Below, piece after piece: positions 1 to 64,000 of a DNA stretch of 64,000 nucleotides (positions are counted from its first letter, which is position 1; the number at the start of each line of letters is the position of its first letter). The DNA is taken from NCBI GenBank assembly GCA_020819635.1, contig GCA_020819635.1_4533.1, one strand, 5' to 3'. The translations under genes and the position numbers were made by a program. The notes beneath the pieces were generated by a model that saw only the letters and a list, made by a program, of their open reading frames with translations, searched no databases and had not been told where the DNA came from. The stretch comes from Escherichia coli. GTDB taxonomy: Bacteria; Pseudomonadota; Gammaproteobacteria; Enterobacterales; Enterobacteriaceae.

Positions 1-37
1 CAGATTAACAGAAGAGCAGAAAGCAGATATCCTTAGT

Positions 38-955
38 ATGAGTGCAGAGGGTATGTCTTCTCGCAATATTGCAGCAATTGTTTTAGGTAGTCCAACAAGA
101 AAAAGCACAGTGAACGATTTCCTTGCACGATTCGGAGCAAGTAAACAAGAGCCAGTTAAAAAGAAACAACCAGTTATTAAAATTATTGATGTTGAAACTG
201 CACCAGAGATTGCATATACTTTCCGTCGATTCAAAGCCTTCATTTCTCCAGATCAAGTAATTCGTAGGGGTTATTTGTTATCTTACTCTTCTGCCGACCT
301 GTATACTGGTGAAGTGGAAGGTAAGAACTTGTCTTCTTATCCTCTTTTTGATATTGATCATACAGATGATTGGGAGCTTTGCCAAGATCTTTGGAACCTT
401 CTGAATGAGGCAGATGTAGTTGTGGCACACAACGGATATAAGTTTGACCGTGCATACATTAACCAACGATTTGCATATCACGATATGGCTCCTCCTTCTA
501 ATTATGTAGTTGTTGATACATTGAAGGCAGCTAAGAAACAATTTGCACTTCCTTCCAACTCCCTTAAAGAAATGGGAGCATATTTCGAAACAGAAAGTGA
601 AAAACTGGATAACGAGGGGTTCCCTTTATGGAAAGCATGTTGTGAAGGTGATCGTGATGCTTTTGAACGTATGCAGATTTACAATGACGGTGATGTTGTT
701 TCACTCCGTGATTTGTATATGAAAATCCTTCCGTGGATTCCACAGCATCCTAACTTATCCGCTTATTACCCAGATGAGAAAGTCCGTTGTTCTCGTTGCG
801 GCAGTGATCATGTTCACGTTGTTACTGGTAAGCAATACCACACTGCGGTAAGTTCTTTCGATATCATTCGTTGTGAATCTTGTGGAGGTTTGTCACGTAG
901 TAGAGCAAACACCAGATCCAAAGATAAACGAGCAGCAACTATTATTGGAATCTAA
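38..955 (+). CDS. 3'-5' exonuclease, DEDD/DnaQ-like, with C-terminal Cys4 zinc ribbon
   Basis: Exo I-like IIDVETAP, Exo II-like VVAHNGYKFDRAYI, Exo III-like YNDGDVVSLRDLY; C-terminal CSRCGS...CESCGG. Confidence 0.5.
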   Translation: MSAEGMSSRNIAAIVLGSPTRKSTVNDFLARFGASKQEPVKKKQPVIKIIDVETAPEIAYTFRRFKAFISPDQVIRRGYLLSYSSADLYTGEVEGKNLSSYPLFDIDHTDDWELCQDLWNLLNEADVVVAHNGYKFDRAYINQRFAYHDMAPPSNYVVVDTLKAAKKQFALPSNSLKEMGAYFETESEKLDNEGFPLWKACCEGDRDAFERMQIYNDGDVVSLRDLYMKILPWIPQHPNLSAYYPDEKVRCSRCGSDHVHVVTGKQYHTAVSSFDIIRCESCGGLSRSRANTRSKDKRAATIIGI

Positions 956-960
956 TAATC

Positions 961-984
961 AGGGAGCTTATTGCTCCCTTTTTT
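961..984 (+). terminator. intrinsic terminator
   Basis: GGGAGC-ttatt-GCTCCC hairpin followed by TTTTTT. Confidence 0.6.
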
Positions 985-985
985 A

Positions 986-1014
986 TTGACAAAAATTTTA
1001 TATTAGTGTATACT
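986..1014 (+). promoter_or_regulatory. sigma70-like promoter
   Basis: TTGACA, 17-nt spacer, TATACT. Confidence 0.6.
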
Positions 1015-1041
1015 CTGCTAACCACAATAAAAGGAGGAAAT

Positions 1042-1269
1042 ATGAGCATTACATTAACAGGTAACGAAATTTTCGAACTGTTTGAAATGTTAGGTTTAAA
1101 CTATACCATCGAGAAAGACCCAGATTTACTTGACGTTAAAATAACAATTCAAGAAGATACAGCAATCTACAATGATGATGGTGATGTTATCTATCAAGGT
1201 AGGGTAGCTTATTACACAGATTACCCAGAAGAAGGCGCAGTAGGAATTCAGGAGGAAAATTATGTCTAA
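1042..1269 (+). CDS. hypothetical protein
   Basis: ORF starting MSITLTG with AAGGAGG RBS; the ORF-table start at 1006 lies upstream of the predicted transcription start. Confidence 0.45.
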   Translation: MSITLTGNEIFELFEMLGLNYTIEKDPDLLDVKITIQEDTAIYNDDGDVIYQGRVAYYTDYPEEGAVGIQEENYV

Positions 1270-1663
1270 TGCTTTTGATAATCAGGTTGACGGTGATCAC
1301 TACACAAAAATGGCAATGCAACCTATTGAACTAGCTTATTTGGTTGGTGGCACACCTTGTTTTTGCAAATTGGCAAAATACGCAACACGTATTAAAGGTG
1401 AACGTCAGATTAACCTAGATAAAGCTATTCATTGTATCGAACTAGAAAGAACCCTTATGCAAAATAACACGTATATGGTTCGTGAAAATTATCCATCTAT
1501 GACAAATGCAGCTAAACATGATCAAGCTATGCTTCTTATTGATTTCTTCACAAAAGATCCTTTAATCCGAGTGGCACTGAAACACATGTATAACTCTTCT
1601 TATGTAGATGCAATCGAAGCTATTAAACAACTTAAGGAACGTATTAGTGGCGAGCAATACTAA
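1262..1663 (+). CDS. hypothetical protein
   Basis: 133-aa ORF, overlaps the upstream gene stop. Confidence 0.5.
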   Translation: MSNAFDNQVDGDHYTKMAMQPIELAYLVGGTPCFCKLAKYATRIKGERQINLDKAIHCIELERTLMQNNTYMVRENYPSMTNAAKHDQAMLLIDFFTKDPLIRVALKHMYNSSYVDAIEAIKQLKERISGEQY

Positions 1664-1753
1664 ACAATATGGAGCAGGAGAAGTTTATAAAATATTCAAC
1701 CGAAAAGGTGATAAACTTTTACTAACTTTGACTATTCCAGAAACAATGTGCAA

Positions 1754-1781
1754 GGCGGGGTTAGACCGCCTTTTGTTTTTT
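1754..1781 (+). terminator. intrinsic terminator
   Basis: GGCGG-ggttaga-CCGCC hairpin followed by TTTTGTTTTTT. Confidence 0.55.
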
Positions 1782-1851
1782 AAACACAATATCCCACCAG
1801 GGGAATATACAGCTAAAAAGGTGAGCAATATTGGCAGGTGAACCAAAAATA

Positions 1852-2406
1852 ATGTGGGGTGAAGGAACACCCTGGAAAACACAAGCGGAATTTTATACTT
1901 ATCTTAGGGGATGTTTTAGAAAAGCATGGATGAGACACCCTAATAAAATTAAGGTTATCAATGCAAGGCGTTTTAAAGTTGATCGCGTAGATAAAGACGG
2001 CAATGTAATACTAGATAAGAAAACTGGAAAACCAAAACAAGTTTGGAATTGTGAGTGCGAAATATGTGGACATAGAGGAGGAATGAAAGACTTCCAAGTG
2101 GATCATATTCACGCAGCAAAACAACTTCAATGTTTTGATGATATTCCTCTTTTTGTTTTCCGTTTGATCTATGTGAAAGAAGAAGATTTGCGAATGGTTT
2201 GTAAATTGTGCAACTCTATTCTTGCTTATGCAGACAAGCAAGGCATATCTTTTGAAGAAGCAAAAGCTGAAAAAGAAGCGATAGCTTTGTGTAGAGCTAA
2301 GAAAGATAAAGCATGGCTGAAGAAGCGTAAAATAGAACCTGAAAGCACAGTAGCAAAACGCCGTAAACAAATAGTCAAAATCCTATTGCAGGAAATTGAA
2401 AGTTAG
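1852..2406 (+). CDS. HNH endonuclease, endonuclease VII-like zinc-binding type
   Basis: CECEICGH ... VDHIH ... CKLCNS motif arrangement; start uncertain (ORF opens at TTG 1831, first ATG at 1852). Confidence 0.5.
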   Translation: MWGEGTPWKTQAEFYTYLRGCFRKAWMRHPNKIKVINARRFKVDRVDKDGNVILDKKTGKPKQVWNCECEICGHRGGMKDFQVDHIHAAKQLQCFDDIPLFVFRLIYVKEEDLRMVCKLCNSILAYADKQGISFEEAKAEKEAIALCRAKKDKAWLKKRKIEPESTVAKRRKQIVKILLQEIES

Positions 2407-2442
2407 TATAAGATAACTATACTAAAAGAGAGAGGAGGTTTT

Positions 2443-3051
2443 ATGCAGATAGTATGTGATTGGGATTTAGTTGTGGCTCCGTTAGATGTTGCTTGGTTAG
2501 AATGGTTGAATAAGATTAGTGGCCTTGGTGTTAAAATCGACACATTCACAAAAAATGCAGATTATGATCTTACCAACTATTTTCCTGGTTTCAGGGAAGA
2601 GTTCAACATAGATCCTTACGGATTTCTGGATAATCCTCATCTCTACGATACAATGGGTTTTGTTCCAGGTATGCCAGATTTCTTAAAGTATGTTTCAAGG
2701 AAAGGTAGCAATCTTTTGATCGCGAGTGTGACAAAAGGTGGTCACTTAAGTTCTAAACATAAGCATGTTTTAAGAACATTAGATACGATTGATTTTAGCA
2801 AAGGATCTGGCAACGGCTTTTTTGCTACGAAAGAAAAATACTTATTGCCTTGTGATATAGCAATAGATGACAGGGCTGATAACCTACTATATTTTCCAGA
2901 TGAAGTGGTTAAAATATATTTTAATACGCCTTATAAAGATAACCATCTAGAAGAACTAAAGAAAAAACCAAATGTTGTGATCACAGGTTTAGAAGATCAG
3001 TGGCTAACATGTTTGGATGTTTTTAACACTTTGAACAATTTTAAAAACTAA
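2443..3051 (+). CDS. putative 5'(3')-deoxyribonucleotidase-like HAD hydrolase
   Basis: N-terminal CDWDLVVAP (DxD-like) and C-terminal IAIDDRADN resemble NT5C/HAD motifs; weak. Confidence 0.35.
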   Translation: MQIVCDWDLVVAPLDVAWLEWLNKISGLGVKIDTFTKNADYDLTNYFPGFREEFNIDPYGFLDNPHLYDTMGFVPGMPDFLKYVSRKGSNLLIASVTKGGHLSSKHKHVLRTLDTIDFSKGSGNGFFATKEKYLLPCDIAIDDRADNLLYFPDEVVKIYFNTPYKDNHLEELKKKPNVVITGLEDQWLTCLDVFNTLNNFKN

Positions 3052-3060
3052 GGAGAAAAA

Positions 3061-4059
3061 ATGACAAAACAGATTTCGGCTAGTATTATTGCGCATTCCA
3101 TCACTGAAGACGGAAAAGAGATTGTAACTTTTGAACTAGAATATCCACGTATTATTCATTCAGAATTGATGACTCACCGCCTGTTCAGTCGTAATGCTGC
3201 TTCTAGCCGTGCTATACCTGTTAAAACACTGATTGAAATGGTGCGAAATCAACCTGCTCGTCCTTATCGTTTTGGGGCTAACCAACCTGGTATGCAGGAT
3301 AAAGGTGTTGATCATGACGCTCTTATTGATGCAGGTTATACTGCTCAAGAGTGGTGGGATCTTGCCGCGCTTAGTGCAGCACGTTTTGCAGAAGAATTTT
3401 CTTTGGCAGGGTACCACAAACAAGTTGCAAACCGTCTTCTGGAACCTTTCCAACGAATTAAAACAGTTCTGACAGCAACAGAATATGAAAATTTCTGGTG
3501 GCTACGTGATGACAAAGAAGCCGATCCTACTATCGAAGCTTTGGCTAAAGAGATGCACAAAGAGTATGAAGGATCTACACCAGAAGTGCTGAAACCAGGG
3601 CAATGGCACACACCTTATGTAGACCATTTCTATGATACTATTGGCACAGAAGGTGACGATCATTTTGTTTTTGGTGGATACTACGTTCAAAATGAATCTG
3701 GAGAAGTCGTTGTGCTTACTTTGGAAGAAGCCAAAGCTATTTCAGCTTCGTGTTGTGCACAGGTTAGCTATCGTCGTTTAAATGCAACTAAAGATAAAGC
3801 TTTAGATATCTATGGTCGCTTGCTGACTGGGCGCAAGGTTCATGCTTCTCCGTTTGAACATCAAGCCACTCCAATGCAAGAAACATGCGAACAATATGGA
3901 GAGAACTGTTTTGAAGATTTGTTTATCAATGCTCCTTGGGATTTTAACTCTTGGGAACCAGGTATTACCCATGTAGATCGTAATGGTAAGTTTTGGTCTG
4001 GCAATTTCAAAGGCTGGATTCAACATCGTCAACTTTTAACAAATCATACTAAATGGTGA
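3061..4059 (+). CDS. flavin-dependent thymidylate synthase (ThyX)-like protein, divergent
   Basis: THRLFSRNAASSRA matches the ThyX signature RHR-x7-S...R, but the first Arg is Thr. Confidence 0.5.
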   Translation: MTKQISASIIAHSITEDGKEIVTFELEYPRIIHSELMTHRLFSRNAASSRAIPVKTLIEMVRNQPARPYRFGANQPGMQDKGVDHDALIDAGYTAQEWWDLAALSAARFAEEFSLAGYHKQVANRLLEPFQRIKTVLTATEYENFWWLRDDKEADPTIEALAKEMHKEYEGSTPEVLKPGQWHTPYVDHFYDTIGTEGDDHFVFGGYYVQNESGEVVVLTLEEAKAISASCCAQVSYRRLNATKDKALDIYGRLLTGRKVHASPFEHQATPMQETCEQYGENCFEDLFINAPWDFNSWEPGITHVDRNGKFWSGNFKGWIQHRQLLTNHTKW

Positions 4060-4075
4060 TCTGTTTAAATAGTTA

Positions 4076-4103
4076 TTGACTTTAGTATTAGTTTTAGTAT
4101 AAT
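4076..4103 (+). promoter_or_regulatory. sigma70-like promoter
   Basis: TTGACT, 16-nt spacer, TATAAT. Confidence 0.55.
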
Positions 4104-4157
4104 ATAGCACAATACTGGGAGGAGGTGAGTCCTCCCATTCAAAATGAAGGAGAAAAT

Positions 4158-4568
4158 ATGTCATTAGTAAATACTACAACTTGGGCTACCGTAAGCATGT
4201 CTACTGTAATGTCTACCCCTATCTGGAAACTAGAATCAAATAAACACAATGGCAATATCCCACACGAGAAACAAAATGCTGTTATTAGAGCGTCGCTTGT
4301 AATGCTGGGTATGGCTGAAGATTCACACTATTCTGTTGAGCGTAATGTGAATATCCGAAGCAATAACGATAAGCGAGTAGTGTTTGCAAATACAACGCTT
4401 TTCACTTTCCCTGTTTCACCTAATTGTGGTTTTAAACGAATCTATCAAGAAAATGATATTTTTCATTTTGGTGATGAAGAATTTACAGGTTGGGGTGCGT
4501 CACATATTAAGATGGATGATTTCGGTAACTCTTATGATCCTGCGAAAGCAGATGATACTAATCAATGA
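4158..4568 (+). CDS. hypothetical protein
   Basis: ORF from MSLVNTT with AAGGAG RBS. Confidence 0.45.
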   Translation: MSLVNTTTWATVSMSTVMSTPIWKLESNKHNGNIPHEKQNAVIRASLVMLGMAEDSHYSVERNVNIRSNNDKRVVFANTTLFTFPVSPNCGFKRIYQENDIFHFGDEEFTGWGASHIKMDDFGNSYDPAKADDTNQ

Positions 4569-4819
4569 GAGGGACAATGACTGATAATAAATATGAAGGC
4601 TGTGAAATCGAAGTCTATTTTGATGAAACTGTTGGTTGTAATGTAACTGTAATTCTAGACACTTCAAAACGTTTATCTCCTAAAAGACAAGAAGCAGACC
4701 GTCGAGCAAAAGCAAAAGGGTTTGATGACATAACTCATTTTGAAGGTTTTCTATATGCTAATGGACTTTTTAATGAAATGAAGTTCGGTTATGATGTAGA
4801 TGTTTTGAATATGCATTAA
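4565..4819 (+). CDS. hypothetical protein
   Basis: 84-aa ORF, ATGA overlap with upstream stop. Confidence 0.45.
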   Translation: MRGTMTDNKYEGCEIEVYFDETVGCNVTVILDTSKRLSPKRQEADRRAKAKGFDDITHFEGFLYANGLFNEMKFGYDVDVLNMH

Positions 4820-4835
4820 TAATAGGGAGGAGAAG

Positions 4836-7076
4836 TTGATTCGTTTTGTAACTAAATCTAATGGTAAGACAGAGGAGTTTAATCCAGAAAAACTTCGTAA
4901 GTGGTCTGAATTTGCAGCAGGTAAACTAAACTGGTCTGAAATTGAATTAGAAGCTGTGAAGCGGTGTTATGACGGTGTGTCTACACGTGATCTGCATAAA
5001 GCAATGATTGCAGCGTGTATTGACAAGAAAACACAAGCTTACAGTGATATGGCAGGAAGACTTCTTCTGGGTATGATTTACAAACAGGCTCATGGGGGAT
5101 ACCACAGTATCCCTTCACTGAATACCTTTTATCATGATATGGTAGAACGTGGACATTGGGCTAAAATGGATTATACCGATGAAGAGATCAAAGAAATCGG
5201 TAAGATTGTAAAGCATAATAAAAATCTAACTTATGGTTATTCTGTTTTACGTCAGATGGTAGATAAATATCTTATTCGAGATGCAGTAAACGATGTGGTG
5301 CATGAGTCTCCACAGTTTCTTTTCATTGGTATCGCAATGAAGGTTATGGAGATCCAACCAAAAGAACGCCGTATAGAAGATATTAAAAAACTTTATACTT
5401 ATGTTAGCGATCTTAAGATTAATCTGCCATCGCCGTATCTGACAACTCTACGAACTCCAATCAAAGGAAGTGCGTCTTGTTGTTTATTCCGTGCAGACGA
5501 TACGGCAGAGTCTTTAGCCATTGCTAATTACTTAGCTCATGAGTATACGTTGAATAACGCAGGTATTGGTGTTAATCTTCAAACTCGTGCCACAGGTCAA
5601 GGTGTTAAGAATAATCGTATTATTCATGGTGGTCTTCTTCCGTATCTGAAATGGATGGAAGATAGTGTTGGAGCTTCAAAGCAAGCAAGTCGTGGAGGTA
5701 GTGCTACAGTTACCTTTACCATACTTGAACCAGACTTCGACGATCTGATTCGACTGAAGAATCCAACAACACCTATAGATAAACGAGTAGACAAACTGGA
5801 TTATTCTATTGTTGTTAACCGTTCGTTCTTGCGTCGAGCAGCTAAAAACGAAGACTGGATGTTAGTTAGTTGTGATGATGCTCCTGAACTTTATGAAGCT
5901 TTGTATAAAAGTGAAGAAGAGTTTGATGCAGTTTATGACAAAGTAAGCCGACGTCGCATTAAGAAAAAATTCGTCAAGGCTCGTGATCTTCTTACAGAGA
6001 TTATTGTTCAACGTGCAGAAACAGGACGTATTTACATGTTCTTTGCTGACAACGTTAACAACCATACACCTTTCTTGGATACGGTGTATCAATCAAACCT
6101 GTGTCAAGAGATCTTCTTACCAACTAAAGCTTTCCACAGTATGCCGGATCTCTTTACTGGTGAAAATACAGAAGATCAAGAATTGGCTTTATGTTTCTTA
6201 TCTTCTATTGTTGCTGGTCGTGTATTACCTGAAGAATATGAGGATGTTGCATACTACACTGTATTGACAATTGACAACGTTATTGAAACAATGGATTATC
6301 CATTTAAACATAACGAAATAACTGCTAAAGCACGTAGATCTATTGGTGTAGGCATTACAAACTTAGCACATTACTTGGCAAGTAATTTTGTAAATTATTC
6401 AGATGATTATGCTAAAAAATTAATGCATGAACTTGCAGAACGTCATTACTTTTGGTTGGCAAAAGCCTCTTTGCGTCTGGCTAAGGAAAAAGGTAATGCA
6501 GAATGGATCGATAAGACCAAATGGCCTCAAGGTTGGCTACCAATTGACACCTATGCTAAAGCAGTAGATAGTGTCGGTAACTTTGATCTTAAAATGGACT
6601 GGGAAGGTTTACGTGCTGAAATCATTGAACAAGGTGGTATCCGTAATAGTGTCTTGGCTGCTATTGCACCTAATGAGTCCAGCAGTTTGGTAAGCAATAC
6701 TACTAACTCTCTGTACCCTGTTCGTGATACTATTATGTATAAACAAAGTCAGAAAGGTAGTGTATTATTTATTGTTCCAGACTACGAAAAACTGAAAATG
6801 TTCTACCAATCCGCCTGGGATACTCCGGCTAAAGATCTTGCAGAAATGTATGGTATCTTTACCAAGTTTACGGACCAAGGAATTTCTTGTGATTCTTGGC
6901 TAGATTATTCTAAATTGGTAGGTGGACGTTTATCAGTGAAAGCCGAGATGCAGTTTATTCTGAATTTTGCTAGATTGGGTGGCAAGTCATTGTATTACCT
7001 TAATAGTAGAACAAAATCAGCAGATTCTTTAGCACAAGAAGATTCTGATGGTGGTTGTGAAGCTTGCAAGATGTGA
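4836..7076 (+). CDS. nrdA: ribonucleotide reductase class I large subunit
   Basis: N-terminal ATP-cone-like region, active-site SNLCQEIFLP, C-terminal CEACKM cysteine pair; TTG start with GGGAGGAG RBS. Confidence 0.9.
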   Translation: MIRFVTKSNGKTEEFNPEKLRKWSEFAAGKLNWSEIELEAVKRCYDGVSTRDLHKAMIAACIDKKTQAYSDMAGRLLLGMIYKQAHGGYHSIPSLNTFYHDMVERGHWAKMDYTDEEIKEIGKIVKHNKNLTYGYSVLRQMVDKYLIRDAVNDVVHESPQFLFIGIAMKVMEIQPKERRIEDIKKLYTYVSDLKINLPSPYLTTLRTPIKGSASCCLFRADDTAESLAIANYLAHEYTLNNAGIGVNLQTRATGQGVKNNRIIHGGLLPYLKWMEDSVGASKQASRGGSATVTFTILEPDFDDLIRLKNPTTPIDKRVDKLDYSIVVNRSFLRRAAKNEDWMLVSCDDAPELYEALYKSEEEFDAVYDKVSRRRIKKKFVKARDLLTEIIVQRAETGRIYMFFADNVNNHTPFLDTVYQSNLCQEIFLPTKAFHSMPDLFTGENTEDQELALCFLSSIVAGRVLPEEYEDVAYYTVLTIDNVIETMDYPFKHNEITAKARRSIGVGITNLAHYLASNFVNYSDDYAKKLMHELAERHYFWLAKASLRLAKEKGNAEWIDKTKWPQGWLPIDTYAKAVDSVGNFDLKMDWEGLRAEIIEQGGIRNSVLAAIAPNESSSLVSNTTNSLYPVRDTIMYKQSQKGSVLFIVPDYEKLKMFYQSAWDTPAKDLAEMYGIFTKFTDQGISCDSWLDYSKLVGGRLSVKAEMQFILNFARLGGKSLYYLNSRTKSADSLAQEDSDGGCEACKM

Positions 7077-7084
7077 TGAAACTA

Positions 7085-7104
7085 GGGGCTTCGGCCCCTT
7101 TTTA
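7085..7104 (+). terminator. intrinsic terminator with UUCG tetraloop
   Basis: GGGGC-TTCG-GCCCC followed by TTTTT. Confidence 0.6.
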
Positions 7105-7120
7105 TTGAGGAGAATTTTAA

Positions 7121-8209
7121 ATGGCAGCAATTAATTTACACAATGAAGTTTACAAAACAGGAAAATATCCAGTATTTTTAGGGGAACAATTAGGGATTTT
7201 TGATTCTGTTAACGTAACTTATCCAGAGATGCACAAACTCTACAAACTTCAAAAAGCACAAGATTGGGATGAGAATGAAGTCAATCTGGATCAGACACGT
7301 AAAGATTTCGTAGCTTGTTCTAAAAACAATTATGATGTTATGATTAAAAACTTATCGTTCCAATGGGAAAATGATTCTCTTGCAAAATCAATCATCACTT
7401 TGTTCTCTCCATTCTTGAGTAACAATGAAGCCTGTGCTATGATGATGAAGCAGAGTGAAATGGAAGTTCTCCATGCGTTAACGTATTCTGAAATAATCCG
7501 TCAATGTACTCCAGATCCAATCGAAGTCATCAATCAGATTATGATTAATGATAAAATTTTCAATCGTATGGGTATCATTGCTGATATCATGGGTCAGTTG
7601 GAAGAAGCTGGTCATAAGTATGCTCTAGGATTGATTGAAGCTAACGATGAACTTCGACTGCTGATTCTTAAAGGGATGGTAGCCCTGATTGGATTAGAAG
7701 GTATTCAGTTTATATCTTCCTTCTCTGCTACTTTTGCTATGGCAGAACAACAACTGTTTGTTGGGGCTTGTAAACTGATCCAGAAAATTATGCTAGATGA
7801 AATCTTGCATGTTAAGATGGATTATGCTGTAATTGATGCATTGATGCATGACCCAATTTGGCGTAAAATTTACGAAGACAATATTGAAGAGTTGACTTTG
7901 ATCCTCGACACTGTTGTTGAACAAGAGGAACAGTGGTGTGACTACCTGTTTAGTGAAGGTCGTTTTATTGTAGGTCTTAACGCCGAATTGTCTAAACAGT
8001 GGGTTTATTTCAATGCTGCTCCTATTTATCGTCGATTGAAAATGAAAGCCAAGTTTAAAGCACCTAAACATAGCCCTTTAGCTTGGATGGAAAAATGGTT
8101 GAATCCTGATTTGATTCAGTCAGCAGCCCAAGAGATTCAGTTAACTAACTACAAATTGAATTCAGCTAACAAAGATCTCTCTGATGATGAGGAGCTTGAC
8201 TTCGAATGA
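7121..8209 (+). CDS. nrdB: ribonucleotide reductase class I small subunit
   Basis: Iron-ligand ExxH motif (SEMEVLHALTYSE); acidic C-terminal tail DDEELDFE typical of R2. Confidence 0.85.
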   Translation: MAAINLHNEVYKTGKYPVFLGEQLGIFDSVNVTYPEMHKLYKLQKAQDWDENEVNLDQTRKDFVACSKNNYDVMIKNLSFQWENDSLAKSIITLFSPFLSNNEACAMMMKQSEMEVLHALTYSEIIRQCTPDPIEVINQIMINDKIFNRMGIIADIMGQLEEAGHKYALGLIEANDELRLLILKGMVALIGLEGIQFISSFSATFAMAEQQLFVGACKLIQKIMLDEILHVKMDYAVIDALMHDPIWRKIYEDNIEELTLILDTVVEQEEQWCDYLFSEGRFIVGLNAELSKQWVYFNAAPIYRRLKMKAKFKAPKHSPLAWMEKWLNPDLIQSAAQEIQLTNYKLNSANKDLSDDEELDFE

Positions 8210-8415
8210 TTTTGAAATGTGTTGGTATAATCGACACATTCAAAGACGTTTTTGATAAAGGGGCTTCTTATGAAGCCTCTGAAATGAAGAATGGTTTTTG
8301 TGATGTATTCGGTAAACGCCTGAAGAAAAACGGCGATCCTTGGCTAGGAGTTATGTCTTGTGGTCATATTATTGTAAATGGTGTTGCCAAATTTGAAATA
8401 ATTAAGGAGGAATAG
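8206..8415 (+). CDS. hypothetical small protein
   Basis: 69-aa ORF overlapping nrdB stop. Confidence 0.4.
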   Translation: MILKCVGIIDTFKDVFDKGASYEASEMKNGFCDVFGKRLKKNGDPWLGVMSCGHIIVNGVAKFEIIKEE

Positions 8416-8567
8416 TGGCTGAAAAACTTATTTTTTGTCCTGTGTGCGGTGGGACGGGACAGATGGAAGTGGAAATTATGGTAACATTTCCTTGCCTGAA
8501 TTGTCATGGTGAGGGACGAGTAGTAGTCTTTGAAAAAGAAGGGTTGGAGGTAGAAGATGGAGAGTGA
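8415..8567 (+). CDS. small zinc-ribbon peptide (50 aa)
   Basis: GTG start after AAGGAGG; CPVCGG...CLNCHG. Confidence 0.3.
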   Translation: MAEKLIFCPVCGGTGQMEVEIMVTFPCLNCHGEGRVVVFEKEGLEVEDGE

Positions 8568-8710
8568 AAAAGAGTATGTTCGCATTCCACGAGAATTAAC
8601 AGATCACATTGCAGAAGCAATAGCTTTCGAAGCTAGATGTTGTGGAGGCATTGCTTACGATATTTATGAAGCAATTATTAAAGCTGCGCAAGAAGAGGAG
8701 GAGATGAAAA

Positions 8711-9037
8711 ATGGGTATTGATATCGAATGGCGTATGTTACAGGGTGCACCTTTTAATAAGTGGGAAGAGGCTGTAGGAGAAGATCCTAGAATTGAAGAA
8801 GAATTTGACGGAGATTTTAACTGGTTCTTACAAGAAGGTCTTGACTTAAGCCGCATCTCTCCTTTCTACGATGCGGATGAGTCTTATTGCATATATGGCC
8901 TTGATTTAGAAGGCGGAGAAGGAAGCATAGCTGTAGATCTTGAGCAATTGAATGAGAATGCAAAAGAAGCCTATGCAAAGCTACTTGAAAAATATAACAT
9001 TAAAACGGAAACTATTATTTCTCAACATGTCTGGTAA
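8711..9037 (+). CDS. hypothetical protein
   Basis: 108-aa ORF. Confidence 0.45.
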   Translation: MGIDIEWRMLQGAPFNKWEEAVGEDPRIEEEFDGDFNWFLQEGLDLSRISPFYDADESYCIYGLDLEGGEGSIAVDLEQLNENAKEAYAKLLEKYNIKTETIISQHVW

Positions 9038-9046
9038 GGAGAACTG

Positions 9047-10039
9047 ATGCGCTATCTGGTAACAGGTGGTCTTGGTTTTATTGGGAGTGCCGTGGTGCGC
9101 TCTCTTTGTCAAGATCCCAATAACGAAGTTTTTGTCGTTGATAAGATGGGCTATGCAGCAGATATTGAGAATGTAGGCGATATCACTCACGTTAAACTAA
9201 GCATAACAGATTTGGCAAACGAAACCCAGGTCAAAAGTTTAGTAGTAGAGTGCAATCCCGATTTCATCATTCACTTAGCGGCAGAGAGTCATGTGGATAA
9301 TTCTATCAAGAATCCACGAGTTTTCATCGACTCCAATATTATTGGTACATACAATTTATTGGAAGCTGCAAGGCTCCTCCCAAAAAATAAACTTAAGATG
9401 TTCGTACATGTCTCCACAGACGAAGTGTACGGCGATATGGCAGACTCTGGCGTTCCCTTTACCGAAGAGACAGCTTATGCCCCTTCAAGCCCGTACAGTG
9501 CGTCTAAGGCAGCATCTGACCATCTTGTGAAAGCTTGGTACCGTACCTACGGTTTACCTGTTGTGATAACCAACTGCTCCAATAACTTTGGACCTTATCA
9601 ACATCCAGAAAAGCTGATCCCAAAAATCATCACAAGTATCTTGACGAATAAAGAGATTCCGGTGTATGGTAAAGGCGATCAGGTGCGAGACTGGCTTTTT
9701 GTTGAGGATCATGCGCGAGCTATTCTTCAAGTGGCAACAGGTGGAGAACCAGGTCAAACGTATAATGTTGGAACACGTAATCCCAAAACCAATATGGAGA
9801 TCATCTATATGGTTTGTGACTACATGGATGCTGTACATCCAGAAGCAGGAACCTACCCTTCTTCCAACTTGATAACTTTTGTTGAAGATCGTAAAGGACA
9901 TGACTTGCGTTATGAAATCAATCCTTCTAAAATAGAGTCTGAACTGGGTTGGAGTGCAAACTCTACATTTGAACAAGATCTCTACTCAACGATTGAATGG
10001 TACTTAAACAACCCTCAATGGTGGAGTAAGAAGATTTAA
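9047..10039 (+). CDS. rmlB: dTDP-glucose 4,6-dehydratase
   Basis: N-terminal Rossmann motif [10 protein letters not shown]; family-typical [24 protein letters not shown]. Confidence 0.9.
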
Positions 10040-10047
10040 GGAGGGTT

Positions 10048-10926
10048 ATGAAAGGTATTATTTTGGCGGGAGGAAGTGGAACCCGCCTTCATCCGGTAAC
10101 ACGCAGTGTGAGCAAGCAATTGCTCCCTGTGTATGACAAACCCATGATCTACTACCCCTTATCGGTATTGATGTTGGCTGACATTAAGGATATCTTAATC
10201 ATCACCACACCAGGCGATCAGGAAGACTTTGAGCATCTTCTTGGAGATGGGTCTATGTTTGGGATAAAACTCACTTACGCAATCCAATCCGAGCCACGAG
10301 GTCTTGCGGACGCTTTCATCATCGGTAAAGATTTTATCGGAGAAGACTCTGTTGCTCTTATTTTAGGTGACAACCTATTCTTCGGACAAAGCTTTGGTAA
10401 ACTACTGATTAACGCTAGTGAGATGGTAGATGTTTGGGGCGGAGCTTGTATCTTCGGGTGTTTGGTGAAAGATCCTGAACGATTCGGTGTGGTTGAATTT
10501 GGGAGTAATCGTCAAGTTATTTCTATTGAAGAGAAACCTGAAAATCCTAAATCAGATTATGCTGTCACAGGTTTGTATTTCTATGATAACTCTGTTATTC
10601 AACGTGCATTAGAAGTAACCCCTTCCGCGCGTGGAGAACTGGAGATCACCGATATCAATCGCAGCTACCTCGAAGACAGGAAGTTACAAGTAGAAGTTCT
10701 CGGACGAGGATTTACTTGGCTTGACACAGGAACACACGCCAGTCTGATGGAAGCTGGTCAATTCGTGCAGACTATTGAGAACTGTCAAGGATTGAAGATT
10801 GCGTGCCTGGAAGAAATTGCTTTCAAAAAAGGGTGGATTTCTTTAGAGACTTTGGTCTACCATGGAAACTCACTGAAGAAAACAGAGTACGGGCAATACC
10901 TACTCAAATTAGCGGAGGGAAAATGA
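10048..10926 (+). CDS. rmlA: glucose-1-phosphate thymidylyltransferase
   Basis: [18 protein letters not shown] nucleotidyltransferase signature. Confidence 0.9.
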
Positions 10927-11489
10927 AAGTAGAAAAAACAAAAATTGAAGGTGCGGTAATTATCAAACCAGACGTTTATAAAGATGACCGTGGTTTCTTT
11001 TTAGAAACATATAATGAACAAAAATACGAAGATATCATTGGTAGACAAACTTTCGTTCAAGATAACATGTCTAAATCAAACTTCGGTGTTTTGCGAGGAA
11101 TGCACTTTCAAACAAATAATCCGCAAGGTAAGCTTGTTCGTTGTGTAAGTGGGGAAGTATTGGATTTCGCTGTAGACCTACGTAAAGATAGTCCTACTTA
11201 CGGTGCTTGGGACGGTGTTGTTCTTCGTGCACGACACCATACACAGTTCTGGCTTCCACCTGGTTTGGCACATGGTTTTATAGTGTTGAGTATGGATGCT
11301 ATCTTCGAATACAAATGCACAACTCCATACGACCCTTCCAGCGAACAAAGTTTACGTTGGGATGATCCTGATATAGGGATTGATTGGGGCTTCGATATGA
11401 TTTTTGACGAAGATTTTAAACCTATCTTATCAACAAAAGATGCAATGGCTAAGTCTTTTCAACAGCTACGTAGCGAGGGTGTATGCTAA
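10923..11489 (+). CDS. rmlC: dTDP-4-dehydrorhamnose 3,5-epimerase
   Basis: ATGA overlap with rmlA; cupin-type RmlC sequence (GMHFQ...); ORF-table start at 10803 is upstream extension. Confidence 0.85.
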
Positions 11490-12325
11490 CATATCTGGTA
11501 TTGGGTGGTAATGGACAACTGGGACAAGCTTTACGTAAAGTGGCTCCTTCAAATGTGTCTTTAATTTATCCTAAAGAACGTGTAGATATTACAAATTTTG
11601 AAGCTGTGCGAAACGCTATTATTGAAGATTATGTAGATGGTGTTATTAATTGCGCTGCTTATACGGCTGTAGATAAAGCAGAACATGATTTTGCTACTGC
11701 TTTGGCTGTTAATGCCTATGGCCCTGCAAATATTGCGGCAGTGTGCAGCAAACTTAAAATTGATTTTGTGCATATTTCTACAGACTATATTTTTAATTAT
11801 TCTCATCCTATTTTTGAAGATACTACACCTAACCCGATAAACAATTATGGGTATACGAAAGAACTCGGTGAAAAAATGGTGCGAGGAGTTAACCCGAACG
11901 CATATATTATTCGAACAGCGTCTGTATATAGTGAATTTGGAAATAACTTTCTAAAAACTATGTTGTCTCGCTATAATGATGGACAACGTGATTTTACTAT
12001 CGTTGCAGATCAGTTCTCTTGTCCAACATATGCCCCAGATTTAGCAGAAGCTATTTTTGAAGTATTAAAAACAGGTTGGTCAAGATCTGTAAAGACTTAC
12101 CATTTTGCAGGAAGCCATCTTATTTCTTGGGCGGAGTTTGCGGAAAAGATCTTGACACAGATGCCAGAACCTGTTAAGATATCGGCGGTATCAGCTTCAA
12201 CCTATAATGCTCCAGCAGCACGTCCGGTGAAGTCACAACTAGTAACCAGTCACTATCTTACAAAATCAGATTTAAATAAAGGTATTGAACGGTCTTTAGC
12301 AGTATTACTTAATAAGGAGAGGTAA
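11483..12325 (+). CDS. rmlD: dTDP-4-dehydrorhamnose reductase
   Basis: N-terminal LVLGGNGQLG Rossmann motif; position after rmlC. Confidence 0.85.
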   Translation: MLTYLVLGGNGQLGQALRKVAPSNVSLIYPKERVDITNFEAVRNAIIEDYVDGVINCAAYTAVDKAEHDFATALAVNAYGPANIAAVCSKLKIDFVHISTDYIFNYSHPIFEDTTPNPINNYGYTKELGEKMVRGVNPNAYIIRTASVYSEFGNNFLKTMLSRYNDGQRDFTIVADQFSCPTYAPDLAEAIFEVLKTGWSRSVKTYHFAGSHLISWAEFAEKILTQMPEPVKISAVSASTYNAPAARPVKSQLVTSHYLTKSDLNKGIERSLAVLLNKER

Positions 12326-12585
12326 TGGAATTTGTAATTTTTGGTAAACCTAACTGTCAATTTTGCGAAATGTCAAAACAACTATTAACCATGCGCAATA
12401 AACAGTTTGAATATTTAAGTCTTGACCAAGACTACGATTTAGAATCAATGACTAAAACAGTTGTTGATCTTACCGGAGTTCCTCCACGCACATTTCCACA
12501 AATTTTGTCTGAAGTGAACGGGGAGGTAACATACGTAGGCGGTTTTACCGAACTGCGTGATCTCATGGCTCAAATTGCGGAGTAA
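12325..12585 (+). CDS. glutaredoxin/NrdH-like redoxin
   Basis: 86 aa with CQFC active site; context next to RNR genes. Confidence 0.65.
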   Translation: MEFVIFGKPNCQFCEMSKQLLTMRNKQFEYLSLDQDYDLESMTKTVVDLTGVPPRTFPQILSEVNGEVTYVGGFTELRDLMAQIAE

Positions 12586-12747
12586 CAATTATGAAAAGTA
12601 AACAGAAACGTAAGATCTTTTCTCGTGCTTTGGCAAATGAGCTGAAGTCCAACATAAAGAAAACGAAACCAAAACGTGAAACTTCTCCAGAACATCTGTT
12701 GTTTAATGAGTTGGATCACGGAGTAGGAGACGACGAATAGGAAGTAA

Positions 12748-13248
12748 ATGGCTAAAGTAGTAGATGAGTTTGATATGCTACGAGTCGATGAAGGACTGAA
12801 GCTTACTGTTTATCAAGACCATCTTGGTTATTGGACAGTCGGCATAGGACACCTTCTGACTAAAATAAAAGATAAAGCAAAGGCTATTCAAATCTTAGAT
12901 ACTCTTCTTGGTCGTAAGACTAATGGAGTTATCACAGAAAAAGAAGCCCGTCAAATCTTTGCTGACGATGTTGCAAAAGTGAAGAGAGACATAAAAAACA
13001 GTACTATCTTATCACCAATCTATGATAAGGTTAGTGATACTCGTAAATTGGGAATAATCAACATGGTTTTCCAGTTGGGGTTAAAAGGTGCTGAAGGGTT
13101 TCAAAATAGCTTGACTTTAATCAGCAATGCATATTATACTCAAGCAGGTAAAAACATGCGTAAAAGCCGATGGTATAGCCAGACGCCAAACCGTGCTGAA
13201 CGAGTAATTAAAGTTCTGACTTCTGGAACTTTAGATGCTTACAACTAA
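12748..13248 (+). CDS. T4-type lysozyme (glycoside hydrolase family 24 endolysin)
   Basis: EFDMLRVDEGLKLTVYQDHLGYWTVGIGHLL closely matches the T4 e lysozyme N-terminus. Confidence 0.85.
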   Translation: MAKVVDEFDMLRVDEGLKLTVYQDHLGYWTVGIGHLLTKIKDKAKAIQILDTLLGRKTNGVITEKEARQIFADDVAKVKRDIKNSTILSPIYDKVSDTRKLGIINMVFQLGLKGAEGFQNSLTLISNAYYTQAGKNMRKSRWYSQTPNRAERVIKVLTSGTLDAYN

Positions 13249-13252
13249 TAAA

Positions 13253-13270
13253 GGGGCTTCGGCCCCTTCT
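13253..13270 (+). terminator. intrinsic terminator with UUCG tetraloop
   Basis: GGGGC-TTCG-GCCCC then TTCT. Confidence 0.5.
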
Positions 13271-13285
13271 AAAAGGAGTGCTACT

Positions 13286-14044
13286 ATGGGAAATAAAACC
13301 GCAGCTAAAACACAACGGCAGAAACTGGCTAATTCAGCAAAGATTGAAAGCCGTTATGCAGCAAAAGCGGTAGGTAATGACGATTACCGTTTAGATGAAT
13401 TTATGCCTGAAGGGGACCAAAATAAGATTGTTCAAAGCATGATTTGGAATGATCTGACTGTTGTAAATGCTCCGGCAGGGACTGGTAAAACCTCTGTTGC
13501 TTTATGGAAAGCTTTGCAGATGCTTCGTTCAGGAGACTTCCGTAAACTACTTTTTATCAAGAACCCTACTGAAGTCGGAGATGACCAGATTGGTTTCTTG
13601 TCTGGGGATAAAACAGATAAACTAGCAGCACACTATGAATCTACAAAACGTATTTTCCAGCAATTCATGACAGCCAACAAATTGGAAAACGATATTGGAT
13701 CAGGTAAGATCGAATTGAATATTCCTAACTATTTGTTGGGGGCTACCCTGGATAATACAATCGTCATTATTGACGAAGCACAACTTATGTCAACAGAAAC
13801 ACTTAAACTTCTTATTGAACGTGCAGGTATTAATACGCATGTTATTGTATTAGGCGATGTTCGCCAGACATATGCAATTAAAAAACGTAGCAATGGTCTG
13901 CATCAAATTTTGGAACTTTTATATCCAGAAAATGAAGAAGGTGTTCGTGAGCCAATTGTAGATTTTATTGGATACGTTGAACTGACAACGGACGATAATA
14001 AACGTGGACGTTTGTCTAAACTGATTACTGAAGTGTTTATTTAA
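13286..14044 (+). CDS. phoH: PhoH-like ATPase
   Basis: Walker A NAPAGTGKTS and IIDEAQLMS; start set at ATG after AAAAGGAG. Confidence 0.85.
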   Translation: MGNKTAAKTQRQKLANSAKIESRYAAKAVGNDDYRLDEFMPEGDQNKIVQSMIWNDLTVVNAPAGTGKTSVALWKALQMLRSGDFRKLLFIKNPTEVGDDQIGFLSGDKTDKLAAHYESTKRIFQQFMTANKLENDIGSGKIELNIPNYLLGATLDNTIVIIDEAQLMSTETLKLLIERAGINTHVIVLGDVRQTYAIKKRSNGLHQILELLYPENEEGVREPIVDFIGYVELTTDDNKRGRLSKLITEVFI

Positions 14045-14076
14045 TAATGTGGCAGGGAAGCCATTTATAAGGAGGA

Positions 14077-14580
14077 TTGATGGGTGTAGCAACAATAGCT
14101 ATCGGAAGAAGCGGTATAGATGAGTGCTATCAAACGGGACTCGTAAAACCTAACGAATTTCGTCAAATTTGTGTAAACCATATTGAAAAAGAGATTGCTC
14201 TTACTTTAGAGAATATGACCCTCCGAGATAAACTGGAAATGTTTAAATGTTGGTGTCTAGGAGAAGATTGGCTTTTAAACCATTTTCAAGAACTTTCTGA
14301 TAGTAAAGAAAGCTTGTTTGATTGTATAATAGGAATAGCTGGCTCCGATCCTAGCCTTCTGCACATAACAGAAGAAGAGGCGAAGTTACTGTTCTTAAGT
14401 AATTTGTTTAATAAGAAAGCACTGCTTGTTCGTGATTGTAGTGATCTTCTTAATAACCCGCTCGCAACGTCTGATCAAATTTTTGTTGACAAAGAGACAC
14501 TACGTGCGATAGAATACATCTGCAAATATGTGAATGGCGGGAAAGCGGTTCTTAAAACATTAACAGAGGAGGAAGAATAG
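14077..14580 (+). CDS. hypothetical protein
   Basis: 167-aa ORF. Confidence 0.5.
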   Translation: MMGVATIAIGRSGIDECYQTGLVKPNEFRQICVNHIEKEIALTLENMTLRDKLEMFKCWCLGEDWLLNHFQELSDSKESLFDCIIGIAGSDPSLLHITEEEAKLLFLSNLFNKKALLVRDCSDLLNNPLATSDQIFVDKETLRAIEYICKYVNGGKAVLKTLTEEEE

Positions 14581-15272
14581 TGACGACAATTATTGCAACC
14601 AAAAATAAGATTTTGAGTGACGGTAAGGTAACTTTTGGTGGACGTGTAGATTCTATTAATTTCAAAAAGGTCCGAAAAATTGGAGATTACCTTGTAGGTG
14701 GTGCTGGTCGTCTGACCTCCGTGCTTTCTTTCTTTCAATGGTTTGAACAAAATCTACAGTGCGAAGCAGCACGTGATGCTGTCCCTGGTTTGATGATTCA
14801 CTCTGATCCAGATAAAGAAGATGAAGAGTTTATTGCACTTGTTGTTCATCCAGACGGACGTATTTTCCTGCACGAAGGTAATAACCCAACACGTGCATAT
14901 CCGATTGATGAAGAATATTATGCGGTAGGAAGCGGGTCAGACTTTGCTTTAGCTGCTCTTGATGCAGGGGCAACACCAGAACAGGCTATGGAAGTAGCTA
15001 AAAAGCGAGATGCTTTTTCTGGTGGTGAAACATTTATTGAAGAACAAGACGAGATTATTGAATTAACAGATGATGATTTAGAAAACTTCTCCAAAGAAGA
15101 ATTGATCAATCTTTTGAAATTCGGTAATCCCTACGGTGAAGAAGAACCTCGTAACGTGGCAGGTAACGAGGCGGATACTGAAGAAAAATCTGTTGCAGAA
15201 AACAACTTGACTTCTAAATCTGAAAATATTAATCTCGTAAATGTGGCGGATTTCGAAGGAACCGCTATTTAA
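14580..15272 (+). CDS. HslV-like N-terminal-nucleophile peptidase with acidic C-terminal extension
   Basis: GTG start; TTIIATKNK after Met (Thr1 nucleophile), KKVRKI (Lys33 equivalent), AVGSGSDFALAA as in HslV. Confidence 0.6.
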   Translation: MTTIIATKNKILSDGKVTFGGRVDSINFKKVRKIGDYLVGGAGRLTSVLSFFQWFEQNLQCEAARDAVPGLMIHSDPDKEDEEFIALVVHPDGRIFLHEGNNPTRAYPIDEEYYAVGSGSDFALAALDAGATPEQAMEVAKKRDAFSGGETFIEEQDEIIELTDDDLENFSKEELINLLKFGNPYGEEEPRNVAGNEADTEEKSVAENNLTSKSENINLVNVADFEGTAI

Positions 15273-15277
15273 CAAAC

Positions 15278-15299
15278 TGCCCCTTCGGGGGCATTTCTT
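15278..15299 (+). terminator. intrinsic terminator
   Basis: TGCCCC-TTCG-GGGGCA followed by TTTCTT. Confidence 0.55.
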
Positions 15300-15317
15300 A
15301 AACATAGGAGATTAATA

Positions 15318-15752
15318 ATGTTACAAGTTCCTGCTAAGTTTGTTGAAGGCGCTATCCACTCTTACCGTCAAACATGTAAGAGGGCAAGAAACTGTTTAGA
15401 TGGTCTGGTGGCAAAAACCTATACTGTTGAAAAGAAGAAACGTTGGTTTGGCAAAGATGTTTACGAAGTTAATATTTTTGGTGAACATAAACTAAACCAC
15501 GATACTCCTGAAAACATGTTAGAAATATTTCTAAGAGATGACAAAATATCTCCTATGGATTACCAACTTTTAAAATTTTATGATTCTTCTTTGGCTATTG
15601 ATAAGTTTGTTGAAGATATTCTGTCTAGAAAAACAGATAAAAACACTTATCCTCTAGAGGCTGATCAAATAGGATTATTAAACGAGATTTCATCCTTTAA
15701 AGAGTTGGATAATATTACAAAAGAGGAGATTTTAGATGGCATTAGATTATGA
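15318..15752 (+). CDS. hypothetical protein
   Basis: 144-aa ORF. Confidence 0.5.
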   Translation: MLQVPAKFVEGAIHSYRQTCKRARNCLDGLVAKTYTVEKKKRWFGKDVYEVNIFGEHKLNHDTPENMLEIFLRDDKISPMDYQLLKFYDSSLAIDKFVEDILSRKTDKNTYPLEADQIGLLNEISSFKELDNITKEEILDGIRL

Positions 15753-16245
15753 TCGCCCAACGAGCGATTATTATCCGACACCGCAAAAAGCAATCAATAG
15801 TTTGTTTAGTGTTATAGATTTCAAAAATCTAAAGGAAGAAGGTTGGGTTTTTGCAGAACCTTGCAGAGGTGAAGCTGAAGCGATTTATCGCCATTTTCCT
15901 GAAGGTTCAGAATATTGCGAACTTGAAGAAGGTAAAGATTATTTTAGTCATGAATGGGAAAATCGTCCCGACATTATAATCACAAATCCTCCATTTAAGT
16001 TAGCAATGGAGTTCTTGGAAAAGAGCTTAAAAGAGGCGGATGTTTGTATTTATCTTCTTCGGTTGGGCTTCTTGGAGTCAAAGAAACGACGAGAGTTCCA
16101 TCAAAAGAATCCACCAACAAACCTTATAGTCCTTTCAGAACGGCCTTCGTTTGTTGCAGGTGGAACAGATAAGACAGCATACGCTTGGTATGTATACGAC
16201 CCAAAGAATCGTTTGGGCCTCTCTCAACCATTTTATTTTGTTTAA
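15736..16245 (+). CDS. putative SAM-dependent methyltransferase, N6-adenine MTase-like, minimal size
   Basis: motif I-like FAEPCRGEAEA followed by motif IV IITNPPF; only 169 aa. Confidence 0.4.
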   Translation: MALDYDRPTSDYYPTPQKAINSLFSVIDFKNLKEEGWVFAEPCRGEAEAIYRHFPEGSEYCELEEGKDYFSHEWENRPDIIITNPPFKLAMEFLEKSLKEADVCIYLLRLGFLESKKRREFHQKNPPTNLIVLSERPSFVAGGTDKTAYAWYVYDPKNRLGLSQPFYFV

Positions 16246-16257
16246 GGAGTGTGAACT

Positions 16258-16494
16258 ATGGGTAAACTAATTATGACAGTGGCTATTGATTTTGATGAAG
16301 TAGATGAAAGCCTCAACCTTTCACTTTCTACTGACGTAGATGGCGAAATGGATAATATTGAAGCAGCTACTGCTCTTTTCTTCAAAAAAGCCATTGAAGT
16401 TTATGCCGAACATGCTGCAAATCAGGCAGTAGATTACGGTGGTATCGTGCGAGCTTTAGTTCACTCTACCGAGGGCAATGACTGGGAAGATTAA
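16258..16494 (+). CDS. hypothetical acidic protein
   Basis: 78-aa ORF. Confidence 0.4.
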   Translation: MGKLIMTVAIDFDEVDESLNLSLSTDVDGEMDNIEAATALFFKKAIEVYAEHAANQAVDYGGIVRALVHSTEGNDWED

Positions 16495-16697
16495 TGGCTT
16501 ACAATTATTACTGCATTTATGCACATGAAAAGAAAAAAGGTGACACTGGGACTAACGTTTATGCAGAGTCCGAATCTCATGCAAAAGAGATTGGTGCTAT
16601 CCTTTTATCACGTTGGACTGGAAATAATTACAGTGCAGAAGATATGTTTGCAGAAGTGGATTCTAGTATCCAAGAAGACAACATAACAACTACGTGA
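16494..16697 (+). CDS. hypothetical protein
   Basis: 67-aa ORF. Confidence 0.4.
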   Translation: MAYNYYCIYAHEKKKGDTGTNVYAESESHAKEIGAILLSRWTGNNYSAEDMFAEVDSSIQEDNITTT

Positions 16698-16705
16698 TAT
16701 ACTTA

Positions 16706-16733
16706 TACTCCCTTTTCGGAGGGAGTATTTTAA
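16706..16733 (+). terminator. intrinsic terminator
   Basis: ACTCCC...GGGAGT hairpin followed by ATTTT. Confidence 0.5.
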
Positions 16734-16742
16734 GGAGGGATT

Positions 16743-16937
16743 ATGCAGAGCGGAGAAGAACTTTTAGAGAAACAATTCTCAACGCGTCAACAAGCTTTAA
16801 GTTACATGGTTTTTCTAAGCAATCTTGATGTGAATGAGATACTTTTACGGCGCGAAGGTAATTTCTGGAGCGTTAAATATCATGCAACAAGGTCTGTAAT
16901 CTACCTGGAAGAGGCGGAATTCTCTTTGGTAGAATGA
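16743..16937 (+). CDS. hypothetical protein
   Basis: 64-aa ORF after GGAGGGA RBS. Confidence 0.4.
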   Translation: MQSGEELLEKQFSTRQQALSYMVFLSNLDVNEILLRREGNFWSVKYHATRSVIYLEEAEFSLVE

Positions 16938-16951
16938 TCCGAGGAGTAGTT

Positions 16952-17524
16952 ATGCGTTCAACTTTCACTGGCAAAATAAATGCTGGTTTGATTTTTACAG
17001 CAGTAAGCATTCTTAGCAAAAAGTTTAAAGTTGTTAACTTACCTGTGTGTGTCGATTTCGATCATGTTTTTGATCCTTCGAACCCCACTCGTTGCATAGT
17101 AAGGAGTAATGTTGAAAACCCAACAGAAAATCTTTTTTATGTAACAAAACCATCTCAAAGCATACTTAACCAGGTTGAGGCGAAATTGATACCTAACGGT
17201 AAATATTACTCCTTTTTACCTTGTAAGTCGGTTGAAGTAGAGAATAGCAATACTTTCGCTAATAACTTGTCTGTATTCGTTTTCTTTGTTTCACAGGAAG
17301 ACGAAACAGATGAAATGGTAGCAACAGTGAGATCACTTTATGACTCTTTAGGGGTTGTTTATAGTCAACAGGTGTGCGAAAATAATAAATCCTGTGTAGA
17401 TTTCATTATCAACGGTATTTGTGTTTGTAGAGTAGAATCTTTTTGGCTGCACGATACATATGTGACTGTAGCAGAGGTTATATCTGAACCAAGATTTAGT
17501 CATGCGGTTTCGTTAATAATTTGA
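16952..17524 (+). CDS. hypothetical protein
   Basis: ORF from MRSTFTG after GAGGAG RBS. Confidence 0.45.
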   Translation: MRSTFTGKINAGLIFTAVSILSKKFKVVNLPVCVDFDHVFDPSNPTRCIVRSNVENPTENLFYVTKPSQSILNQVEAKLIPNGKYYSFLPCKSVEVENSNTFANNLSVFVFFVSQEDETDEMVATVRSLYDSLGVVYSQQVCENNKSCVDFIINGICVCRVESFWLHDTYVTVAEVISEPRFSHAVSLII

Positions 17525-17534
17525 GGAGGAAGGA

Positions 17535-17864
17535 ATGGAAATTACTACAGAACAAGCCCTTATCGACGAGGGTCGTAAAATCTTAGAAAAGTATTTAGGG
17601 GAGATTCATAAAACCCCTGGCTATTTGGGTTGGAGAATTGTTGAAGCTGTAGATTTCCTTCCTCGTAACAGTAAAAGCGTCGAAATGCGATCTCTTTTCT
17701 TATTAGTAAAGGTGGATGGGGATACACCTTTTAAAGATGCCGCAGAACATATTGAAAAAGTTGAAGAGAAAGCTTATGCAGAATTTGCCGATCTTGTTTT
17801 AGAACAAGAGATTGAAGGAAAGGTGAATATTTTTATTTTCTTAGATTTTGAGGAGGATAAGTGA
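17535..17864 (+). CDS. hypothetical protein
   Basis: 109-aa ORF. Confidence 0.45.
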   Translation: MEITTEQALIDEGRKILEKYLGEIHKTPGYLGWRIVEAVDFLPRNSKSVEMRSLFLLVKVDGDTPFKDAAEHIEKVEEKAYAEFADLVLEQEIEGKVNIFIFLDFEEDK

Positions 17865-18604
17865 TCATACACAGAGAAATTACTGTTAAAAGCGATCAAG
17901 ATCTTTTTATAATTGGAGATCTACACGGTTGTTATAATTTGTATGAAAAAGGAAAGGCAAAGTTAGGTATCCGAGATACAGATGTGGTTGTATCTCTAGG
18001 AGATCTTACTGACCGTGGAAAGCAAAACTTTCGTTGTGTTTTAGAATTTACTCGTAAACACAATCGCTACGCTATTCGTGGCAATCATGAAGACATGATG
18101 ATTAAAGGTATGCTGGAAGGAGATCGTAGCTACTACGAGTGTTGGTATCAAAATGGAGGATATACGGTCTTTGAAGAATGTGGTGAAGAAGGAGCTACAG
18201 CCTTAGCAATGATGACAGAAGATTTACCTGTTGTTCTCATTGTTAACTACAGAGGCATGAAACTTGCGTTTATTCATGGTGGGTATCCATCTTCTTTGGA
18301 ATATCTCCCTGTAACAGATATTCCAGAATACATTTCGAAGATGACAAAAACACAGGAAAACCGTTTTGCTGAAGCACTTATGTGGGACAGAGATATGGTA
18401 GACTGTGCTAAAGAGGGAATGAAACTTCCTGTTGTGATGGGTGTGGATTATGTGTTTCATGGACACTCTTATGTAAAAACACCTATTATCAATGCGAATC
18501 GTGTTTATATGGATACTGGATCTGTGTTCAATAATAACTTAACATTTGCTTATTTCGATATGGACGGTGGTCTTCAATTTTATTCAACTCTTGAGGAGGA
18601 TTAA
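17861..18604 (+). CDS. Ser/Thr protein phosphatase (calcineurin-like metallophosphoesterase)
   Basis: GDLHG and GNHE metal-binding motifs; GTG start. Confidence 0.75.
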   Translation: MIIHREITVKSDQDLFIIGDLHGCYNLYEKGKAKLGIRDTDVVVSLGDLTDRGKQNFRCVLEFTRKHNRYAIRGNHEDMMIKGMLEGDRSYYECWYQNGGYTVFEECGEEGATALAMMTEDLPVVLIVNYRGMKLAFIHGGYPSSLEYLPVTDIPEYISKMTKTQENRFAEALMWDRDMVDCAKEGMKLPVVMGVDYVFHGHSYVKTPIINANRVYMDTGSVFNNNLTFAYFDMDGGLQFYSTLEED

Positions 18605-18912
18605 TGTATAAGATTACAATTATTCAAAGTGTAGGTAATATCCGTAAAGAAGTTATCTTAGAAACAGAAGATGTTAATCTTGTTCGTGAGATTGTTCTTA
18701 AGGAAGATAACCTGCAAGCTGTAGAATCAGATGCACCGAATCTTATGGTGGATCAAGAATATTCTGAACTTCGTCGTATTTTTGAAGAGATTCAGAAGAA
18801 AGAAACACAACCGACCATAAAACCTTTTGGTCCTTATGATCCGAGCAATCCTAGCAGTCCTTGGATCATGAGAAATACGGAACCGTATACACCTTTTGAA
18901 ATTACTTGTTGA
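18604..18912 (+). CDS. hypothetical protein
   Basis: 102-aa ORF. Confidence 0.45.
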   Translation: MYKITIIQSVGNIRKEVILETEDVNLVREIVLKEDNLQAVESDAPNLMVDQEYSELRRIFEEIQKKETQPTIKPFGPYDPSNPSSPWIMRNTEPYTPFEITC

Positions 18913-18919
18913 GGTGATT

Positions 18920-19501
18920 ATGGCAGAACTGTTCTATACGGGAGTTGGAAGTAGAGACATATCCGAAGAAGAGTGGGCTTTGATGGTAGGCATAGGGAAA
19001 TGGCTTTCAAACCTTGGGTTTAAATTAAGGTCTGGGAAGGCAGAGGGTAGTGATTCTGCTTTTGAAACAGGTGTCCAAGAGTCTGAAAATCCTACTAACA
19101 AGGAGATTTATGTTCCTTGGGAAAATTTCAAAGGTAATCAGATTCCAGGGGATGTTATTGTTCTTGCAAAACCAGATACAATGAACTATGCTATCTCTGT
19201 GCAATGGATCAAAGATGTTCACCCAGCCTATGAAAAGCTTAAGCAGGGTGCTAGAAAATTGCACCAACGTAATGTGCATCAAGTGTTAGGTAGAGATTTG
19301 GAGAATCCTGCTCCATCATGTTTCTTGTTGGCTTGTGCTAATACTGATAAACATGGAGATGCAAAAGGTGGAACAGCTACGGCTTGGAAGATAGCTAAAG
19401 CCAATAATGTTCCTTGTTTAAACATTCGTGGGAAAACAAAACAAGAGATTTACGATTTTCTACGACCTTTGGTAATGAGGGCAATAACAAGTGATTCCTA
19501 A
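18920..19501 (+). CDS. hypothetical protein
   Basis: ORF from MAELFYTG after GAGGTGA RBS. Confidence 0.45.
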   Translation: MAELFYTGVGSRDISEEEWALMVGIGKWLSNLGFKLRSGKAEGSDSAFETGVQESENPTNKEIYVPWENFKGNQIPGDVIVLAKPDTMNYAISVQWIKDVHPAYEKLKQGARKLHQRNVHQVLGRDLENPAPSCFLLACANTDKHGDAKGGTATAWKIAKANNVPCLNIRGKTKQEIYDFLRPLVMRAITSDS

Positions 19502-20003
19502 ACGTAAACGTGGTGAACAAAGAACAAACTTGGCAGAAATCTTAGATTACAACATGGTTAATGATGTGACAAAAGAAATTCTGCCTGTTGTAGAAGATAT
19601 TCTTCAAAGAGGGTTACGATTCTGCTCGGATCGGGTGCATTTCATGTGGACACATAAAAGTGACTCCGCTTTGAATTTCTATCCTTTGGATTATACTCTG
19701 AACAATACAGAGATGAAAGATATCAACAAATACTTAATGGGATATAAAGATATAACCGAAACCGTTCTTGGAGAATTGGCAGAAATCTTGGCTAACGATA
19801 TCCTTAGAAATATTAATAAGGCTCTTGACAGAAGCCCAGCAGGAGTAGTAGTATCTTTTGCTGTGCCAGATATGGTTAAATATGAGTCTACAATACCTAA
19901 TAAAGCTTATGCCTTTCTTCGGAGAGACGTTCGTGGAAATGTGTTGGAGATGGAGTCAAACTACAAGATTGAGGAGGTTTTATGGCAGAGTTCAGATCAG
20001 TAA
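19491..20003 (+). CDS. hypothetical protein
   Basis: 170-aa ORF, GTG start. Confidence 0.45.
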   Translation: MIPKRKRGEQRTNLAEILDYNMVNDVTKEILPVVEDILQRGLRFCSDRVHFMWTHKSDSALNFYPLDYTLNNTEMKDINKYLMGYKDITETVLGELAEILANDILRNINKALDRSPAGVVVSFAVPDMVKYESTIPNKAYAFLRRDVRGNVLEMESNYKIEEVLWQSSDQ

Positions 20004-20272
20004 CAAGTTTTGAAAGTAACTTCGTTACCGCTTGGGAAGCTTGGGATGAAATGGGTGTTGGGGAACTTTATTTTTACAATGTAACACTACGTCCAGAGTA
20101 TGCTTACCTGGTACCAGAAGGAACAGTTCAAATTGGCATGTATCTGTCTTCTCAAGACGGTGTTGTTCAATTTGAGTTTTATTCAAACACAACGGACAAC
20201 GAATTTACATATCGTGCATTTCATGTCAACATGTCTTTAGGAGAGGAGAAATTTTATGACGACCAAGTTTAA
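19982..20272 (+). CDS. hypothetical protein
   Basis: 96-aa ORF. Confidence 0.4.
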   Translation: MAEFRSVTSFESNFVTAWEAWDEMGVGELYFYNVTLRPEYAYLVPEGTVQIGMYLSSQDGVVQFEFYSNTTDNEFTYRAFHVNMSLGEEKFYDDQV

Positions 20273-20453
20273 AACAGTAGAAGAAGCCGTAAAAGCAGCT
20301 TATGAGGCTTTAGCGGAAGCAGAGCAGTTAGCAGATGAGACTGGTAAAGGTTTCCGTTTCTCCCCTGAATATGGGATGGGTGGCTATTATGATCCAGAAG
20401 ATGAAAATGAGAATACTGGAACAAATTGGCATCCATCTTCTTTAAGTTGTTAA
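20256..20453 (+). CDS. small acidic protein, C-terminal W-x-SS-x-SC tail (paralog group of three)
   Basis: ends ...NWHPSSLSC. Confidence 0.4.
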   Translation: MTTKFKTVEEAVKAAYEALAEAEQLADETGKGFRFSPEYGMGGYYDPEDENENTGTNWHPSSLSC

Positions 20454-20464
20454 TAGGAGGTAAA

Positions 20465-20740
20465 GTGGGAATCGAAGATATCAAAGGTTATAAGGCGCAT
20501 ACTGACGATAAGATTGGCAAGGTTAACGCTATTAAAGATGCAGAAGAGCGTTTAGGTTTAATCTTCAAAGCTTTAGAGGAAGAGTATTGTGAAGCATATC
20601 ATGGGTATTTTGACGGCACAGAAAAAGAATTAGATCTTGCATACGAACGTATTGATCAAATCCGTTGTGCTATTAAACATTTAAAAGAAGCTAGTATGTG
20701 GGCTTGTCGTTCAGTTTTCCAACCAGAGGAGAAATACTAA
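20465..20740 (+). CDS. hypothetical protein
   Basis: GTG start after TAGGAGGTAAA. Confidence 0.4.
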   Translation: MGIEDIKGYKAHTDDKIGKVNAIKDAEERLGLIFKALEEEYCEAYHGYFDGTEKELDLAYERIDQIRCAIKHLKEASMWACRSVFQPEEKY

Positions 20741-20958
20741 TGAGTGATCGTAATGTTGAAGAATTAACTGAAAAAGCCCAAGCTATTATGGCTTTAGTGG
20801 ACGAACTTACAAAAGAAGCTGAAGATGCTGGTTTTGGTCTTAGTTTAGAAAATGACGCAATCTGTTTTGAAGATTGGCAATCCTCTTCTTGTTATGGTGA
20901 AGGTGATGATGGTTTCGTCGTTAATTCTCAAGGCGTTTGGCACAGTAGTAGCTGTTAA
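20740..20958 (+). CDS. small acidic protein, C-terminal W-x-SSS-C tail (paralog group of three)
   Basis: ends ...GVWHSSSC. Confidence 0.45.
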   Translation: MSDRNVEELTEKAQAIMALVDELTKEAEDAGFGLSLENDAICFEDWQSSSCYGEGDDGFVVNSQGVWHSSSC

Positions 20959-20967
20959 GGAGAGATT

Positions 20968-21240
20968 GTGGAGTCTGAAGGCGAACTGCTGATAAAAAAG
21001 AAAGTTAAAGAGATGGAACAAGCACAAAGAAAGTTTCGTAAGGAGATTGAAGAACTTTGTGAACAGTTTCAGGAACAAGCTTGGATAGGCGACTACGGTA
21101 ACGGAGAAACTTATTACCCTACAGGAACGCCAGCCGCAGATCACTATATTGATTTCATTTGTGAAGATTATGGTGTAGAGTTGGATGAAAATGGTTTAAC
21201 CACAAGAGGTGTTTGGATCTCTTCTTCCTCAATGTGTTAG
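20968..21240 (+). CDS. small acidic protein, C-terminal W-x-SSS-x-C tail (paralog group of three)
   Basis: ends ...GVWISSSSMC. Confidence 0.45.
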   Translation: MESEGELLIKKKVKEMEQAQRKFRKEIEELCEQFQEQAWIGDYGNGETYYPTGTPAADHYIDFICEDYGVELDENGLTTRGVWISSSSMC

Positions 21241-21248
21241 TAAATAAT

Positions 21249-21271
21249 AACCCGCTTCGGCGGGTTTTTTA
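21249..21271 (+). terminator. intrinsic terminator
   Basis: AACCCGC-TTCG-GCGGGTT followed by TTTTTT. Confidence 0.6.
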
Positions 21272-21300
21272 TTGACAGGAATCTGGAAGCTTGATAAACT
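21272..21300 (+). promoter_or_regulatory. sigma70-like promoter
   Basis: TTGACA, 17-nt spacer, TAAACT. Confidence 0.5.
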
Positions 21301-21330
21301 TAACCTATCAACCAATAGAGGAGAAATATT

Positions 21331-22272
21331 ATGGTGTTAATTGGTAGCCGTGCATTGCAAATTCATGCTATGGACATGGGAAAAGACTTGTATCGCCCTT
21401 GTGTAGATTTAGATTACCTGTGTACAGAACAAGAGTGGGAAGAATTATCAAAAATGTTCTCTCAAGAGGAGTTTGTTGAACTTGTAGAACGTAAAGGAAA
21501 CAAAGGCCATGTCAAAATGATAGCTGGTGCACATTTGGAATACGATATTGCTTCTCAAGGAGATAGCACAGAAGCTTTGATTAGTTATTGTGAAGATTCT
21601 GATGATGTTCGTCGAACTTACGCTGGACATGTTGTTGCTCCTTTAGATGTGCTCTACCTTCTTAAAATGAGTCATCGTTTTAAAAAGGATAGTCCTCACT
21701 TCTTTAAAACTATGAAAGATATTCATTTCATGCGGTCACTGGGCGCAAAGATCCCAGAAAATCTTAAGAGTATTTATGAGTTGCGTGAGAAAGAAACATA
21801 CACTTACTCTCATCCGAACTTAAACGTAAAAAGTAAAGACTTTTTTAAAGGTGATGAGGTTCCGTATGTTTATGATCATGATTCTATCCATGAAGCAATC
21901 GCGGTAATGGATGCTCCGGCATATAAATCTTATATGAAAGATGGAAGTGAAGTTATGACCAGCAAAGAAAAGTTTTTTGCTCAACCAAAACATGTGCGCC
22001 TGTTAGGTGTTTATGAAGAAGCGTGTGTTTTGGCTTTGGAACGTTCACAAATTCCTTTCGGTGGAGAGATCGGAGGTCCAACCCCTAAGCAAAGTTTTAT
22101 AATGGCTTTATCTAAAGTCTGCACATCCATCACTAGTGGTTGGTTTAGGGAATATGCTTGGGAAAACTTTTATGTTGTTATTAAGCTATATGAAAACATG
22201 GGCGAAAACGACTATGTTGAACGTTTTAAAGCTAATCAACATGTAGTAAAGCCTTTTGAAGGAGGTTATTAA
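21331..22272 (+). CDS. hypothetical protein, possible nucleotidyltransferase-like N-terminus
   Basis: 313 aa; LIGSRAL...DLD loosely resembles a Pol-beta-type GS...DxD motif; weak. Confidence 0.45.
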   Translation: MVLIGSRALQIHAMDMGKDLYRPCVDLDYLCTEQEWEELSKMFSQEEFVELVERKGNKGHVKMIAGAHLEYDIASQGDSTEALISYCEDSDDVRRTYAGHVVAPLDVLYLLKMSHRFKKDSPHFFKTMKDIHFMRSLGAKIPENLKSIYELREKETYTYSHPNLNVKSKDFFKGDEVPYVYDHDSIHEAIAVMDAPAYKSYMKDGSEVMTSKEKFFAQPKHVRLLGVYEEACVLALERSQIPFGGEIGGPTPKQSFIMALSKVCTSITSGWFREYAWENFYVVIKLYENMGENDYVERFKANQHVVKPFEGGY

Positions 22273-22273
22273 T

Positions 22274-22669
22274 ATGTGTGGATATCTTTCAGAAAGTTAT
22301 TTCAAAGTGACGCACGAGGATTTAGAAAAAGCACGATTGAAACTGACAGCTATTATTGAATACTCTAATACTGTTGATCACAGATTAAAGACTACTAAAG
22401 TATCTGTTCCTTGTTGGTTAGGTTTACGGCATAAAATAATGTCTCAACATGACCATGTTGTTCGAGAGATGCATGGTTGGTGTTGGTTTCACGATGTGGC
22501 TCTGCATTTTGGTTATATTACAGAAGAAGAGCATAGATTCTGTGAACTAACGTATCGTATTCCAACCCTTCACGATTTAGATTTGTGGAAGAAAGCAAAC
22601 GAGATTTTTCTTACAGAAAGTGATTGGCGTAAAGTTATGGCTTGTCTTGAATGGAGGGGTAATGAGTAA
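22274..22669 (+). CDS. hypothetical protein
   Basis: ORF from MCGYLSE after GAAGGAGG RBS. Confidence 0.45.
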   Translation: MCGYLSESYFKVTHEDLEKARLKLTAIIEYSNTVDHRLKTTKVSVPCWLGLRHKIMSQHDHVVREMHGWCWFHDVALHFGYITEEEHRFCELTYRIPTLHDLDLWKKANEIFLTESDWRKVMACLEWRGNE

Positions 22670-23345
22670 AACAGTTTTGTCTATGTTTGACGGATCTGGG
22701 ATCATGGTGTTACGTTATGCCGAAGCAGGTCACAAGTGTTTTTGTGTAAACGCTGATGAAGGGGATCACGGTAAATACGAGGTTAGGATGGAGCACCCAA
22801 ACATAACCTATGTTAATGCCTGGATAGATTCTACATTCAACCCTGAAGATCATGGGATACCTAAACCCGATATTATTTTTGGATTTCCACCTTGCACTAT
22901 GTTAGCAGGTAGTGGTAGCAAACACGAACGCAGCACAGAGGAATTGGATGAAGCTTTAGCTAATATTCGTGTAGTGGAAGCTTTGGGTAACAAATATAAT
23001 GTTCCTTGGATGATTGAGAACCCAGTAGGTAAACTTTCAACCTTATGGCGTAAACCCGATTTTTACTTTGATCCTTATGAGTATGGTGGGTATTTGTTTG
23101 AAGAGGAAGGAAGCTTTCATCCTAAAATGCCTACCCGTGATGGGTATACAAAGAAAACTTGTATTTGGCACGGCAATGGTTTTGTTCAACCAGTGAAGAA
23201 ACCAGTAGATCATATAGGCTGCTTCTGGGGTTGGAAAAGCTTAGGTGGAGCTAGTGCAAAAACAAAACAACTTAGATCACTAACCGCACGTGGTTTTGCT
23301 CGTGCAGTGTTTTTGTCTAACAATATTCTAGATAAGGAGAAATAA
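22662..23345 (+). CDS. C5-cytosine methyltransferase-like protein, minimal (catalytic core only)
   Basis: motif I-like LSMFDGSG, catalytic PC motif GFPPCT, ENV-like WMIENPVG; only about 228 aa, no recognisable target-recognition domain or motifs IX/X. Confidence 0.5.
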   Translation: MSKTVLSMFDGSGIMVLRYAEAGHKCFCVNADEGDHGKYEVRMEHPNITYVNAWIDSTFNPEDHGIPKPDIIFGFPPCTMLAGSGSKHERSTEELDEALANIRVVEALGNKYNVPWMIENPVGKLSTLWRKPDFYFDPYEYGGYLFEEEGSFHPKMPTRDGYTKKTCIWHGNGFVQPVKKPVDHIGCFWGWKSLGGASAKTKQLRSLTARGFARAVFLSNNILDKEK

Positions 23346-23998
23346 TGTTAAATTCAAAACCAGTGGTTGCTTATCAAGTAGATCGTAATGATGGTGAAGG
23401 AAGTGTTGTTATTTTCAGTACACACGGTCTTGAGGCTCGTCGAAAAGGTGCATATCGTTTAGAATGTGAGTTTGAAGACTGCACAAGCCACCGTGTCAAA
23501 CAATTCGATCAATATGCTGATAAAGGCTTCGTCCCTATCAAAGCGTTACTGGAAGATGGTTGGTGGGTATATTCTGCTTTTGATTACTCAAAACTGGAGG
23601 AGTCAGCTTCGTGCGCCTCCGAGATCGAATATGATGATTACTATGACACTCTATACCTTCCAGAATGGCTTGTCTTTTCTCCTGATGAGAGAAGTGTCTG
23701 GAAAACGTGGGAAGAAATGGAGAGACATGCGTATAGCATCAATGAAGCTTTAGATCGTAAAGCTTGGTTTATTGAGGCAGTAAAGGCGGCATACCCCCAA
23801 TTCTCATTCTGTGATTTCACTGGCGGCCCAGGATACATTACACATACAGCCTCTTTTGAGTTTCCTGGTTCACGTTATAAGGGTAATGTTTATTGGGACT
23901 GGGATGAAAATAAACAACCTTCGGCTCAAGACTTCCGTTGCTATGTTTGTCAAGGCGATCAAGAAGCCCTTGACAAATACCTACAAAGTCTGGTATAG
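23345..23998 (+). CDS. hypothetical protein
   Basis: 217-aa ORF, ATGA-coupled to upstream MTase-like gene. Confidence 0.5.
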   Translation: MLNSKPVVAYQVDRNDGEGSVVIFSTHGLEARRKGAYRLECEFEDCTSHRVKQFDQYADKGFVPIKALLEDGWWVYSAFDYSKLEESASCASEIEYDDYYDTLYLPEWLVFSPDERSVWKTWEEMERHAYSINEALDRKAWFIEAVKAAYPQFSFCDFTGGPGYITHTASFEFPGSRYKGNVYWDWDENKQPSAQDFRCYVCQGDQEALDKYLQSLV

Positions 23999-24015
23999 TG
24001 CCAGCATCTGAACAA

Positions 24016-24046
24016 AGCCTCCTGTTTCAGGGGGCTTTTCTTTTAT
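24016..24046 (+). terminator. intrinsic terminator
   Basis: AGCCTCCTG...CAGGGGGCT imperfect hairpin followed by TTTTCTTTT. Confidence 0.5.
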
Positions 24047-24056
24047 AGGAGGGAAT

Positions 24057-24542
24057 ATGTTTCAAGTAAATGTCAATGTGCATAATAGTTACTCTGATTG
24101 TGAAACGTGTGGCTATAATTCATCTAATGTTATTCGTATTAGTGGCGATTTAGGAGAAGCTTCTTTTGGAGAAGAAGCAAGTTGCTTTAGTGGTATGGAT
24201 GCAGAATGGAATGATATTGCACATTGGTTAGTGAGCAAACTAAAAGAAAAAGAGAAACCATTTCCTACTCTGCTTGATCGTTCTCTTGTGGAAGATGCAG
24301 GTAAAGCATATGCAGACTATGCGTATGCAGACGGGAAATATTTGGAAGATGATAAGGCTAACCATTTGCTTTATGTTTACTATGAAGCTGAATCTGCCTA
24401 CGATAATTATTACAGCATGTCTAACATCCTACGTCTGTTTGCAGAGTTTGATATTTATTTCGAAGTAGAATTTTCAGAAGATGATACTTACGAGTACAAT
24501 TCTTATGATCCATTTGAGGAGGAAGAATGCCAAGACGAGTGA
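24057..24542 (+). CDS. hypothetical acidic protein
   Basis: 161-aa ORF, D/E/Y-rich. Confidence 0.45.
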   Translation: MFQVNVNVHNSYSDCETCGYNSSNVIRISGDLGEASFGEEASCFSGMDAEWNDIAHWLVSKLKEKEKPFPTLLDRSLVEDAGKAYADYAYADGKYLEDDKANHLLYVYYEAESAYDNYYSMSNILRLFAEFDIYFEVEFSEDDTYEYNSYDPFEEEECQDE

Positions 24543-25342
24543 TTTTTGTAAGCGGTGCAGGTTTAAGTGCAGACAGTGGGATTCGAACATTTAGAACAGA
24601 CACAGATAGTGGTCGTGCTTTATGGGAAGAATATGATTTAGAAGAGGTCTGCGATATTGGAGCTTTCCAAGCAGGTTATCGTGTTAGAACATCTCCAGAT
24701 CTTCCAGTGGTCGGTGGTGTAGACGAGAACGGTATGGATTTGTATGCCAAAACACACGAATTTTATAACAAAAGACGTGTTGAGCTTAAAGATGTACAAC
24801 CTAATGCTGCACATATTCAAATAGCAAAGTGGTTTAAGGAATATCCTAACCAAATAGTAAACTTGACAACAAACGTTGATGATCTACTAGAGCGAGCAGG
24901 TGTAGACAGAGATTCTGTTATTCACGTACACGGATATCTTCCTGAAGTAGTTTACCGTATGCATCCTGGAGATTACAAAACACTGGTAGATATTGGTTAC
25001 AATAGTATAAACATAGATGATTATAACTGGGTGAAGCCTAATGTTGTATTTTTTGGTGAGGCTGCACCTTTGTATGCAGATATGGCTCACTTGTTCGATA
25101 CTTTGACCATGCAAGATTTGGTTGTAGTAGTAGGATGTTCAAACCAAGTTATCAATTTTAATTGGGAATTATTTCCTGCACTTAGTATGGGTACAAAAAT
25201 GGTTGTAGTTAACCCTGGAGTTAATTACGAAGAAACACTTCTCTATGAAGATCGTGGAGTTTTTGTTTACCGAGAAAAAGCTGCAACAGCCTTCAGCAAT
25301 GAAGGTTTCATTAAAATGGTCGAAGACCACTTAAACAAATAA
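24527..25342 (+). CDS. Sir2-family (sirtuin-like) NAD-dependent protein, lacking zinc ribbon
   Basis: GAGLSADSGIRTFR, TTNVDDLLERAG, HVHG, VVFFGE motifs match the Sir2/CobB catalytic core; no CxxC...CxxC zinc module. Confidence 0.75.
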   Translation: MPRRVIFVSGAGLSADSGIRTFRTDTDSGRALWEEYDLEEVCDIGAFQAGYRVRTSPDLPVVGGVDENGMDLYAKTHEFYNKRRVELKDVQPNAAHIQIAKWFKEYPNQIVNLTTNVDDLLERAGVDRDSVIHVHGYLPEVVYRMHPGDYKTLVDIGYNSINIDDYNWVKPNVVFFGEAAPLYADMAHLFDTLTMQDLVVVVGCSNQVINFNWELFPALSMGTKMVVVNPGVNYEETLLYEDRGVFVYREKAATAFSNEGFIKMVEDHLNK

Positions 25343-25351
25343 ACCACTCAA

Positions 25352-25373
25352 GGGGCTTCGGCCCCTTTCTTAT
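25352..25373 (+). terminator. intrinsic terminator with UUCG tetraloop
   Basis: GGGGC-TTCG-GCCCC followed by TTTCTTATT. Confidence 0.6.
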
Positions 25374-25385
25374 TAGGAGAATAAA

Positions 25386-25658
25386 ATGACTGAAGAAATC
25401 CGTGATTACTACCTTGCACATTACGTTTACTACTTTGCCAATGCTACACAAAAAGGGGAAGGTAATCTTTACTTGGCAACAGGACATGGAACAGGCGTTA
25501 GGAAATCAAATATTGATAATGCCTTGGCTCAAGTGGCTGCGGGGCTAGAAGATAAACTTCAAACACCTGTAGTTGTAGTGATGCAAAATATAAGTTACCT
25601 AGCAAGTTGTACTGAAACCGAATTTAACGCGTCTGAGACGCAATCTAACGAAGAATAA
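25386..25658 (+). CDS. hypothetical protein
   Basis: 90-aa ORF, last plus-strand gene of block. Confidence 0.45.
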   Translation: MTEEIRDYYLAHYVYYFANATQKGEGNLYLATGHGTGVRKSNIDNALAQVAAGLEDKLQTPVVVVMQNISYLASCTETEFNASETQSNEE

Positions 25659-25662
25659 AACA

Positions 25663-25695
25663 AAGGCACCCACTTGGGTGCCTTTTCTATTTTAG
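25663..25695. terminator. bidirectional intrinsic terminator at convergent block boundary
   Basis: GGCACCCA-cttg-GGTGCC flanked by A-run upstream and T-run downstream. Confidence 0.6.
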
Positions 25696-25727
25696 AGCGT
25701 CTCTGTTCGATTTAGGTGGGTTCTAGC

Positions 25728-25958
25728 TTACTTGTGTAGTGCTCTCTCGTATAACTCAATGATCAATTCATCCTCTACTGTAATACGCGCCATTTGATCC
25801 GTCTTAAGTATTGTTGGTTGGTAGTGGTGCATTTCACTATTGATACTACAATCCCATTCGTCATAACCTAAATACTCTCCTACATGGACCTTAACCATAA
25901 AGGGAAACGGGTTATCTACCAAAAATGCCATACAACCTTCTTCGATTTTATTTAACAC
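25728..25958 (-). CDS. hypothetical protein
   Basis: 76-aa ORF. Confidence 0.4.
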   Translation of the reverse strand: MLNKIEEGCMAFLVDNPFPFMVKVHVGEYLGYDEWDCSINSEMHHYQPTILKTDQMARITVEDELIIELYERALHK

Positions 25959-25987
25959 ATGACCTCCTATTACTACAGATATGAAAA

Positions 25988-26007
25988 AACCCGCCGAAGC
26001 GGGTTCT
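25988..26007 (-). terminator. intrinsic terminator
   Basis: minus strand AACCCGC-TTCG-GCGGGTT followed by TTTTTT. Confidence 0.55.
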
Positions 26008-26049
26008 ATTGCTACGATAGGATCACTATCCTATAGTATTGTTTCTGTG

Positions 26050-26331
26050 TCAAGCCTTAGCGTAGAAAAACTTCTCATATTCAGATTTTGTTACGATTGT
26101 GGGGCAACCTTTTGTTCCATCCTCGATAACAGGGGCTTCTACCATTCTGGTGTTGAATAAGCAATAAGTTCCACGCATGTAAATACCCAGTTTTGTTTCT
26201 ACGATGTGCTCTTTACTTACGCTTGAAAACTTAATCTCACCATCAGAGTCTCTTATAGCAATAAGTGCATGTTCGGGCCAATCTTTTCCTTTTGCTCCTA
26301 AAGCATTATACAATTCTTGAACGAGTTCCAT
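26050..26331 (-). CDS. hypothetical protein
   Basis: 93-aa ORF. Confidence 0.45.
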   Translation of the reverse strand: MELVQELYNALGAKGKDWPEHALIAIRDSDGEIKFSSVSKEHIVETKLGIYMRGTYCLFNTRMVEAPVIEDGTKGCPTIVTKSEYEKFFYAKA

Positions 26332-26343
26332 ATGACCTCCTTA

Positions 26344-26517
26344 TTAAATAACAAATTTTTCTTCTTCTGGCTTATCGTAATCTGGAGAATAAACATGTGC
26401 GGGATTAAAACCTTTAAAATTTCCGCGACCTTTACGTGGACAGTTGAATGTGCGAGCTTGATGATCCCCAAAAGATTTCCCACAATGCATACATTTAAAA
26501 TCAGTGCGTTTAGTCAT
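26344..26517 (-). CDS. small zinc-finger protein
   Basis: MTKRTDFKCMHCGK...FNCPRKG; AAGGAG RBS. Confidence 0.45.
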   Translation of the reverse strand: MTKRTDFKCMHCGKSFGDHQARTFNCPRKGRGNFKGFNPAHVYSPDYDKPEEEKFVI

Positions 26518-26570
26518 GCCATATCTCCTTTTAAAAGGCTGCACCTATTGAAGATGCAGCTTTGATAGAT

Positions 26571-26672
26571 TATTTAGATGAGTCTAAAATGTCTTTTACT
26601 TTTGCCGTGATAACGTCTTGATATTTGTTAATAAGATAGCCTACAACTACACCTACGATAAATGAAACCATT
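26571..26672 (-). CDS. small hydrophobic peptide (33 aa)
   Basis: MVSFIVGVVVGYLINK after GGAGAAATA RBS; below ORF-table size cutoff. Confidence 0.3.
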
Positions 26673-26680
26673 ATTTCTCC

Positions 26681-27289
26681 TTATTTAAGTGGTGAGAGAA
26701 CAATCTCTCGGTTTTTTAAGAACCAAAGCATGTCATCTTGATCATAGTCTGATCCCTCTGTAGTAGAATTTTTGATAGAATCAAAAAACCAACGAGGTAT
26801 ACCAAAACAACTTCCAGATGACTGCATGTCTTTCTGCGACATTTTAAATGTGATTGGAAAATCACAATTATCAATCTCTCGGATATCTGCTGAAGATAAG
26901 ATTGTAACTTCAACCAGTTCGTCGTTAGATGTAGTATCGTTGTCTTCCTGAATAATGTCAAATGCTTTTTGCACATCTTTTGCATCTAATGTTAAACCTG
27001 TGGCTTTCTGAAAAGCCGAAACAAAAATTAGAGCTTCTTCAGAGCAAGGGGCTTCCAGCAAATGAGCCATAATAGGTGACAAGCAAATGTTAAGATCTTT
27101 GTCATACCAACGAACAATCCACACAGGCGTTGCTCCGTTTTGTTTGTCACGAGCCAAAATTGTAACGTGCTGGCCTTCTTCTGGTATATGATACAAACCA
27201 GAAAAACCAGGACCTGTAGTAGATTTTTTGACACGTGCTACGTGTCCAACTTCTAAAGGATCTTTACCATCCCAAATCTTCTCTTCCAT
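26681..27289 (-). CDS. hypothetical protein
   Basis: 202-aa ORF. Confidence 0.5.
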   Translation of the reverse strand: MEEKIWDGKDPLEVGHVARVKKSTTGPGFSGLYHIPEEGQHVTILARDKQNGATPVWIVRWYDKDLNICLSPIMAHLLEAPCSEEALIFVSAFQKATGLTLDAKDVQKAFDIIQEDNDTTSNDELVEVTILSSADIREIDNCDFPITFKMSQKDMQSSGSCFGIPRWFFDSIKNSTTEGSDYDQDDMLWFLKNREIVLSPLK

Positions 27290-27297
27290 ATAACCTC

Positions 27298-27561
27298 CTA
27301 AATAACATCTTTGAAATAGTGAATCACTTCAATATTATGGTACAAAGTGCTTCGCTCTTTTGTGTACTCTGTTTTAGTAACAAACACTTTTGCAATACCG
27401 TACTTATGTGCTGGTAGGTTTGGATTGGTTTGCATAATTTCTTTCACTACACTTATAGTTTCGTGCTCGGATTCCCAATAAGTGAAGTAACCCTCACTAT
27501 CAACGATTAAAGACTCGTTTTCAAGATCTACAAAACAGAAAAATATTGACGGATGGCTCAT
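27298..27561 (-). CDS. hypothetical protein
   Basis: 87-aa ORF. Confidence 0.45.
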   Translation of the reverse strand: MSHPSIFFCFVDLENESLIVDSEGYFTYWESEHETISVVKEIMQTNPNLPAHKYGIAKVFVTKTEYTKERSTLYHNIEVIHYFKDVI

Positions 27562-27721
27562 TCTTTTTCTTCAACCTTCCTCAAAGCTTTTTGATCGAAT
27601 ATAGCGTGTTGCAACTCCCCGTTTTCATCAAACCAAGTTACTTTACAAGATTCACCATAACTTTCTATTACTGTCATTTGTTTGTTTGCACCTTTAAGAC
27701 AAACCACATCACCTACTTGCA

Positions 27722-28171
27722 TCATGATTGAGTTCCTTTTTGTTTTTCAATAGCTGCACGAATTTCTGCTAAAGGCTCTGCTACCAGATCTTCAACTTCT
27801 TGGATTTGTTCATTCATTACGTCACGAACCATTTGAATCCGCTCTTCAAGGGAAACAGCAAGTTCATCTGCATAAGCCATATTAAGAACGTGGTAGAAAT
27901 TTTCTTGTGCACTTAAAGCACCAGATAACAAATAATCCTGATCTTCCTCTGGTAAAAGCATGTGTTGCTCATATTCAGCAAAAGTGTTTTTGTTAATCTC
28001 AAGCAAAGCACCCATCATAACATCATACTGATAATCTTTATGACCAGGATTGTTTAAAATAACATCTTCAAAGATATTAAGAAGAATCTTAGTAACAAAA
28101 GCATTGTTTTCGGCACCTTCCATCTGACGGATTACCGTGATTACTTCTTTTTCTTTAGCGTTTTGGCTCAT
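27722..28171 (-). CDS. hypothetical protein
   Basis: 149-aa ORF. Confidence 0.5.
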   Translation of the reverse strand: MSQNAKEKEVITVIRQMEGAENNAFVTKILLNIFEDVILNNPGHKDYQYDVMMGALLEINKNTFAEYEQHMLLPEEDQDYLLSGALSAQENFYHVLNMAYADELAVSLEERIQMVRDVMNEQIQEVEDLVAEPLAEIRAAIEKQKGTQS

Positions 28172-28361
28172 AGTGTTTCTCCTCTGATTCTATTTGGATA
28201 TAACCTGTGGTTTTGCACGGGTTACACTCGTAAATTTGACCTACATCCGCCATAACATATCCTGCACCACCACAATAGGGGCAAGGCATAGGAGGACAAG
28301 GTATGGACGTAGTGATTGTTACGACATTATCAATTTTCAACATTTTCGCCATTATTACCAT
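28155..28361 (-). CDS. small zinc-ribbon protein
   Basis: CPPMPCPYCGG...CNPCKTTG. Confidence 0.4.
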   Translation of the reverse strand: MVIMAKMLKIDNVVTITTSIPCPPMPCPYCGGAGYVMADVGQIYECNPCKTTGYIQIESEEKHYEPKR

Positions 28362-28603
28362 TCCGCTATTAACGTCAAACCAAGTGCATCGTTAAAACGC
28401 TCAACATTTGAGTATAGGTATGGAGGGGTTATTTGCTCTAAAATTTGTGCTGCTTCCACTTGGTGCTCTATGTTTTGAGAAGTTCGGGCATAAACTAAGA
28501 CACCCATTTTATTCAAAATAAAAACAGAATCAGACCCATCTAGCTTATCAACGGCTGCATACATTTTAGTCATATCTTCTCCTGGATTACCATTCAGCAA
28601 CAA
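28355..28603 (-). CDS. hypothetical protein
   Basis: 82-aa ORF. Confidence 0.4.
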   Translation of the reverse strand: MLLNGNPGEDMTKMYAAVDKLDGSDSVFILNKMGVLVYARTSQNIEHQVEAAQILEQITPPYLYSNVERFNDALGLTLIAEW

Positions 28604-28802
28604 GACTAGGATTCATAGCAAAAGCTTTGAAAGTTGTTATGTCATGACTAACATTAAAACTAACACCTTTTACTTTCTCTAGTATTTGAACTTTCGTCTC
28701 TCCGTCCCACGGTAGGATGATAACACCATCTTCTGTGATCAACCACCAGTGGTTCTCTCCATCTCGTGAATCTTTTGCTTTGTATAGAAAATTGGAACTC
28801 AT
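28587..28802 (-). CDS. hypothetical protein
   Basis: 71-aa ORF. Confidence 0.4.
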   Translation of the reverse strand: MSSNFLYKAKDSRDGENHWWLITEDGVIILPWDGETKVQILEKVKGVSFNVSHDITTFKAFAMNPSLVAEW

Positions 28803-29162
28803 TCTTCCTCCTGTTTGGTATTATTCACTTGTGAGACACAATGTAACATAAGCTTTGTGAGTTTGTCAAGGATCTAATTACATTCTACAGAAGAAGAGGG
28901 TTAATAACTATAGGAATAGTCTTACTATAGGTGCAATACTAGTTAAGAGTTAGATTGATAGGTAAGACTTATCTTAAACAGATAATTGATAGGTGAATCA
29001 GCATTGACTTTTTCAAAAAAATATGGTACCCTAAACATATGTTTACGAGCGATAGCGAGTAGTAGATTTCTATATAATAATGTTTCATGTTACTCACGAT
29101 AGTGAGGTATGAAACGTAAGTGAAGGTAGATAAACTATGATCATCTATCTACCATCTATTAA

Positions 29163-29372
29163 TCAATATAGATCTAATGTTAGACTAACAGTTATCCAAC
29201 AAACAATAGCAGTCCATATAACAAGTAATGATCTACAAACTACATCCCATTCAAATACATTGTATGTTAACCATTCTCCCATCACAACAGAAGAACCCAA
29301 CCAACATCCAACAACAACTATAATCCAATAAAAGAATCCTACAGTAGAGTATACAGCAAAAGCTTTTAACAT
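29163..29372 (-). CDS. small membrane protein
   Basis: 69 aa, two hydrophobic segments; GGAGGAAAG RBS. Confidence 0.45.
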   Translation of the reverse strand: MLKAFAVYSTVGFFYWIIVVVGCWLGSSVVMGEWLTYNVFEWDVVCRSLLVIWTAIVCWITVSLTLDLY

Positions 29373-29785
29373 CTTTCCTCCAGAAGTTGTTCAACAGTTT
29401 GACGAGTATGATTGTCCCAGTAAACCTTAGTGAAGTCAAGAGTTCCTTGTTTGTTTCTCTTAGTTTCGAAGAAGTATCCGCCTTCTCTTTCTACTCTGTC
29501 TCTAATGTGCTCTATGAGGTGCTTTTTACAAGATGCTGATAAACAATAGTCATACTCCCCACGAAGCAATGCTATAGCTGCAAGTCTGTTATCACCAACT
29601 TGGGATATTGTCCAAGAAAGCATACTACCTTCTATACCTAAAGGTGTTTGTCGAATGGAATATCCACCATGCCGACTGATAGAAATTATGGCAAGTGGTT
29701 CTCCTGTTAGAGATCTTCCTAATGCACCTTCTGTTGGACTTCCTTCAATAATACGTTTGAAAAAAGCTTTGATCTTACCTAACAT
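29366..29785 (-). CDS. hypothetical protein
   Basis: 139-aa ORF. Confidence 0.5.
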   Translation of the reverse strand: MLGKIKAFFKRIIEGSPTEGALGRSLTGEPLAIISISRHGGYSIRQTPLGIEGSMLSWTISQVGDNRLAAIALLRGEYDYCLSASCKKHLIEHIRDRVEREGGYFFETKRNKQGTLDFTKVYWDNHTRQTVEQLLEERC

Positions 29786-29929
29786 AAGTCCCCCTTAAAA
29801 ATTTACTTGTTTAAAGTATCTCTTACTTGTTCTGCTTGACGTTTAGTAATAAAAGTCCCAACCGAAACGTTAAACTCATTGACTACAGAGAACGATCCAT
29901 CACGATTCTCACGAATATTAAACAATTTC

Positions 29930-30133
29930 TTACTCATTTCTACCTCCTCCGATGCTTTGTGCAGTACCATCCCAAGCCATTAGAATATTTGCCAATAGTT
30001 CACGAGGCTCTTTAAACCAAACTTCCATTTCATCAAGAATCTCGTCCGTGTCGTAAGTATAACCTGGAACACCAAGTTCCCATTTCTTAATATAACTTTC
30101 TAACCAATGGTGATAATTCTTAACCCCATTCAT
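29930..30133 (-). CDS. hypothetical protein
   Basis: 67-aa ORF. Confidence 0.4.
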   Translation of the reverse strand: MNGVKNYHHWLESYIKKWELGVPGYTYDTDEILDEMEVWFKEPRELLANILMAWDGTAQSIGGGRNE

Positions 30134-30458
30134 ACTGTGCTACCTTTTCTTTTACCCAATCTACGCGATCTTTGTCATAATGTTGAGTGCCAAGAAAAAG
30201 ACCGTTGTGGAAGCTTTCAGCACCGAAAGGATAAATTGGATCTAAACCATCTTCTTCAAATAACATTTTTAATCTGTTTGATGTAGATTTCTTAGTTTCT
30301 GAATCGTAGCTTGTGGTTATAAGCCAATCTTCCAAACAACGACATAACCCTTGACGAGAATCCCAAGGAAAAACACAATCTCCAACAGGAGCTTTTTCCG
30401 CCCATTCTAACCAGCCTTTAAAAAAGTTATACAGTATGTAGTCTTCAGTGTAATACAT
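30120..30458 (-). CDS. paralog-family protein, member 7 (unknown function)
   Basis: shares GLC...PF...R(V/I)xWVK(D/E)(R/K)(I/V) motifs with six other ORFs; AAGGAGG RBS. Confidence 0.55.
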   Translation of the reverse strand: MYYTEDYILYNFFKGWLEWAEKAPVGDCVFPWDSRQGLCRCLEDWLITTSYDSETKKSTSNRLKMLFEEDGLDPIYPFGAESFHNGLFLGTQHYDKDRVDWVKEKVAQYEWG

Positions 30459-30510
30459 TAGCGCCTCCTTTACATATACAATAACACCCCCGCAGAACGG
30501 GGTGCAACTG

Positions 30511-31122
30511 TTATTTAATCTGTTTGAAAATTTCGTTTGGAACGGTACCGTTTAAAATACCTTCTACGATCTCTTGTGCAGATGTGTAAGAGAGTCCAAA
30601 AGAAGCTACGCCTAAAATTGCCTCCTTCAAAGGATCTGGTAAGGGTTCAAAATTACCTGCAACAAATCCTCCCGCACAAGCAGCACCTTCATCATCCCAG
30701 AAAACAACTGCTACTTCATTACCATGTGAAGTTGTGCGATGTGCAAGAACTTCAACTTCAGTACCTTCTTTAGGAATAGAATAAGAGGTGTCCCAGGAGT
30801 ATCTTTCCAAATCGGGGACAAAAATAACCTTCTCACCTACTGGCGGCAGTTCACAACGATAATACCAAGAATTTTTTTCGTTCATTGTTTTATTTTCCTC
30901 CACGTCTTCAAAAGTAACGATCCAATCATAACCGTAAGAAAACGGATATTTTAGATCTAAAGAATAAGTTTGACCTAGATCGTCCTCAACAAGAACCATC
31001 CTGTCAAAGTTTGCGATGTTAGGATTATGTTTAATGACAGGGTATGTTTCCCCTACAGTAAATTGTCCCAAATGGTAAAGTTCGTCTCTCCAAGTGATTT
31101 TGATACGAGTGCATTGAATCAT
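30511..31122 (-). CDS. hypothetical protein
   Basis: 203-aa ORF. Confidence 0.5.
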   Translation of the reverse strand: MIQCTRIKITWRDELYHLGQFTVGETYPVIKHNPNIANFDRMVLVEDDLGQTYSLDLKYPFSYGYDWIVTFEDVEENKTMNEKNSWYYRCELPPVGEKVIFVPDLERYSWDTSYSIPKEGTEVEVLAHRTTSHGNEVAVVFWDDEGAACAGGFVAGNFEPLPDPLKEAILGVASFGLSYTSAQEIVEGILNGTVPNEIFKQIK

Positions 31123-31126
31123 AAAA

Positions 31127-31399
31127 TTACCCCCAAGAAATAGCTATGTATCTTACAATGTTTGCACTGTCTAAAGCCATGTTTGCACCACACCCACGCT
31201 CGCGCCAGTAACTAACAATACCTTCACAAATACTCTCTTGCATCTTCTTATCATTTGGCATTTCTAGTATAAGACTTGGGTTGTGGATGTTTATGTTATA
31301 ATATCCTTCCTCTGCGGCTTGAGCTACCAATTTACTCACTTTTTCAAAGTACGGGGAATTAGTGGCATCTGCCATTGTTTTTAAGGTTTGTCTATCCAT
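31127..31399 (-). CDS. hypothetical protein
   Basis: 90-aa ORF. Confidence 0.45.
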   Translation of the reverse strand: MDRQTLKTMADATNSPYFEKVSKLVAQAAEEGYYNINIHNPSLILEMPNDKKMQESICEGIVSYWRERGCGANMALDSANIVRYIAISWG

Positions 31400-31764
31400 T
31401 ATTCTGCCTCATCATAAAAGAAATCCAACTCTTGTTCCAGTTGTTTAACTCGATCTTTAACCCACTGTATACGTTTTTCATTAAACATGCAACGTTTTTC
31501 CTTACACTCTTGCTCAAAAGATTTTGCTGTGTTAAACGGGAAAGTTGTATCTAAACCAGCGTTTTCAAAACTGGCTAATTGCATACCATAAACAGAATAT
31601 GCTAAAGAATGCTCGGCCCGAAATTCATCGCTTATATACATACGTAGACCTCGGCATAAGCCAACATCAGCGTAACCACTTTCTCTTGGAAAGAGACGGA
31701 GGTGTTCTAACCAATTATTATAGAAATCTAAAAGAATCCTCTTACACTTCAAATCGATTGTCAT
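31399..31764 (-). CDS. paralog-family protein, member 6 (unknown function)
   Basis: LLDFYNNWLEH...GLCRGL...TFPFN...KRIQWVKDRV; start set at MTIDLK after GAAGGAGAAA RBS. Confidence 0.55.
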   Translation of the reverse strand: MTIDLKCKRILLDFYNNWLEHLRLFPRESGYADVGLCRGLRMYISDEFRAEHSLAYSVYGMQLASFENAGLDTTFPFNTAKSFEQECKEKRCMFNEKRIQWVKDRVKQLEQELDFFYDEAE

Positions 31765-32164
31765 AAAAAGTTTCTCCTTCATCGAACAAGTTGGCAAGAT
31801 TGTTCACGGCAATCTGGGTGGAAAGAAGACAACTGTTTGCAGACACATAAGCACGAGCTATTTTGTAAACATAGGCTTTCGTATTACAATTGTCTAGGAT
31901 CGGAAGACTTTCGTCGATAGCATCTATAACACTAAACATCACATCTAAAACTTTAATGGTGAGTGTTGTATTTGTATCTTCGTAACCTTTTTCAATCCGA
32001 CCTGAATAGAAAGCATAGTCCTCAACAGTTCGTCGTTTAAACTGGCGCATAAAATCGGAACCATCTGTAGCAGAATTGAACAAATTTTCAAAAAATACGT
32101 CCCATCCGGCAAAAAGGGCTGACAGCATGATTAAGTGATCTACAGATTCATTTTCTTGTTTCAT
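31742..32164 (-). CDS. hypothetical protein
   Basis: 140-aa ORF. Confidence 0.5.
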   Translation of the reverse strand: MKQENESVDHLIMLSALFAGWDVFFENLFNSATDGSDFMRQFKRRTVEDYAFYSGRIEKGYEDTNTTLTIKVLDVMFSVIDAIDESLPILDNCNTKAYVYKIARAYVSANSCLLSTQIAVNNLANLFDEGETFYDNRFEV

Positions 32165-32172
32165 ATCCTCTC

Positions 32173-32844
32173 CTATTTAATGTTCAGTCTGGCACACAAA
32201 CGAGAAACAGTTTTAGCATCCCATTTACCACCACGTGCTGTTGCTATTTTCTTACTATTGAATTTTTCAGCAATAGTTTTGTAAGGTGTATTTAAATCTC
32301 TAAGGATCTCCAAGCGTTCACGGAATGTCTCTGCAAAAGCGTCTGCTTTAACAGAATTGTATTCCATTTTTCCTTTTCTACGTGCAGCGGCAGTTTTAGG
32401 ATTAGCACTGCCTAATAAAACACCTTTGCTTTTTGCTACAGCAAGACCCTTTTTAATACGATCAGCAATACCTCTAACTTCTTGTTCAGCCAGAACAGAC
32501 AGAAGCTGTATAACCATTTTATCTGCGTCTGGCATGATGGCTATCTTAACATCGATCATTTCTAGAAGAGTTGCTACAGAGGCGTTGTTACGACCCAAGC
32601 GGTCAACTTTAGCTACCAATAAAGTTGCTCCGGTAGCTTTACACATTTCAACCGCTTTAACCAGTTCCTTACGTTGCTTCCAATCGCCCTTGCCCGAATA
32701 GTATTCAGAAAATTGACCAATAACTTCCGCATCAGGCACAGAGTCTAAGAAGTAACGGATATCATTCTCTTGGCTCTCCATACCATATTGTGCCTCACCT
32801 TTTTTCTGTTTAGAAAGACGACTGTAAACAACAAACTTTTTCAT
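32173..32844 (-). CDS. small serine recombinase (resolvase/invertase family)
   Basis: catalytic VYSRLSKQ (Ser nucleophile), VDRLGRN, C-terminal HTH ATARGGKWDAKTVSRL; own TTGACA-17-TAAAGT promoter upstream. Confidence 0.75.
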   Translation of the reverse strand: MKKFVVYSRLSKQKKGEAQYGMESQENDIRYFLDSVPDAEVIGQFSEYYSGKGDWKQRKELVKAVEMCKATGATLLVAKVDRLGRNNASVATLLEMIDVKIAIMPDADKMVIQLLSVLAEQEVRGIADRIKKGLAVAKSKGVLLGSANPKTAAARRKGKMEYNSVKADAFAETFRERLEILRDLNTPYKTIAEKFNSKKIATARGGKWDAKTVSRLCARLNIK

Positions 32845-32914
32845 AACCACTCCTAAACCATTGCTGTATTCTCACTTTACAAAACGAATAAACACTTGTC
32901 AAGGTATTTATTAT

Positions 32915-33127
32915 TTACAGCCATTCTACTCTTAAGCAGTATTCCTCGACATGTTGTTTACGCTTGTTTTTGTCTATGTAAGTGTATTCAACAAATGTCC
33001 CAAGATAGTCCTTGTCTACATTGTGTGGGCTATTGATTGGACATTTAGTACGACAAACCCGTTGCCACTGACGAAGAATTACGGTTTTGTTTTTAGGATC
33101 AAAGGGATGAGGGTAATGTACCTTCAT
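32915..33127 (-). CDS. hypothetical protein
   Basis: 70-aa ORF. Confidence 0.4.
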   Translation of the reverse strand: MKVHYPHPFDPKNKTVILRQWQRVCRTKCPINSPHNVDKDYLGTFVEYTYIDKNKRKQHVEEYCLRVEWL

Positions 33128-33451
33128 TCACGCCCCCTGTTTTAGTCGAAAAATATTTTGAATAACTAGAGATGTATAGTTATCACCTAGTCCCATAAGT
33201 TGTACTTCCAAGTTTCGAATATCTTCCACCGTAGGAGGATATGTTGGTAAAAATGCTTGAGCATTGCCAGATCCAACCTCATTGCTGTAAGCAGTTGTAA
33301 AATTGTAAGATACAAAACATGAAACACCTTTTTGTCGGTACCCGATTAATCGACGAATACACCAGATAAGAGCCAAACCTATGAGAACACCTCCTAAACC
33401 AGCTAACAAAAAGGATAAGTTCATAATAGCTTCGTTAACAACTGCTTGCAT
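33128..33451 (-). CDS. membrane protein
   Basis: 107 aa with a hydrophobic helix LSFLLAGLGGVLIGLALIWCI. Confidence 0.45.
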   Translation of the reverse strand: MQAVVNEAIMNLSFLLAGLGGVLIGLALIWCIRRLIGYRQKGVSCFVSYNFTTAYSNEVGSGNAQAFLPTYPPTVEDIRNLEVQLMGLGDNYTSLVIQNIFRLKQGA

Positions 33452-33461
33452 TCTTTTCTCC

Positions 33462-33761
33462 TTAGTTATGTAAACCCAAATGTGCTACAACTTCTCTACG
33501 ATAAGATAACTGCATAGCGATTTTATAGCCAGGATGAAAACCATTTACATCAATGTCATCAAACCAAACCTCAAACGAACCGTGCTTAAGAGTCATTAAG
33601 TTGATATACCATTCGATAATATAATGATCGTCAGCAATACCTTCGATGTAAAATTCTCGGCAACAGTGAGATAGGTCTTCACTTGTTTCACGTTTCCAGT
33701 CCTTGATAGCACCTTTCTCTTTAGCTTCATTCAAAATTTTGATCAGGTCTTCAACTTGCAT
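33462..33761 (-). CDS. hypothetical protein
   Basis: 99-aa ORF. Confidence 0.45.
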   Translation of the reverse strand: MQVEDLIKILNEAKEKGAIKDWKRETSEDLSHCCREFYIEGIADDHYIIEWYINLMTLKHGSFEVWFDDIDVNGFHPGYKIAMQLSYRREVVAHLGLHN

Positions 33762-33814
33762 ATCTATCTCCTTTGTGGTTAATCTTTATATTTTAAATAT
33801 TGTACCGTCTTCGC

Positions 33815-34228
33815 TCAAATAGCCTCTTTCTCTAAAACAACTCTTTGGATCACAACATCTTCAATGTTTGCCAAACAATGACCCAAAGTCAATCCCGCCT
33901 TGAAAGGTGCTTGTAGTTTGGATTCAGCTTCTACGCGAATAGAATGTTCCGCTCCGCACATGGTGTAATCTACACGGTAAACGTTTAAACCTAAGAACAT
34001 AGATTCTTCTTCCTCACAACAAGGATTGAGTTCAGCCCATTCCCAAGCATCTCCTTCTAAAGCAAACGGAGTGTTGTAATTGAAGAAAGTGCAGCGCGGA
34101 TATTCCCCGTTGAAAGAATCTTTCAGCAAAATATACTTCTTACCGTTTGCGTGGAATAGTTCTCCTTTGATAACCTTACCTACAAGGATATCACTGTTAG
34201 TGGAACGGGTGCAAATAAACTTTTTCAT
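33815..34228 (-). CDS. hypothetical protein
   Basis: 137-aa ORF. Confidence 0.5.
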   Translation of the reverse strand: MKKFICTRSTNSDILVGKVIKGELFHANGKKYILLKDSFNGEYPRCTFFNYNTPFALEGDAWEWAELNPCCEEEESMFLGLNVYRVDYTMCGAEHSIRVEAESKLQAPFKAGLTLGHCLANIEDVVIQRVVLEKEAI

Positions 34229-34282
34229 GATTTTCTCCTCTTTGTTTCGATGAGATGATTATGACAAAGACAGATCCTTCTG

Positions 34283-34603
34283 TCAACTATTTATTTCTTC
34301 TGCTACACGTTCTTTTACCCAGTTCACACGATCCACATTCAAGTGACAGCGGCTTTTTTCCGCTTCTAAGGTGTACTTTCCAAAATTACTGTTGAAAGGC
34401 AACACCATAACCAAATCTTTGCGGTAGAACTGCTCATGCATTTCATCCAGTACTGGTTCGTATCGTTCGCTTTCACCCATATCATAAAAATCATAGAGGT
34501 TCGAGCACAAACCTGTGCAACGGGTGAACGGTTCACCTTCAGGAGCACCAGCTTCCAACCATGCCAAATACGTGCGGTAAAATGTTAATAGTTCTTCGCT
34601 CAT
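34283..34603 (-). CDS. paralog-family protein, member 5 (unknown function)
   Basis: FYRTYLAWLEAGAP...GLCSNL...LPFN...CHLNVDRVNWVKERV. Confidence 0.55.
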   Translation of the reverse strand: MSEELLTFYRTYLAWLEAGAPEGEPFTRCTGLCSNLYDFYDMGESERYEPVLDEMHEQFYRKDLVMVLPFNSNFGKYTLEAEKSRCHLNVDRVNWVKERVAEEINS

Positions 34604-34812
34604 TTCCCCTCTCCTTCGTGATAGTAAACCTCAAAAGAATAGTAAGTGAACATGCTCATCGTGACACCTGCCATTTCTGGATCAACGGAAGTGTTGTTAT
34701 ACATGTCAACTACTGCCTGACCCGCTGCTTTGGCATGTGCTGCCGAATCACAGGCACAAACATCTTTCTCCCACGGAAACTTGCCATCATACTTAAGACG
34801 GACAATCCACAT
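34600..34812 (-). CDS. hypothetical protein
   Basis: 70-aa ORF. Confidence 0.4.
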   Translation of the reverse strand: MWIVRLKYDGKFPWEKDVCACDSAAHAKAAGQAVVDMYNNTSVDPEMAGVTMSMFTYYSFEVYYHEGEGK

Positions 34813-34814
34813 GT

Positions 34815-35042
34815 TTATTCCTCCATCTTAAACCATTCAGGGAACACTTTGTGGAAGACACGAGTTGTTTCCAAAAGGAATTCCAATTCTTTTTCCTGAT
34901 CTGTGTCCCAACCATTTATTTTAACACGGTTTGCTAATGCACTTGCACGATGACTCAACTCTTGACAAATCGGATCACGCAAGAATATTGCATCATAAAA
35001 CTGACAAACAGCTTCAAGTTCATACCAATTATAAGCAGCCAC
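34815..35042 (-). CDS. hypothetical protein
   Basis: 75-aa ORF. Confidence 0.4.
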   Translation of the reverse strand: MAAYNWYELEAVCQFYDAIFLRDPICQELSHRASALANRVKINGWDTDQEKELEFLLETTRVFHKVFPEWFKMEE

Positions 35043-35368
35043 TATTCATTCTCCTCTGCAATACGATCTTTCACCCAATTAATCCTGTCCACGTTCAGGT
35101 GACAGGCATCTGCGTCTGACTCTAAAACATATGCATCATAGTTCTCATTGAAAGGGAGTTCTTGACTCAACCCTTTATAGTGGAACTGCGCGTGCATTTC
35201 ATCTGATAAGGTCGTTATAATGGGGTTGTAATTGTCTCTGTGCACATAATCGAACAAGTTGGCACACAAACCGCAATCCCGCCGAAAAGGTTTACCATCA
35301 GGAGCACCAACATCAATCCATGCTAGATAAATTTTATAAAACTCCATCAACCTTGCGCTTGTTTTCAT
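35042..35368 (-). CDS. paralog-family protein, member 4 (unknown function)
   Basis: FYKIYLAWIDVGAP...GLCANL...LPFN...CHLNVDRINWVKDRI. Confidence 0.55.
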   Translation of the reverse strand: MKTSARLMEFYKIYLAWIDVGAPDGKPFRRDCGLCANLFDYVHRDNYNPIITTLSDEMHAQFHYKGLSQELPFNENYDAYVLESDADACHLNVDRINWVKDRIAEENE

Positions 35369-35606
35369 TTAGCCACCTCGTTAGTTTTTCTTGCTCTTTG
35401 TTTGCGCGTTCTAAGTTTCTAAACTTTAAACAAAGGGAACGAGAATCCCTACCCATGCACAAGCTTTCATCTAAGCTGTGCTCCCCAACCAACCAAAGAG
35501 AATATGTTTGAACATCTAACCCATAGTTTCTGTCTTTCCATAATCTCACCCCAAGAACATCAAAAGGCGCTTCCGCGACTAAAGAAAGAAACCGATCTTT
35601 ATTCAT
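35334..35606 (-). CDS. hypothetical protein
   Basis: 90-aa ORF. Confidence 0.4.
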   Translation of the reverse strand: MNKDRFLSLVAEAPFDVLGVRLWKDRNYGLDVQTYSLWLVGEHSLDESLCMGRDSRSLCLKFRNLERANKEQEKLTRWLNENKRKVDGVL

Positions 35607-35668
35607 ATTACACCACCTTGCTCACGTTGATAATGTATGTATACCATACATAAAATAAATGTCAAGGC

Positions 35669-35869
35669 TTATCGACACAGATAGTTGTAACGATCTGCTT
35701 TATCCTCTGCTTCAGCAAAGTCAGCAATCAAGGAAGTTTTGAGTTCTTCCAACTCTTTCACCCAAGAGTCGTAATCGTCCTGTGTTTCTCCAATAGTTTG
35801 GAGAAAACAATCGTCGTAGCCAATAGACATGGCTAACTCGATAATACGTTCCAGTTTTTCTTCCATCAC
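35669..35869 (-). CDS. hypothetical acidic protein
   Basis: 66-aa ORF. Confidence 0.4.
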   Translation of the reverse strand: MMEEKLERIIELAMSIGYDDCFLQTIGETQDDYDSWVKELEELKTSLIADFAEAEDKADRYNYLCR

Positions 35870-36228
35870 TTCTCTCCTTCTACAGACTTCTGTTTAACAT
35901 AAAAGTAAGCACCGCGAGCAAGATACAAATCATGTTCAATATCGCTCACAGGAAAACCATCTGGATTTTTAAAACCATCTTCTACAGCCAAAATGAGAGA
36001 TCGTAAACTAATAGCTAACAACTCCATTTGATCTTGTAGTTTTCTATTTTCTGCATAAAGGTTTTTGCATTTTTGTTCTGCATTTTTCCATTGTTCTAAT
36101 GCATGATCATAGCGGTGCATAAGAATAGCTTTTTCTTGTTCACGCTTAAAAGTTTCTTCACAAATGAAACCCGTGCCTAAACCAGTTTCTTCATCTTTGA
36201 CAAATACTTCAACAAAATCTTTAGACAT
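35866..36228 (-). CDS. hypothetical protein
   Basis: start set at MSKDFVEV after AGGAGA RBS; longer ORF-table version overlaps upstream gene. Confidence 0.45.
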   Translation of the reverse strand: MSKDFVEVFVKDEETGLGTGFICEETFKREQEKAILMHRYDHALEQWKNAEQKCKNLYAENRKLQDQMELLAISLRSLILAVEDGFKNPDGFPVSDIEHDLYLARGAYFYVKQKSVEGEK

Positions 36229-36229
36229 A

Positions 36230-36493
36230 TTATCTCCTATTTGCTTTTGGATACTCCCAACCCTCTGGGAGATCTTCTTTACACATCCACTCAAAAGGCC
36301 AGCGACAATAACTATGCCACTTCCCATCAAGATACAAGCAATCTTCATCTACTGGTCCACAAGGGTTGATAACTACAACACACCCTTTCGCTCGCCAATA
36401 TTGAACTATTTCAGGGTAAAAACAAGAAACGTCGGTCCACTCCCAAATACGCTCATCATTCAAACGATATGCTGCTGGCAATGTTTCTTCCAT
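36230..36493 (-). CDS. hypothetical protein
   Basis: 87-aa ORF. Confidence 0.45.
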   Translation of the reverse strand: MEETLPAAYRLNDERIWEWTDVSCFYPEIVQYWRAKGCVVVINPCGPVDEDCLYLDGKWHSYCRWPFEWMCKEDLPEGWEYPKANRR

Positions 36494-36497
36494 ATTA

Positions 36498-36956
36498 TTA
36501 AACCTCTGTCAAAGAGAAACGCCAATTACGGCTGTCTCCTTCTCCTAAATACCAACAATCTGCAACATTGATTACTTCATAAGGAATACGCCAAGCATGA
36601 ACGAAATCTGGAATCTCTGGCTTATGACTGTAACCATAACGATCACCACTTGAATCTGTTGTAATATAATTAACAAATTCAGGAACATCTAGAGTTTCAC
36701 CTTGATATTGCACACGCTTAAACCCTTCTTCTACCTCCTTTGGCAAACCTTCTACTAGACAAGCAAGAAGTTGAATGTGAGGGCAAGTGAAGTCTTGTCC
36801 TGGATAACGTGAACGAATATCGTCTAACAATGCGATCACAGCATCTAATAATTCTTTATAATCCTCGTATCTTACAAATGTCCCTTCTGTAGGGTCATCT
36901 TTACATAGAGGCCAAGCATCACTCCAATTTACACCATAATGTTTAACTTTAGACAT
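36498..36956 (-). CDS. hypothetical protein
   Basis: 152-aa ORF. Confidence 0.5.
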   Translation of the reverse strand: MSKVKHYGVNWSDAWPLCKDDPTEGTFVRYEDYKELLDAVIALLDDIRSRYPGQDFTCPHIQLLACLVEGLPKEVEEGFKRVQYQGETLDVPEFVNYITTDSSGDRYGYSHKPEIPDFVHAWRIPYEVINVADCWYLGEGDSRNWRFSLTEV

Positions 36957-37043
36957 TTAAACTCCTATTCATAAACTAAGCTACCTAAAAGAAATATACA
37001 CACAGTGAAAAATATGATTTCGAACATCTTACGGTGAACTCTC

Positions 37044-37442
37044 TTAGTGTTGAGTACAATCAGCTTCTAGAGTAAGAACATTTGTTATTGTTTTATCATT
37101 TTTAAGAAATGCAAACCAAGCTAAAGTGTCCCGATATTCTGTGCGTAGCATAACCACTTCAGTGGTGCCAATAAACTGTTGTGAACCGTACATAGCACTA
37201 CCATCTTTACTCTTTTCTCCTGTGTGTTGCAGAACACCACTCATCAAAGCACCACCTGAATTTTTAAGGATAAAGGAGTTATCTTTATTAATGACAACAG
37301 AAGCCATTTTCTTAGGACCAGAAATCACTTCACCTTTCAGATTTTTAACAACCACATCTGACACACACTCATAAACTTGAGACGCATTTGCTGTTCCAAG
37401 TGATGCGATGAGTAACAAGAAACCTACGATGATCTTTTTCAT
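37044..37442 (-). CDS. secreted protein with signal peptide
   Basis: MKKIIVGFLLLIASLGTANA signal-peptide-like N-terminus. Confidence 0.5.
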   Translation of the reverse strand: MKKIIVGFLLLIASLGTANASQVYECVSDVVVKNLKGEVISGPKKMASVVINKDNSFILKNSGGALMSGVLQHTGEKSKDGSAMYGSQQFIGTTEVVMLRTEYRDTLAWFAFLKNDKTITNVLTLEADCTQH

Positions 37443-37537
37443 ATAAACTCTCCTCTTTATTTACCCGACGCGCCCCTGTTGGGCGGAAAGGGTTGTACGC
37501 AAAATTTTTAGCTCCAATCGTCGGGTGTCCCGACTCC

Positions 37538-37744
37538 TTACGCTTTTAATGTTTTAACAGAATGACAAGCTTTGCAAACAATAACCGGAACAAGTTCATC
37601 TCCATTATCTGCATAAATCACTGTTTTCTTCATTCTGCCACCACATGAACAATACTCTGTATGATCTGCTGGAATATTAAATATTCCGTAATCACTTTCA
37701 TACTGTTTCTTACATACGGACACTGCTTTTGTAAAACAAGACAT
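37538..37744 (-). CDS. small Cys-rich protein
   Basis: CKKQ...CSCGG...CKACH. Confidence 0.4.
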   Translation of the reverse strand: MSCFTKAVSVCKKQYESDYGIFNIPADHTEYCSCGGRMKKTVIYADNGDELVPVIVCKACHSVKTLKA

Positions 37745-37746
37745 AC

Positions 37747-37968
37747 CTACTCCGCAAGAACATTCACTTCGTCAGAGAAAAATACGTAATCACAACCTTC
37801 CCAAACATCTTCTTCAAACCACTCCCATCCCTCAACTTTGGACATTTCTTCTATCGTAACAAAGAATGTTGTCATATCATCACTAACAAGATGTGCTTCA
37901 ACAATAAAAGGAATCTGAACATTCTCAAAACCAACATAACCCAATACATCACAAACTCTAATTTTCAT
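37747..37968 (-). CDS. hypothetical protein
   Basis: 73-aa ORF. Confidence 0.4.
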   Translation of the reverse strand: MKIRVCDVLGYVGFENVQIPFIVEAHLVSDDMTTFFVTIEEMSKVEGWEWFEEDVWEGCDYVFFSDEVNVLAE

Positions 37969-37969
37969 A

Positions 37970-38170
37970 TTATGCTCCTTTGTAGATTATGTTGGTGCGT
38001 TCACACTCTGCCACCAGCAAGCGATTCGCAATGTTATCCATAGGAACATCAATCTCTACGCTCCAGGCATTGATATACACTTCTTCAATTTTTGCTCCAA
38101 ACGTTTGTGCGATCAAGGCAACAGCCCCGGCATATTCAAGTTTAATCTCAATTACCATTTTGCACCTCAA
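37970..38170 (-). CDS. hypothetical protein
   Basis: 66-aa ORF. Confidence 0.4.
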   Translation of the reverse strand: MRCKMVIEIKLEYAGAVALIAQTFGAKIEEVYINAWSVEIDVPMDNIANRLLVAECERTNIIYKGA

Positions 38171-38172
38171 GG

Positions 38173-38409
38173 TTATTTATCTTGCTTGTATCTTACAAGG
38201 CGATCACACTCCAGGTCAAGAAATTTCTCCGCATTTCGTTCATGTTTGAGCACAATACATTGTTCTTTCCAGTCTGTAGCTCTTTGCTGCGCTGCTCCTG
38301 GGTCAAAATCCCAAAGCCATGCTGCGAAAAGAACAACTATAACAATTACCAAGAAACTAAACACTATTGGCATTGCACATCCTCCTGTGTAGCATGATCT
38401 TTTACCCAT
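38173..38409 (-). CDS. small membrane protein
   Basis: hydrophobic IVFSFLVIVIVVLFAAWLW segment. Confidence 0.4.
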   Translation of the reverse strand: MGKRSCYTGGCAMPIVFSFLVIVIVVLFAAWLWDFDPGAAQQRATDWKEQCIVLKHERNAEKFLDLECDRLVRYKQDK

Positions 38410-38678
38410 TTTATACGGGCAGCATTCAAATGCAATAGCCCGTTTCTTTGTGCAAAATCATATTTAAACCAATCTCCGTCATCAAACGGGTATTCTTCAG
38501 ACAATCCTGCCTCACGGAATTGCATTTGCATTTCATAATTTAGATCATCGTAACCACCAGTCCAAAGGTAGAGGCAACTACATAATCCTTTATCATGCCA
38601 GAAAGGATTATTATCTGGAGCACCAGCTAATAGCCAGTTATGATATGCCTGATAAAATTCTTTAAGTTCCTCTGACAT
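38364..38678 (-). CDS. paralog-family protein, member 3 (unknown function)
   Basis: FYQAYHNWLLAGAP...GLCSCL...YPFD...ARIKWVKDH. Confidence 0.55.
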   Translation of the reverse strand: MSEELKEFYQAYHNWLLAGAPDNNPFWHDKGLCSCLYLWTGGYDDLNYEMQMQFREAGLSEEYPFDDGDWFKYDFAQRNGLLHLNAARIKWVKDHATQEDVQCQ

Positions 38679-38870
38679 TTAACCTCCTGTATACAGTGTT
38701 GAAAGATACGCAGCAAAAGCATTCTCGGCTGTTTTCACCTCCTCTTCAAGATCTTCACGCTCTGCTGGCGTTAATGCATTCCGCACAGCAGCGTCTGCTT
38801 CTCGGATTTTTCTTACTAAACGTGAAACATCTTTCAATTGTTGAAAAGTAGCCATAATCTTTCTCCTGTT

Positions 38871-39155
38871 TTAGTGAGTATCACGCCATTCGGCAATCTC
38901 TTCGGCTAAACGATCACAAGAATCGAAAGCCACTTTACCTTTAGTCTGATTTTCATATCGTACTTCCTTCAATGCGAGTAATGCATTCACCAGATTATCA
39001 ACACCTTGATCATCCAGTGCAATAACATCAAAGTTAAACCCTGTATCAGTTGGGACTTTACGTTTTATGGTGTAATAGTCTCCTTCATGACGTTCAACAT
39101 CCGCGTATGGGTAACTGCTGTTTGGATCATGTTTTACGCGAATAGATGTTTTCAT
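38871..39155 (-). CDS. hypothetical protein
   Basis: 94-aa ORF. Confidence 0.45.
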   Translation of the reverse strand: MKTSIRVKHDPNSSYPYADVERHEGDYYTIKRKVPTDTGFNFDVIALDDQGVDNLVNALLALKEVRYENQTKGKVAFDSCDRLAEEIAEWRDTH

Positions 39156-39170
39156 GTTTTGTTCTCCTCT

Positions 39171-39404
39171 TTAATCAAACCAGTTGTATTCGGAAGGGTA
39201 ACGAGCGTAGTTTGGCTTATACCCCAGCCTTTTCATCTTAACAGACATACGAGTGAAGCCAAAGGTTGTTTTGCCCTTAGACATAAACTTCTTCCCACTC
39301 TTCATTGGCTTCTTAGGGTCTTTGATCGTCTGGTGTAACGCTCGCGCAAGCCACAAAGTGTATGCACTCGGCACTTGATTAACTTTCATCTTATTACCTT
39401 TCAT
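39171..39404 (-). CDS. small basic protein
   Basis: start set at MKGNKMKV after AAGGAGG RBS; K/R-rich. Confidence 0.45.
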   Translation of the reverse strand: MKGNKMKVNQVPSAYTLWLARALHQTIKDPKKPMKSGKKFMSKGKTTFGFTRMSVKMKRLGYKPNYARYPSEYNWFD

Positions 39405-39414
39405 CGAAACCTCC

Positions 39415-39642
39415 TTAGTGAACTTCGTGCCAAGTGCCAAACTCTTCTGCTGATACTTTAGGAACGGCATGAGTTTCTCGATATTTGTTTAAAGCTTTCT
39501 CAATGGCTGTAGCAAAAACATCTTGTGATTTATAAGGCATATAATAAGAGCGTCCCATGTATGCCACTGCATCACGTAATTCTTCTGCTTGCTCTTGTGT
39601 AACTGTCAATGTGATAGTAACCATTATTTCACCTCCGACCAA
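39415..39642 (-). CDS. hypothetical protein
   Basis: 75-aa ORF. Confidence 0.4.
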   Translation of the reverse strand: MVGGEIMVTITLTVTQEQAEELRDAVAYMGRSYYMPYKSQDVFATAIEKALNKYRETHAVPKVSAEEFGTWHEVH

Positions 39643-39923
39643 TCAATAGTGATCCACTCGTATGCCCCGTTCAGATCCATTTCTTTATAAACAATAAGCC
39701 CACGCTCACGAAGAATTGCTACTGCTTCATCCATCCACTTCACCTGATTGTAGATCTCCCCTGGGTGGGTAGGGGAATTATCCAGACCAAAATCAGATGG
39801 CGTGAAATTTCTTGAAGAGTTTCCCGCTCGTGCTTCAGCAAAACATGTCTCGATCACTTCTTCAACAGGGAAGTTGAAGGAAGCTTCTTTTGCAATACGG
39901 CGTAACTGTTCGGTCAGATTCAT
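39624..39923 (-). CDS. hypothetical protein
   Basis: 99-aa ORF. Confidence 0.45.
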   Translation of the reverse strand: MNLTEQLRRIAKEASFNFPVEEVIETCFAEARAGNSSRNFTPSDFGLDNSPTHPGEIYNQVKWMDEAVAILRERGLIVYKEMDLNGAYEWITIDWSEVK

Positions 39924-39950
39924 CTTATTCTCCTTTCGTTGTGCGAAACA

Positions 39951-40388
39951 TTATAACAGATCTAATGCTTTCAACTCTTCTTTTAATGATTCAGGCAGGT
40001 CACATTCAATGTCAATCAGAGATAACAAGTGACCAACAATGCCTTCCAGATGTTGATACTCACTATAACTTATAAATTCAGAATTGTAAACAGAAACATC
40101 CTTAGTTTCTTTCACAACTTCCCCCGCAGACACGCACATAAAAAAGTTACGCTCTCCGCGAGCTAACAATATCTCCCAACTCCTGAACGGATACTGTCCA
40201 GCTTCAATAATATCCCCGCTGTCCAATAAAGTCAATGAGCAAACAGACCCTGATTCACTAACATCTTCGACGCGGAAACAAGACCCTTCAATCAAAGCTG
40301 CCATTTTGAAATTTTCATCAGAGATCATAGAGAAAGCTTCACAGGCAGCTTTACTTTTGAAACAGTAAACAGCATTAACTTTAAACAT
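39951..40388 (-). CDS. hypothetical protein
   Basis: 145-aa ORF. Confidence 0.5.
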   Translation of the reverse strand: MFKVNAVYCFKSKAACEAFSMISDENFKMAALIEGSCFRVEDVSESGSVCSLTLLDSGDIIEAGQYPFRSWEILLARGERNFFMCVSAGEVVKETKDVSVYNSEFISYSEYQHLEGIVGHLLSLIDIECDLPESLKEELKALDLL

Positions 40389-40400
40389 AACATTCCCCTT

Positions 40401-40859
40401 TTAAACAAAAGATACACCGATGGTAGCAACAACCATACGTTTATAAACTTCAACCTCTTCTGTAGGATTAGCCATTTTATGCTCTGCTGCTTCTTTCAAA
40501 GCTTCTTCATAACTTTGAGATCCAGAGATACAGGTGTCACCAGTCATTACAACATACCACTCTTCTTTTGTTGTATCAATAGGTTCTTCTTGGGGTTTTC
40601 CACGACCACCACGAACACCACCGTCAACAAAATAATCTATATGAGCAGAATTGATTACGTAACGATCCCCATCACCAGCAGTGATAATACCGTCTCTCAT
40701 ACCTATTACAACCATTGACAAGATATTACCATTTGCATCAGTGCTCAACACCTCGAAAAAATTCTCTCCAATGATAGCAGCAATACTGTTATCAAAGGTA
40801 GAATATAGTCGCATATAATCTTCATCCTGGAAACGGTAGACATGACCTTCTTTAAACAT
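40401..40859 (-). CDS. hypothetical protein
   Basis: start set at MFKEGHV after AAGGAG RBS. Confidence 0.5.
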   Translation of the reverse strand: MFKEGHVYRFQDEDYMRLYSTFDNSIAAIIGENFFEVLSTDANGNILSMVVIGMRDGIITAGDGDRYVINSAHIDYFVDGGVRGGRGKPQEEPIDTTKEEWYVVMTGDTCISGSQSYEEALKEAAEHKMANPTEEVEVYKRMVVATIGVSFV

Positions 40860-41046
40860 GATGTGCTCCTTCTTGTTCAAGAGTAAAAGGAATGATTTCA
40901 CCGTAGCTGTATCGCATAGCATCAACTTCTGCTTCTGCACGTTGTGCTAATTCCAGTGTTGCACAGATTTTATATGGAGTTGTTGTGCACTGACTCCAAC
41001 CTGGGGTGTTCTTAGTCACTAAATATACAGTAGTTCCTTTATTCAT
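40852..41046 (-). CDS. hypothetical protein
   Basis: 64-aa ORF. Confidence 0.4.
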   Translation of the reverse strand: MNKGTTVYLVTKNTPGWSQCTTTPYKICATLELAQRAEAEVDAMRYSYGEIIPFTLEQEGAHHV

Positions 41047-41500
41047 AACTTTCTCCTCCTAGTTCATCATACCATTTCAAAGCGTCTTTTGGAAGCATAC
41101 CAAAATCTTCTTTTAGTTCTTTTTCAATCTCTTCTTTCAGTTCATTCAACACTTGTAGTTGGCGTATTTTCTTCCGTAACAAAGCTTCCTGCTCACTGTT
41201 GTTTGGCGTTACTTCGTTTGCTGTTACCATTACATATCCTGTCGGAGAGCAAGGAAGATAATCATCAATATTTTCTAAAGCATAACGATAATTGGAGTCC
41301 AGGAAGTTTACATGCACTCGATCACATCCAAACAACGTGGCACGAAATACTTCATAACGAGTTTCAGATAAGATATGTTGCACACAGACAATACCTACAT
41401 CGTTTTGCACTGCACAGGTTACATTCAACAAACTTGAGTGTTCTTTGACATAATCTACAACACATTGCACATGCGCTTCTAGTATAGATAGTTGTCTCAT
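41039..41500 (-). CDS. hypothetical protein
   Basis: 153-aa ORF. Confidence 0.5.
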   Translation of the reverse strand: MRQLSILEAHVQCVVDYVKEHSSLLNVTCAVQNDVGIVCVQHILSETRYEVFRATLFGCDRVHVNFLDSNYRYALENIDDYLPCSPTGYVMVTANEVTPNNSEQEALLRKKIRQLQVLNELKEEIEKELKEDFGMLPKDALKWYDELGGESYE

Positions 41501-41736
41501 TTTCTACCTCCCCATAATGCTAACATTTTATTGAAAATGGAAACGCGTCGTGCGCGAGATGCTAATGTTATATTATCTTCCTCGGCACGTTGCAAGTAGC
41601 GATCACACTTAATCAAAGCTTGCGTCTTCTCTTTTAAAGTTTGCGTGTTCATCCACTCTGTCTCAGAGTAGTGATTGTAGAAGTATTCTGTATCCAGAAC
41701 ATTCATAGCTATCTCATTATCTACTGGAAGGATCAT
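41497..41736 (-). CDS. hypothetical protein
   Basis: 79-aa ORF. Confidence 0.4.
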   Translation of the reverse strand: MILPVDNEIAMNVLDTEYFYNHYSETEWMNTQTLKEKTQALIKCDRYLQRAEEDNITLASRARRVSIFNKMLALWGGRK

Positions 41737-41954
41737 TGTACCTGCTCCGCATCCTTCAAGTTTTTAATGAAGTAACGACCAACCGGATTCCCTCGGAAGT
41801 ATTCGTTAATGAAATCGATAACACACGTTTCACTGCCTGTCACAACGGACGGCTTAAAGTTTTGGAATTCTACAGCTACACGGCTGGCTTTAGCCAGTGC
41901 TTGCACACGTGTAGGATTAGTCAAGAACATTGTGACAGTTTTCAAATTCTTCAT
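41733..41954 (-). CDS. hypothetical protein
   Basis: 73-aa ORF. Confidence 0.4.
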   Translation of the reverse strand: MKNLKTVTMFLTNPTRVQALAKASRVAVEFQNFKPSVVTGSETCVIDFINEYFRGNPVGRYFIKNLKDAEQVQ

Positions 41955-42003
41955 TTCATCTCCTCATTGGCTATCTGTTATGTCATCCATTATACAAACA
42001 TCT

Positions 42004-42372
42004 TTATTCAATGCAAGCATTATTTGCATCTTCAATGCGATCTTTCACCCACTGAATACGTAACTCGTTGGTATGACACGCCAAGTTTATACACTCTGAA
42101 AGGTAATCCATGCAATCTGCATTGAACGGAAGATTGTAGTCCAGCCCTGCACATGTAAATTGTTTCCTCATTTCATATTTCAAACGGTCTAACAAATGAT
42201 CACGCCATCTTCTATCTTCTTCTCTAGTTGTCTCACCAACAAAATCATCTATATAGTCTACCAGACAACCACATAAGCCACTCGTTGTGCGATTCATTGC
42301 AGGATAGTTGGCAATCCATGCTTTATAGAAGCGAAGCAATGTTGCACTGCTCAACGGAATACTATTTGTCAT
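42004..42372 (-). CDS. paralog-family protein, member 2 (unknown function)
   Basis: FYKAWIANYP...GLCGCL...LPFN...CHTNELRIQWVKDRI. Confidence 0.55.
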   Translation of the reverse strand: MTNSIPLSSATLLRFYKAWIANYPAMNRTTSGLCGCLVDYIDDFVGETTREEDRRWRDHLLDRLKYEMRKQFTCAGLDYNLPFNADCMDYLSECINLACHTNELRIQWVKDRIEDANNACIE

Positions 42373-42706
42373 TTTTCTCTCCTTCGTAATCTTGAATTCT
42401 ATCTAGCACCCATTGTATACGATGTTTATTTTTATGGCAAATATGTTTTTTATGTTCGAAGGTGTATTCCTCATAACCACCTTCATTAAACGGGAAATTG
42501 TAATCCAATCCTGCACTAATAAACTGTGATTTCATCTCCTGTTGTAGACGAGGTAACAGTTCATCAGGATATGTTCCCTCTACATACTTAATCAAACATA
42601 TGCACAAACCACTCGTTGTGTGACCTTCTACCTCACCAGCAAGCCAAGCTTTGTAAAACTTCATTAGACGTAAACTACTCAACGGAACATTTTTACTCTT
42701 TTGCAT
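42362..42706 (-). CDS. paralog-family protein, member 1 (unknown function)
   Basis: FYKAWLAGEV...GLCICL...FPFN...CHKNKHRIQWVLDRI. Confidence 0.55.
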   Translation of the reverse strand: MQKSKNVPLSSLRLMKFYKAWLAGEVEGHTTSGLCICLIKYVEGTYPDELLPRLQQEMKSQFISAGLDYNFPFNEGGYEEYTFEHKKHICHKNKHRIQWVLDRIQDYEGEKNDK

Positions 42707-44250
42707 GACAATCTCCTCTCATCGTTAGCCATCTTTCATGGCAATCATCAATCACCAACATCATACGATCAATCTTAGGGAATTACAATCGAATTATCAT
42801 AGGGGATTCCTATCAATTATCCCATATATACCGATTATTTTTGACACCCCACTCTTGTATAAAAAGTAACCCAAAATATCTACGGGGAGAGATTATTTCG
42901 ACACACCCTGTTTCATGGCAATCGTGGCAAGAATATCTAATAGAATCAATATCATATGGCAATAATCATGGCGTATACGTAAGAAGTGCTTAACGCGAAT
43001 TTTCGGGCCGTCAGGTCCACGCAGCGACAATTCCCAAATATCATGAGAATGAGAATAATTATCATTCGTATTCAATGACTTATGCAAGGCTCATGCCAAC
43101 ATAGCGACAAGGTGGGCCACTTGATTATAAATCACACAAACACTTATTTATCAATGGTTTGGCAACTTCATCATATGACGGAACAATGTCAACCGATCCT
43201 GCTCATGACAAGCAGACTATTATTTATATGAGAATGATTATTATTTAAACGTTTATTAACATAAAAGCCAAAATAAATCAAGAATTTTCTGATTTTATTT
43301 ACGTTTAAGAGAACGTGCTCAACATATCGCTACGCGATAGTATTCGCCCCCAAAAGATTAGCCTTTATTTTCTTATATGTTTATACACTATGTGCACACT
43401 ATGCAACCTGTCGCTATTCGCTCATGTTGCTACGTGCAATTATTCATCTTGCTAATGATTTCATCTTGTAATTACCACAATGATTATTGTTATTGCGCTA
43501 ATGTTATGATCTTGGTAATTACATATAATGCTAATAATAAGCCAGCGCAATAAGTGTAAGCGTCATTACGCTTGCAATTATTGCAAGCTACGCAGTAACA
43601 AGAAATAACCGTCACCGATGGTTATGATTGTTGGGGTGTAGTTGGCTTATTATTAGCTCGCTATGTGTCCGGCATAGCGTGCTAATGATGACTCTATGAA
43701 TGATTCGTTTTGTAATGATTTCATTCAGGCACTATTATGGCAATAGTTATTATTTTAATGGTTTCGTTTGTTATTGTTCGTTAGTTGGTTGTTTTGTCGT
43801 GTTATCGTTATCCTGCTTAGTATTCATCATGGTTTGATTGTTTGTCGTTATCAATCATCTTGCTACTATTCCTTTGATTATGATTAGTTTGCTTATTGTT
43901 TTACGTTGTTTGTTGGTTAGTTGTTGCGAACTATTATCAACATTATAGTTATGCGCTTATATTGCATAGATAATCATGGATAGATGATAATGGTTATCAT
44001 TGCACTAGAAAGGAGGTAAAAGGGTGTTTTTGATGGTTTGTTGTTGGTTGTTGATCGATTTTAACCGCTCTAAATAGCTCTCTAACAGTTTGTTACCCTG
44101 GGAGGTATGGTTATTCGTTTAATGGTTGATTAGCTCGATACCGCGATTTATTCAGTTTTGTTCTGTGTCGGTTTTTCATAGGCGAAAGCTATCAACATTA
44201 TTCGGGCAAAAAGAAAGGGCGCTTGATGCGCCCCCTTATTTTGTTGTCGA
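42707..44250. other. non-coding AT-rich island with short palindromes and strand-skewed GT-rich tract
   Basis: no ORF of 60 aa or more over about 1.2 kb; palindromes TTGCAATTATTGCAA, CGCTATG...CATAGCG; three copies of the AGAAT(C/G)A..TCAT motif also found at 55.7 kb. Confidence 0.5.
44214..44245 (-). terminator. intrinsic terminator
   Basis: minus strand GGGCGC-atcaa-GCGCCC followed by TTTCTTTTT. Confidence 0.55.
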
Positions 44251-44670
44251 TTATAACGCTTCATAGATTGAGTAGATCCGGTTTGCCAGGTCATTACGAA
44301 AGCGGAATTTTTCATCACGTTTGATCATCAGATCCTTAAAACCGCATTCTTTCAAGGCTTCATTAACTTTATGGCGGCAAACGTTCATATTATCCTGCGC
44401 GTCACCAATAAACTTATTGCTGTGATGCATTGCTTTGATCTCTTCCTCTAATACCAGGGCAACTACACGGACCGGATCAAGCTGATATGCGGTAACATCC
44501 ATGCGGCATTGTAAACGGCTTTTAACATCGTTTACCGGATATACTGCAACCTCTTCCCCGTCAACGTTCACGATAACCAATTTACCATCGATTTCGAAGC
44601 CTTTGGCGGCGCTACCGTGACAAAAAGCGTTATCGAAGGAGTAAGCTGGATTATTTGATTTAATGTTCAT
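44251..44670 (-). CDS. hypothetical protein
   Basis: 139-aa ORF. Confidence 0.5.
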   Translation of the reverse strand: MNIKSNNPAYSFDNAFCHGSAAKGFEIDGKLVIVNVDGEEVAVYPVNDVKSRLQCRMDVTAYQLDPVRVVALVLEEEIKAMHHSNKFIGDAQDNMNVCRHKVNEALKECGFKDLMIKRDEKFRFRNDLANRIYSIYEAL

Positions 44671-44781
44671 GGTGTTGTCCTTTGTTTCGTTTCGTTGTTT
44701 GCTGCCAGTGAGTTAAATATAATATAACGCCGATCCCCTGTCAATAGGGGATAGCGCATTATTTACATTTCTTTACGTTAA

Positions 44782-44810
44782 AGGGCGCTTAGTGCGCCCC
44801 CTTGTATAAT
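44782..44810 (-). terminator. intrinsic terminator
   Basis: GGGCGC-actaa-GCGCCC hairpin with flanking T-run. Confidence 0.5.
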
Positions 44811-44811
44811 C

Positions 44812-45180
44812 TTACTTTGTGCGGTTGTGAACGTTATCGCGTTCAACCATCAGGGCAAGGCGGATCAGTTGATCAGTTGTATCGCGTAAATTGTCGGGCC
44901 ATGTTTTACTGTTCCAGCTATCCAGGTTTGATTGTATATAGGTTTCAATGGCTTGATCCATATTATCAAACAAGTTTTCCTCCAGGCTCTCGGCTGTTTC
45001 ACACTGGAAAGCATTAGCGACACTATTAATCAATAAGCAAGCCAGTAAATCAGCATTGCGCCAATTTTTACGGATAGTTTCATCTGTCAGATAACCGATC
45101 AGATTAACCTTTGCGCCAGTGGTAGACGTTGCGATCACTTCTTGCGCTTTTTCAACTGCTTTAATTGCTGATTTGCTCAT
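44812..45180 (-). CDS. hypothetical protein
   Basis: start set at MSKSAIK after AAGAGGAAAA RBS; ORF-table N-terminus translates the promoter cassette. Confidence 0.5.
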   Translation of the reverse strand: MSKSAIKAVEKAQEVIATSTTGAKVNLIGYLTDETIRKNWRNADLLACLLINSVANAFQCETAESLEENLFDNMDQAIETYIQSNLDSWNSKTWPDNLRDTTDQLIRLALMVERDNVHNRTK

Positions 45181-45197
45181 CTTCTTTTCCTCTTTGT

Positions 45198-45258
45198 GGG
45201 CTTGCTGTATTGCTCGCCCTACGTGATAAATAATAATGTAAGCGTGATCCGGTGTCAA
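45198..45258 (-). promoter_or_regulatory. promoter plus stem-loop cassette (PeSL-like), degenerate copy
   Basis: minus strand TTGACA, 17-nt spacer, TATTAT, then GGGCGAGC...GCAAGCCC. Confidence 0.5.
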
Positions 45259-45564
45259 TAGGTAGAATTGTAAAGATTTGATAGTTTGTTCCTTTGATGT
45301 TTTGTTGTTTGATAGGCGTTAGTTATCAATATATAGCGGGGTCGTCCGGTGATTATCTTCCCCTGTTTCCAGGTGCCGCCCGTTCAATAAGTATAACAAA
45401 AAACAGGACAAAAACAAGCCCTGTTTATTTATCTTAAAACCAGTTGCCAACCGTTTCCAATAGGTCACTGACTACCAGGACAACATTGATCAGCACATGT
45501 TCAACCATGAAGGGGATAAGCGCCAGCGTTGCTACTACGATCCCCATTGTGATGATTACCTTTC

Positions 45565-45855
45565 TCATTGTTGGCGGTTTACGTAAGCTTTACCGTTTAC
45601 GGTCATCGGCATGGCCTCAAGGTCTGGATCTTCCTTAAGGTCGCGTGAAAGCTCACCGCAGCGGATACCCTCGAATCCGTAGTACTCTGTTGTGCCGTCC
45701 TGGAAAGTTTTAGCGGCAAGGCATAGGCGATAATTAACACCGATCCGGTTTACCGCGTTGATATCGGTTAACGTGATGGATTCAGGCAACTCCTTAGCTA
45801 TTACAGGCGCGTTAATACCAACAACCAGGGCAACTACTGCGATCATCTTTTTCAT
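45565..45855 (-). CDS. secreted protein with signal peptide
   Basis: MKKMIAVVALVVGINAPVIA. Confidence 0.5.
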   Translation of the reverse strand: MKKMIAVVALVVGINAPVIAKELPESITLTDINAVNRIGVNYRLCLAAKTFQDGTTEYYGFEGIRCGELSRDLKEDPDLEAMPMTVNGKAYVNRQQ

Positions 45856-45885
45856 GCTTTCTAGCCTCTTCCTATTGCGTTTAAT

Positions 45886-45903
45886 GGGGCGTTACCGCCC
45901 CGC
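45886..45903 (-). promoter_or_regulatory. 5'-UTR stem-loop (hairpin-only copy)
   Basis: GGGGCG-ttac-CGCCCC between genes, no clear -35. Confidence 0.4.
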
Positions 45904-45910
45904 TTATGGT

Positions 45911-46147
45911 TTATTGATTGATGTTATAATGAAAGTTATTTTCTTCAATTGCTTTTAAAATAAAAGCTGTGATCGCTTTCGTGTCTACTTGTTCGAACGT
46001 ATCAGAATAGCACCAATAATGATCATCCCCTACTTTCGGCGGGTAAACCTGGACAAGGAGATCGCCACCTGGTTGATCTATAATCTCAACATGTAAGCCG
46101 GATGATTCAGCGGTTTTAACGGCGGTTAATACTGTTGCAACACTCAT
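45911..46147 (-). CDS. hypothetical protein
   Basis: 78-aa ORF. Confidence 0.45.
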   Translation of the reverse strand: MSVATVLTAVKTAESSGLHVEIIDQPGGDLLVQVYPPKVGDDHYWCYSDTFEQVDTKAITAFILKAIEENNFHYNINQ

Positions 46148-46166
46148 AATCTTTTCCTTTCTGATG

Positions 46167-46184
46167 TGGGGGCGTTGCCGCCCC
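46167..46184 (-). promoter_or_regulatory. 5'-UTR stem-loop (hairpin-only copy)
   Basis: GGGGCG-ttg-CCGCCCC. Confidence 0.4.
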
Positions 46185-46192
46185 TTTGTTGA

Positions 46193-46492
46193 TTAGATCG
46201 CTGTTTCCAGTAGTTCGGCTAACGTCTTACCGCCTGATAGTTGGTCTAACGTTTGCTGTTCCGGCAAGAAATTAGCTGATATTAATCCGACTTGATTCCC
46301 TTTGTGCCAATTAGCTTGACGGATGATTCCATCCTTTAAGGATTTTACCGCCATTGTGCAACCGTCGCCAAATGATTCATTTTTATGATCCATCACTTCA
46401 TAAGCGCCCAGCTTGCTGCTGTTAGGTACCATTAACGCGAATACATCACCAACAACCAGTTTTTCTACGGTAACAATAGCGATAGTTTCCAT
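46193..46492 (-). CDS. hypothetical protein
   Basis: 99-aa ORF. Confidence 0.5.
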   Translation of the reverse strand: METIAIVTVEKLVVGDVFALMVPNSSKLGAYEVMDHKNESFGDGCTMAVKSLKDGIIRQANWHKGNQVGLISANFLPEQQTLDQLSGGKTLAELLETAI

Positions 46493-46510
46493 TTTATTTT
46501 CCTCATTATC

Positions 46511-46567
46511 GGCGGCACCATTGCCGCCCTACGTGGTAAATATTATCACACTGGCGATCCGTGTCAA
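46511..46567 (-). promoter_or_regulatory. promoter plus stem-loop cassette (PeSL-like)
   Basis: minus strand TTGACA, 16-nt spacer, TAATAT, then GGCGGCA-ATGG-TGCCGCC. Confidence 0.6.
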
Positions 46568-46573
46568 TACTTT

Positions 46574-46960
46574 TTATTCAATATAAATCAAATTATCTTC
46601 ACCAATGTAAGCCGACACGTTCGGCATAAACTTAGCTGCATTGGTTAAGCGGTTGGCTGTGTTAGTGGTGTATATTTCAGGGCGATCCCAAAATCCTACG
46701 CCGTGACCGTTACGGGTAAAATGTAAATCATTCCCGATTTGGTTGGCTGTAGCGCCGTCGCTCATTGCCTCAGAGATAGCGGCAAGATTAGCATTAATAA
46801 AGGCTGTTACATCCTGGGCGATCCGTTGATGGGCTTGATCTGAAAAATCATAATCAGTCATGTCATCTATAAAATTACCTTTGTGATCCCTGGCTGATTC
46901 AGCAAAAATAAAGGCTTCTTTGTAGCCGTTGATGATTTCAATAATGATTTCTGTTTTCAT
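46574..46960 (-). CDS. hypothetical protein
   Basis: 128-aa ORF. Confidence 0.5.
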   Translation of the reverse strand: MKTEIIIEIINGYKEAFIFAESARDHKGNFIDDMTDYDFSDQAHQRIAQDVTAFINANLAAISEAMSDGATANQIGNDLHFTRNGHGVGFWDRPEIYTTNTANRLTNAAKFMPNVSAYIGEDNLIYIE

Positions 46961-47181
46961 GCTGTACGCTCGACAATAATAATAGTTTGCGGGATCTCGT
47001 TTTCTACTACTAACAAGGCTTTTTTCTGCGTAATAGATATTTTAACACGTTGTAACGTGGCGGTAAAGTCTTTCATCTCATTATGCGCGGATTTAGTGCA
47101 ATGCCATATTTCAGGTTTACCAATTTGCAAGCCGCGTAAAAATTCTGTTTTACCTGTCTTATTCGTGATCATTTGATTCAC
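46957..47181 (-). CDS. hypothetical protein
   Basis: 74-aa ORF. Confidence 0.4.
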   Translation of the reverse strand: MNQMITNKTGKTEFLRGLQIGKPEIWHCTKSAHNEMKDFTATLQRVKISITQKKALLVVENEIPQTIIIVERTA

Positions 47182-47307
47182 CTTAACCGATACCGTGGGA
47201 AGATAGGATCATGTTAGCCATAGTTGCAACCACTCCAACCGATAACGCCAGGCCCACTATTACAACCGTGAAAATTTTCTCTAACATGATTCTACCCTCA
47301 TTAATGG

Positions 47308-47350
47308 GCGTTGCCTTATTGCCCCGCCCTATTGACGGCGGGGAATACTC
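47308..47350 (-). promoter_or_regulatory. tandem GC-rich stem-loops (hairpin-only copy)
   Basis: GGGCG...CCGCCC and GGCGGGG...CCCCGCC; coordinates approximate. Confidence 0.35.
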
Positions 47351-47365
47351 CCCCCGCCTCATTAA

Positions 47366-47572
47366 TTATTCTTCATCGTCGCCGTTATAGTATTCAATGC
47401 CGTTTTCATCGGTTACAGTGATGTTAACGCCACCGATAGCAACACGATCACGGGCAAACGTCATAGCTTCATTTAAATCTTCAGACCAAAAAATATTGTG
47501 ACCTTTGCGCGATACATAAAACATAGTCGGGATCATGATTTGTTTCTCTTCTGTTGTGAGCGGCTGGACCAT
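47366..47572 (-). CDS. hypothetical protein
   Basis: 68-aa ORF; start uncertain (ATG lies inside the cassette hairpin). Confidence 0.4.
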   Translation of the reverse strand: MVQPLTTEEKQIMIPTMFYVSRKGHNIFWSEDLNEAMTFARDRVAIGGVNITVTDENGIEYYNGDDEE

Positions 47573-47622
47573 TCCGCCGCTCTATGTAATAAACTTTACT
47601 ACGTTGTTTGCCTACTGTCAAA
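47559..47622 (-). promoter_or_regulatory. promoter plus stem-loop cassette (PeSL-like)
   Basis: TTGACA, 17-nt spacer, TAAAGT, then GAGCGGC...GCCGCTC. Confidence 0.5.
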
Positions 47623-47907
47623 TTATTTTTTAATGTTTTGCCCTACAAAATTGATCACTTCCTTAAGCTGTCTCTCTGTCATGATCGTACCTGGTAATTC
47701 TTCTTTTATTTCTTCCGGTAAATAGATATTACCGCGCCAGGTTAACAAACAACCGTTTTGATCTTCGCAGATAGAATAAGAAAACATCCATTCGCAATCA
47801 TTTTCAAGCTCCCAAAAACACAAAAAGTCTTCTTTCCCTAAGTTTTCAACGGTTAAACATAATCCGCGACGTGCTGCATAATTAGTTAGGCTTTTTGTGA
47901 TTTTCAT
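47623..47907 (-). CDS. hypothetical protein
   Basis: start set at MKITKSL; ORF-table extension translates the hairpin. Confidence 0.45.
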   Translation of the reverse strand: MKITKSLTNYAARRGLCLTVENLGKEDFLCFWELENDCEWMFSYSICEDQNGCLLTWRGNIYLPEEIKEELPGTIMTERQLKEVINFVGQNIKK

Positions 47908-47928
47908 GATTTTTCTCTCTTCTTGTGA

Positions 47929-47985
47929 GCGGCACCATTGCCGCCCTACAAGATACATATTACCAGACTACGCGGACTTGTCAAA
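47929..47985 (-). promoter_or_regulatory. promoter plus stem-loop cassette (PeSL-like)
   Basis: TTGACA, 16-nt spacer, TAATAT, then GCGGCA-ATGG-TGCCGC. Confidence 0.6.
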
Positions 47986-48105
47986 CTATTTTTTCTTTTT
48001 CTTTGCTTCCAACCGTCTAAGGTTACGGCTTGACTTATTGCGCAAGGCGCTTAGATCATCATACCCTTTCCAGGCTTGCATGTCTTTCGGATTCATGTTA
48101 TCCCC

Positions 48106-48384
48106 TTAACGGTTGTAAATATTGTGGATAGTGATAAAGGCGCTACGGTCATAAGCTGCCAAATCAGGATTGATCCAAGTGTTATCTAACAGTGTTTCAA
48201 GGATAATCGAATCATCATGAATAGCATCATAAAAATCGGGGCTAACAATAGTGTCAATATCATTTTCCGTTAATTCTGCATTCAGCTTGCAAACCGCTTG
48301 CAAATCTGCTTCACGCTTCCAATCTTGCAGATTAGTAGTCAGCACTTGTTCGATTTCTTCGGTGGATAATTTGGTGATGGTCAT
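48106..48384 (-). CDS. hypothetical protein
   Basis: 92-aa ORF. Confidence 0.5.
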   Translation of the reverse strand: MTITKLSTEEIEQVLTTNLQDWKREADLQAVCKLNAELTENDIDTIVSPDFYDAIHDDSIILETLLDNTWINPDLAAYDRSAFITIHNIYNR

Positions 48385-48403
48385 GATTCTATCTCTCTGT
48401 TAG

Positions 48404-48460
48404 GCGGGGCGCTTGTCGCCCCTATGTGATACATCTTATCAGGTTGATTCAGCTTGTCAA
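48404..48460 (-). promoter_or_regulatory. promoter plus stem-loop cassette (PeSL-like)
   Basis: TTGACA, 16-nt spacer, TAAGAT, then GGGGCG-acaag-CGCCCC. Confidence 0.6.
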
Positions 48461-48461
48461 G

Positions 48462-48662
48462 TTATTTGTTAGCCGGATTATATGCCAGGATCGCGCCACT
48501 TGCTTTCACGCTTTCCGTTTCATAGCTGCGCAAGTTGTCTTCTGTAAGATTGAGCGCGATCACTTCCTCGATCTCAACGTCAGCGGCAAGGGCGATCTCT
48601 TTGATAATGTCTGTTGTTTTCATAGTATGTACCTTATAAGATGATTGATAAGATAGTGACAA
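48462..48662 (-). CDS. hypothetical protein
   Basis: 66-aa ORF. Confidence 0.45.
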   Translation of the reverse strand: MSLSYQSSYKVHTMKTTDIIKEIALAADVEIEEVIALNLTEDNLRSYETESVKASGAILAYNPANK

Positions 48663-48777
48663 CGAAAGCGATTATACTGATGGCAAATGTCATCTTTTTA
48701 CCTTCGGATACTGCCGGATTTTCTACCGTGTATTCTACTGTGTACTTGCTCATCGTGTAATCCTCTCGTTTGCTTTG

Positions 48778-48833
48778 GGAACTATTCCCGCCGCCTTATG
48801 AATTAAATATACACTATCTCAAAATTATTGCAA
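48778..48833 (-). promoter_or_regulatory. promoter plus stem-loop cassette (PeSL-like)
   Basis: TTGCAA, 16-nt spacer, TATATT, then GGGAA-tag-TTCCC. Confidence 0.5.
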
Positions 48834-48848
48834 GCCTTTTCTAAATTT

Positions 48849-49133
48849 TTATGCAGTAAACAAACCATCATTTACAACGGCGGCGATGATCTCCCGTGCC
48901 ATTGATTCAGGGAAAGGGGCGCTATAGTCCTGGCTTGTCTCGTCGGTATCAGTGATCCAATGATAAGCTAACGAGTAAAAGCCTTTACTAACTGTTTTCA
49001 GTGAGATGATGATCACTCGGTCAAGCTTATTGGTGAATGTTGCCGTTAATGTGTTACCCTCCTGCGTCATGTTGGACAAGTAAGCGGGATCATTAATCAG
49101 GGAAAACATTAGCACGGTGTTAGCTTTACTCAT
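48849..49133 (-). CDS. hypothetical protein
   Basis: start set at MSKANTV. Confidence 0.45.
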   Translation of the reverse strand: MSKANTVLMFSLINDPAYLSNMTQEGNTLTATFTNKLDRVIIISLKTVSKGFYSLAYHWITDTDETSQDYSAPFPESMAREIIAAVVNDGLFTA

Positions 49134-49149
49134 GATTGCATCCTCAAAT

Positions 49150-49168
49150 GGGCGCGGCACCATTGCCG
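49150..49168 (-). promoter_or_regulatory. 5'-UTR stem-loop with weak upstream promoter
   Basis: GGCGGCA-ATGG-TGCCGCGCC; -35 not canonical. Confidence 0.4.
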
Positions 49169-49204
49169 CCCTACACGATAACTATAACACAATGTAAAAC
49201 AGGA

Positions 49205-49411
49205 TCAACCTTTATTTTTCCACGGTGTCAGTTTGTTAATCATTGGTGATAAATAACGTTTACCAACGTAAAACAGCACGCCAACTGATGCAACGGCGGC
49301 GATCTCATGCATAGCCGACGGGAAACGGGTATCATAATAAGATCCAATAATAGCAATAGCGGCAACGGCTGCAACGTCGATAATGATTTTTTCTTGTTTT
49401 GCGGTGATCAT
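49205..49411 (-). CDS. small membrane protein
   Basis: 68 aa, hydrophobic AAVAAIAIIGSY segment. Confidence 0.45.
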   Translation of the reverse strand: MITAKQEKIIIDVAAVAAIAIIGSYYDTRFPSAMHEIAAVASVGVLFYVGKRYLSPMINKLTPWKNKG

Positions 49412-49433
49412 AATATTTACCTTTTTGTATGGT

Positions 49434-49490
49434 GGGGAACTATTCCCCGCCTGATGTAATACAGTTTAACAGGTCCGGTTATGGTGTCAA
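49434..49490 (-). promoter_or_regulatory. promoter plus stem-loop cassette (PeSL-like)
   Basis: TTGACA, 16-nt spacer, TAAACT, then GGGGAA-tag-TTCCCC. Confidence 0.6.
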
Positions 49491-49496
49491 CCACTT

Positions 49497-49682
49497 TTAA
49501 AGATATTTTATACTGATAACGTTTTCCGGTTTAACCTTGTTGTGATGTGCATCAACATAGATCAAACCATCGTCAGAAAAGCCCAGGATCACGCCCTGCG
49601 CAATAAAACCGTATTCGTCACGGTAACGCACGGCTATTTTTAATGTTGCGTTGTAGGCTGTTTTAAGCTCGTTTAAAGTCAT
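49497..49682 (-). CDS. hypothetical protein
   Basis: 61-aa ORF. Confidence 0.4.
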   Translation of the reverse strand: MTLNELKTAYNATLKIAVRYRDEYGFIAQGVILGFSDDGLIYVDAHHNKVKPENVISIKYL

Positions 49683-49702
49683 TTTTGTTTATCCTCTACA
49701 TG

Positions 49703-49735
49703 TAAAAAGAAAGGGCGCTAGATGCGCCCTTGTTA
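49703..49735 (-). terminator. intrinsic terminator
   Basis: GGGCGC-atcta-GCGCCC hairpin with flanking T-run. Confidence 0.5.
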
Positions 49736-49902
49736 TGTTAATCCTCTAAATCCATCCAATTATATTTGTCACTCTTCCCGCGCTTTGTTTTATTGCGCTT
49801 GTCGCCTTTGCGGATCACTTCCTCATTCCAGGCCTTGCGGATCTTGGAAGATTGAATTTTTTCTGCGCGATTAGATGTATTCATTTTGTTTCCTCTTTAT
49901 AT

Positions 49903-49957
49903 GAGCGGCACCATTGCCGCTATATTATTAATTTAAACTGTTTTGTAAAATTGTCAA
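49903..49957 (-). promoter_or_regulatory. promoter plus stem-loop cassette (PeSL-like), compressed
   Basis: TTGACA, 16-nt spacer, TAAATT, hairpin GCGGCA-ATGG-TGCCGC. Confidence 0.5.
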
Positions 49958-49963
49958 GGTTTA

Positions 49964-50317
49964 TCATTCATAAGAGCAAGCAAGGATCACGCCTGCAATA
50001 TAAAGCCAATAATTTTCCCTTTCTCGTTGGATTTTATCATCGCTGCTATTCTCTTTAATGTATCCCCAGGATGTTAACAAGCGATCCACTTCCCAATATT
50101 CGAAAGCGATATTAATGTCTGATGGCAAACCTTGTAACCATGATGCAAGTGCTTTAACAATACTATAATTAAAACGTGATTGGTTATCAGGGTACCAGTA
50201 TTCGGAATTAAAACGGCGCATCAATTCCGCGATCTTCTCTTTTTCGGTTGTAATACCATAATCATTAAAATCGATAGCGGCAAGGATGTACTCTTTAATT
50301 GCATTTTGTGCTTTCAT
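49964..50317 (-). CDS. hypothetical protein
   Basis: 117-aa ORF. Confidence 0.5.
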   Translation of the reverse strand: MKAQNAIKEYILAAIDFNDYGITTEKEKIAELMRRFNSEYWYPDNQSRFNYSIVKALASWLQGLPSDINIAFEYWEVDRLLTSWGYIKENSSDDKIQRERENYWLYIAGVILACSYE

Positions 50318-50336
50318 GGTCTTTCTCTCTTTTTTA

Positions 50337-50393
50337 GCGGGAACTCTTCCCGCCCTATGTGTAACAGTTTACTGAAAATTAAATCTGTGTCAA
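50337..50393 (-). promoter_or_regulatory. promoter plus stem-loop cassette (PeSL-like)
   Basis: TTGACA, 16-nt spacer, TAAACT, then GCGGGAA-gag-TTCCCGC. Confidence 0.6.
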
Positions 50394-50396
50394 GTT

Positions 50397-50618
50397 TTAT
50401 TTTGTTACTACCATTTGGTACCCTGTTTCAATGTTGCTAAACACTGTTATCCCGTCCTGGCGTTCACTCATTAGCATACAAGGCGCTAACATCCTTTCTA
50501 CTGCCTTGCACTCGTTGTAAACGGCGGTTATATCTCCTGCTGCCTTGTCTTCTGTAGTAAATGTCTCATTTACGTAAACTTGACCAGCGACAACGGCGAC
50601 AATAGCAAAAGTGATCAT
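50397..50618 (-). CDS. hypothetical protein
   Basis: 73-aa ORF. Confidence 0.45.
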   Translation of the reverse strand: MITFAIVAVVAGQVYVNETFTTEDKAAGDITAVYNECKAVERMLAPCMLMSERQDGITVFSNIETGYQMVVTK

Positions 50619-50691
50619 GATGTTTTTCTCTTTATGTGTTTCGATTAGTTGATATTACAGCAATTCACAGATTAGTTTTTAGCAATTCGTG

Positions 50692-50910
50692 CTATTTACT
50701 CATAACAGTATCGAAAACAAATTTTTCTTTGTTGTCAAAGCTCACGTATCCGATTCGACCACGCAAGCCGCGAGTAGTGCCGTATTCGTAACCGTCAAGA
50801 CCTTTAACCTTCCAATCCACGCCCATTAAAACCGCATTATATTTCTGACCAACTACAAACGCGCCACCAGTTGATTCAATGCAAACAACTTTAATTTTAC
50901 GGATTGCCAT
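50692..50910 (-). CDS. hypothetical protein
   Basis: 72-aa ORF. Confidence 0.45.
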   Translation of the reverse strand: MAIRKIKVVCIESTGGAFVVGQKYNAVLMGVDWKVKGLDGYEYGTTRGLRGRIGYVSFDNKEKFVFDTVMSK

Positions 50911-50950
50911 TTTCTTTCTCTCTTTCTGGTGATTGGTTTCTCTTCTCTAT

Positions 50951-50985
50951 AGCGCCCATTATAAGGCGCTATAACGAAAAGTCAA
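50951..50985 (-). promoter_or_regulatory. sigma70-like promoter with -10 inside a palindrome
   Basis: TTGACT, 16-nt spacer, TATAAT; the -10 sits in the loop of TATAGCGCC...GGCGCTATA. Confidence 0.55.
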
Positions 50986-51178
50986 CGATTATTTTTAAGG
51001 CTTAAAGTACCTAACTTGTCAGCATGACGCAGACCAGGGAAGATCCATTTTCCTGATTCATCTTTTACAGGGGCTTTAAGCGTAGCGCCTAGGTTGGCGG
51101 CGTTAACTTTACGTGCAACGTTGCGAGCGGCTTCACGGGTAGCGAAAGTGATCATGGTGTTTTCCTCTTCTCTTTGTT

Positions 51179-51241
51179 AGGCGGTGGACCATTCCGCCGC
51201 CTTGATGTAATACAGTTTACTTTATTTTTGCAGTATTGCAA
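51179..51241 (-). promoter_or_regulatory. promoter plus stem-loop cassette (PeSL-like)
   Basis: TTGCAA, 16-nt spacer, TAAACT, then GGCGGCGG...CCACCGCC. Confidence 0.55.
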
Positions 51242-51247
51242 GCGGTT

Positions 51248-51460
51248 TTATGAAATAATCGTCAAAGTAAAATTGTAATCACCTGATTGATATAATACTT
51301 TATCACCGAACGTTCCAACACGTTTAACATTGCAATATATACCCATAACACTTTTTACATCTTTGATATTCTTCACGCCTGTAATGTCTTTATTGAAATA
51401 CTCGTCATCTGAAAATAAAACTTGACTTGCATTTTTTAACAGTGTGCGGATATTAGCCAT
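51248..51460 (-). CDS. hypothetical protein
   Basis: 70-aa ORF. Confidence 0.45.
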   Translation of the reverse strand: MANIRTLLKNASQVLFSDDEYFNKDITGVKNIKDVKSVMGIYCNVKRVGTFGDKVLYQSGDYNFTLTIIS

Positions 51461-51483
51461 CGTAATAATCTCTCTTCTGTTGT

Positions 51484-51541
51484 GAGCGGCACCATTGCCG
51501 CCCTATGTAATACAGTTTACTCTTTTTCTTTCCGGTGTCAA
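51484..51541 (-). promoter_or_regulatory. promoter plus stem-loop cassette (PeSL-like)
   Basis: TTGACA, 16-nt spacer, TAAACT, then GCGGCA-ATGG-TGCCGC. Confidence 0.6.
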
Positions 51542-51550
51542 CAATCTTTT

Positions 51551-51778
51551 TCAGATCAATTCATCCAGGCATAACAGGCGATCAACGTTGAGATCGGTTA
51601 GGCTGATGGTTGGCACCTGGTAGGATTCGATGTACTCGACGCTTGCATATTCCCCAAAATTAGCAATAGCCCACTTATTCAAGATCTCACATACATCATT
51701 AATCTTTTTGTTTGTTACAACTGCAATAACCTGGGAAGTGCCAACGGTGCCGGATACGCGAACAATATTGATAGCCAT
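51551..51778 (-). CDS. hypothetical protein
   Basis: 75-aa ORF. Confidence 0.45.
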   Translation of the reverse strand: MAINIVRVSGTVGTSQVIAVVTNKKINDVCEILNKWAIANFGEYASVEYIESYQVPTISLTDLNVDRLLCLDELI

Positions 51779-51799
51779 AATCTTTAATCTCTCTGTTGT

Positions 51800-51859
51800 T
51801 GGCGGGAAACCACTTCCCGCCCTATGTGATACATCTTACACTAATTTTAAACGTTGTCA
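51800..51859 (-). promoter_or_regulatory. promoter plus stem-loop cassette (PeSL-like)
   Basis: TTGACA, 16-nt spacer, TAAGAT, then GCGGGAA-gtggt-TTCCCGC; near-identical to the copy at 54746. Confidence 0.6.
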
Positions 51860-51869
51860 ACTGTTTTTA

Positions 51870-52109
51870 TTACATTCCAACCATTGCAGCACGGATCGCC
51901 GTAGTGCTATACTTGAATCCGTCCGGCGTTGTAGTAGTACCGTTGGCTTTTAATCTGCGGTACATACATTCCGCAGCAATATCTTTAGTTCTACTTTGTG
52001 CGATGCAACTTTGAGCAAGCCGATACAATGACTCACCGTTATTAATCCATAAGGAAACATTCCAATGAGTTTTGTTTTTGTGACCTAAGAACATTTTAGA
52101 TTTAGCCAT
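51870..52109 (-). CDS. hypothetical protein
   Basis: 79-aa ORF. Confidence 0.45.
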   Translation of the reverse strand: MAKSKMFLGHKNKTHWNVSLWINNGESLYRLAQSCIAQSRTKDIAAECMYRRLKANGTTTTPDGFKYSTTAIRAAMVGM

Positions 52110-52132
52110 GATTTTTCTCTCTTTTTCAGTGA

Positions 52133-52192
52133 GGCGGGAAGTGTTCCCGCTCTCTATGTAATACAGTTTACTCTTTTTATTGGTGCTGTCAA
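52133..52192 (-). promoter_or_regulatory. promoter plus stem-loop cassette (PeSL-like)
   Basis: TTGACA, 16-nt spacer, TAAACT, then GCGGGAA-cac-TTCCCGC. Confidence 0.6.
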
Positions 52193-52198
52193 TGCTTT

Positions 52199-52564
52199 TT
52201 ATAAATCTTTTTTACGTTTAACATCGCTCGCATGACTGTATACAGTGATCCCATTGTCACGGCAAAAACGGGAAAGATACGCGCCGCGTGAAAACTCTTT
52301 ACCTTCCATATTAATAACCTTGCTAAACTCTTCCAGGGCGACGGTATCAAAATGATCACCATAGCCATATTGAAACGGAACGTTAACCACCTCGATCAGT
52401 TTACCGCCGATCTCAACGTCAACCATTAAAGAAAAATATGTGTTACCGTAGGACTGTTGAAACCAGCGACGGGCGCTAATATGCACCGCCTCAATGCTGG
52501 ATAATTCAATTTTAGCCGTGTTAGCCAGGGTAGCATAAGCGGAAACATTGATATTAATAGCCAT
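52199..52564 (-). CDS. hypothetical protein
   Basis: 121-aa ORF. Confidence 0.5.
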   Translation of the reverse strand: MAININVSAYATLANTAKIELSSIEAVHISARRWFQQSYGNTYFSLMVDVEIGGKLIEVVNVPFQYGYGDHFDTVALEEFSKVINMEGKEFSRGAYLSRFCRDNGITVYSHASDVKRKKDL

Positions 52565-52590
52565 GGTGTCACTCTCTCTTTTTGGTTAGT

Positions 52591-52642
52591 GGGAAGTATT
52601 CCCGATAAAAGTTATTATGCTTATACTATCACTCATTGTCAA
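52591..52642 (-). promoter_or_regulatory. promoter plus stem-loop cassette (PeSL-like)
   Basis: TTGACA then CATAAT/TAATAA -10 region, hairpin GGGAA-tac-TTCCC. Confidence 0.5.
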
Positions 52643-52870
52643 TAGTATAAGACTAAAACTTTTAACGATAATCGTTATAGGCTTTATTGACCTGGCGAAT
52701 GTAACATTCGAAAGCAAGATCAATGTATTCGTATTCACGCACATAATCACCATAGGTCACTACATACATTTTTAAAGTTTCCTCATAAGCCAGGAGGATC
52801 GAATCTAAACCTATAATCTCAGTTTTTGCAATGATAGCCATGATGTTAACCTTTTATTGTTGGCGGCACC

Positions 52871-52927
52871 ATTGCCGCCCTACGTGATAAACTATACCAG
52901 AAGTTTAAACAGTGTCAACCGTTTTTA
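52871..52927 (-). promoter_or_regulatory. promoter plus stem-loop cassette (PeSL-like)
   Basis: TTGACA, 16-nt spacer, TATAGT, then GGCGGCA-ATGG-TGCCGCC. Confidence 0.6.
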
Positions 52928-53287
52928 TTCGTAAATTTTACCGCTTTCGGCCCATACCATAACGCGGCGCATACTATCCCAAGTGTTTTGATCCAGGTTT
53001 AAGCCGTGCAACTCTTCGGTACTTCCCAGACCAGGTACCGCCTTGTTATAAGTTGCATATAAGCGCCCTTGATACTCATACGCTAGGGTGAGATCCGTTT
53101 GAATCATCTTTTTAAGCATAGCATTAAGCATCGTGTTAGCGGCATATTGATCACGTTTTAGCGGTAACATGTCAATAAGGGCGCGATAAGCTGAAACATG
53201 AATATCAACCGTTTCACGTGGTAAATTTTTCATATCGTCGCGGAAAGATACCAGATTAAACATGATAGTATTGATTTGCTTGCTCAT
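52925..53287 (-). CDS. hypothetical protein
   Basis: 120-aa ORF. Confidence 0.5.
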   Translation of the reverse strand: MSKQINTIMFNLVSFRDDMKNLPRETVDIHVSAYRALIDMLPLKRDQYAANTMLNAMLKKMIQTDLTLAYEYQGRLYATYNKAVPGLGSTEELHGLNLDQNTWDSMRRVMVWAESGKIYE

Positions 53288-53308
53288 TGTGTTACCCTTT
53301 TTTGTTTT

Positions 53309-53369
53309 GGCGGGGAAGTATTCCGCCGCCCTATGTGATACATCTTATCAGATTAAAAAACGTTGTCAA
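53309..53369 (-). promoter_or_regulatory. promoter plus stem-loop cassette (PeSL-like)
   Basis: TTGACA, 16-nt spacer, TAAGAT, then GGCGGCGGAA-tac-TTCCCCGCC. Confidence 0.6.
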
Positions 53370-53501
53370 GAATATTTTTTAGAAAATAATAGCCGCTACT
53401 ACAACCCAAAATGGAACGGCGAAAATGATAGCGTTAATCGTTCCAACCGTCAAGCTATTTTCTTTATTAATCATTGTAAACCTCTTGCATAATTTCACTA
53501 T

Positions 53502-53560
53502 GAGCGGCACCATTGCCGCCCTACGTGGTAAATATTATGCCAGTGGCGGCGATATGTCAA
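53502..53560 (-). promoter_or_regulatory. promoter plus stem-loop cassette (PeSL-like)
   Basis: TTGACA, 17-nt spacer, TAATAT, then GGCGGCA-ATGG-TGCCGC. Confidence 0.6.
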
Positions 53561-54123
53561 AGACTATTTTCAAAGTTTTCTAGTGCGATCCTTTTTTCTT
53601 CCTCTGTCGGCTGATAATCAGGAAAAGCATCAACACACAACAACGGCGGGATCTCTTCGTACTCTTCCTCTTCCGTTGTCTCCTCGTCTTCCTCCTGGGC
53701 TATGGCTGCAATTTTGGCTAATTTTCTTTCAGCTTGAATCAATTTACCATCAAGTACGTTTTTTGCCATGTTGTAAGCGGTCCAGGTGATGCGCTTACTT
53801 TCCAATGCTTCATCAAGCGCCGCTATCTTGCTGGGGTATTCATCCAGGACACGAAAAGCCGGATCAATTTTGTACAAAGGATTATCTTTCGCGCCGTCGC
53901 TCGCATCTTCCGCACTGGATAAATCAGCGTTACCATTTGCCAGCCAACCAGGGCGCACATAACGCGCTTTTACGTTGCCGTTACTACGTGCTAATCTGTT
54001 ACCTATTTGCTCACCGCTATATCCCGTGGATTCATCGATAAGATGATCGGGAATGATGCGCGGATCATCTGCTTCATGTTTTACCCAAGACTGGATCACA
54101 TATTCGCGGCCCATATTAACCAC
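53557..54123 (-). CDS. hypothetical protein with acidic C-terminal region
   Basis: 188-aa ORF; start uncertain. Confidence 0.5.
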   Translation of the reverse strand: MVNMGREYVIQSWVKHEADDPRIIPDHLIDESTGYSGEQIGNRLARSNGNVKARYVRPGWLANGNADLSSAEDASDGAKDNPLYKIDPAFRVLDEYPSKIAALDEALESKRITWTAYNMAKNVLDGKLIQAERKLAKIAAIAQEEDEETTEEEEYEEIPPLLCVDAFPDYQPTEEEKRIALENFENSL

Positions 54124-54373
54124 CTTTTTTCAACAATTGGCATACTTTAAAAAGACTTGCTGAATCCTTGCAAGGGTAGAAAGATGTACGATAATCACGT
54201 ACGCCAACCTTGCGGATCTCGATGTTTTCGCATGTTGTTTGATCAAAGATATTTATTTCATCACGCCCCCTTATATAAACATAGTGGGGATGTATTAACG
54301 CATATTTTGCTAATCTGTAAAAAGCGTTATCTTTGAACGCGATCACGTGACCTTTTAATTTGATGTAAAACAT
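54116..54373 (-). CDS. hypothetical protein
   Basis: 85-aa ORF. Confidence 0.45.
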   Translation of the reverse strand: MFYIKLKGHVIAFKDNAFYRLAKYALIHPHYVYIRGRDEINIFDQTTCENIEIRKVGVRDYRTSFYPCKDSASLFKVCQLLKKGG

Positions 54374-54390
54374 TCTACCACCTTACAAAT

Positions 54391-54446
54391 AGCGGGAACT
54401 ATTCCCGCTTTATGTAACATATTAACAAATTATTCGTTAATGTCAA
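54391..54446 (-). promoter_or_regulatory. promoter plus stem-loop cassette (PeSL-like)
   Basis: TTGACA, 16-nt spacer, TAATAT, then GCGGGAA-tag-TTCCCGC. Confidence 0.6.
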
Positions 54447-54449
54447 GCC

Positions 54450-54722
54450 TTAAAGCAAAAACGCTACATCTTGCGCTTTTAGTGTAGTATCAACCATTTT
54501 TGGGCTTTTATAATCAACAAAGCGCGCGGTTTTTTCAATAGCGAAACCGAGATAATCTTGTTTATTGAATTTACATTCTTTCTTAAATGTTTCCCGCGCC
54601 ACGGTGATCGCTGCGTCCAGGGATAAACGCCCGTCAATGTTGATGTTAGCGAAAGATCCGCCACCGCTCATAGGTTTACCAGTTGTGCCAGCTACGATCA
54701 TTGTTGCGCTATATGATGCCAT
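54450..54722 (-). CDS. hypothetical protein
   Basis: 90-aa ORF. Confidence 0.45.
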   Translation of the reverse strand: MASYSATMIVAGTTGKPMSGGGSFANINIDGRLSLDAAITVARETFKKECKFNKQDYLGFAIEKTARFVDYKSPKMVDTTLKAQDVAFLL

Positions 54723-54745
54723 GATGATAATCTCTCTTCTGTTAC

Positions 54746-54806
54746 GAGCGGGAAACCACTTCCCGCCCTATGTGATACATCTTATCAGGTTGTTGTTTGT
54801 TGTCAA
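54746..54806 (-). promoter_or_regulatory. promoter plus stem-loop cassette (PeSL-like)
   Basis: TTGACA, 16-nt spacer, TAAGAT, then GCGGGAA-gtggt-TTCCCGC. Confidence 0.6.
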
Positions 54807-54812
54807 TAGTTT

Positions 54813-55012
54813 TTATTCTATTCCTGCGATTTGATTAACGCGCTTGCATTTTGTAGCGTGCTGGTCTTCTGTAATGACTCCCATTTCTAACAGGGAATCA
54901 ATGAAAGATAAAACCGTTTCATGATCATCCTGGGGGTGACTGAACTCAGTAAAACCGTTTACCACTACGTTGATTTGTCCAGCTTTCGCCACAATGTGCA
55001 ATGTTGCCATGA
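54813..55012 (-). CDS. hypothetical protein
   Basis: start set at MATLHIVAK; ORF-table extension (LVGRQWCRS) translates the hairpin. Confidence 0.45.
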
Positions 55013-55028
55013 TCTTAACTCCAAATAG

Positions 55029-55088
55029 TGAGCGGCACCATTGCCGCCCTACAAGATGAATACTACGCCGCCGCCTGGTTAACGTCAA
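55029..55088 (-). promoter_or_regulatory. promoter plus stem-loop cassette (PeSL-like), first of array
   Basis: TTGACG, 17-nt spacer, TAGTAT, then GGCGGCA-ATGG-TGCCGC. Confidence 0.55.
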
Positions 55089-55196
55089 CCATTTTTCAAT
55101 CTTTTTTATTTTCTTTTTGCTTGCTATATATAAAGAAAAGGGCTATTATCTTTCTACCGCGCCAACCAGGGCGCACAACAAAGAAAGGGCGATATC

Positions 55197-55463
55197 ATGA
55201 CAAATACTACATTACACCTTATGCACTCATTGGGCTGGCAAGGCGGCACGGTGCACCAGGTAGCAAGCGCAACGGGCTTAAAGGTTGAAACCGTTCTCAA
55301 CCTGGGCGATCATAAGGTGGAAGAGATAGATCATTTTGATACGTTCGCAAATGGTTATCTATGGGCTTGCAGTGGCGGCGGGGAAAGCAAGATACCACCA
55401 GGGGCGCGGGGCGATATGTATTTTTGGTTAGGTGTCCTATCCTGGCAAGAAAACAAAAAATAA
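55197..55463 (+). CDS. hypothetical protein (isolated plus-strand ORF)
   Basis: 88-aa ORF with AAGGG RBS; GC-richer than surroundings; reality uncertain. Confidence 0.3.
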   Translation: MTNTTLHLMHSLGWQGGTVHQVASATGLKVETVLNLGDHKVEEIDHFDTFANGYLWACSGGGESKIPPGARGDMYFWLGVLSWQENKK

Positions 55464-55465
55464 TC

Positions 55466-55494
55466 TTGACAAGCCCAGGGATCGGGCTTATACT
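55466..55494 (+). promoter_or_regulatory. strong sigma70-like promoter
   Basis: TTGACA, 17-nt spacer (itself an AGCCC...GGGCT inverted repeat), TATACT. Confidence 0.5.
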
Positions 55495-55499
55495 GTTTT

Positions 55500-55700
55500 A
55501 CATACAGAAGAGGAAGCGCCACCCCACGGCGTAAAGGCGGGGCTAACATACCAGGGGGCACTGGTTGGAAGGTTGATCGCCGGTAGGCTGGGTGCTATAT
55601 ATTTGTAAAGAAATGTAAAGATAAAATAATCGCTTGCTTTCCTGGCTGGATCTGTTATTCTTATTACATGGCGAGGGGACACGGGAGCGCGAGACAAACA
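55500..55700 (+). ncRNA. candidate small non-coding RNA, GC-rich and structured
   Basis: directly downstream of a consensus promoter; no plausible ORF; locally GC-rich in an AT-rich genome; only Pro/Arg-rich antisense ORFs. Confidence 0.2.
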
Positions 55701-55722
55701 CCGCCCCTGCGCGTCATTCTCT

Positions 55723-55838
55723 AAATGAGAATGATTGTCATTTACCTTATTAAATAAGAATCAATCTCATTTATAAACTTAAATGCGAATCATTATCATT
55801 TGCATTTCCATATGAGAACTCTTCTCATTTTCACCTGC
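55723..55838. repeat. four tandem 29-bp repeats with palindromic core (operator or iteron-like)
   Basis: copies start at 55723, 55752, 55781 and 55810 (exact 29-bp period); core aAATGaGAATnaTtnTCATTT with inverted-repeat symmetry. Confidence 0.6.
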
Positions 55839-55851
55839 ATAAAAATTTTTG

Positions 55852-55910
55852 TAAACTTTAAATTTTGCTTTTGTACTTTCATTTTTGTAAAAGCAAAAAA
55901 ACTTTAAATA
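55852..55910. repeat. AT-rich direct repeat, copy A (about 58 bp)
   Basis: TAAACTTTAAATTTTGCTTTTGTACTTTCATTTTTGTAAA...ACTTTAAATA; about 85% identical to copy B. Confidence 0.5.
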
Positions 55911-55989
55911 CTGTGGGCGCGCAAAATTTTTAAAATTTTCCTTGACTTTTGAGTTTTGTTTTGTATCTAACATTTTAAGATAATTTTCC

Positions 55990-56047
55990 TAAACTTTAAA
56001 TTTTGGTTTTCAACTTTCACTTTTGTAAATTCTTAAAAAGTTTAAAT
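55990..56047. repeat. AT-rich direct repeat, copy B
   Basis: TAAACTTTAAATTTTGGTTTTCAACTTTCACTTTTGTAAA...GTTTAAATA, 138 bp downstream of copy A. Confidence 0.5.
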
Positions 56048-56177
56048 AATTTGAGGGATTTTTGAGATAAAAGATAGTGGGAATTTGATATAACCTTTAA
56101 TCTTATTGGTAAACCTTCAGGAACCCACTCAGATCGAATCCTAGTGATGCAAACTGAAAAAGACAAGGGTTTGTATA

Positions 56178-56216
56178 GGACAAAATAACAGGCTCTCTAC
56201 GGTGCTGTAGGAGCCT
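56178..56216 (-). terminator. intrinsic terminator of the minus-strand operon
   Basis: minus strand AGGCTCCTACAGCACCGTAGAGAGCCT hairpin followed by GTTATTTTGT. Confidence 0.5.
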
Positions 56217-56271
56217 TATTTCTGTGCTACAAAGTGACACCTTTGTTCTAAAAATGAAAAAAGTTAAAATA

Positions 56272-56814
56272 TCACAAATATCGTCTTTGCGGTATTTTGT
56301 CTGGGAAAAGTATTTCGATCAGTTTATTATGATATTTGCCTAAAAGATTCTGCCCTTTCCAGGTAGCAGGGTTTAGCACCCCTGGTTCATACATTCCCAT
56401 TCCAATACCGTAAACCTTATCGTAAGGACTTGCTTCAACAAACGTTTTGTATTGGTAAAGGTGTAAATCTGCATACAAATCTGGATTCTGTACATATTTC
56501 AAGCATAAGCCTCGCATAACAATACGCTCACGGTTCTCTTCCCACATATCATTATTAAAACCAGATACCGCTCGACCCATACGTTTGTAGTATGCTTGTT
56601 TCCTCTCGTTGTCACGTATAGTTGAGTGATCAAGGATAGCTGCTGCAATCGCATGATCCTTGAACAGCAAAGCCTTACGCCACATCATATATTGCTCAAC
56701 ACAACAGAAAGTCTCATTGTAACCTGGTTCAGTTTCTGTAAAGGGTGCAATATACCAATTACTAAACACATCTTTATGTGAAAAGAAGAATACATATTCA
56801 TCAGTTATTCTCAT
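56272..56814 (-). CDS. NADAR-domain protein (YbiA-like)
   Basis: VFFFSHKDVFSNWY and VEQYMMWRKA match NADAR family hallmarks. Confidence 0.75.
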   Translation of the reverse strand: MRITDEYVFFFSHKDVFSNWYIAPFTETEPGYNETFCCVEQYMMWRKALLFKDHAIAAAILDHSTIRDNERKQAYYKRMGRAVSGFNNDMWEENRERIVMRGLCLKYVQNPDLYADLHLYQYKTFVEASPYDKVYGIGMGMYEPGVLNPATWKGQNLLGKYHNKLIEILFPDKIPQRRYL

Positions 56815-57026
56815 TTTTTCATGCCTTCTAAAACTTTAGCTTGCCCGTCTTGAAAAGCTTTCATCAGAACTATCTTAAGATTGACTTCCAAACGTTCTTC
56901 ATCCTCTCTATAACAATCCAACACTGCTTTAAGTTCATCATAGTGGTTCAGAATAGGTTTAAAGATTTCATGATCTGCTAAACGTGCCATAGTTTCTCCT
57001 TTGTTAGTCCATCCACCAGTAGCCAT
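56811..57026 (-). CDS. hypothetical protein
   Basis: 71-aa ORF. Confidence 0.4.
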   Translation of the reverse strand: MATGGWTNKGETMARLADHEIFKPILNHYDELKAVLDCYREDEERLEVNLKIVLMKAFQDGQAKVLEGMKK

Positions 57027-57369
57027 AAACTGCGTCTGCGTCGATGAGTTTGTGTTTGTTGTTCCGCATGTAGTCTAAGATAAGTAGACGTTTATTGTAT
57101 CTGGAGAGATTATGACCCTCTTTTCCGCCATAGTCAAAATATTTTGCAAGATCTTTACACTCAAACAAAATCAGTTCGGGAGTTTCTTCACACTGGTCTG
57201 TCTGGTACACTTGACGAATGATCATGTATACATCGTCGTCTTCCGCTAAATGCTCTACTGGTCCACATCCAGCAGGAACAAATTCATAGTCCCATCTGAT
57301 CAGATGTTTCTCTACTGCTTCAAAGAAGTCCATTCTTTCGTTGCGCATAATTTGAACGTCAACTAACAT
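57004..57369 (-). CDS. hypothetical protein
   Basis: 121-aa ORF. Confidence 0.45.
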   Translation of the reverse strand: MLVDVQIMRNERMDFFEAVEKHLIRWDYEFVPAGCGPVEHLAEDDDVYMIIRQVYQTDQCEETPELILFECKDLAKYFDYGGKEGHNLSRYNKRLLILDYMRNNKHKLIDADAVYGYWWMD

Positions 57370-58823
57370 GTTTCCTCCTCTCTCATTATTCCACCTGCTT
57401 GGTTGATAGCACTTAAGACGATAGCCAAATCCTCGCGCAGGAAGGTTTCACTATGACCATCTTTCATGTGCAAGCGTTCTACACAGCCAATAGACGGTAG
57501 AATCTGATCAGTCTTAGACTTTAGCTTACTCTCTAACGCCCTGCAAGCTTGGTAGGACGGCAGATCGAACAATGCTATACGGCGCATAGAGTAATTGTTG
57601 TTTGCATTCTGCCCTTTGATCCTGATATCACTGTCCTTTGCAATCCCCAACTTGTAAGCTCCCGTGTCTTCTCCGTACTCATCAAGAATAATATTGATGT
57701 AAAATTCTTGCATATTTCTGTTCTTACAGCCTGGACAACCTTTCCCATTGAGATAATCGGTAGGTGTGATCGTTTGCTCTCCATGCTCCCTACATAGATA
57801 TTTAAACTTGCTGTTATTGCTTACCTTATCAATGAATCCTATAAATTGATCCCCTCGTTCCTGGCAAGCTTTGGTCATACGGTAGGCCCATTGTTCAGGA
57901 GTGTAATGATAATATTTAGAACAACGGCAAGGAAGGCCACCCCTTTTCAAATGACTCATCTTCATCTCAAATTTATTATCGCATAAGCCTTCTTTACAAT
58001 AATCATCCTCTGCACATATAGGACATTCTACAATCCAGTAAACCTGACGACCTAATCTATCTACTCTATCGCTACGATAATATTTACGCTCTACATTATC
58101 AGGACAAGCTTTTATAAAATCTTCAACATGTTGTTTATCCTCCATTGTATTCCTTTGTTTCGTCATTTCTCTTTGACAACTGTAGCATCCAGTCCCTTGT
58201 TTAGCACTGTTTACAGTGGTAGTGCACCATTGACCATGAACCTTACACTCACAAATCAACTTAGTGCGGGAACCGTTCCACGGTTCCACATAGCCTCTAA
58301 CAATCCAGGGTTTTTCTTTATAAGCTTCTTCTACTTCTTCTTTATGTTTCTCCCATGCAATCGATGTTCTTTCTCTGTTTGCTTCTCCCATACACTTCCT
58401 GCATCCACTCCCGTTTTTCGCAGAAGATATAGAAGTAGACCTCCACTCCCCATGTAAAGCACAACAACAAACCAGTTTAGTATTCCATCCTTTCCATTCT
58501 CCGTGCCATCCTGTAACAGTCCAAAACTTACCTGCCTGATTGTAAGTGGTTTGCACTTCTTCTTTATATTGCTCCCAGGTTTTTGATTTGTTTATAGATA
58601 CTGCTTTACTTATAATCTCCCTACCGCATTCTGGACAACCCCTCCCTAGTTTAGCGGTATTTATGCTTGTTGTTTTCCATTCTCCATGCAGAGCACAGAT
58701 GCATCTAAGTTTAGTTTTATTGCCGTTCCACGGCTCAATATAATCTACAACAGTCCAAGACTTACCTTGATAAGCTTGTTTTATATCTGTTTTATATTGT
58801 TCCCAAGTGACTATTTTTGGCAC
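57363..58823 (-). CDS. Cys-rich protein with three tandem zinc-ribbon-like repeats and a possible GIY-YIG/T5orf172-like C-terminal region
   Basis: three ~60-aa repeats W..Y...W...W.G..TKL.C.C..HG.W..T......K.G.GC..C; C-terminal YKLGIAKDSDIRIKGQN; putative homing-endonuclease-like. Confidence 0.4.
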   Translation of the reverse strand: MPKIVTWEQYKTDIKQAYQGKSWTVVDYIEPWNGNKTKLRCICALHGEWKTTSINTAKLGRGCPECGREIISKAVSINKSKTWEQYKEEVQTTYNQAGKFWTVTGWHGEWKGWNTKLVCCCALHGEWRSTSISSAKNGSGCRKCMGEANRERTSIAWEKHKEEVEEAYKEKPWIVRGYVEPWNGSRTKLICECKVHGQWCTTTVNSAKQGTGCYSCQREMTKQRNTMEDKQHVEDFIKACPDNVERKYYRSDRVDRLGRQVYWIVECPICAEDDYCKEGLCDNKFEMKMSHLKRGGLPCRCSKYYHYTPEQWAYRMTKACQERGDQFIGFIDKVSNNSKFKYLCREHGEQTITPTDYLNGKGCPGCKNRNMQEFYINIILDEYGEDTGAYKLGIAKDSDIRIKGQNANNNYSMRRIALFDLPSYQACRALESKLKSKTDQILPSIGCVERLHMKDGHSETFLREDLAIVLSAINQAGGIMREEETC

Positions 58824-58911
58824 ACCTCCCCCTTTAGCTATTAGTGCGAGCCTACAACAAAAGAATAACTAAAATCCCTCCATAACAAATGCCCCTTGCG
58901 GGGCATCTTTA

Positions 58912-60051
58912 TTAGAACACGCTACCAAGTGTAGTGGAACGTTGTGTTACAGGCTCCAGCACCACTCGCAAAGTGTTTCCTGGTGTAGTGCTCATAACCA
59001 GAATCTTACCACCTTCAATCAGATCACAAGTTAGACCATCAGCCGTTGCACATAGATCAATATGTGGATCACCATCTTCATCCAGGATAACATAACTGTT
59101 GGTTTCCATTGCTTCCACTTCATCATCTTTCAAACTTTGTAGATAGATGTTCAGGGAACAAGCGCCCGACAAAAACTTAGTAGGGGTGAAGTCGTGCCAG
59201 TTATTGATCCAATTCACCTTCAAGGTTTTGCCATTAGCTACGATAGAAGCCACATTCCATTTAGCATCGTTCCCTAAAGAAATACCCATCATTTCAAGAC
59301 ATTCTTTAAAAGTCATTTTTGGATAGAAATTCAATTCTTCTACAATGCCTTGAATAACATCGAAAGACAACTCTGTGCTAACATCCCATAAACGTTGGAA
59401 GTTATCTACGTGCTTTTTATTTACCAAGTTCTTATCCAAGTAATCTAACATAGTTTCACTAGACAGTTTATCGTAATTGAAACTGTAGTAGATACGACTA
59501 GGACGGTTTACAAAATATTCCGAGATATAACCACTATTTTTAGTGAGGATGTAAAGTTTATTCCCACTTCCTGTTCCATCCAACAAGGTCAACAGTGCTT
59601 CCTGATCTTCTTTCTTAGCGTACACTTTATCAAATTCGTCAAATAAAACAACAGCACGATCTGTAATTTTACTCATAAATTCTAAGAAGCCAGCATCTGT
59701 GTAAGGCTGTGTAACCAAAATGGTTGGAATACCTAAACCTTCTGTGGACATTAGAGACATGCTAATTAGTTTAGCTAACATCGTCTTACCACTGCCTTTT
59801 GTCCCTGTCAGTAACACCCCAGTATTTTTACCTTCTTTACTACGACGAGCAAATGTTTTAATAACATGTGCGGCGCGATCTTTAGTTTCCCCATAAAGAG
59901 TGTTCGGAAGAGAGAAACTTTCACCACGCACTAAAGAGTAGTTACCGTGCGGATCGCAGTTGACAACCCAAACTCCAGCAGGAAGTTTATTAGCTTCAAC
60001 GCCATATTCCTTATTTACAACAGCTACATCTCCAAAAATAGTGTATTTCAT
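58912..60051 (-). CDS. AAA+/P-loop ATPase
   Basis: Walker A GTKGSGKT and Walker B VVLFDEFD. Confidence 0.6.
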   Translation of the reverse strand: MKYTIFGDVAVVNKEYGVEANKLPAGVWVVNCDPHGNYSLVRGESFSLPNTLYGETKDRAAHVIKTFARRSKEGKNTGVLLTGTKGSGKTMLAKLISMSLMSTEGLGIPTILVTQPYTDAGFLEFMSKITDRAVVLFDEFDKVYAKKEDQEALLTLLDGTGSGNKLYILTKNSGYISEYFVNRPSRIYYSFNYDKLSSETMLDYLDKNLVNKKHVDNFQRLWDVSTELSFDVIQGIVEELNFYPKMTFKECLEMMGISLGNDAKWNVASIVANGKTLKVNWINNWHDFTPTKFLSGACSLNIYLQSLKDDEVEAMETNSYVILDEDGDPHIDLCATADGLTCDLIEGGKILVMSTTPGNTLRVVLEPVTQRSTTLGSVF

Positions 60052-60407
60052 TAGAACGTTTCTCCTTTTAAAATAATTACTGTAAACTTTGCAGTTTTTT
60101 CACTCTTAATATTCTTGACTAATAAGTATTCTCCTCCAGGGGCATCTTTGTATTGTTTAATAGCTACTATTTCATTTTTGCAAGTAGCTATAATCGAATA
60201 AAAAGGACGTTCCGTGTTATCTTCTTTTCCCGTATATGCCTCAACATCTTTACACTCTTCTAGAACACCATTCCCAAGTGTATAGTAAAACTTGTTGCCT
60301 GTGATCACAACATCTTTACCAATATCTGTTTTAACTGCTACAAATTTTTGAGCGTAAGTGGTGAAGCTTACGGTAGCCAGCAATGTGGCTAAGATTAGTT
60401 TTTTCAT
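60051..60407 (-). CDS. secreted protein with signal peptide
   Basis: start set at MKKLILATLLATVSFTTYA after AGGAGGGAAG RBS. Confidence 0.5.
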   Translation of the reverse strand: MKKLILATLLATVSFTTYAQKFVAVKTDIGKDVVITGNKFYYTLGNGVLEECKDVEAYTGKEDNTERPFYSIIATCKNEIVAIKQYKDAPGGEYLLVKNIKSEKTAKFTVIILKGETF

Positions 60408-60418
60408 AAACTTCCCTC

Positions 60419-60583
60419 CTATTCCCACAACATACAAATCGCAGCGACAAACATATTAGCAATAGCCGCACCAAGAACTATAAACATCGCCAGTTCAGAA
60501 CAATATTCACCAACCAAAGGGGATACTATTGCACAGAGTAACCCCAATGTCAAACACAAGTTGATGATGAAGTTTAAAATCAT
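60419..60583 (-). CDS. small membrane protein (54 aa)
   Basis: MILNFIINLCLTLGLL... after GGAGAGAAT RBS; below ORF-table cutoff. Confidence 0.3.
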   Translation of the reverse strand: MILNFIINLCLTLGLLCAIVSPLVGEYCSELAMFIVLGAAIANMFVAAICMLWE

Positions 60584-60592
60584 ATTCTCTCC

Positions 60593-60784
60593 TTACAACC
60601 AACCTTTTGCCTGATAGCCTTTAGAAAATCCATCTTCCCATTCTTCGAATTCCTTTTTGTGTGTCATTGGACAATATGGATTTACTTTATTAAACATACC
60701 AAACTTGAACCCTGCGGTATACCCCTTCTTAAAAGCTATTGATTCTAAAGAGATCATATTCTTTCTCCTCTTAGAACTCGACAA
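60593..60784 (-). CDS. hypothetical protein
   Basis: 63-aa ORF. Confidence 0.4.
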   Translation of the reverse strand: MSSSKRRKNMISLESIAFKKGYTAGFKFGMFNKVNPYCPMTHKKEFEEWEDGFSKGYQAKGWL

Positions 60785-61022
60785 TGATTTTGTCTAAGTG
60801 TTCTGCTTCAACTTGGGATAATGTTAACACCTGCACCAAACCTCTGTCAATACCAATTTTAATGACTTGCAAATAATCACCAAAAAGATCTGATAAAGAA
60901 ATAGCATGTTCCGTAACTACAATAACTTCATTACCTTTAGTGTATTCTTTCCACACCCGACCACATTTATAAATGTAATCTTTTTGATCTTCAGTAATCA
61001 TTTTAGGTTTGATACTTAACAT
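60771..61022 (-). CDS. hypothetical protein
   Basis: 83-aa ORF. Confidence 0.45.
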   Translation of the reverse strand: MLSIKPKMITEDQKDYIYKCGRVWKEYTKGNEVIVVTEHAISLSDLFGDYLQVIKIGIDRGLVQVLTLSQVEAEHLDKIIVEF

Positions 61023-61387
61023 TACATACTCCCGTATTCTGGTTCAATATTATGTTTACGACAAATGGTATCCCAACGTTCATTACCAAAACTTCTTCCA
61101 TGTAGAGCGTTAAATGCGAAATGCTCTGCCAACCACAATACTACATCATCAGGATCTGTGTCAAGAGGAATTCTAAACTCTCGATCATAACGCATACGCA
61201 GAATAAAATCCTTATCATCTTCAAGGAGATACATGTGACTTTTAGCCCGTGATGCCAAATCAAAGAAAGGAGGCTCATCTTTCCAAACGTGACGCTCAAC
61301 TTCAACACCATGATCTACTACCAGAGTAGCGATCACCTCTCTCATTTCTTTACTAAACATATTACCTCCATTAACCAATGAGTTCAA
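61022..61387 (-). CDS. hypothetical protein
   Basis: 121-aa ORF. Confidence 0.5.
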   Translation of the reverse strand: MNSLVNGGNMFSKEMREVIATLVVDHGVEVERHVWKDEPPFFDLASRAKSHMYLLEDDKDFILRMRYDREFRIPLDTDPDDVVLWLAEHFAFNALHGRSFGNERWDTICRKHNIEPEYGSM

Positions 61388-61559
61388 CTGCTTTGCAGAT
61401 GTAGATCCAAACCGGAGTGAGCATAAGAGCTATACCGAATGCACAATTCCACTTAATTCCCATTTCCTCTATTAGAGACATGATTAAGCCAACAGCACTA
61501 ATAATCAGATAGATCCCTAAGAAAGCCATTGTGAAGAATTCAGACATATTTAGCTCCAA
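61371..61559 (-). CDS. small membrane protein
   Basis: 62 aa, hydrophobic. Confidence 0.4.
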   Translation of the reverse strand: MELNMSEFFTMAFLGIYLIISAVGLIMSLIEEMGIKWNCAFGIALMLTPVWIYICKAVELIG

Positions 61560-61906
61560 AGATTATCAAAATAACTAGCGAATAAAAGACGGCCCTCTAA
61601 CCGTGCCTTCCTTTGATCTTCAGCATACACGATTTCTGGATTACCACTATCAATAAAAGCATTCTCCATCTTTTCTAAAATATTTAACCACTCTCTTCTA
61701 CCTGTCTCCTCTTCTTCATCTGTATACGGCGCACTTCTATTTGGATACAAAACACGCATCAGTTTAGTGGGGATCATGACAAACGTGCTATTGTTTGCCT
61801 TCTCACGGAAGGCTTTAATTCCTGCATAGATTACCTTCCCCAAAGCTGCATCCAAATCCATCAGGTCACTTTCTTCTATTTGAATTTCATCGTGTACAAT
61901 TTTCAT
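61550..61906 (-). CDS. hypothetical protein
   Basis: 118-aa ORF. Confidence 0.5.
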   Translation of the reverse strand: MKIVHDEIQIEESDLMDLDAALGKVIYAGIKAFREKANNSTFVMIPTKLMRVLYPNRSAPYTDEEEETGRREWLNILEKMENAFIDSGNPEIVYAEDQRKARLEGRLLFASYFDNLWS

Positions 61907-62190
61907 CGTGCCTTCTCCCGATCTGCGTCCAATTTCAACAAGAAGGTTGCATACTCTTCTGAGCCTTGATGCAAGAACATACGATAAGAACTTACCAGTT
62001 TCTTGGTCGTTGTATAACGTTCCATTTCCCCAACAACACCTCCACCCAGGGTGTAGAGCACAACACCCTCAAACCCAACATGAGTTACTACTTCAACCAA
62101 GTCTGTGTTATCCCAATGGTAGTTAGGTGACACAATAAGATCGCCAACTGCCAGTTTAATGTTTGCTACTTCATTTTGTGAATAATACAT
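61903..62190 (-). CDS. hypothetical protein
   Basis: 95-aa ORF. Confidence 0.45.
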   Translation of the reverse strand: MYYSQNEVANIKLAVGDLIVSPNYHWDNTDLVEVVTHVGFEGVVLYTLGGGVVGEMERYTTTKKLVSSYRMFLHQGSEEYATFLLKLDADREKAR

Positions 62191-62202
62191 TTGGTTCTCC
62201 TC

Positions 62203-62496
62203 TCACATTAAGACACGTTTTGTATCGATGGGTGCATTATCAAACATGTTAAGAACATTGTCAAGCAGTTTTACTAATTCATTTGTAATTTGTTCTTTTG
62301 AACGGGAGGAAGTGAGCACTTTGCTTTCACCAACGATATGCATAACTTTTATAGGAGCATCTAAAATAATGTTGTGCTGACGATCCTCTTCAAAAGAAGC
62401 CAACCATTTCTCGTTGTTACCGTGTAAGGCTACAATGACACCAAAACCGTTAATTGTCTCAGAAATATTCTTAGTTGCTAAAGTAATGTTCATCAT
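62203..62496 (-). CDS. hypothetical protein
   Basis: 97-aa ORF, first gene of minus-strand block. Confidence 0.45.
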   Translation of the reverse strand: MMNITLATKNISETINGFGVIVALHGNNEKWLASFEEDRQHNIILDAPIKVMHIVGESKVLTSSRSKEQITNELVKLLDNVLNMFDNAPIDTKRVLM

Positions 62497-62552
62497 CTAC
62501 CTCTCTTGTTAATGTTCATATATGATACCTGAAAATAATTTCAGATCAAGTA

Positions 62553-62580
62553 TTGACATGCTTTTTAGTCCTGTTAAGAT
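62553..62580 (+). promoter_or_regulatory. sigma70-like promoter in divergent region
   Basis: TTGACA, 16-nt spacer, TAAGAT. Confidence 0.5.
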
Positions 62581-62610
62581 CAACTCATACAAAACAAGAG
62601 GAGAAAACAA

Positions 62611-63045
62611 ATGCAAAACATCAAACTGACTTGGACCGAAGCTAAAGAAGCAATGAAGGAAGGTAGACGTGTTGAGCACAGTTATTTTTGCGGTGGTGAA
62701 TGGTTTGAGATGCGAGATGGTGTTATTCTCGACGAACAAGGTTATAACATGGAAACTTGGTTCAGAGGGGAAGCTTGGCAGGAAGAGGGTTGGTCTGTAA
62801 TTGAAAAAGAAGACAGTAAGGAAGAAGGCGTGTTGTCTAATGTAGAACGCAAGATGAGGGAAACAAAGATACCTGCTTTGGATTTTGTATACCTGGAAGA
62901 ACTTGTGGCAGCATCTTTTGTAGCAGGAAATCTTTGGAATACACCTGTTAGCCGACTGGAGAACCAAAATAACCCATCTGCTCGTAATCACAAGCTTTAT
63001 AAGGGTAAAGGTCACAACAAATTAAAGAAAGGAAAGAAGAAATGA
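62611..63045 (+). CDS. hypothetical protein with basic C-terminal tail
   Basis: 144-aa ORF after GAGGAGAAAA RBS. Confidence 0.5.
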   Translation: MQNIKLTWTEAKEAMKEGRRVEHSYFCGGEWFEMRDGVILDEQGYNMETWFRGEAWQEEGWSVIEKEDSKEEGVLSNVERKMRETKIPALDFVYLEELVAASFVAGNLWNTPVSRLENQNNPSARNHKLYKGKGHNKLKKGKKK

Positions 63046-63188
63046 TCTACAAAAACAAGTTCACTGGTTGTCTCCGTAAATTTATCGATAAGAAAGGGTA
63101 TGTTTCTCTTGACAACGGGGTTACATGGACAGAGAATGGCACTTCAGAACAGCTGATCAAAGCTTTGCCTTACTACGAGGAGGTTTAA
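63042..63188 (+). CDS. small hypothetical protein (48 aa)
   Basis: ATGA-coupled ORF MIYKNKFTG...; below ORF-table cutoff. Confidence 0.3.
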   Translation: MIYKNKFTGCLRKFIDKKGYVSLDNGVTWTENGTSEQLIKALPYYEEV

Positions 63189-63512
63189 ATGTCAAACAGT
63201 TTGTTTAGCGTGTCAATTGCACCACGTGTCAACATCCGTTGTCAGTTTGTTACTTTACCTGGTGTAACGCATATCACATTAGAATACGATCCTCGCTCAC
63301 GAGACAACCCAATCACAGGGAAAATTGATTGTGCTTATGGAGACTTTGTTATGGATCACCAAACCCTCTTATGCTGTGTGCAACGCTTACAGGCAGGATC
63401 TTTATACATCTTTAAGAAAACAGTGTTCCAAGAGATTGCTCAAGCAGTTGAAAGCGGTATGGAGACTCTTAACGTTATGATTGAAGCAGCCAACCAGAAG
63501 GAGGTTTTATGA
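63189..63512 (+). CDS. hypothetical protein
   Basis: 107-aa ORF. Confidence 0.45.
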   Translation: MSNSLFSVSIAPRVNIRCQFVTLPGVTHITLEYDPRSRDNPITGKIDCAYGDFVMDHQTLLCCVQRLQAGSLYIFKKTVFQEIAQAVESGMETLNVMIEAANQKEVL

Positions 63513-63766
63513 CACTTTATCACGTAACCACTGAAGGCGATACCGAAGGTCGTACTACGAAAGATTTAGGGTATGTTGAAGCAGATTCCCCTGAACACGC
63601 AATTAAGTATTTGCATTCCATCGGTAAATATGCGACTTATGAATATACTATCTACAAGGTTGAAGTTAGCCCTATACAAGTGGCAACTCCTATGGTAGAG
63701 TTGAAACATCTTAAGGCAAAAGTAAGACCTGGTATAGTGTCCGATTACAAAGGGGAAGTAAAGTGA
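63509..63766 (+). CDS. hypothetical protein
   Basis: 85-aa ORF. Confidence 0.45.
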   Translation: MTLYHVTTEGDTEGRTTKDLGYVEADSPEHAIKYLHSIGKYATYEYTIYKVEVSPIQVATPMVELKHLKAKVRPGIVSDYKGEVK

Positions 63767-63975
63767 GTGGATGGATTAAAGTATCTGGTACCGAGGATGT
63801 TCCTATCGGAGAGTGGCTTGTAATCATGGCAAACGGCAAGAAGGGATTCTGTGAAGTTAACAAAACACGCAATGGCACGATAGCTGTTATCAATGGTCAT
63901 TTTTATTTTGACTTGGCACCTGTGATCGCATACCATGCACTACCAACATATGAAGAGGAGATTAACAATGGCTAA
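63763..63975 (+). CDS. hypothetical protein
   Basis: 70-aa ORF. Confidence 0.4.
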   Translation: MSGWIKVSGTEDVPIGEWLVIMANGKKGFCEVNKTRNGTIAVINGHFYFDLAPVIAYHALPTYEEEINNG

Positions 63976-64000
63976 CAAAGAACCACATGTATACACTGCA

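Follow-up and report, generated by a model that had tools for sequence, protein, structure and literature searches.

The open reading frame at positions 24527-25342 of the 64,000-nucleotide stretch analysed here (the window), which belongs to a Phapecoctavirus (phAPEC8-type E. coli phage), is a real, conserved gene and encodes a CobB-like NAD-dependent sirtuin. The protein appears to fall within a phage-type clade without zinc ligands (PHROG 2162; the “distinct clade” of Iyer et al., 2022). As to its function, we favour a putative protein deacylase acting on acylated lysine and preferring acidic acyl groups, at a probability of roughly 45%. The gene is already known, as it is annotated as Sir2 in hundreds of phage genomes and the loss of the zinc site has been published. 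This particular copy is 100% identical in nucleotide sequence, over its full length, to gp056 of Escherichia phage vB_EcoM_Schickermooser (YP_009823722.1), annotated as Sir2 (NAD-dependent deacetylase), and being identical to an annotated gene it brings nothing new to the question of what phage sirtuins do.

The sirtuin gene and its neighbours

The gene and the features around it are as follows.

24527..25342, + strand: Sir2/CobB-like sirtuin gene, an open reading frame of 271 aa plus stop with an ATG start
24516..24522, + strand: Shine-Dalgarno GAGGAGG, read from the sequence, 4 nt before the ATG and within the end of the upstream gene
24057..24542, + strand: gp057-like upstream gene, an open reading frame of 161 aa, very acidic (pI 4.05), of PHROG 9509, a family without assigned function
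23345-23998: gp058-like neighbour, one or two genes upstream of the sirtuin in six lineages
24014..24038, + strand: terminator-like hairpin seen in the sequence, upstream of the two-gene unit
25350..25367, + strand: intrinsic-terminator-like hairpin AAGGGGC-TTCG-GCCCCTT with a T-rich tail, directly 3' of the sirtuin stop codon

The family match is far above chance. The protein hits the Pfam family SIR2 (PF02146, its sole Pfam match) with E=1.9e-22 and 80.5 bits (cutoff 24), PHROG 2162 from end to end (residues 2-271, E=2.8e-104) and, as its best solved relative, CobB (1s5p, E=7.6e-19), and the sequence-only reading, which had announced a phage-encoded Sir2-like protein at this place, was right in this respect. 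The scores against the NCBIfam models of CobB (NF040867 and NF001753), 85.9 bits (cutoff 320) and 106.3 bits (cutoff 243), are far under the cutoffs, so the phage protein is no CobB equivalog. The AlphaFold model (pLDDT 91.3) predicts a Rossmann large domain and a small domain arranged as in solved sirtuins, and when this predicted structure was searched with Foldseek the top matches were CobB (TM 0.85 on the target), Sir2Af1 and SIRT5, all of class III, with E down to 2.9e-17. All 50 structural matches listed were sirtuins, and there was no Tpt1 chain among them. Purifying selection on the gene is strong, with a dN/dS of 0.065-0.075 measured against orthologues that are 97% identical. An alignment of 60 homologues, with identities reaching down to 55%, has 51 invariant positions, all the catalytic residues included. 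The pI of the phage sirtuins is acidic, 4.6-5.4 versus 7.8 for CobB.

The upstream gene overlaps the start of the sirtuin by 16 nt, and the two are probably co-transcribed and translationally coupled. Both hairpins, the one before the two-gene unit and the one after it, correspond to annotated terminators in NC_048196. The product of the upstream gene has a C15-x2-C18 ... C43 pattern that is invariant in four homologues, and a PDB profile search yielded no credible match for it; of the 21 sirtuin lineages only 3 have a gene of this type immediately before the sirtuin. The gp058-like neighbour did not match any Pfam, NCBIfam or PADLOC model, its PDB profile search was empty, and its AlphaFold model was only moderate (pLDDT 72.6). 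When a conserved partner gene was sought across the 21 lineages, no neighbour cluster was common to more than seven of them, and the synteny around the sirtuin fell into three unrelated contexts.

Active site and the zinc-free small domain

The positions on which the family assignment and the functional proposals bear are these.

24554..24595, + strand: GAGLSADSGIRTFR (aa 10-23), NAD-phosphate loop of the Rossmann fold with the F22-R23 pair, by motif position and conservation
24665..24739, + strand: lineage-specific insertion in the small domain (ca. aa 47-71), from the homologue alignment, pLDDT about 91-95
24764..24775, + strand: Y80-N-K-R83, class III YxxR motif, by alignment to CobB Y92/R95
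24866..24901, + strand: TTNVDDLLERAG (aa 114-125), nicotinamide/ribose pocket of the TQN(I/V)D type in variant form, Thr115 standing for the canonical Gln, by alignment
24923..24934, + strand: HVHG (aa 133-136), with His135 opposite the catalytic His147 of CobB
24935..25042, + strand: equivalent of the zinc module (aa 137-172) with zero Cys, from sequence, alignment and AlphaFold model
25043..25060, + strand: VVFFGE (aa 173-178), substrate loop, in which V173 and F176 align with V187 and F190 of the CobB acyl-lysine tunnel
25133..25159, + strand: GCSNQVINF (aa 203-211), variant of GTS...V(Y)P with Cys204 for Thr, Asn210 for Pro and V208 kept

All four stretches that had been taken for the sirtuin core from the letters alone (aa 10-23, 114-125, 133-136 and 173-178) are indeed there, and the catalytic His was not lost on alignment with CobB. 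G10, A11, G12, S14, F22 and R23 are invariant across the 60 phage homologues and near-invariant in a set of 147 representatives, in which G10, G12, N116, H135, G136 and G203 are found in 147/147 sequences and R23, D118 (141/147), F176 and E178 nearly so. The further claim that the NAD-binding motifs were intact goes a little too far. Catalytic His135 and most of the NAD-binding residues (GAG, S14, F22, R23, N116, D118, S205 and N229) are kept, but TQN has become TTN and GTS has become GCS, that is, Gln is replaced by Thr115 and Thr by Cys204. Position 115 is T, A, S or C in the phage-type group versus Q in 72/72 zinc-type relatives, and the Thr of GTS is present in 72/72 of the zinc/Gln-type relatives versus 4/46 of the phage-type group.

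The acyl-lysine tunnel of CobB (I131, V187, F190 and V219) corresponds to V117, V173, F176 and V208, invariant in the 60 phage homologues, as are V173, F175, F176 and E178 of the substrate loop, which are conserved in the zinc-type and phage-type groups alike. Y80 and R83 are also invariant in these 60 (in the phage-type group, Y in 45/46 and R in 36/46), and the tunnel residues together with the YxxR pair are conserved in the phage-type group to the same degree as in the zinc-containing relatives.

The whole protein has only two Cys, C42 and C204, and none between His135 and VVFFGE, the segment in which E. coli CobB carries C155, C174, C176 and C177; in the alignment C155 stands opposite a Tyr and the other three opposite gaps. 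The segment is 37 aa long versus 39 aa in CobB, and AlphaFold models it as three strands (136-144, 152-155 and 168-173) with pLDDT about 95. As both the length and the predicted three-stranded fold are retained, it is the ligands that are gone and not the module, so that the reported absence of a zinc module applies to the cysteines; the module was not deleted, its length being kept and a three-stranded sheet being modelled. Zinc-free lineages occur elsewhere among the relatives too, the four-cysteine zinc site being common and not universal in sirtuins. Nor is “minimal”, as the protein had been called, a fitting description, since it has 271 aa compared with 279 aa in CobB, has kept the small domain and bears in it 20-26 extra aa. 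The segment concerned is 28-35 aa long in 38 of the 60 close relatives and only 9 aa, without the insertion, in the other 22; the insertion is also missing from the sirtuins of rV5, KB57, the T5-like phage Iris, nt-1 and BF and from CobB.

Distribution of the phage-type clade

Sirtuin homologues were found in 984 of 50,697 phage records (ca. 2%), 289 of them from Salmonella phages (mostly T5-like), and the carriers include well-studied coliphages of the T5-like and rV5-like types. The sirtuins of T5-like, rV5-like, Mydovirus, KVP40/nt-1-like and jumbo phages show 35-60% identity. In a neighbour-joining tree, which is a rough distance tree and carries no support values, the window sirtuin groups with those of T5-like phages, rV5, KB57, nt-1 and BF, and in the one clade that these share 25/25 tips are zinc-free and non-Gln. 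Loss of the zinc site in a phage Sir2/CobB (phiSt2/KVP40) was described in 2016 with an in-silico model (PMC5107563), and a distinct viral clade of sirtuins was proposed in 2022 by Iyer, Burroughs, Anantharaman and Aravind (PMC9503650). A search of 185,579 species-representative genomes with narrow phage-clade motifs confirmed no relative, a result that does not prove the clade to be phage-only. A Neptunomonas MAG contributes one deeper member of the clade; the others are mostly metagenomic contigs. The T5-like phage DT57C has only a truncated, defective remnant of the gene, and the sirtuin is therefore dispensable under laboratory conditions. A literature search for experimental tests of phage sirtuins found none; what it did find was genome annotation, the in-silico model of 2016 and the prediction made in 2022 from comparative genomics. 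Mutants of SIRT5 Q140 are present in the PDB, and no work on them was found in the literature library searched.

Candidate reactions and known systems

A deacylase or an ADP-ribosyltransferase, the two activities suggested by the sequence-only reading, are reasonable candidates for a protein of this family. From the family, the conserved residues, the purifying selection and the confident fold we infer an activity, a substrate and a role in infection as follows. The phage-type clade would derive from class III sirtuins (CobB/Sir2Af1/SIRT5-like), having itself lost the zinc Cys and kept the fold of the small domain. NAD+ would dock in the Rossmann cleft, held by the GAG loop, F22/R23, N116, D118, S205 and N229; an oxygen nucleophile of the substrate would attack C1' of the nicotinamide ribose, releasing nicotinamide, and His135 would then activate the ribose 2'-OH and so resolve the adduct. 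The most likely substrate would be an acylated lysine in a host or phage protein, and the Y80/R83 pair suggests a preference for succinyl, malonyl or glutaryl besides acetyl. If host proteins are the ones deacylated, these phages would be rewriting the acyl-lysine proteome of the host during infection. The same reading, a deacylase-type sirtuin, has been adopted by database annotators and by the sole paper in which a phage homologue was modelled (PMC5107563).

The conservation of the acyl-lysine tunnel and of the YxxR pair favours the deacylase, as a substrate unrelated to lysine would have no obvious need of these, and the acidic pI of the phage sirtuins suits a protein substrate better than polyanionic RNA. 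Several observations go against it. The Gln of TQN (to T, A or S) and the Thr of GTS (to S, C or A) have changed in a coupled manner across the clade, both being fixed in zinc-type relatives, Asn210 takes the place of Pro in the V-Y-P stretch that binds the peptide, and the CobB equivalog models are matched far under their cutoffs. A deacylase role leaves unexplained the RNA end-healing/ligation module that surrounds the gene in related phages, and the gain for the phage is not evident, given that the host E. coli has its own CobB. The copy of DT57C is defective, the gene being dispensable in the laboratory. The loss of zinc and the replacement of two residues, next to an unchanged tunnel, might mark a clade with a changed reaction or co-substrate, for example RNA 2'-phosphate removal or a modified NAD donor, an idea that we regard as tentative and rather unlikely; if it holds, the sirtuin fold would have acquired a biochemical activity new to it.

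Iyer, Burroughs, Anantharaman and Aravind proposed in 2022 (section 3.7.3 of PMC9503650) that these sirtuins take part in RNA repair. The protein would act in a Tpt1/KptA-like manner, moving ADP-ribose from NAD+ to an RNA 2'-phosphate, for example in a tRNA that was cut by an anticodon nuclease of the host, healed and ligated. The two chemical steps of 2'-phosphate removal parallel sirtuin deacylation, the clade-specific changes at positions contacting the cofactor could mean an altered reaction, and the Y80/R83 pair could hold a phosphate as well as a carboxylate. We reproduced the gene linkages of the proposal. The order is Rnl1 RNA ligase - cREC (PF20274, E=3e-15) - Sir2 in rV5, phosphoesterase - RNA ligase - cREC - AAA_33 kinase - Sir2 - DNA ligase - MazG-like in KB57, and 2H/Acb1-like gene - Sir2 - Nudix+cREC fusion in Serratia phage BF, and T5-like phages have, ca. 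160 nt downstream of the sirtuin, a HAD_SAK_2 “RNA repair” phosphatase (PF18143, E=2e-20). In all, 9 of the 21 lineages have an RNA end-processing gene (cREC, 2H, HAD_SAK, Rnl1 or kinase) within 8 kb of the sirtuin. The phage type of the window has the full module too (cREC gp118, Metallophos, Rnl1, kinase and MazG-like), and 10 tRNA genes, but elsewhere in the genome: here and in five related lineages ca. 30 kb separate the sirtuin from the repair module and its neighbours have no recognisable RNA function, and no RNA end-processing gene was found within 8 kb of it in the window lineage. The sirtuin is thus separable from the module in a genome that keeps both. Moreover, co-occurrence at the genome level is loose, with an Rnl1-type ligase in 680 phage records (mostly from Escherichia, Pseudomonas, Vibrio and Streptomyces phages, and only 15 from Salmonella phages, compared with 289 for the sirtuin) versus a sirtuin in 984. 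Linkage is itself weak evidence, because in large phages clustering is common among auxiliary early genes. Healing and sealing by a kinase, a metallophosphoesterase and Rnl1 need not leave a 2'-phosphate behind, as in the case of T4 Pnkp and Rnl1, and a fully conserved, narrow hydrophobic lysine tunnel in an acidic protein is not what one would expect of a structured-RNA binder. We consider RNA repair the main rival reading, possible and on balance improbable; should these proteins take 2'-phosphates off RNA, the sirtuin fold would acquire a new activity and phage tRNA repair a missing step.

Another kind of NAD-consuming effector, be it a mono-ADP-ribosyltransferase of host proteins or nucleic acids, a regulated NADase or a processor of NAD signals in takeover or counter-defence, seems to us quite unlikely. 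Sirtuin chemistry permits ADP-ribosyl transfer, as by SirTM or SIRT4/6, and the changes at positions 115 and 204 could shift the partitioning of the ADP-ribosyl intermediate. Phages with a sirtuin often carry NAD-rebuilding genes as well: the sirtuin of Serratia phage BF has a Nampt gene and an NMNAT-Nudix gene for neighbours (an Acb1-like anti-CBASS phosphodiesterase is also present), a T5-like phage encodes NARP3, and phages of the KVP40 type have NAD salvage genes (PMC5107563). Consumption of NAD would, however, counter the rebuilding pathways of these very phages. A plain NADase would need neither the catalytic His nor the acyl-lysine tunnel, both conserved; unlike in SirTM systems there is no adjacent gene for a macrodomain or other eraser; and the protein has no PADLOC match and no similarity to NADase-type SIR2_2 effectors. 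A decaying, non-catalytic remnant, whose missing zinc site and canonical Gln would have abolished activity, is very improbable. The zinc ligands and two otherwise fixed residues have gone and a truncated, defective copy is known in DT57C, but a dN/dS of about 0.07, the 51 invariant positions with every catalytic residue among them, a predicted fold of high confidence and a zinc-free architecture kept across lineages only 35-60% identical all speak against decay.

Among solved sirtuins the protein comes closest to class III. E. coli CobB (1s5p, 6rxj), Sir2Af1 and SIRT5 are its best matches in sequence and structure and share with it the GAG loop, FR, N-x-D, the catalytic His, FGE, YxxR and the tunnel residues. 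It differs from CobB in having only ca. 26-27% identity (structural alignment), no zinc Cys, Thr115, Cys204 and Asn210, and an acidic instead of a near-neutral pI. Defence-associated SIR2 effectors belong to SIR2_2-type families and are NADases triggered by infection. What the phage sirtuin has in common with ThsA, DSR1/2, SIR2-HerA, SIR2-pAgo and KomC is distant superfamily kinship and the use of NAD+. A SIR2 of the defence type was rejected, as there was no PADLOC match at E<=0.01, PF02146 was the only family found and the protein has a single domain and is encoded in a lytic phage genome; the link to antiphage effectors that the sequence-only reading had drawn is accordingly not supported for this classical PF02146 sirtuin of the CobB/Sir2Af1/SIRT5 type. 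A toxin/eraser pair of the SirTM type was rejected as well, no macrodomain being found among the neighbours (Pfam) or in the maps of the 21 lineages with their recurring clusters annotated. The likeness to Tpt1/KptA lies in the proposed chemistry only (NAD+ as donor of ADP-ribose to an oxygen nucleophile, after which the ribose 2''-OH attacks), and the RNA-repair context is matched, by gene order, in phages related to that of the window. Tpt1 is a member of the ADP-ribosyltransferase superfamily (PMC9503650) and is not homologous to the phage protein, a Rossmann-fold sirtuin, so that the likeness is a functional hypothesis and not one of membership. The sirtuins of T5-like, rV5-like, Mydovirus, KVP40/nt-1-like and jumbo phages share with the one described here the lack of zinc Cys and T or A in place of the Gln of TQN. 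They differ in context, which is there an RNA ligase/cREC/kinase module, a HAD_SAK_2 gene or NAD salvage genes and here neighbours without assigned function, and many of them lack the 20-26 aa insertion. With phAPEC8-like phage Schickermooser the gene is identical, the neighbours and the terminators are shared, and no difference was found.

Family assignment and fold of the window sirtuin

Features of the window around the sirtuin gene
21331-22272, + strand: 313-aa protein with DUF7277 and DUF7275 domains (E=7.5e-76)
23970-24038 region, + strand: near-consensus sigma-70-like promoter (TTGACA-18-TATAGT, 11/12, with TG), ending at 23999
24014-24038, + strand: strong terminator-like hairpin, annotated as a terminator in the reference genome
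24057..24542, + strand: very acidic 161-aa protein (pI 4.05), its gene overlapping the sirtuin start by 16 nt
24527..25342, + strand: sirtuin ORF, 271 aa, ATG start, GAGGAGG 4 nt 5' of the start
25350-25367, + strand: terminator-like hairpin, annotated as a terminator in the reference genome
25662-25685, both strands: bidirectional terminator-like site, perfect 10-bp stem with flanking T-runs

The window sirtuin matched Pfam SIR2 (PF02146, E=1.9e-22) and, over its full length, PHROG 2162 "Sir2 (NAD-dependent deacetylase)" (E=2.8e-104), with E. coli CobB as its top solved relative (E=7.6e-19). These scores far exceed a chance match to the sirtuin family, and the protein belongs by sequence to both PF02146 and the phage family PHROG 2162. 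It scored far under the NCBIfam cutoffs for a CobB equivalog, and resemblance to the NADase-type SIR2 domains of defence systems was not found; both identities were rejected.

We aligned the protein with CobB and five phage sirtuins, and more widely with 140 representatives (50% identity) drawn from a full HMMER scan (147 sequences in all). The four motifs quoted in the sequence-only reading are present (aa 10-23, 114-125, 133-136 and 173-178) and the catalytic His is kept, His135 aligning with CobB His147. G10, G12, N116, H135, G136 and G203 are invariant in 147/147 sequences, and R23, D118, F176, E178 and Y80 nearly so. The NAD motifs had been called intact, which is true of most residues, but the Gln of TQN is replaced by Thr115 and the Thr of GTS by Cys204. 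The zinc cysteines are indeed missing: the protein has only C42 and C204, with none between the HG motif and VVFFGE, whereas CobB carries C155, C174, C176 and C177 in the corresponding segment. These cysteines are missing from 6/6 phage sirtuins aligned. However, "absent" describes the ligands and not the module, as the segment measures 36-38 aa in the six phage sirtuins vs 39 in CobB. An AlphaFold2 model (a prediction, with 60 homologues as input; mean pLDDT 91.3, pTM 0.87) places strands at 136-144, 152-155 and 168-173 within it (pLDDT ~95). Since length is kept and three strands are modelled, the zinc module is predicted to be retained as a fold, minus its metal ligands.

The top structural match of the model was CobB (E=2.9e-17, TM 0.85 on target), followed by the class III sirtuins Sir2Af1 and SIRT5, and by these neighbours and its YxxR pair the window sirtuin is class III-like. 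Its lineage has an insertion of 20-26 aa at ~aa 47-71, found in 38/60 close relatives and missing from the remainder. Unlike CobB (pI 7.8), phage sirtuins are acidic (pI 4.6-5.4).

A clade signature and purifying selection

Across the 147 sequences, the zinc cysteines and the TQN(I/V)D Gln tend to be lost together (Fisher p=4e-13), with 46 sequences non-Gln and zinc-free, 72 of Gln and zinc type, and 15 and 14 in the mixed classes. The Thr of GTS is found in 72/72 zinc/Gln-type vs 4/46 phage-type sequences, the latter having S, C or A there; as the groups were defined by the other two of these three coupled features, independence from the grouping holds for the GTS-Thr association alone. In solved sirtuin-NAD complexes the TQN Gln and GTS Thr are cofactor contacts. 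The phage-type group conserves the acyl-lysine tunnel (CobB I131, V187, F190 and V219, aligned with window V117, V173, F176 and V208) and the Y/R pair (CobB Y92/R95, window Y80/R83) to the same degree as the zinc-type group does. These data suggest that the cofactor is handled differently while the lysine pocket has stayed as it was. In a rough neighbour-joining distance tree, built without support values, the six phage sequences fall in one 25-tip clade (25/25 zinc-free and non-Gln), nested in a larger zinc-free, almost wholly non-Gln group; a separate second zinc-free lineage, with the Gln kept, lies close to CobB. Most of the deeper zinc-free members are metagenomic contigs and one comes from a bacterial MAG, so that, in our search by narrow patterns, "phage-specific" is shown only for the T5/rV5/phAPEC8-type core. 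Of the classical sirtuin features the window protein lacks one, its cysteine zinc site, and it departs at two cofactor-contacting motifs; these changes are common to its whole clade.

The dN/dS of the gene was 0.065-0.075 vs 97%-identical orthologues, and 51 positions were invariant among 60 homologues with identity down to 55%. By the usual computational criteria the gene is functional. It is an accessory gene: the T5-like Escherichia phage DT57C (NC_027356, 46493-46765) has only a 90-aa sir2 remnant, annotated as defective. In other T5-like phages a HAD_SAK_2 gene comes after the sirtuin; DT57C is without this gene as well, which suggests a joint loss of the two.

Gene surroundings in the window and in other phages

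The sirtuin is the second of two genes in a compact unit. The upstream protein matches PHROG 9509 (unknown function) and nothing in Pfam, NCBIfam, PADLOC or PDB; its C15-x2-C18 ... C43 pattern is invariant, its acidic tail ends in ...EEEECQDE, and it accompanies the sirtuin in only 3/21 lineages. A possible metal-binding motif beside a sirtuin without a zinc site is curious. The sigma-70-like promoter ends in the final codons of the gene before it, and a transcript from it would start with a terminator stem because the 24014-24038 hairpin follows. The 25662-25685 site is the junction of the + strand block, which ends with a 90-aa gene (25386-25658), and a long - strand block. Ten neighbouring proteins were checked and had no known RNA- or NAD-related domain save one calcineurin-like phosphatase, 6 kb upstream of the sirtuin; the window has no tRNA genes. 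The DUF7277/DUF7275 protein has LIGSRAL...(19 residues)...DLDYL at its N-terminus, a stretch resembling a minimal nucleotidyltransferase motif, and a homologous gene cluster (c53) lies ~2.3 kb from the sirtuin (36% identical) of Vibrio phage nt-1.

Gene order was mapped at 59 sirtuin loci, representing 21 lineages at 75% sirtuin identity, with ORFs called by a simple script; lineage counts mirror the IMG/VR and GenBank holdings. There are three unrelated contexts, A comprising six lineages including the window's.

Gene orders around the sirtuin, and the RNA module of the reference genome
Context A, phAPEC8-like: DUF7275 protein, small protein, DNA methyltransferase, gp058-like (23345-23998 in the window), gp057-like (the 161-aa gene) or other small protein, Sir2
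Context B, rV5/Mydovirus-like: metallophosphoesterase, Rnl1 RNA ligase, cREC, AAA_33 kinase, Sir2, DNA ligase, MazG-like
Context C, T5-like: NrdD, small proteins, Sir2, HAD_SAK_2 phosphatase, ..., primase
NC_048196 46461-52199: cREC gp118, phosphoesterase gp115, Rnl1 gp114, kinase gp113, DNA ligase gp109, MazG-like gp106

Pfam confirmed cREC_REC (PF20274), HAD_SAK_2 (PF18143), RNA_lig_T4_1 and AAA_33 among the neighbours. An RNA end-processing gene lies within 8 kb of the sirtuin in 9/21 lineages, reproducing the linkage of Iyer et al. The RNA module of the window's phage type lies just beyond the window, at ~30 kb from the sirtuin and with ten tRNA genes close by; it is a complete RNA end-healing and sealing set, its gp118, annotated as hypothetical, matching our cREC profile at E=1.7e-48. 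KB57 and rV5 have the same module order, but the NC_048196 module is without the sirtuin, and its cREC flanks the phosphoesterase on the opposite side. Rnl1-type ligases occur in 680 phage records; many of these are Pseudomonas or Streptomyces phages, and Salmonella phages account for only 15. The sirtuin is in 289 Salmonella phages, mostly T5-like, and the association is loose at the genome level.

Serratia phage BF (NC_041917, 53758-59617) has NMNAT-Nudix, Nampt, an Acb1/2H-like gene, Sir2 and a Nudix-cREC fusion. For its 148-aa "RNA ligase" adjoining the sirtuin, the anti-CBASS phosphodiesterase family Acb1 (PF23474, E=3.6e-15) outscores the 2'-5' RNA ligase family, and the cluster lends itself to a reading as an NAD-rebuilding and anti-signalling island, not RNA repair. 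Over positions 6,770-146,000 of the NC_048196 record, the annotation includes neither a Nampt nor a NadR-type NAD synthesis gene. The RefSeq note of its protein at 136123-136665 cites DUF1768, the NADAR family (ADP-ribose removal); the genome would then have a further gene related to NAD/ADP-ribose, distant from the sirtuin.

Possible activity of the sirtuin and the prior record

We tentatively favour, at a probability of about 0.45, protein deacylation. It is supported by homology to CobB and SIRT5, an intact catalytic set, full conservation of the lysine tunnel and YxxR pair, and the acidic pI; the clade-specific changes, the sub-cutoff CobB scores and the RNA-repair context of relatives speak against it, and experimental support was not found for phage sirtuins. 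That recurring context, together with a neat parallel in chemistry, would suit removal of RNA 2'-phosphates. We regard this as doubtful, given that the sirtuin stands apart from the repair module in the window's phage type, that genome-level co-occurrence is loose, that the narrow lysine tunnel is conserved and the surface charge acidic, and that repair by kinase, phosphoesterase and Rnl1 need leave no 2'-phosphate. Another NAD-consuming role, as ADP-ribosyltransferase or NADase, is less probable still: neither an eraser gene among the sirtuin's neighbours nor similarity to NADase-type SIR2 domains was found. The selection data make an inactive remnant very improbable.

By tblastn, 984/50,697 phage records encode a homologue, with identities to the window protein of 94-100% in phAPEC8-like, 50-62% in T5-like, 56-58% in Mydovirus/KB57-like, 46-47% in rV5-like and 36-37% in KVP40/nt-1-like Vibrio phages. 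Two records are labelled as Campylobacter jejuni phages: B15 (MG065650.1), whose sirtuin and RNA ligase are 98-99.7% identical to E. coli phapecoctavirus proteins, and A141 (MG065672.1), whose sirtuin is 46% identical to the window protein, the same as in rV5-like coliphages. This suggests mislabelled or contaminating coliphage genomes.

At the DNA level the gene is 100% identical to its counterparts in Escherichia phage vB_EcoM_Schickermooser (gp056; Phapecoctavirus, Stephanstirmvirinae) and several other phAPEC8-like phages, in which it is already annotated as Sir2 or NAD-dependent protein deacetylase. The phiSt2/KVP40 homologue was modelled on CobB and found to be without the zinc ligand, with T5 and other phages named as carriers and deacetylation of acetyl-CoA synthetase proposed (Skliros et al., 2016; PMC5107563). 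A survey of viral NAD/ADP-ribose systems placed most viral sirtuins in a distinct clade, predicted to act in RNA repair in a KptA/Tpt1-like manner (Iyer et al., 2022; PMC9503650). The gene, the zinc-site loss and the phage-specific clade are therefore on record, and, the departures being common to the whole clade and the zinc loss published, the finding is one already known.

What the first reader, a model, noticed from the sequence alone, without database searches (positions are those of the whole stretch)
30120..42706. Seven-member paralogous family of about 105-120 aa proteins spread over 12.6 kb
ORFs at 30120-30458, 31399-31764, 34283-34603, 35042-35368, 38364-38678, 42004-42372 and 42362-42706 (all minus strand) share an N-terminal FYxxYLAW(L/I)xxGAP segment, a central GLCxxL motif, (L/Y/F)PF(N/D), and a C-terminal C(H)xNxxR(I/V)xWVKDR(I/V) block, with divergence in between. 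Seven diverged copies in one phage region points to repeated duplication and diversification, which is typical of host-interaction or anti-defence proteins. I do not recognise the family. This is my leading candidate for an undescribed system in the window.
Basis: seen in the sequence. Interest (0 to 1): 0.8.

Follow-up and report, generated by a model that had tools for sequence, protein, structure and literature searches.

The report
Seven-copy uncharacterised phage early-protein family
A 150-kb E. coli phage carries seven diverged copies of a small helical protein found in many phages, including N4, whose function is untested and whose predicted fold matches no solved structure; I infer it acts on the host early in infection.

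Summary
Seven minus-strand genes (104-122 aa) at the stated coordinates are homologous. They are the only sizeable paralog family in the window, and the phage's only copies.

The window is a Phapecoctavirus, identical over the 13 kb compared to Escherichia phage vB_EcoM_3A1_SA_NWU. All seven match PHROG 2510 (function unknown). Pfam, NCBIfam, PADLOC and PDB sequences give no significant match.

The family is large: 1,909 clusters in a 1.84-billion-protein library. It includes the third early ORF of an N4-species phage and Burkholderia phage JG068 gp5. It is usually single-copy in early or left-end regions.

Copy number is 7-9 in Phapecoctavirus and 2 in phi92 and W70. Each copy has an ortholog in phAPEC8 under purifying selection (dN/dS 0.02-0.23). 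Only two pairs look like local duplicates. No partner gene or fused domain was found, so this is a stand-alone domain, not a system.

Function is inferred, not shown. The proteins are probably autonomous early host-directed modulators, with a constant core and hypervariable surfaces. Anti-defence is plausible but untested. The proposed Cys/His metal site is not supported.

The parts
42362..42706 (-). Family copy 1 (114 aa). First gene after the ~1.5-kb non-coding left-end region. Overlaps copy 2 by 11 nt.
   Evidence: ORF; phrog_2510 E 2.8e-26; family HMM E 4e-41; SD AGGAG at -11; ortholog in phAPEC8 98% id, dN/dS 0.15; segment absent from phi92.
42004..42372 (-). Family copy 2 (122 aa). Carries a ~15-residue insertion in the variable H2-H3 region. 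Nearest paralog is copy 1.
   Evidence: E 7.8e-26; 45% id to copy 1, E 6e-31; dN/dS 0.23.
38364..38678 (-). Family copy 3 (104 aa). Its nearest relative is a copy in the Vequintavirinae phage W70, not a paralog in this genome.
   Evidence: E 8e-29; 99% id to phAPEC8 ortholog, dN/dS 0.02; no reciprocal best hit in phiWec188.
35042..35368 (-). Family copy 4 (108 aa). Closest to the family consensus and used as the reference for residue numbering and for structure model 1.
   Evidence: E 3.4e-32; E 2.5e-47; AF2 pLDDT 95.6, five helices; dN/dS 0.12.
34283..34603 (-). Family copy 5 (106 aa). Nearest paralog is copy 4 (51% id).
   Evidence: E 1.3e-30; E 1e-39 to copy 4; dN/dS 0.05.
31399..31764 (-). 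Family copy 6 (121 aa). Divergent: has Met in place of the H/Y at the H90 position, and has a C-terminal extension.
   Evidence: E 2e-26; dN/dS 0.06; no reciprocal best hit in phiWec188.
30120..30458 (-). Family copy 7 (112 aa). The most divergent copy (25-33% id to the others) but predicted to have the same five-helix fold.
   Evidence: E 1.6e-26; E 4.5e-34; dN/dS 0.09; AF2 pLDDT 95.3, pTM 0.89, helices in the same order.
42707..44250 (.). AT-rich (36% GC) non-coding stretch directly upstream of the gene block. It corresponds to the left-end and terminal-repeat region of phi92. This is context for the 'left-end, probably early' inference and is not part of the family.
   Evidence: no substantial ORFs; weak homology to phi92 positions 249-554 including the DTR; 97% identical to phAPEC8; GC 0.36; GenBank record position 1 = window ~43319; short scattered repeats; terminator-like hairpin at 44214-44236.

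Best explanation
The seven genes encode members of a widespread, stand-alone, roughly 100-aa all-helical phage domain (PHROG 2510; includes the N4 gp3 equivalent and JG068 gp5). They are small, soluble and mostly acidic, and they are encoded in the first ~13 kb after the presumed left genome end.

Most likely they are made early in infection. Each probably acts on its own as a modulator of a host component. A constant scaffold is kept in every copy: an aromatic core plus an invariant Cys35 and Arg95, with near-invariant Asn92, Glu57, Gln61 and His/Tyr90. Two hypervariable surface segments would give each copy a different specificity: the H2-H3 loop (residues 43-56, with indels) and helix 4 with its flanks (75-89). 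On this reading Phapecoctavirus has assembled a panel of seven to nine specificities for host takeover or counter-defence.

Shown here: homology, copy number, fold prediction, conservation pattern, purifying selection, gene turnover, early or left-end location of homologs, and the absence of partners or fusions.

Inferred, not shown: early expression in this phage, a host target, and any anti-defence activity.
For: - Real, maintained genes: SD motifs; 1:1 orthologs in phAPEC8 with dN/dS 0.02-0.23.
- Early or left-end placement of homologs: the third ORF of the early region in an N4-species phage, where ORFs 15 and 16 are the RNAPII subunits (N4 early region described in PMC4496689). N4-like JWDelta JJJA_0008 lies between the gp2-like and gp14/RNAP1-like genes. 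JG068 gp5 lies between annotated host promoters and a terminator. phi92 gp006 and gp010 lie within 4 kb of the annotated left DTR. The window block maps to that same end.
- Autonomous domain: no fused Pfam domains, only 2-3 tandem copies in 18 of the top 150 representatives; no conserved neighbour across 17 loci.
- Scaffold plus variable surfaces: across 119 members, C35, P72, F73 and R95 are invariant and 11 more positions are >=90% conserved, while residues 43-56 and 75-89 have near-maximal entropy and indels.
- Same fold in the consensus-like copy and in the most divergent copy.
- Lineage-specific expansion and turnover: 7, 7 and 9 copies in three Phapecoctavirus genomes against 2 each in phi92 and W70 (from partial loci plus whole-record tblastn), and 1 in most other phages.
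- Acidic: pI 4.5-5.3 for six of seven copies.
Against: - No experiment or homology links any member to a host target or to a defence system. PADLOC, PDB, Pfam and the literature searches were all empty.
- Invariant polar residues (Cys35, Arg95) across about 1,900 clusters from phages of very different hosts fit a shared ligand or chemistry better than a set of unrelated protein targets.
- Gene-average dN/dS shows no arms-race signature.
- Early timing in this phage is inferred from position only. The promoter scan was uninformative (67 sites found against 57 expected).
Confidence: 0.4

Rival explanations
1. Shared-chemistry model. The domain binds or transforms one class of small molecule, for example a nucleotide-derived immune signal, or it uses a reactive thiolate. 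The site would be built from Cys35 in the first turn of helix 2, Arg95 and Asn92 at the N-terminus of helix 5, His/Tyr90, Glu57, Gln61 and the many conserved aromatics. The paralogs would then be tuned to different ligands, or simply add dosage.
For: - Cys35 and Arg95 are 100% invariant in 119 diverse members. N92, E57, Q61 and H90 are 85-94% conserved. About 12 aromatic positions are conserved.
- Cys35 lies in the first turn of a helix in both models. From general knowledge, that geometry lowers thiol pKa.
- Tandem 2-3-domain forms would suit an oligomeric binder.
- The broad host range of the carrier phages fits a target that is universal.
Against: - S4, N74 and N92 sit immediately before helices, so they may simply be N-caps. 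Cys35, Arg95 and Glu57 could be a buried structural network.
- The His position tolerates Tyr, Phe or Met (copy 31399).
- A 100-aa helical bundle is small for an enzyme.
Confidence: 0.25
2. Phage-internal role. The proteins would be accessory factors for the phage's own early-to-middle transcription, replication or genome entry, analogous to N4 gp1 and gp2, which sit beside the N4 homolog.
For: - Location next to transcription cofactors in N4-like phages (PMC4496689).
- Location downstream of DNA polymerase or helicase genes in Vequintavirinae and Drexlerviridae.
- Strong purifying selection.
Against: - Seven to nine diverged copies, variable presence, and two copies absent from phi92 are not what is expected of core machinery.
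- The family occurs in phages with entirely different transcription and replication strategies: Autographiviridae, Schitoviridae, Drexlerviridae and large myoviruses.
- Acidic pI and no significant DNA-binding fold.
Confidence: 0.15
3. Winged-helix or HTH-like DNA-binding regulators.
Against: - The models have no beta-wing.
- Six of seven copies are acidic.
- No Pfam HTH signal in 119 members.
Confidence: 0.05
4. Functionless passengers: selfish or neutral 'moron' ORFs that have accumulated in a recombination-prone accessory region.
For: The region is mosaic between phiWec188 and this phage, and copies are gained and lost.
Against: - dN/dS 0.02-0.23.
- Intact SD motifs.
- High-confidence fold.
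- Deep conservation across about 1,900 clusters.
Confidence: 0.05

Closest known systems
PHROG 2510 (with weaker links to phrog_6418, phrog_27059 and phrog_2176), all 'unknown function'
   Same: All seven proteins match over their full length at E 1e-26 to 1e-32. This is the same family.
   Different: The PHROG entry carries no function. The seven-fold expansion, the fold prediction and the early or left-end association are not part of that catalogue entry.
Third early-region ORF of phage N4 (AC3HA13_030 in the N4-species phage 3HA13, equivalent to N4 gp3), JG068 gp5, phi92 gp006 and gp010, JWDelta JJJA_0008
   Same: Homologs carrying the same motifs (GLC, PFN, H.N..R..W[VI]), of similar size and in early or left-end positions.
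   Different: Single-copy in N4, JG068 and JWDelta, and two copies in phi92, against seven here. None has a described function in the papers I could search (PMC4496689 discusses only gp1, gp2, gp15 and gp16).
Multigene families of small host-takeover or immune-evasion proteins near the genome ends of large DNA viruses (for example the SPO1 host-takeover module, or the terminal multigene families of poxviruses and ASFV). This is an analogy from general knowledge.
   Same: Clustered, diverged paralogs of small proteins near a genome terminus, with copy-number variation between close relatives.
   Different: No sequence or fold relationship. A host-directed function is demonstrated for those families and only inferred here.
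Phage nucleotide 'sponge' anti-defence proteins (Tad1, Tad2, Acb2). This is a functional analogy from general knowledge.
   Same: Small early phage proteins with conserved aromatic and polar ligand-site-like residues; oligomeric or tandem forms exist.
   Different: No fold match to any PDB entry. No ligand evidence.

Membership tests
PHROG 2510 | Significant full-length match to the family HMM | tested here: met
   All seven match at E 1.6e-26 to 3.4e-32, covering about 100 residues each.
Any Pfam-A or NCBIfam family | Score at or above the curated cut-off | tested here: not met
   No hit above cut-off for the seven copies or for any of 119 diverse members; the best was E 5e-4, in a single member.
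Known defence-system proteins (PADLOC-DB) | HMM match to a PADLOC model | tested here: not met
   Only one spurious PifA hit at E 0.012.
   Only C35 is invariant. H90 is 85% conserved, with Tyr or Phe substitutions (Met in copy 31399). C89 is 44% and C37 13%.
Winged-helix or HTH DNA-binding proteins | HTH plus beta-wing fold with significant structural match; basic DNA-binding surface | tested here: not met
Phage early gene class | Transcription in the first minutes of infection | not testable with these tools
   Only positional evidence is available: homologs in the N4 early region, between JG068 early promoters and a terminator, and at the phi92 left end. The promoter scan of the window was uninformative.
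   No neighbour family is shared across phage groups in 17 loci. Long members consist only of repeats of the same domain.

The most novel reading that the evidence does not exclude
The domain is a previously unseen fold built around an invariant helix-N-terminal Cys paired with an invariant Arg. On this reading it is a new class of phage-encoded thiol-dependent enzyme or small-molecule or immune-signal binder, conserved from N4 to 150-kb myoviruses. Phapecoctaviruses would have diversified it into seven to nine specificities, deployed as the very first genes after the genome end.
Probability: 0.15. Interest if true: 0.85.

Novelty: new variant of a known kind. Interest (0 to 1): 0.55.

Why it matters
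The family is one of the larger pieces of phage 'dark matter' seen here, with about 1,900 clusters at 50% identity. It has no Pfam entry, no solved relative and no published function that I could find. Yet it occurs in the model phage N4 and in therapy-relevant E. coli myoviruses.

A confident new fold, an invariant Cys/Arg pair, early or left-end placement and a 7-9-fold lineage-specific expansion make it a tractable target. Possible outcomes include a new host-takeover mechanism, a counter-defence mechanism or a new ligand-binding module.

Even the conservative outcome would be useful. It would assign a role to hundreds of 'hypothetical protein' annotations, and it would explain why Phapecoctavirus devotes the first genes of its genome to this family.

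Tried and rejected
2. Fused-domain clues. Long members (P0140, P0176, P0051 and others) contain only repeats of the domain, N-terminal hydrophobic segments, or a weak sub-threshold zinc-ribbon-like tail in P0179.
3. Plasmid leading-region association. There was one hit, on a phage-plasmid-like replicon, which was not informative.
4. The HIDEN-SEQ lead. bas54_0140 is an unknown Vequintavirus gene needed against DS-28 (10.1101/2025.11.20.689424). The family HMM finds no member in the corresponding 50 kb of Bas57, a related Vequintavirus, so I rejected the lead. Bas54 itself was not located.
5. Conserved-neighbour analysis. No partner was found.
6. Bacterial-genome scan. Alignments A3 and A2 were too diverse for the tool. 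A4 produced one narrow pattern with 0 confirmed loci, which is only weak negative evidence. The viral-contig scan gave just 4 loci.
7. Promoter scan. It was not above background.
8. Metal-site hypothesis. It is not supported by conservation.
10. Literature searches on phAPEC8, rV5, phi92, N4 early genes, phrog_2510 and Stephanstirmvirinae anti-defence found no description of the family.
Full report
**Observation.** The ORF listing shows all seven minus-strand ORFs at the stated coordinates, at 104-122 aa. For the second ORF an upstream in-frame TTG (31797) is also open, but GenBank and the SD position favour the ATG at 31764. MAFFT of the seven gives 13 invariant columns. The GLCxxL and R..WV cores are in all seven. 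PF(N/D) is in six. The long FYxxY..W...GAP form is in three, and 'CH' is in four. BLASTP detects 20 of 21 pairs (E 1e-5 to 1e-40; 25-51% identity), and this is the only paralog cluster of more than two in a 146-gene map of the window. An HMM of the seven finds exactly these seven among 659 six-frame ORFs, with the next best at E=1.4. Every copy has an SD-like motif 8-14 nt upstream of its ATG.

**Where we are.** The region is 100% identical to Escherichia phage vB_EcoM_3A1_SA_NWU (OR062524.1; Stephanstirmvirinae, Phapecoctavirus) and about 95-96% identical to phAPEC8 and many relatives. All seven genes are annotated 'hypothetical protein'. Window position ~43,319 equals position 1 of that record. 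The left end of phi92, including its annotated 343-bp direct terminal repeat, maps in reverse orientation to window ~42.8-43.1 kb, and phi92 gp001/gp002 map to 40.9-41.6 kb. The minus-strand block starting at 42,706 is therefore the first gene block after the presumed physical left end, and the seven copies lie in the first ~13 kb. phi92 lacks exactly the segment (about 42,059-42,790) that carries the first two copies. The rest of the 150-kb genome has no further copy.

**What the family is.**
- All seven match phrog_2510 (unknown function) at E 1e-26 to 1e-32, with weaker hits to three other PHROGs of unknown function.
- Nothing significant is found in Pfam, NCBIfam, PADLOC or PDB sequences, either for the seven or for 119 diverse members.
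- A word-indexed search found 42 relatives, all unnamed or 'hypothetical'.
- An exhaustive hmmsearch of 1.84 billion representatives found 1,909 clusters at E<=1e-3 and 968 at E<=1e-10. Most are 95-125 aa. Eighteen of the top 150 carry two or three tandem copies of the domain.
- Longer members have no other recognisable domain.
- tblastn finds the family in 255 phage records: Stephanstirmvirinae, Vequintavirinae, Schitoviridae (N4-like), Autographiviridae, Drexlerviridae, a jumbo Xanthomonas phage, and phages of Rhizobium, Achromobacter, Delftia, Ralstonia, Burkholderia, Erwinia and Klebsiella.
- It was found on only one plasmid, which resembles a phage-plasmid.
- A narrow pattern scan of 100,044 bacterial species genomes confirmed no locus, which is weak negative evidence.

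**Timing and position of homologs.**
- In the N4-species phage 3HA13 the member is the third ORF of the left-end early region. ORFs 15 and 16 are the RNAPII subunits, so this is the equivalent of N4 gp3. The N4 review PMC4496689 describes that region as transcribed by the injected virion RNAP.
- In N4-like JWDelta the member lies between the gp2-like and gp14/RNAP1-like genes.
- In JG068 it is gp5, between annotated host promoters and the early terminator.
- In phi92, gp006 and gp010 lie within 4 kb of the left DTR.
- In Drexlerviridae and Vequintavirinae it sits among small ORFs next to replication genes.
- Early expression in this phage is therefore inferred, not shown. The sigma-70 consensus scan was not above background.

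**Conservation pattern** (119 members).
- Invariant: C35, P72, F73 and R95.
- At least 90% conserved: L7, F10, Y11, W17, G33, L34, F62, L67, N92, W98 and V99.
- Also strongly conserved: S4, Y14, F28, R30, N37, E57, Q61, Y80, E83 and H90. H90 is replaced by Tyr or Phe in 9 of 119 members, and by Met in copy 31399.
- Positions 43-56 (with indels; copy 42004 has a ~15-residue insertion) and 75-89 are near-maximally variable.
- S4, N74 and N92 immediately precede helices in the model, so they may be N-caps. C35 sits in the first turn of helix 2, and R95 sits in the first turn of helix 5.
- I could not access the coordinates, so I do not know whether these residues form a pocket.
- A classical Cys/His metal site is not supported, because only one Cys is invariant.
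- Six of the seven copies are acidic (pI 4.5-5.3; family median 5.4). None has a signal peptide or a TM segment.

**Evolution.**
- HMM census gives 7 copies here, 7 in phAPEC8 and 9 in phiWec188 (same genus). It gives 2 in the fetched part of phi92 and 2 in the fetched part of W70. tblastn gave two places in each of those whole records, and 1 in most other phages.
- All seven copies have reciprocal-best orthologs in phAPEC8 with dN/dS 0.02-0.23, indistinguishable from neighbouring genes (0-0.5).
- Against phiWec188 only 4 of 7 have reciprocal best hits, within a generally mosaic region.
- In a 142-sequence distance analysis the seven copies span the whole family. Only 42004/42362 (adjacent and overlapping) and 34283/35042 are mutual nearest paralogs. 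The nearest relative of 38364 is the W70 copy. Copies 31399 and 30120 are about 33-36% identical to everything (consistent).
- The expansion is therefore a mix of a few local duplications and old or independently acquired lineages, maintained by purifying selection and reshuffled by gene turnover. It is not a recent burst of diversifying duplication.

**Not a system.** Across 17 loci from seven phage groups, no same-strand neighbour within 1.5 kb is shared beyond close relatives. The surrounding genes are all PHROGs of unknown function, apart from a serine recombinase.

**Interpretation.** The best-supported reading (confidence about 0.4) is a stand-alone early accessory domain with a constant scaffold and two hypervariable surface segments. 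Phapecoctavirus would deploy it as a panel of specificities against host components, for takeover or counter-defence.

The main rival (about 0.25) is a shared chemistry or ligand centred on the invariant Cys/Arg pair. That fits the invariance across hosts better, but it has no structural precedent.

A phage-internal role (about 0.15) is disfavoured by the copy-number variability and by the family's presence in phages with unrelated replication and transcription strategies. DNA binding and 'junk' are unlikely.

No experimental information exists in the literature I could search. The one tempting lead, bas54_0140 against DS-28 from HIDEN-SEQ, is probably not a family member.

**Verdict.** This is a real, well-defined, uncharacterised and widespread phage protein family. 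It is catalogued only as a PHROG of unknown function and has a confident fold with no solved relative, and it is unusually expanded at the left end of this phage. It is a worthwhile experimental target. It is not a multi-gene system, and the anti-defence label is still a hypothesis.

Noticed in passing
window 32173-32850 (-): This 225-aa ORF matches DNA invertase / serine recombinase families (phrog_125 at E 1e-32; phrog_95). In the identical GenBank record it is annotated 'methionine ABC transporter ATP-binding protein', which is probably a misannotation. phAPEC8 notes it as a 'putative site-specific recombinase', and phi92 has a DNA invertase in the equivalent area.
   Followed up: partly
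window 39951-40388 (-) and 40401-40940 (-): These adjacent genes both match phrog_3710 (E 6e-7 and 2e-34). They form a second, two-member paralog pair in the same block, which BLASTP missed.
   Followed up: partly
window 42707-44250: A ~1.5-kb AT-rich (36% GC) non-coding stretch with scattered short direct and inverted repeats. It is 97% identical to phAPEC8 and weakly homologous to the phi92 left end including its DTR. [quoted passage not shown] The corresponding Bas57 gap gave no BLAST match to this window, so equivalence of the two regions is not established. It may hold the terminus, an origin or early promoters.
   Followed up: partly
window 44214-44237 and 44780-44803: Two copies (92% identical) of a GC-rich hairpin, AAAGGGCGCTT(G/A)(A/G)TGCGCCCCCTT. 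The first copy scores as a bidirectional terminator-like site. They flank ORF 44251-44670, and a near-consensus sigma-70 promoter (TTGACA-17-TATATT) lies at 44744-44716 (-).
   Followed up: no
window 37044-37442 (-): A 132-aa ORF with an N-terminal signal-peptide-like sequence (MKKIIVGFLLLIASLGTANA) among otherwise cytoplasmic-looking small early-block proteins. It matches phrog_26124 (unknown function).
   Followed up: no
L008 (phi92) 3307-3891; L017 (RHEph02) 3458-4150: Some homologs are longer. phi92 gp010 (194 aa) is a family domain plus a C-terminal extension. Rhizobium phage RHEph02 gp09 (230 aa) also contains the family domain, directly after the single-domain member gp08. Metagenomic representatives carry up to three tandem domains (P0051, 344 aa).
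   Followed up: partly
window ~25.7-26.6 kb: There is a strand switch from a plus-strand block (1-25.7 kb) to the minus-strand small-gene block. The cumulative GC skew peaks at 24-26 kb.
   Followed up: no
window 9047-10039 (+) and 45911-46147 (-): BLASTP links these two ORFs at E<1e-3, a possible shared domain between a 330-aa and a 78-aa protein. I did not examine it further. The plus-strand pair 51630-51953 / 53262-53492 also cluster, but they lie antisense within a minus-strand block and may be spurious.
   Followed up: no
whole window: No tRNA genes (ARAGORN) and no Rfam family at gathering threshold anywhere in the 64 kb. The phage's 11 tRNAs lie outside the window, at record positions 55-57 kb.
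   Followed up: yes

Follow-up and report, generated by a model that had tools for sequence, protein, structure and literature searches.

Multimer resolution by a dedicated recombinase is a familiar function in plasmids, ParA of RK2/RP4 being one example, and to our knowledge has no established role in linear-genome virulent viruses. The closest described counterparts of the serine recombinase gene analyzed here are its orthologs phi92 gp053 and phAPEC8_0049. The gene itself is already known, being annotated in public records as "serine recombinase" (UP17), "DNA invertase", "resolvase" or "putative site-specific recombinase" (phAPEC8_0049), and several records mislabel it as "methionine ABC transporter ATP-binding protein". 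It has been supposed in one paper, without data, that a resolvase role keeps concatemers as single genomes (PMC10282059), and our literature search found no functional study of this recombinase.

The gene, its start codon and its promoter

The stretch of DNA analyzed, hereafter the window, comprises 64,000 nucleotides of an Escherichia coli assembly (GCA_020819635.1). The region around the recombinase gene is 100% identical to the Escherichia phages vB_EcoM_3A1, 10C3 and 118_SA_NWU, and 95-99% identical to ~70 Phapecoctavirus genomes, including phAPEC8, ESCO5, ESCO13 and tuntematon. The genome is that of a phAPEC8-like Phapecoctavirus (Stephanstirmvirinae, virulent myoviruses that have 150-kb genomes and short direct repeats at their termini), and the T4-like affinity assumed in a preliminary description of this DNA was wrong. 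None of 5,426 complete E. coli genomes matched the 4-kb region that contains the gene, which leaves lysogeny without supporting evidence.

The recombinase is encoded on the minus strand. The open reading frame as listed starts at a GTG (32173-32850), but a ribosome-binding site, AGGAG (32850-32854), lies 5 nt upstream of an ATG, which points to this ATG, at 32844, as the true start and to a coding sequence of 223 codons plus stop (32173-32844). In agreement with the preliminary description, which had recognized an enzyme of the resolvase/invertase type with roughly 220 amino acids, the translation contains both diagnostic motifs, namely YSRLS at residues 7-11 with the nucleophile Ser11 (codon at 32812-32814) and DRLGRN at residues 81-86 (32587-32604), and matches the Pfam Resolvase family (PF00239) over residues 5-142 (E 5e-18; 66 bits, the cut-off being 23.3 bits).

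Upstream of the gene, a pattern scan located the sigma-70-type promoter that had been described before, with TTGACA at 32897-32902 and TAAAGT at 32874-32879 separated by 17 nt (32874-32902, minus strand), matching the consensus at 10 of 12 positions. In this AT-rich region, promoter-like sites around the gene are not more common than in shuffled sequences (52 vs 44.5 +/- 4.7), so the match alone would be weak. The promoter call is strengthened by the identity of both hexamers in UP17, AV125, anhysbys and phAPEC8, and by the presence of a sigma-70-like promoter, whose -35 hexamer is close to perfect, directly 5' of the homologous gene in ten lineages, e.g., phi92, Shewanella phage 1/40, ICP1 and Citrobacter phage Tr1, among which the genomic context varies. 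As far as can be judged from comparison of these sequences, an own promoter is a conserved property of the recombinase gene. The gene is flanked by seven copies of one small-protein family (phrog_2510), which bears out the earlier impression of a paralog-rich block; all 9 adjacent genes are without a functional assignment that could identify them as cofactors.

A serine recombinase with a divergent C-terminal domain

The catalytic domain spans residues 1-143 and is followed by a C-terminal four-helix domain of the DNA-binding type (residues 144-223, encoded at 32176-32415 on the minus strand). In an alignment with 39 homologs, some only 31% identical, Y7, R9, S11, Q25, R58, D81, R82 and R85 are invariant and the helix-E arginine, R129, is nearly so. 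The invariant residues align with the catalytic residues of the Tn3 and gamma-delta resolvases, with Ser11 as the counterpart of S10, and DRLGRN aligns with DRLGR(D) of these enzymes, the motif that holds D67, R68 and R71. The AlphaFold model (pLDDT 89) displays the resolvase fold, a long helix E and the four-helix C-terminal domain, and is matched by Foldseek to Sin, gamma-delta, TP901-1 and Bxb1 (E 1e-6 to 1e-4). The profile of the family retrieves the Gin invertase and the Tn3 and gamma-delta resolvases with E-values of 1e-15 to 1e-17, the best sequence match in the PDB being Gin (E 9e-18), and the closest PHROG is phrog_125, "DNA invertase" (2.6e-32). Thus, the catalytic domain, the motif residues and the predicted fold all place the protein in the serine recombinase superfamily.

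The C-terminal domain is less typical. In place of the helix-turn-helix that had been proposed for it, a four-helix domain is confidently modeled, and this domain does not match the HTH model of the Hin/resolvase type, no Pfam match to HTH_7 being detected at E <= 0.01. The family profile aligns to Sin and Bxb1 far into this domain (profile positions 18-202 correspond to Bxb1 residues 15-214). A short stretch (residues 187-216) resembles the "Recombinase" domain of large serine recombinases (PF07508) below threshold (E 0.003; 18.2 bits against 21.1 bits), and five homologs have precomputed matches to the same model. Among NCBIfam models, none comes near its own cut-off and none is specific for this recombinase family. 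A large serine recombinase, i.e., a phage integrase, can be dismissed given the length of 223 aa compared with more than 400 aa, the partial and sub-threshold character of the PF07508 similarity and the lack of a match in the E. coli genomes. An IS607-type serine transposase is likewise ruled out, because the catalytic domain is N-terminal and does not follow a MerR-like HTH at the C-terminus.

Distribution and selection

By tblastn, the gene was found in 168 phage records. The identity of the encoded proteins is at least 99% within Phapecoctavirus, 74% for phiWec179 and PsgM04F, 67% for Citrobacter phage Tr1, 57% for Justusliebigvirus including phi92 gp053, 52-55% for the Klebsiella relatives, 38% for Vibrio phages and 35% for the Shewanella phages 1/4 and 1/40; some ICP1 isolates encode a homolog at 30% identity, in a region where the neighboring genes lack the older ICP1 gene numbers. 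To judge from match counts rather than from record-by-record absences (~72 Phapecoctavirus-like protein matches vs 71 records that match the 4-kb region), all Stephanstirmvirinae records searched, i.e., those of Phapecoctavirus and Justusliebigvirus, appear to contain a homolog, and the recombinase appears to be a core gene of this subfamily. Beyond these phages, IMG/VR contains more than 540 relatives. On small prophage-like contigs, the neighbor of the homolog is a tyrosine integrase encoded separately, an ERF recombinase or the terminase; given the co-occurring tyrosine integrase, the homolog is not the integrase there.

The nucleotide sequence of the gene differs at 5-13 positions from those of UP17, AV125, anhysbys and phAPEC8, with no amino-acid changes, whereas the neighboring genes do show changes against the same four relatives. 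An identical recombinase protein occurs in 884 blocks of public assemblies, and the 10 distinct neighborhoods displayed among these share the same immediate context. This pattern of substitution indicates strong purifying selection on the gene, which is intact, predicted to be functional and looks expressed.

Relocation of the promoter and the open reading frame

Comparison with phi92 reveals that the recombinase gene has been placed differently in related phages. Apart from the recombinase, the proteins encoded in the phi92 block gp066...gp041 have their counterparts at positions 10,747-23,995 of the window (plus strand), in unchanged order. In phi92, gp054 is followed by 57 bp that contain TTGACT-17-CATACT, then by the recombinase gene and finally by gp052. 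The equivalent position in the window (16494-16937, plus strand) is "empty", an ancestral-type arrangement in which the gp054 homolog (16494-16697) is followed by a terminator-like hairpin and the gp052 homolog (16743-16937; 35% identity, E 2e-8). The phi92-like recombinase gene thus sits in the PhoH-HslV...DprA block, and the gene studied here in the early small-gene block, 15.5 kb away and on the opposite strand. The phi92-type position is common to phi92, FKP3, two further metagenomic lineages and, more loosely, to the Shewanella phages, and the early-block position to Phapecoctavirus, the phiWec179 group and Tr1. Hence, in the genomes compared, the unit of inheritance is the promoter plus the open reading frame, and this unit is placed differently in two sister clades. 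Given that only the promoter and the open reading frame differ in position between the clades, the recombinase probably acts in trans, on a site located elsewhere.

Many records begin or end at window positions 42,992-43,320. In Justusliebigvirus BME3, a direct terminal repeat of 342 bp has been determined by PhageTerm (PMC12210895); its start aligns to window position 42,992 and the repeat maps to about 42,992-43,320. A terminal non-coding region of 1.4 kb spans 42,820-44,200. With the terminal repeat placed at 42,992, the recombinase gene lies ~10.4 kb from the left genome end, among small early genes that are transcribed inward.

The relocation of the unit, together with the abundance of homologs on plasmids and prophage-like contigs, is what could be expected of a selfish or hitch-hiking cassette derived from a plasmid or prophage resolvase module, which persists and occasionally relocates without a role in phage multiplication. 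The location of the gene within a mosaic block of early promoter cassettes and that of the ICP1 homolog in a variable region, among neighbors without older ICP1 gene numbers, point in the same direction. However, the position is fixed in the records examined of each genus: ~70 Phapecoctavirus-like records match the local 4-kb context, and the phi92-type context is found in phi92, FKP3 and four metagenomic contigs. The synteny with the Shewanella phages argues for long vertical inheritance, no flanking repeats mark the ends of an element, and strong purifying selection has kept the catalytic residues intact over deep divergence. We therefore consider such a cassette unlikely. The earlier suggestion of a mobile-element remnant holds insofar as the unit has relocated and homologs are present on plasmids and prophage-like contigs, but not in the sense of a decaying relic, the catalytic residues being invariant and the gene under purifying selection.

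Search for an invertible segment

It has also been suggested that the recombinase controls an invertible or excisable segment. To look for crossover sites, the complete genome of 150,431 bp was rebuilt from the window and OR062524 and compared with itself. No crossover-like pair of inverted or direct repeats was found in the window or in the rebuilt genome; the failure to spot gix/hix-like sites by eye is thereby matched by a computed search. Inverted repeats in the window are at chance level except for two facing terminators with UUCG loops (21249-21270 and 25984-26005). These do not look like a crossover pair, and the intervening 4.7-kb segment has a single orientation in all genomes compared. 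The repeats above chance in the rebuilt genome are ~17 direct copies and one inverted copy of an early promoter/stem-loop cassette, the facing terminator pair and two palindromes. The cassettes were rejected as recombination sites because their stems vary in a compensatory manner, which is the usual pattern for hairpins but not for a site that a protein recognizes by its fixed sequence.

Orientation was compared among relatives with three 25-kb queries (~75 kb in total), i.e., window positions 8001-33000 and record positions 62-87 kb (head to tail fibre) and 86.5-111.5 kb (tail spike and replication), which together cover all tail-fibre and tail-spike genes. In 58-66 independent Phapecoctavirus genomes, each query was collinear, on one strand and in a single place, without orientation polymorphism; the gaps in collinearity correspond to replaced genes, not to inversions. 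Window positions 33,001-58,000 are too mosaic among the relatives for this comparison (36-86% coverage, in several pieces and places per record). Furthermore, none of 84 loci of the family has an inverted repeat adjoining the recombinase gene. Because there is no repeat pair, the genomes are collinear over the three stretches and the family genes lack adjacent inverted repeats, a frequently switching invertible segment appears very unlikely, and the proposal of a controlled segment, whether invertible or excisable, is not sustained.

A DNA invertase of the Gin/Hin/Cin type, which would flip tail-fibre genes or a promoter and so switch the phenotype, would fit the name of PHROG 125, the position of Gin as the best PDB match and the several tail fibres and spikes carried by these phages. 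Distant "master" invertases such as Mpi, moreover, act on remote sites, and the NCBIfam model of Mpi is weakly matched here. However, this match amounts to 22.6 bits against a cut-off of 272 bits, HTH_7 is not matched, and the only inverted repeats are the facing terminators and one promoter cassette. Considering also the uniform orientation of the three stretches, the family loci devoid of adjacent inverted repeats and the relocation of the gene without any neighboring segment, an invertase of this type is highly improbable.

Dyads upstream of family members and the search for a target site

Homologs of full length, including the C-terminal domain, are encoded on 109 plasmids at 35-40% identity, several of which are just 5.8-6.4 kb in size. 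Two plasmids of 5.8 kb were examined, and on neither is a recombinase annotated besides the homolog (36-38% identity); RepA and ParA are encoded on one of the two. In a 5.8-kb plasmid of Klebsiella, a 34-bp dyad with 16-bp arms and a 2-bp center is located 50 bp upstream of the homolog. Even-centered 34-bp dyads were sought at p<0.05 in the 150 bp preceding each of 72 family genes. A significant dyad was detected in 22 of the 72 loci (31%), whereas among 150 upstream regions taken as controls from these loci 5 had one (3%). Most of the dyads have their center 20-56 bp 5' of the start codon, the half-site ACAAA-N6-TAACG recurs in seven, and in all 14 loci examined (flanks of up to 10 kb on each side) the dyad is single-copy. 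The occurrence of one gene-adjacent dyad per locus, on small replicons, suggests a resolvase-like logic rather than an inversion switch. These dyads could also be plain operators or hairpins; between the Shewanella phages 1/4 and 1/40, whose sequences are nearly the same otherwise, the 16-bp core of the dyad is inverted, as would be typical of a hairpin. Given that the plasmid and prophage-like homologs are just 33-40% identical, their role may not transfer to the phage.

In the studied phage, no comparable site was found beside the gene, so that a putative gene-adjacent recombination site is a feature of ~31% of the wider family by the dyad scan and not of this locus. A res-like or autoregulatory dyad at the promoter of the gene is not significant (9 of 13 positions, equaled by 96 of 500 shuffles), and the phiWec179 group and Tr1 show no conservation of this promoter-overlapping dyad. 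The dyad at the phi92 promoter is marginal (equaled by 21 of 500 shuffles) and is absent from the phi92 relatives L012 and FKP3.

Genome-wide, even-centered 34-bp dyads occur at chance level (26 vs 19-30 in shuffles at 12 of 17 matches, and likewise equal to shuffles at 13 of 17), and two exceed chance, at 14 or more of 17 matches. One, located outside the window (OR062524 53,994-54,027), is an AT-only palindrome between divergent genes ahead of the tRNA cluster and is explained otherwise. The dyad at 43547-43584 was rejected as a recombinase site since it belongs to a conserved structured element in which the spacer, 4 to 35 nt long depending on the relative, marks a hairpin. A cyclization site of the Cre-lox kind in the terminal repeat was considered as well; the conserved motifs there are Fur-box-like 19-bp palindromes with an odd center. 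Serine recombinases cut with a 2-bp stagger, to which an odd center is unfit, and these palindromes were set aside.

A protein that is mainly a DNA-binding regulator, i.e., an autorepressor or operator-binding protein with vestigial recombination activity, would account for the dyads just upstream of family genes, which in the Shewanella phages and phi92 overlap the promoter hexamers. Resolvases are indeed known to be autorepressors, as established for Tn3. The studied phage, however, lacks an operator-like dyad at its promoter, and a pure regulator would not need the nucleophilic serine and the full catalytic set, which are invariant; we give this interpretation very little credence.

The lack of a recognizable cognate site in the phage genome would be readily understood if the enzyme were directed early at the host or at a competitor, recombining or cutting the chromosome, a prophage, a satellite, a defence island or a co-infecting phage. 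Its host-type promoter and its location close to the genome end that enters first, in a block of early host-takeover genes, are compatible with such a function, as is the ICP1 homolog among accessory genes, in a region deviating from the older ICP1 numbering. Yet there is no candidate host site, the phi92-like gene resides among genes of nucleotide and DNA metabolism and not among host-takeover genes, and a common host target is hardly to be expected for homologs in phages of Escherichia, Klebsiella, Shewanella and Vibrio. On balance, a host- or competitor-directed enzyme seems improbable.

A possible function and its implications

Of the explanations considered, we tentatively prefer an early-expressed, trans-acting recombinase of the resolvase type that recognizes a specific phage site, a possibility that we would hold with some reserve. 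According to this scheme, the recombinase would be made early by the host RNA polymerase, from its host-type promoter, and its dimers or tetramers would act in trans on a specific site that does not adjoin the gene. Each replicon would have one site, and the recombining copies would be those of sister molecules or of one multimer, in the manner of multimer resolution in plasmids. For the phage, the reaction might yield unit circles from dimeric or multimeric replication intermediates, or might cyclize or re-sort genomes early in infection. It is the evidence from the family, namely the plasmid homologs and the single upstream dyads, that favors the logic of a resolvase over that of a DNA-inversion switch. 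Terminal-repeat phages package their DNA from concatemers, and monomerizing these is therefore not obviously useful for such a phage, which speaks against this explanation.

A broader and rather doubtful proposal is that site-specific recombination is a conserved early step in a group of virulent terminal-repeat myoviruses, where a compact enzyme acting in trans would circularize or resolve genomes at a cryptic phage site, or would target host or competitor DNA. The group in question consists of Stephanstirmvirinae, the Shewanella phages 1/4 and 1/40, several Vibrio phages and some ICP1 isolates. We know of no strictly lytic phage for which such a role of recombination has been demonstrated.

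Phapecoctaviruses and phi92-like phages are frequent candidates for phage therapy, and safety screens flag any recombinase as a possible marker of lysogeny. We argue that in these phages the flag is a false alarm for temperate behavior, because the gene is conserved and vertically kept, has no prophage copy in the 5,426 E. coli genomes and has no inversion switch associated with it. The puzzle is that a strictly lytic 150-kb phage retains, under tight selection, a site-specific recombinase with a catalytic center that is intact by sequence. The dyad signature of the family provides a starting point for a target search.

Comparison with known systems

The large serine recombinases Bxb1, phiC31 and TP901-1 resemble the studied protein in the linker after helix E and the first C-terminal helices, which are similar to the start of their "Recombinase" domain. 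Unlike them, the protein has 223 aa and neither a zinc ribbon nor a coiled coil, and its gene region shows no trace of lysogeny in the E. coli genomes searched. Gin, Hin and Cin (Mu, Salmonella, P1) are likewise phage-borne small serine recombinases, and Gin is the nearest sequence of known structure; the studied gene differs from theirs in lacking an adjacent invertible segment, 26-bp inverted sites and orientation polymorphism, and the C-terminal domain is different.

With the Tn3 and gamma-delta resolvases and Sin, the protein shares, as judged from the alignment and the predicted structure, the fold of the catalytic domain and every catalytic residue. The logic of one site next to the gene is found in the studied family as well, the gene-adjacent site being missing in the studied phage. 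In contrast to these resolvases, the enzyme has no HTH_7 domain and no recognizable res with multiple subsites, and is encoded outside a transposon or plasmid. The putative multimer-resolution systems of small plasmids are represented by the full-length homologs on the 5.8-kb plasmids (36-38% identical), that of Klebsiella with its 34-bp dyad upstream, whereas the studied phage is a virulent virus with a linear genome and the resolution role of the plasmid homologs is itself putative.

The closest similarity is to the orthologs phi92 gp053 and phAPEC8_0049, with 57% and 100% amino-acid identity, respectively, which are like the studied protein in length, domain layout and the sigma-70-like promoter upstream. 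The phi92 gene lies between gp054 and gp052, and its counterpart in the studied phage 15.5 kb off on the other strand.

Gene neighborhood and annotation of the recombinase

The gene for the 223-aa serine recombinase is surrounded by seven paralogs of the small-protein family phrog_2510, spread over window positions 30,120–42,706 and all encoded on the minus strand (30120–30458, 31399–31782, 34283–34603, 35042–35368, 38364–38678, 42004–42372 and 42362–42706). Its upstream neighbor (32915–33127) belongs to DUF7202. In several GenBank records (OR062524/6/9, OR352955, MT496970, MW175890 and others), either the recombinase, at the position corresponding to window 32173–32844, or the adjoining 70-aa DUF7202 gene is labeled "methionine ABC transporter ATP-binding protein"; this label is an annotation error that has been propagated among records.

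Inverted repeats and dyads

Within the window, a perfect 22-nt inverted pair, AACCCGCTTCGGCGGGTTTTTT, is located at 21,249–21,270 and 25,984–26,005. The two copies are UUCG-tetraloop terminators that face each other across a 4.7-kb segment containing a Sir2-like gene, and this segment has the same orientation throughout ~58 genomes. Also in this part of the window, a plus-strand gene (20,465–20,740) encodes a 91-aa protein that matches Pfam PF24729, the hairpin domain of Acb2/Tad1, with E = 1.3e-16. The protein is a likely sponge for cyclic-nucleotide defense signals.

Outside the window, the loci of Shewanella phages 1/40 and 1/4 that encode recombinase homologs differ in a 34-bp dyad upstream of the homolog (L015 9947–9980 vs. 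L016 9949–9982): the central 16 bp are exactly inverted between the two phages, and near-identity is seen in the outer 9-bp arms and in the flanks. The inversion is a hairpin-loop "flip-flop" in which the -10 element is changed as well. In the 150,431-bp genome rebuilt from the window and OR062524, the strongest even-centered palindrome (OR062524 53,994–54,027; L005 ~10,995–11,028; 15/17 matches, A/T only) also lies outside the window. It sits in the intergenic region from which the replication-gene block and the tRNA cluster diverge and could represent an origin or a region of bidirectional promoter activity.

The probable genome end and an adjacent structured element

The physical end of the genome is probably located at window 42,992–43,320 and its surroundings (42,820–44,200), judging from the many GenBank records that have their first or last position here and from the 342-bp direct terminal repeat of the Justusliebigvirus BME3, whose alignment to the window begins at 42,992. 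The terminal repeat of the window contains conserved Fur-box-like palindromes, one of which, ATGAGAATAATTATCATT (43,049–43,066), forms together with A43048 a stretch of 19 nt identical to the BME3 repeat; the second copy is at 43,228–43,245.

The gene-free region 42,820–44,200 also includes a structured non-coding element of ~175 nt (43,528–43,706), with 73–80% conservation throughout Stephanstirmvirinae (133 records). Its multi-branched consensus fold comprises 57 pairs, including a long-range closing helix, and compensatory double changes are seen in 12 of these among only five sequences. The plus strand folds better than the minus strand (-68.7 vs. -49.9 kcal/mol) and contains invariant G-U pairs. 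A comparison with Rfam produced no match, and the element could be an unknown ncRNA or, alternatively, DNA hairpins for terminal-repeat duplication or packaging.

Early promoter/stem-loop cassettes

In the region 44,200–56,050, which is highly mosaic among relatives, small minus-strand genes are preceded by ~17 direct copies of one cassette. Each copy comprises a strong sigma-70 promoter and, as its leader, a conserved GC stem-loop (TAGGGCGGCAATGGTGCCGCTCA, of which compensatory variants occur), together with a ribosome-binding site and an ATG. A single inverted copy is found outside the window (OR062524 116,830–116,889). The cassettes resemble the "promoter-early stem-loop" cassettes known from T4-type phages.
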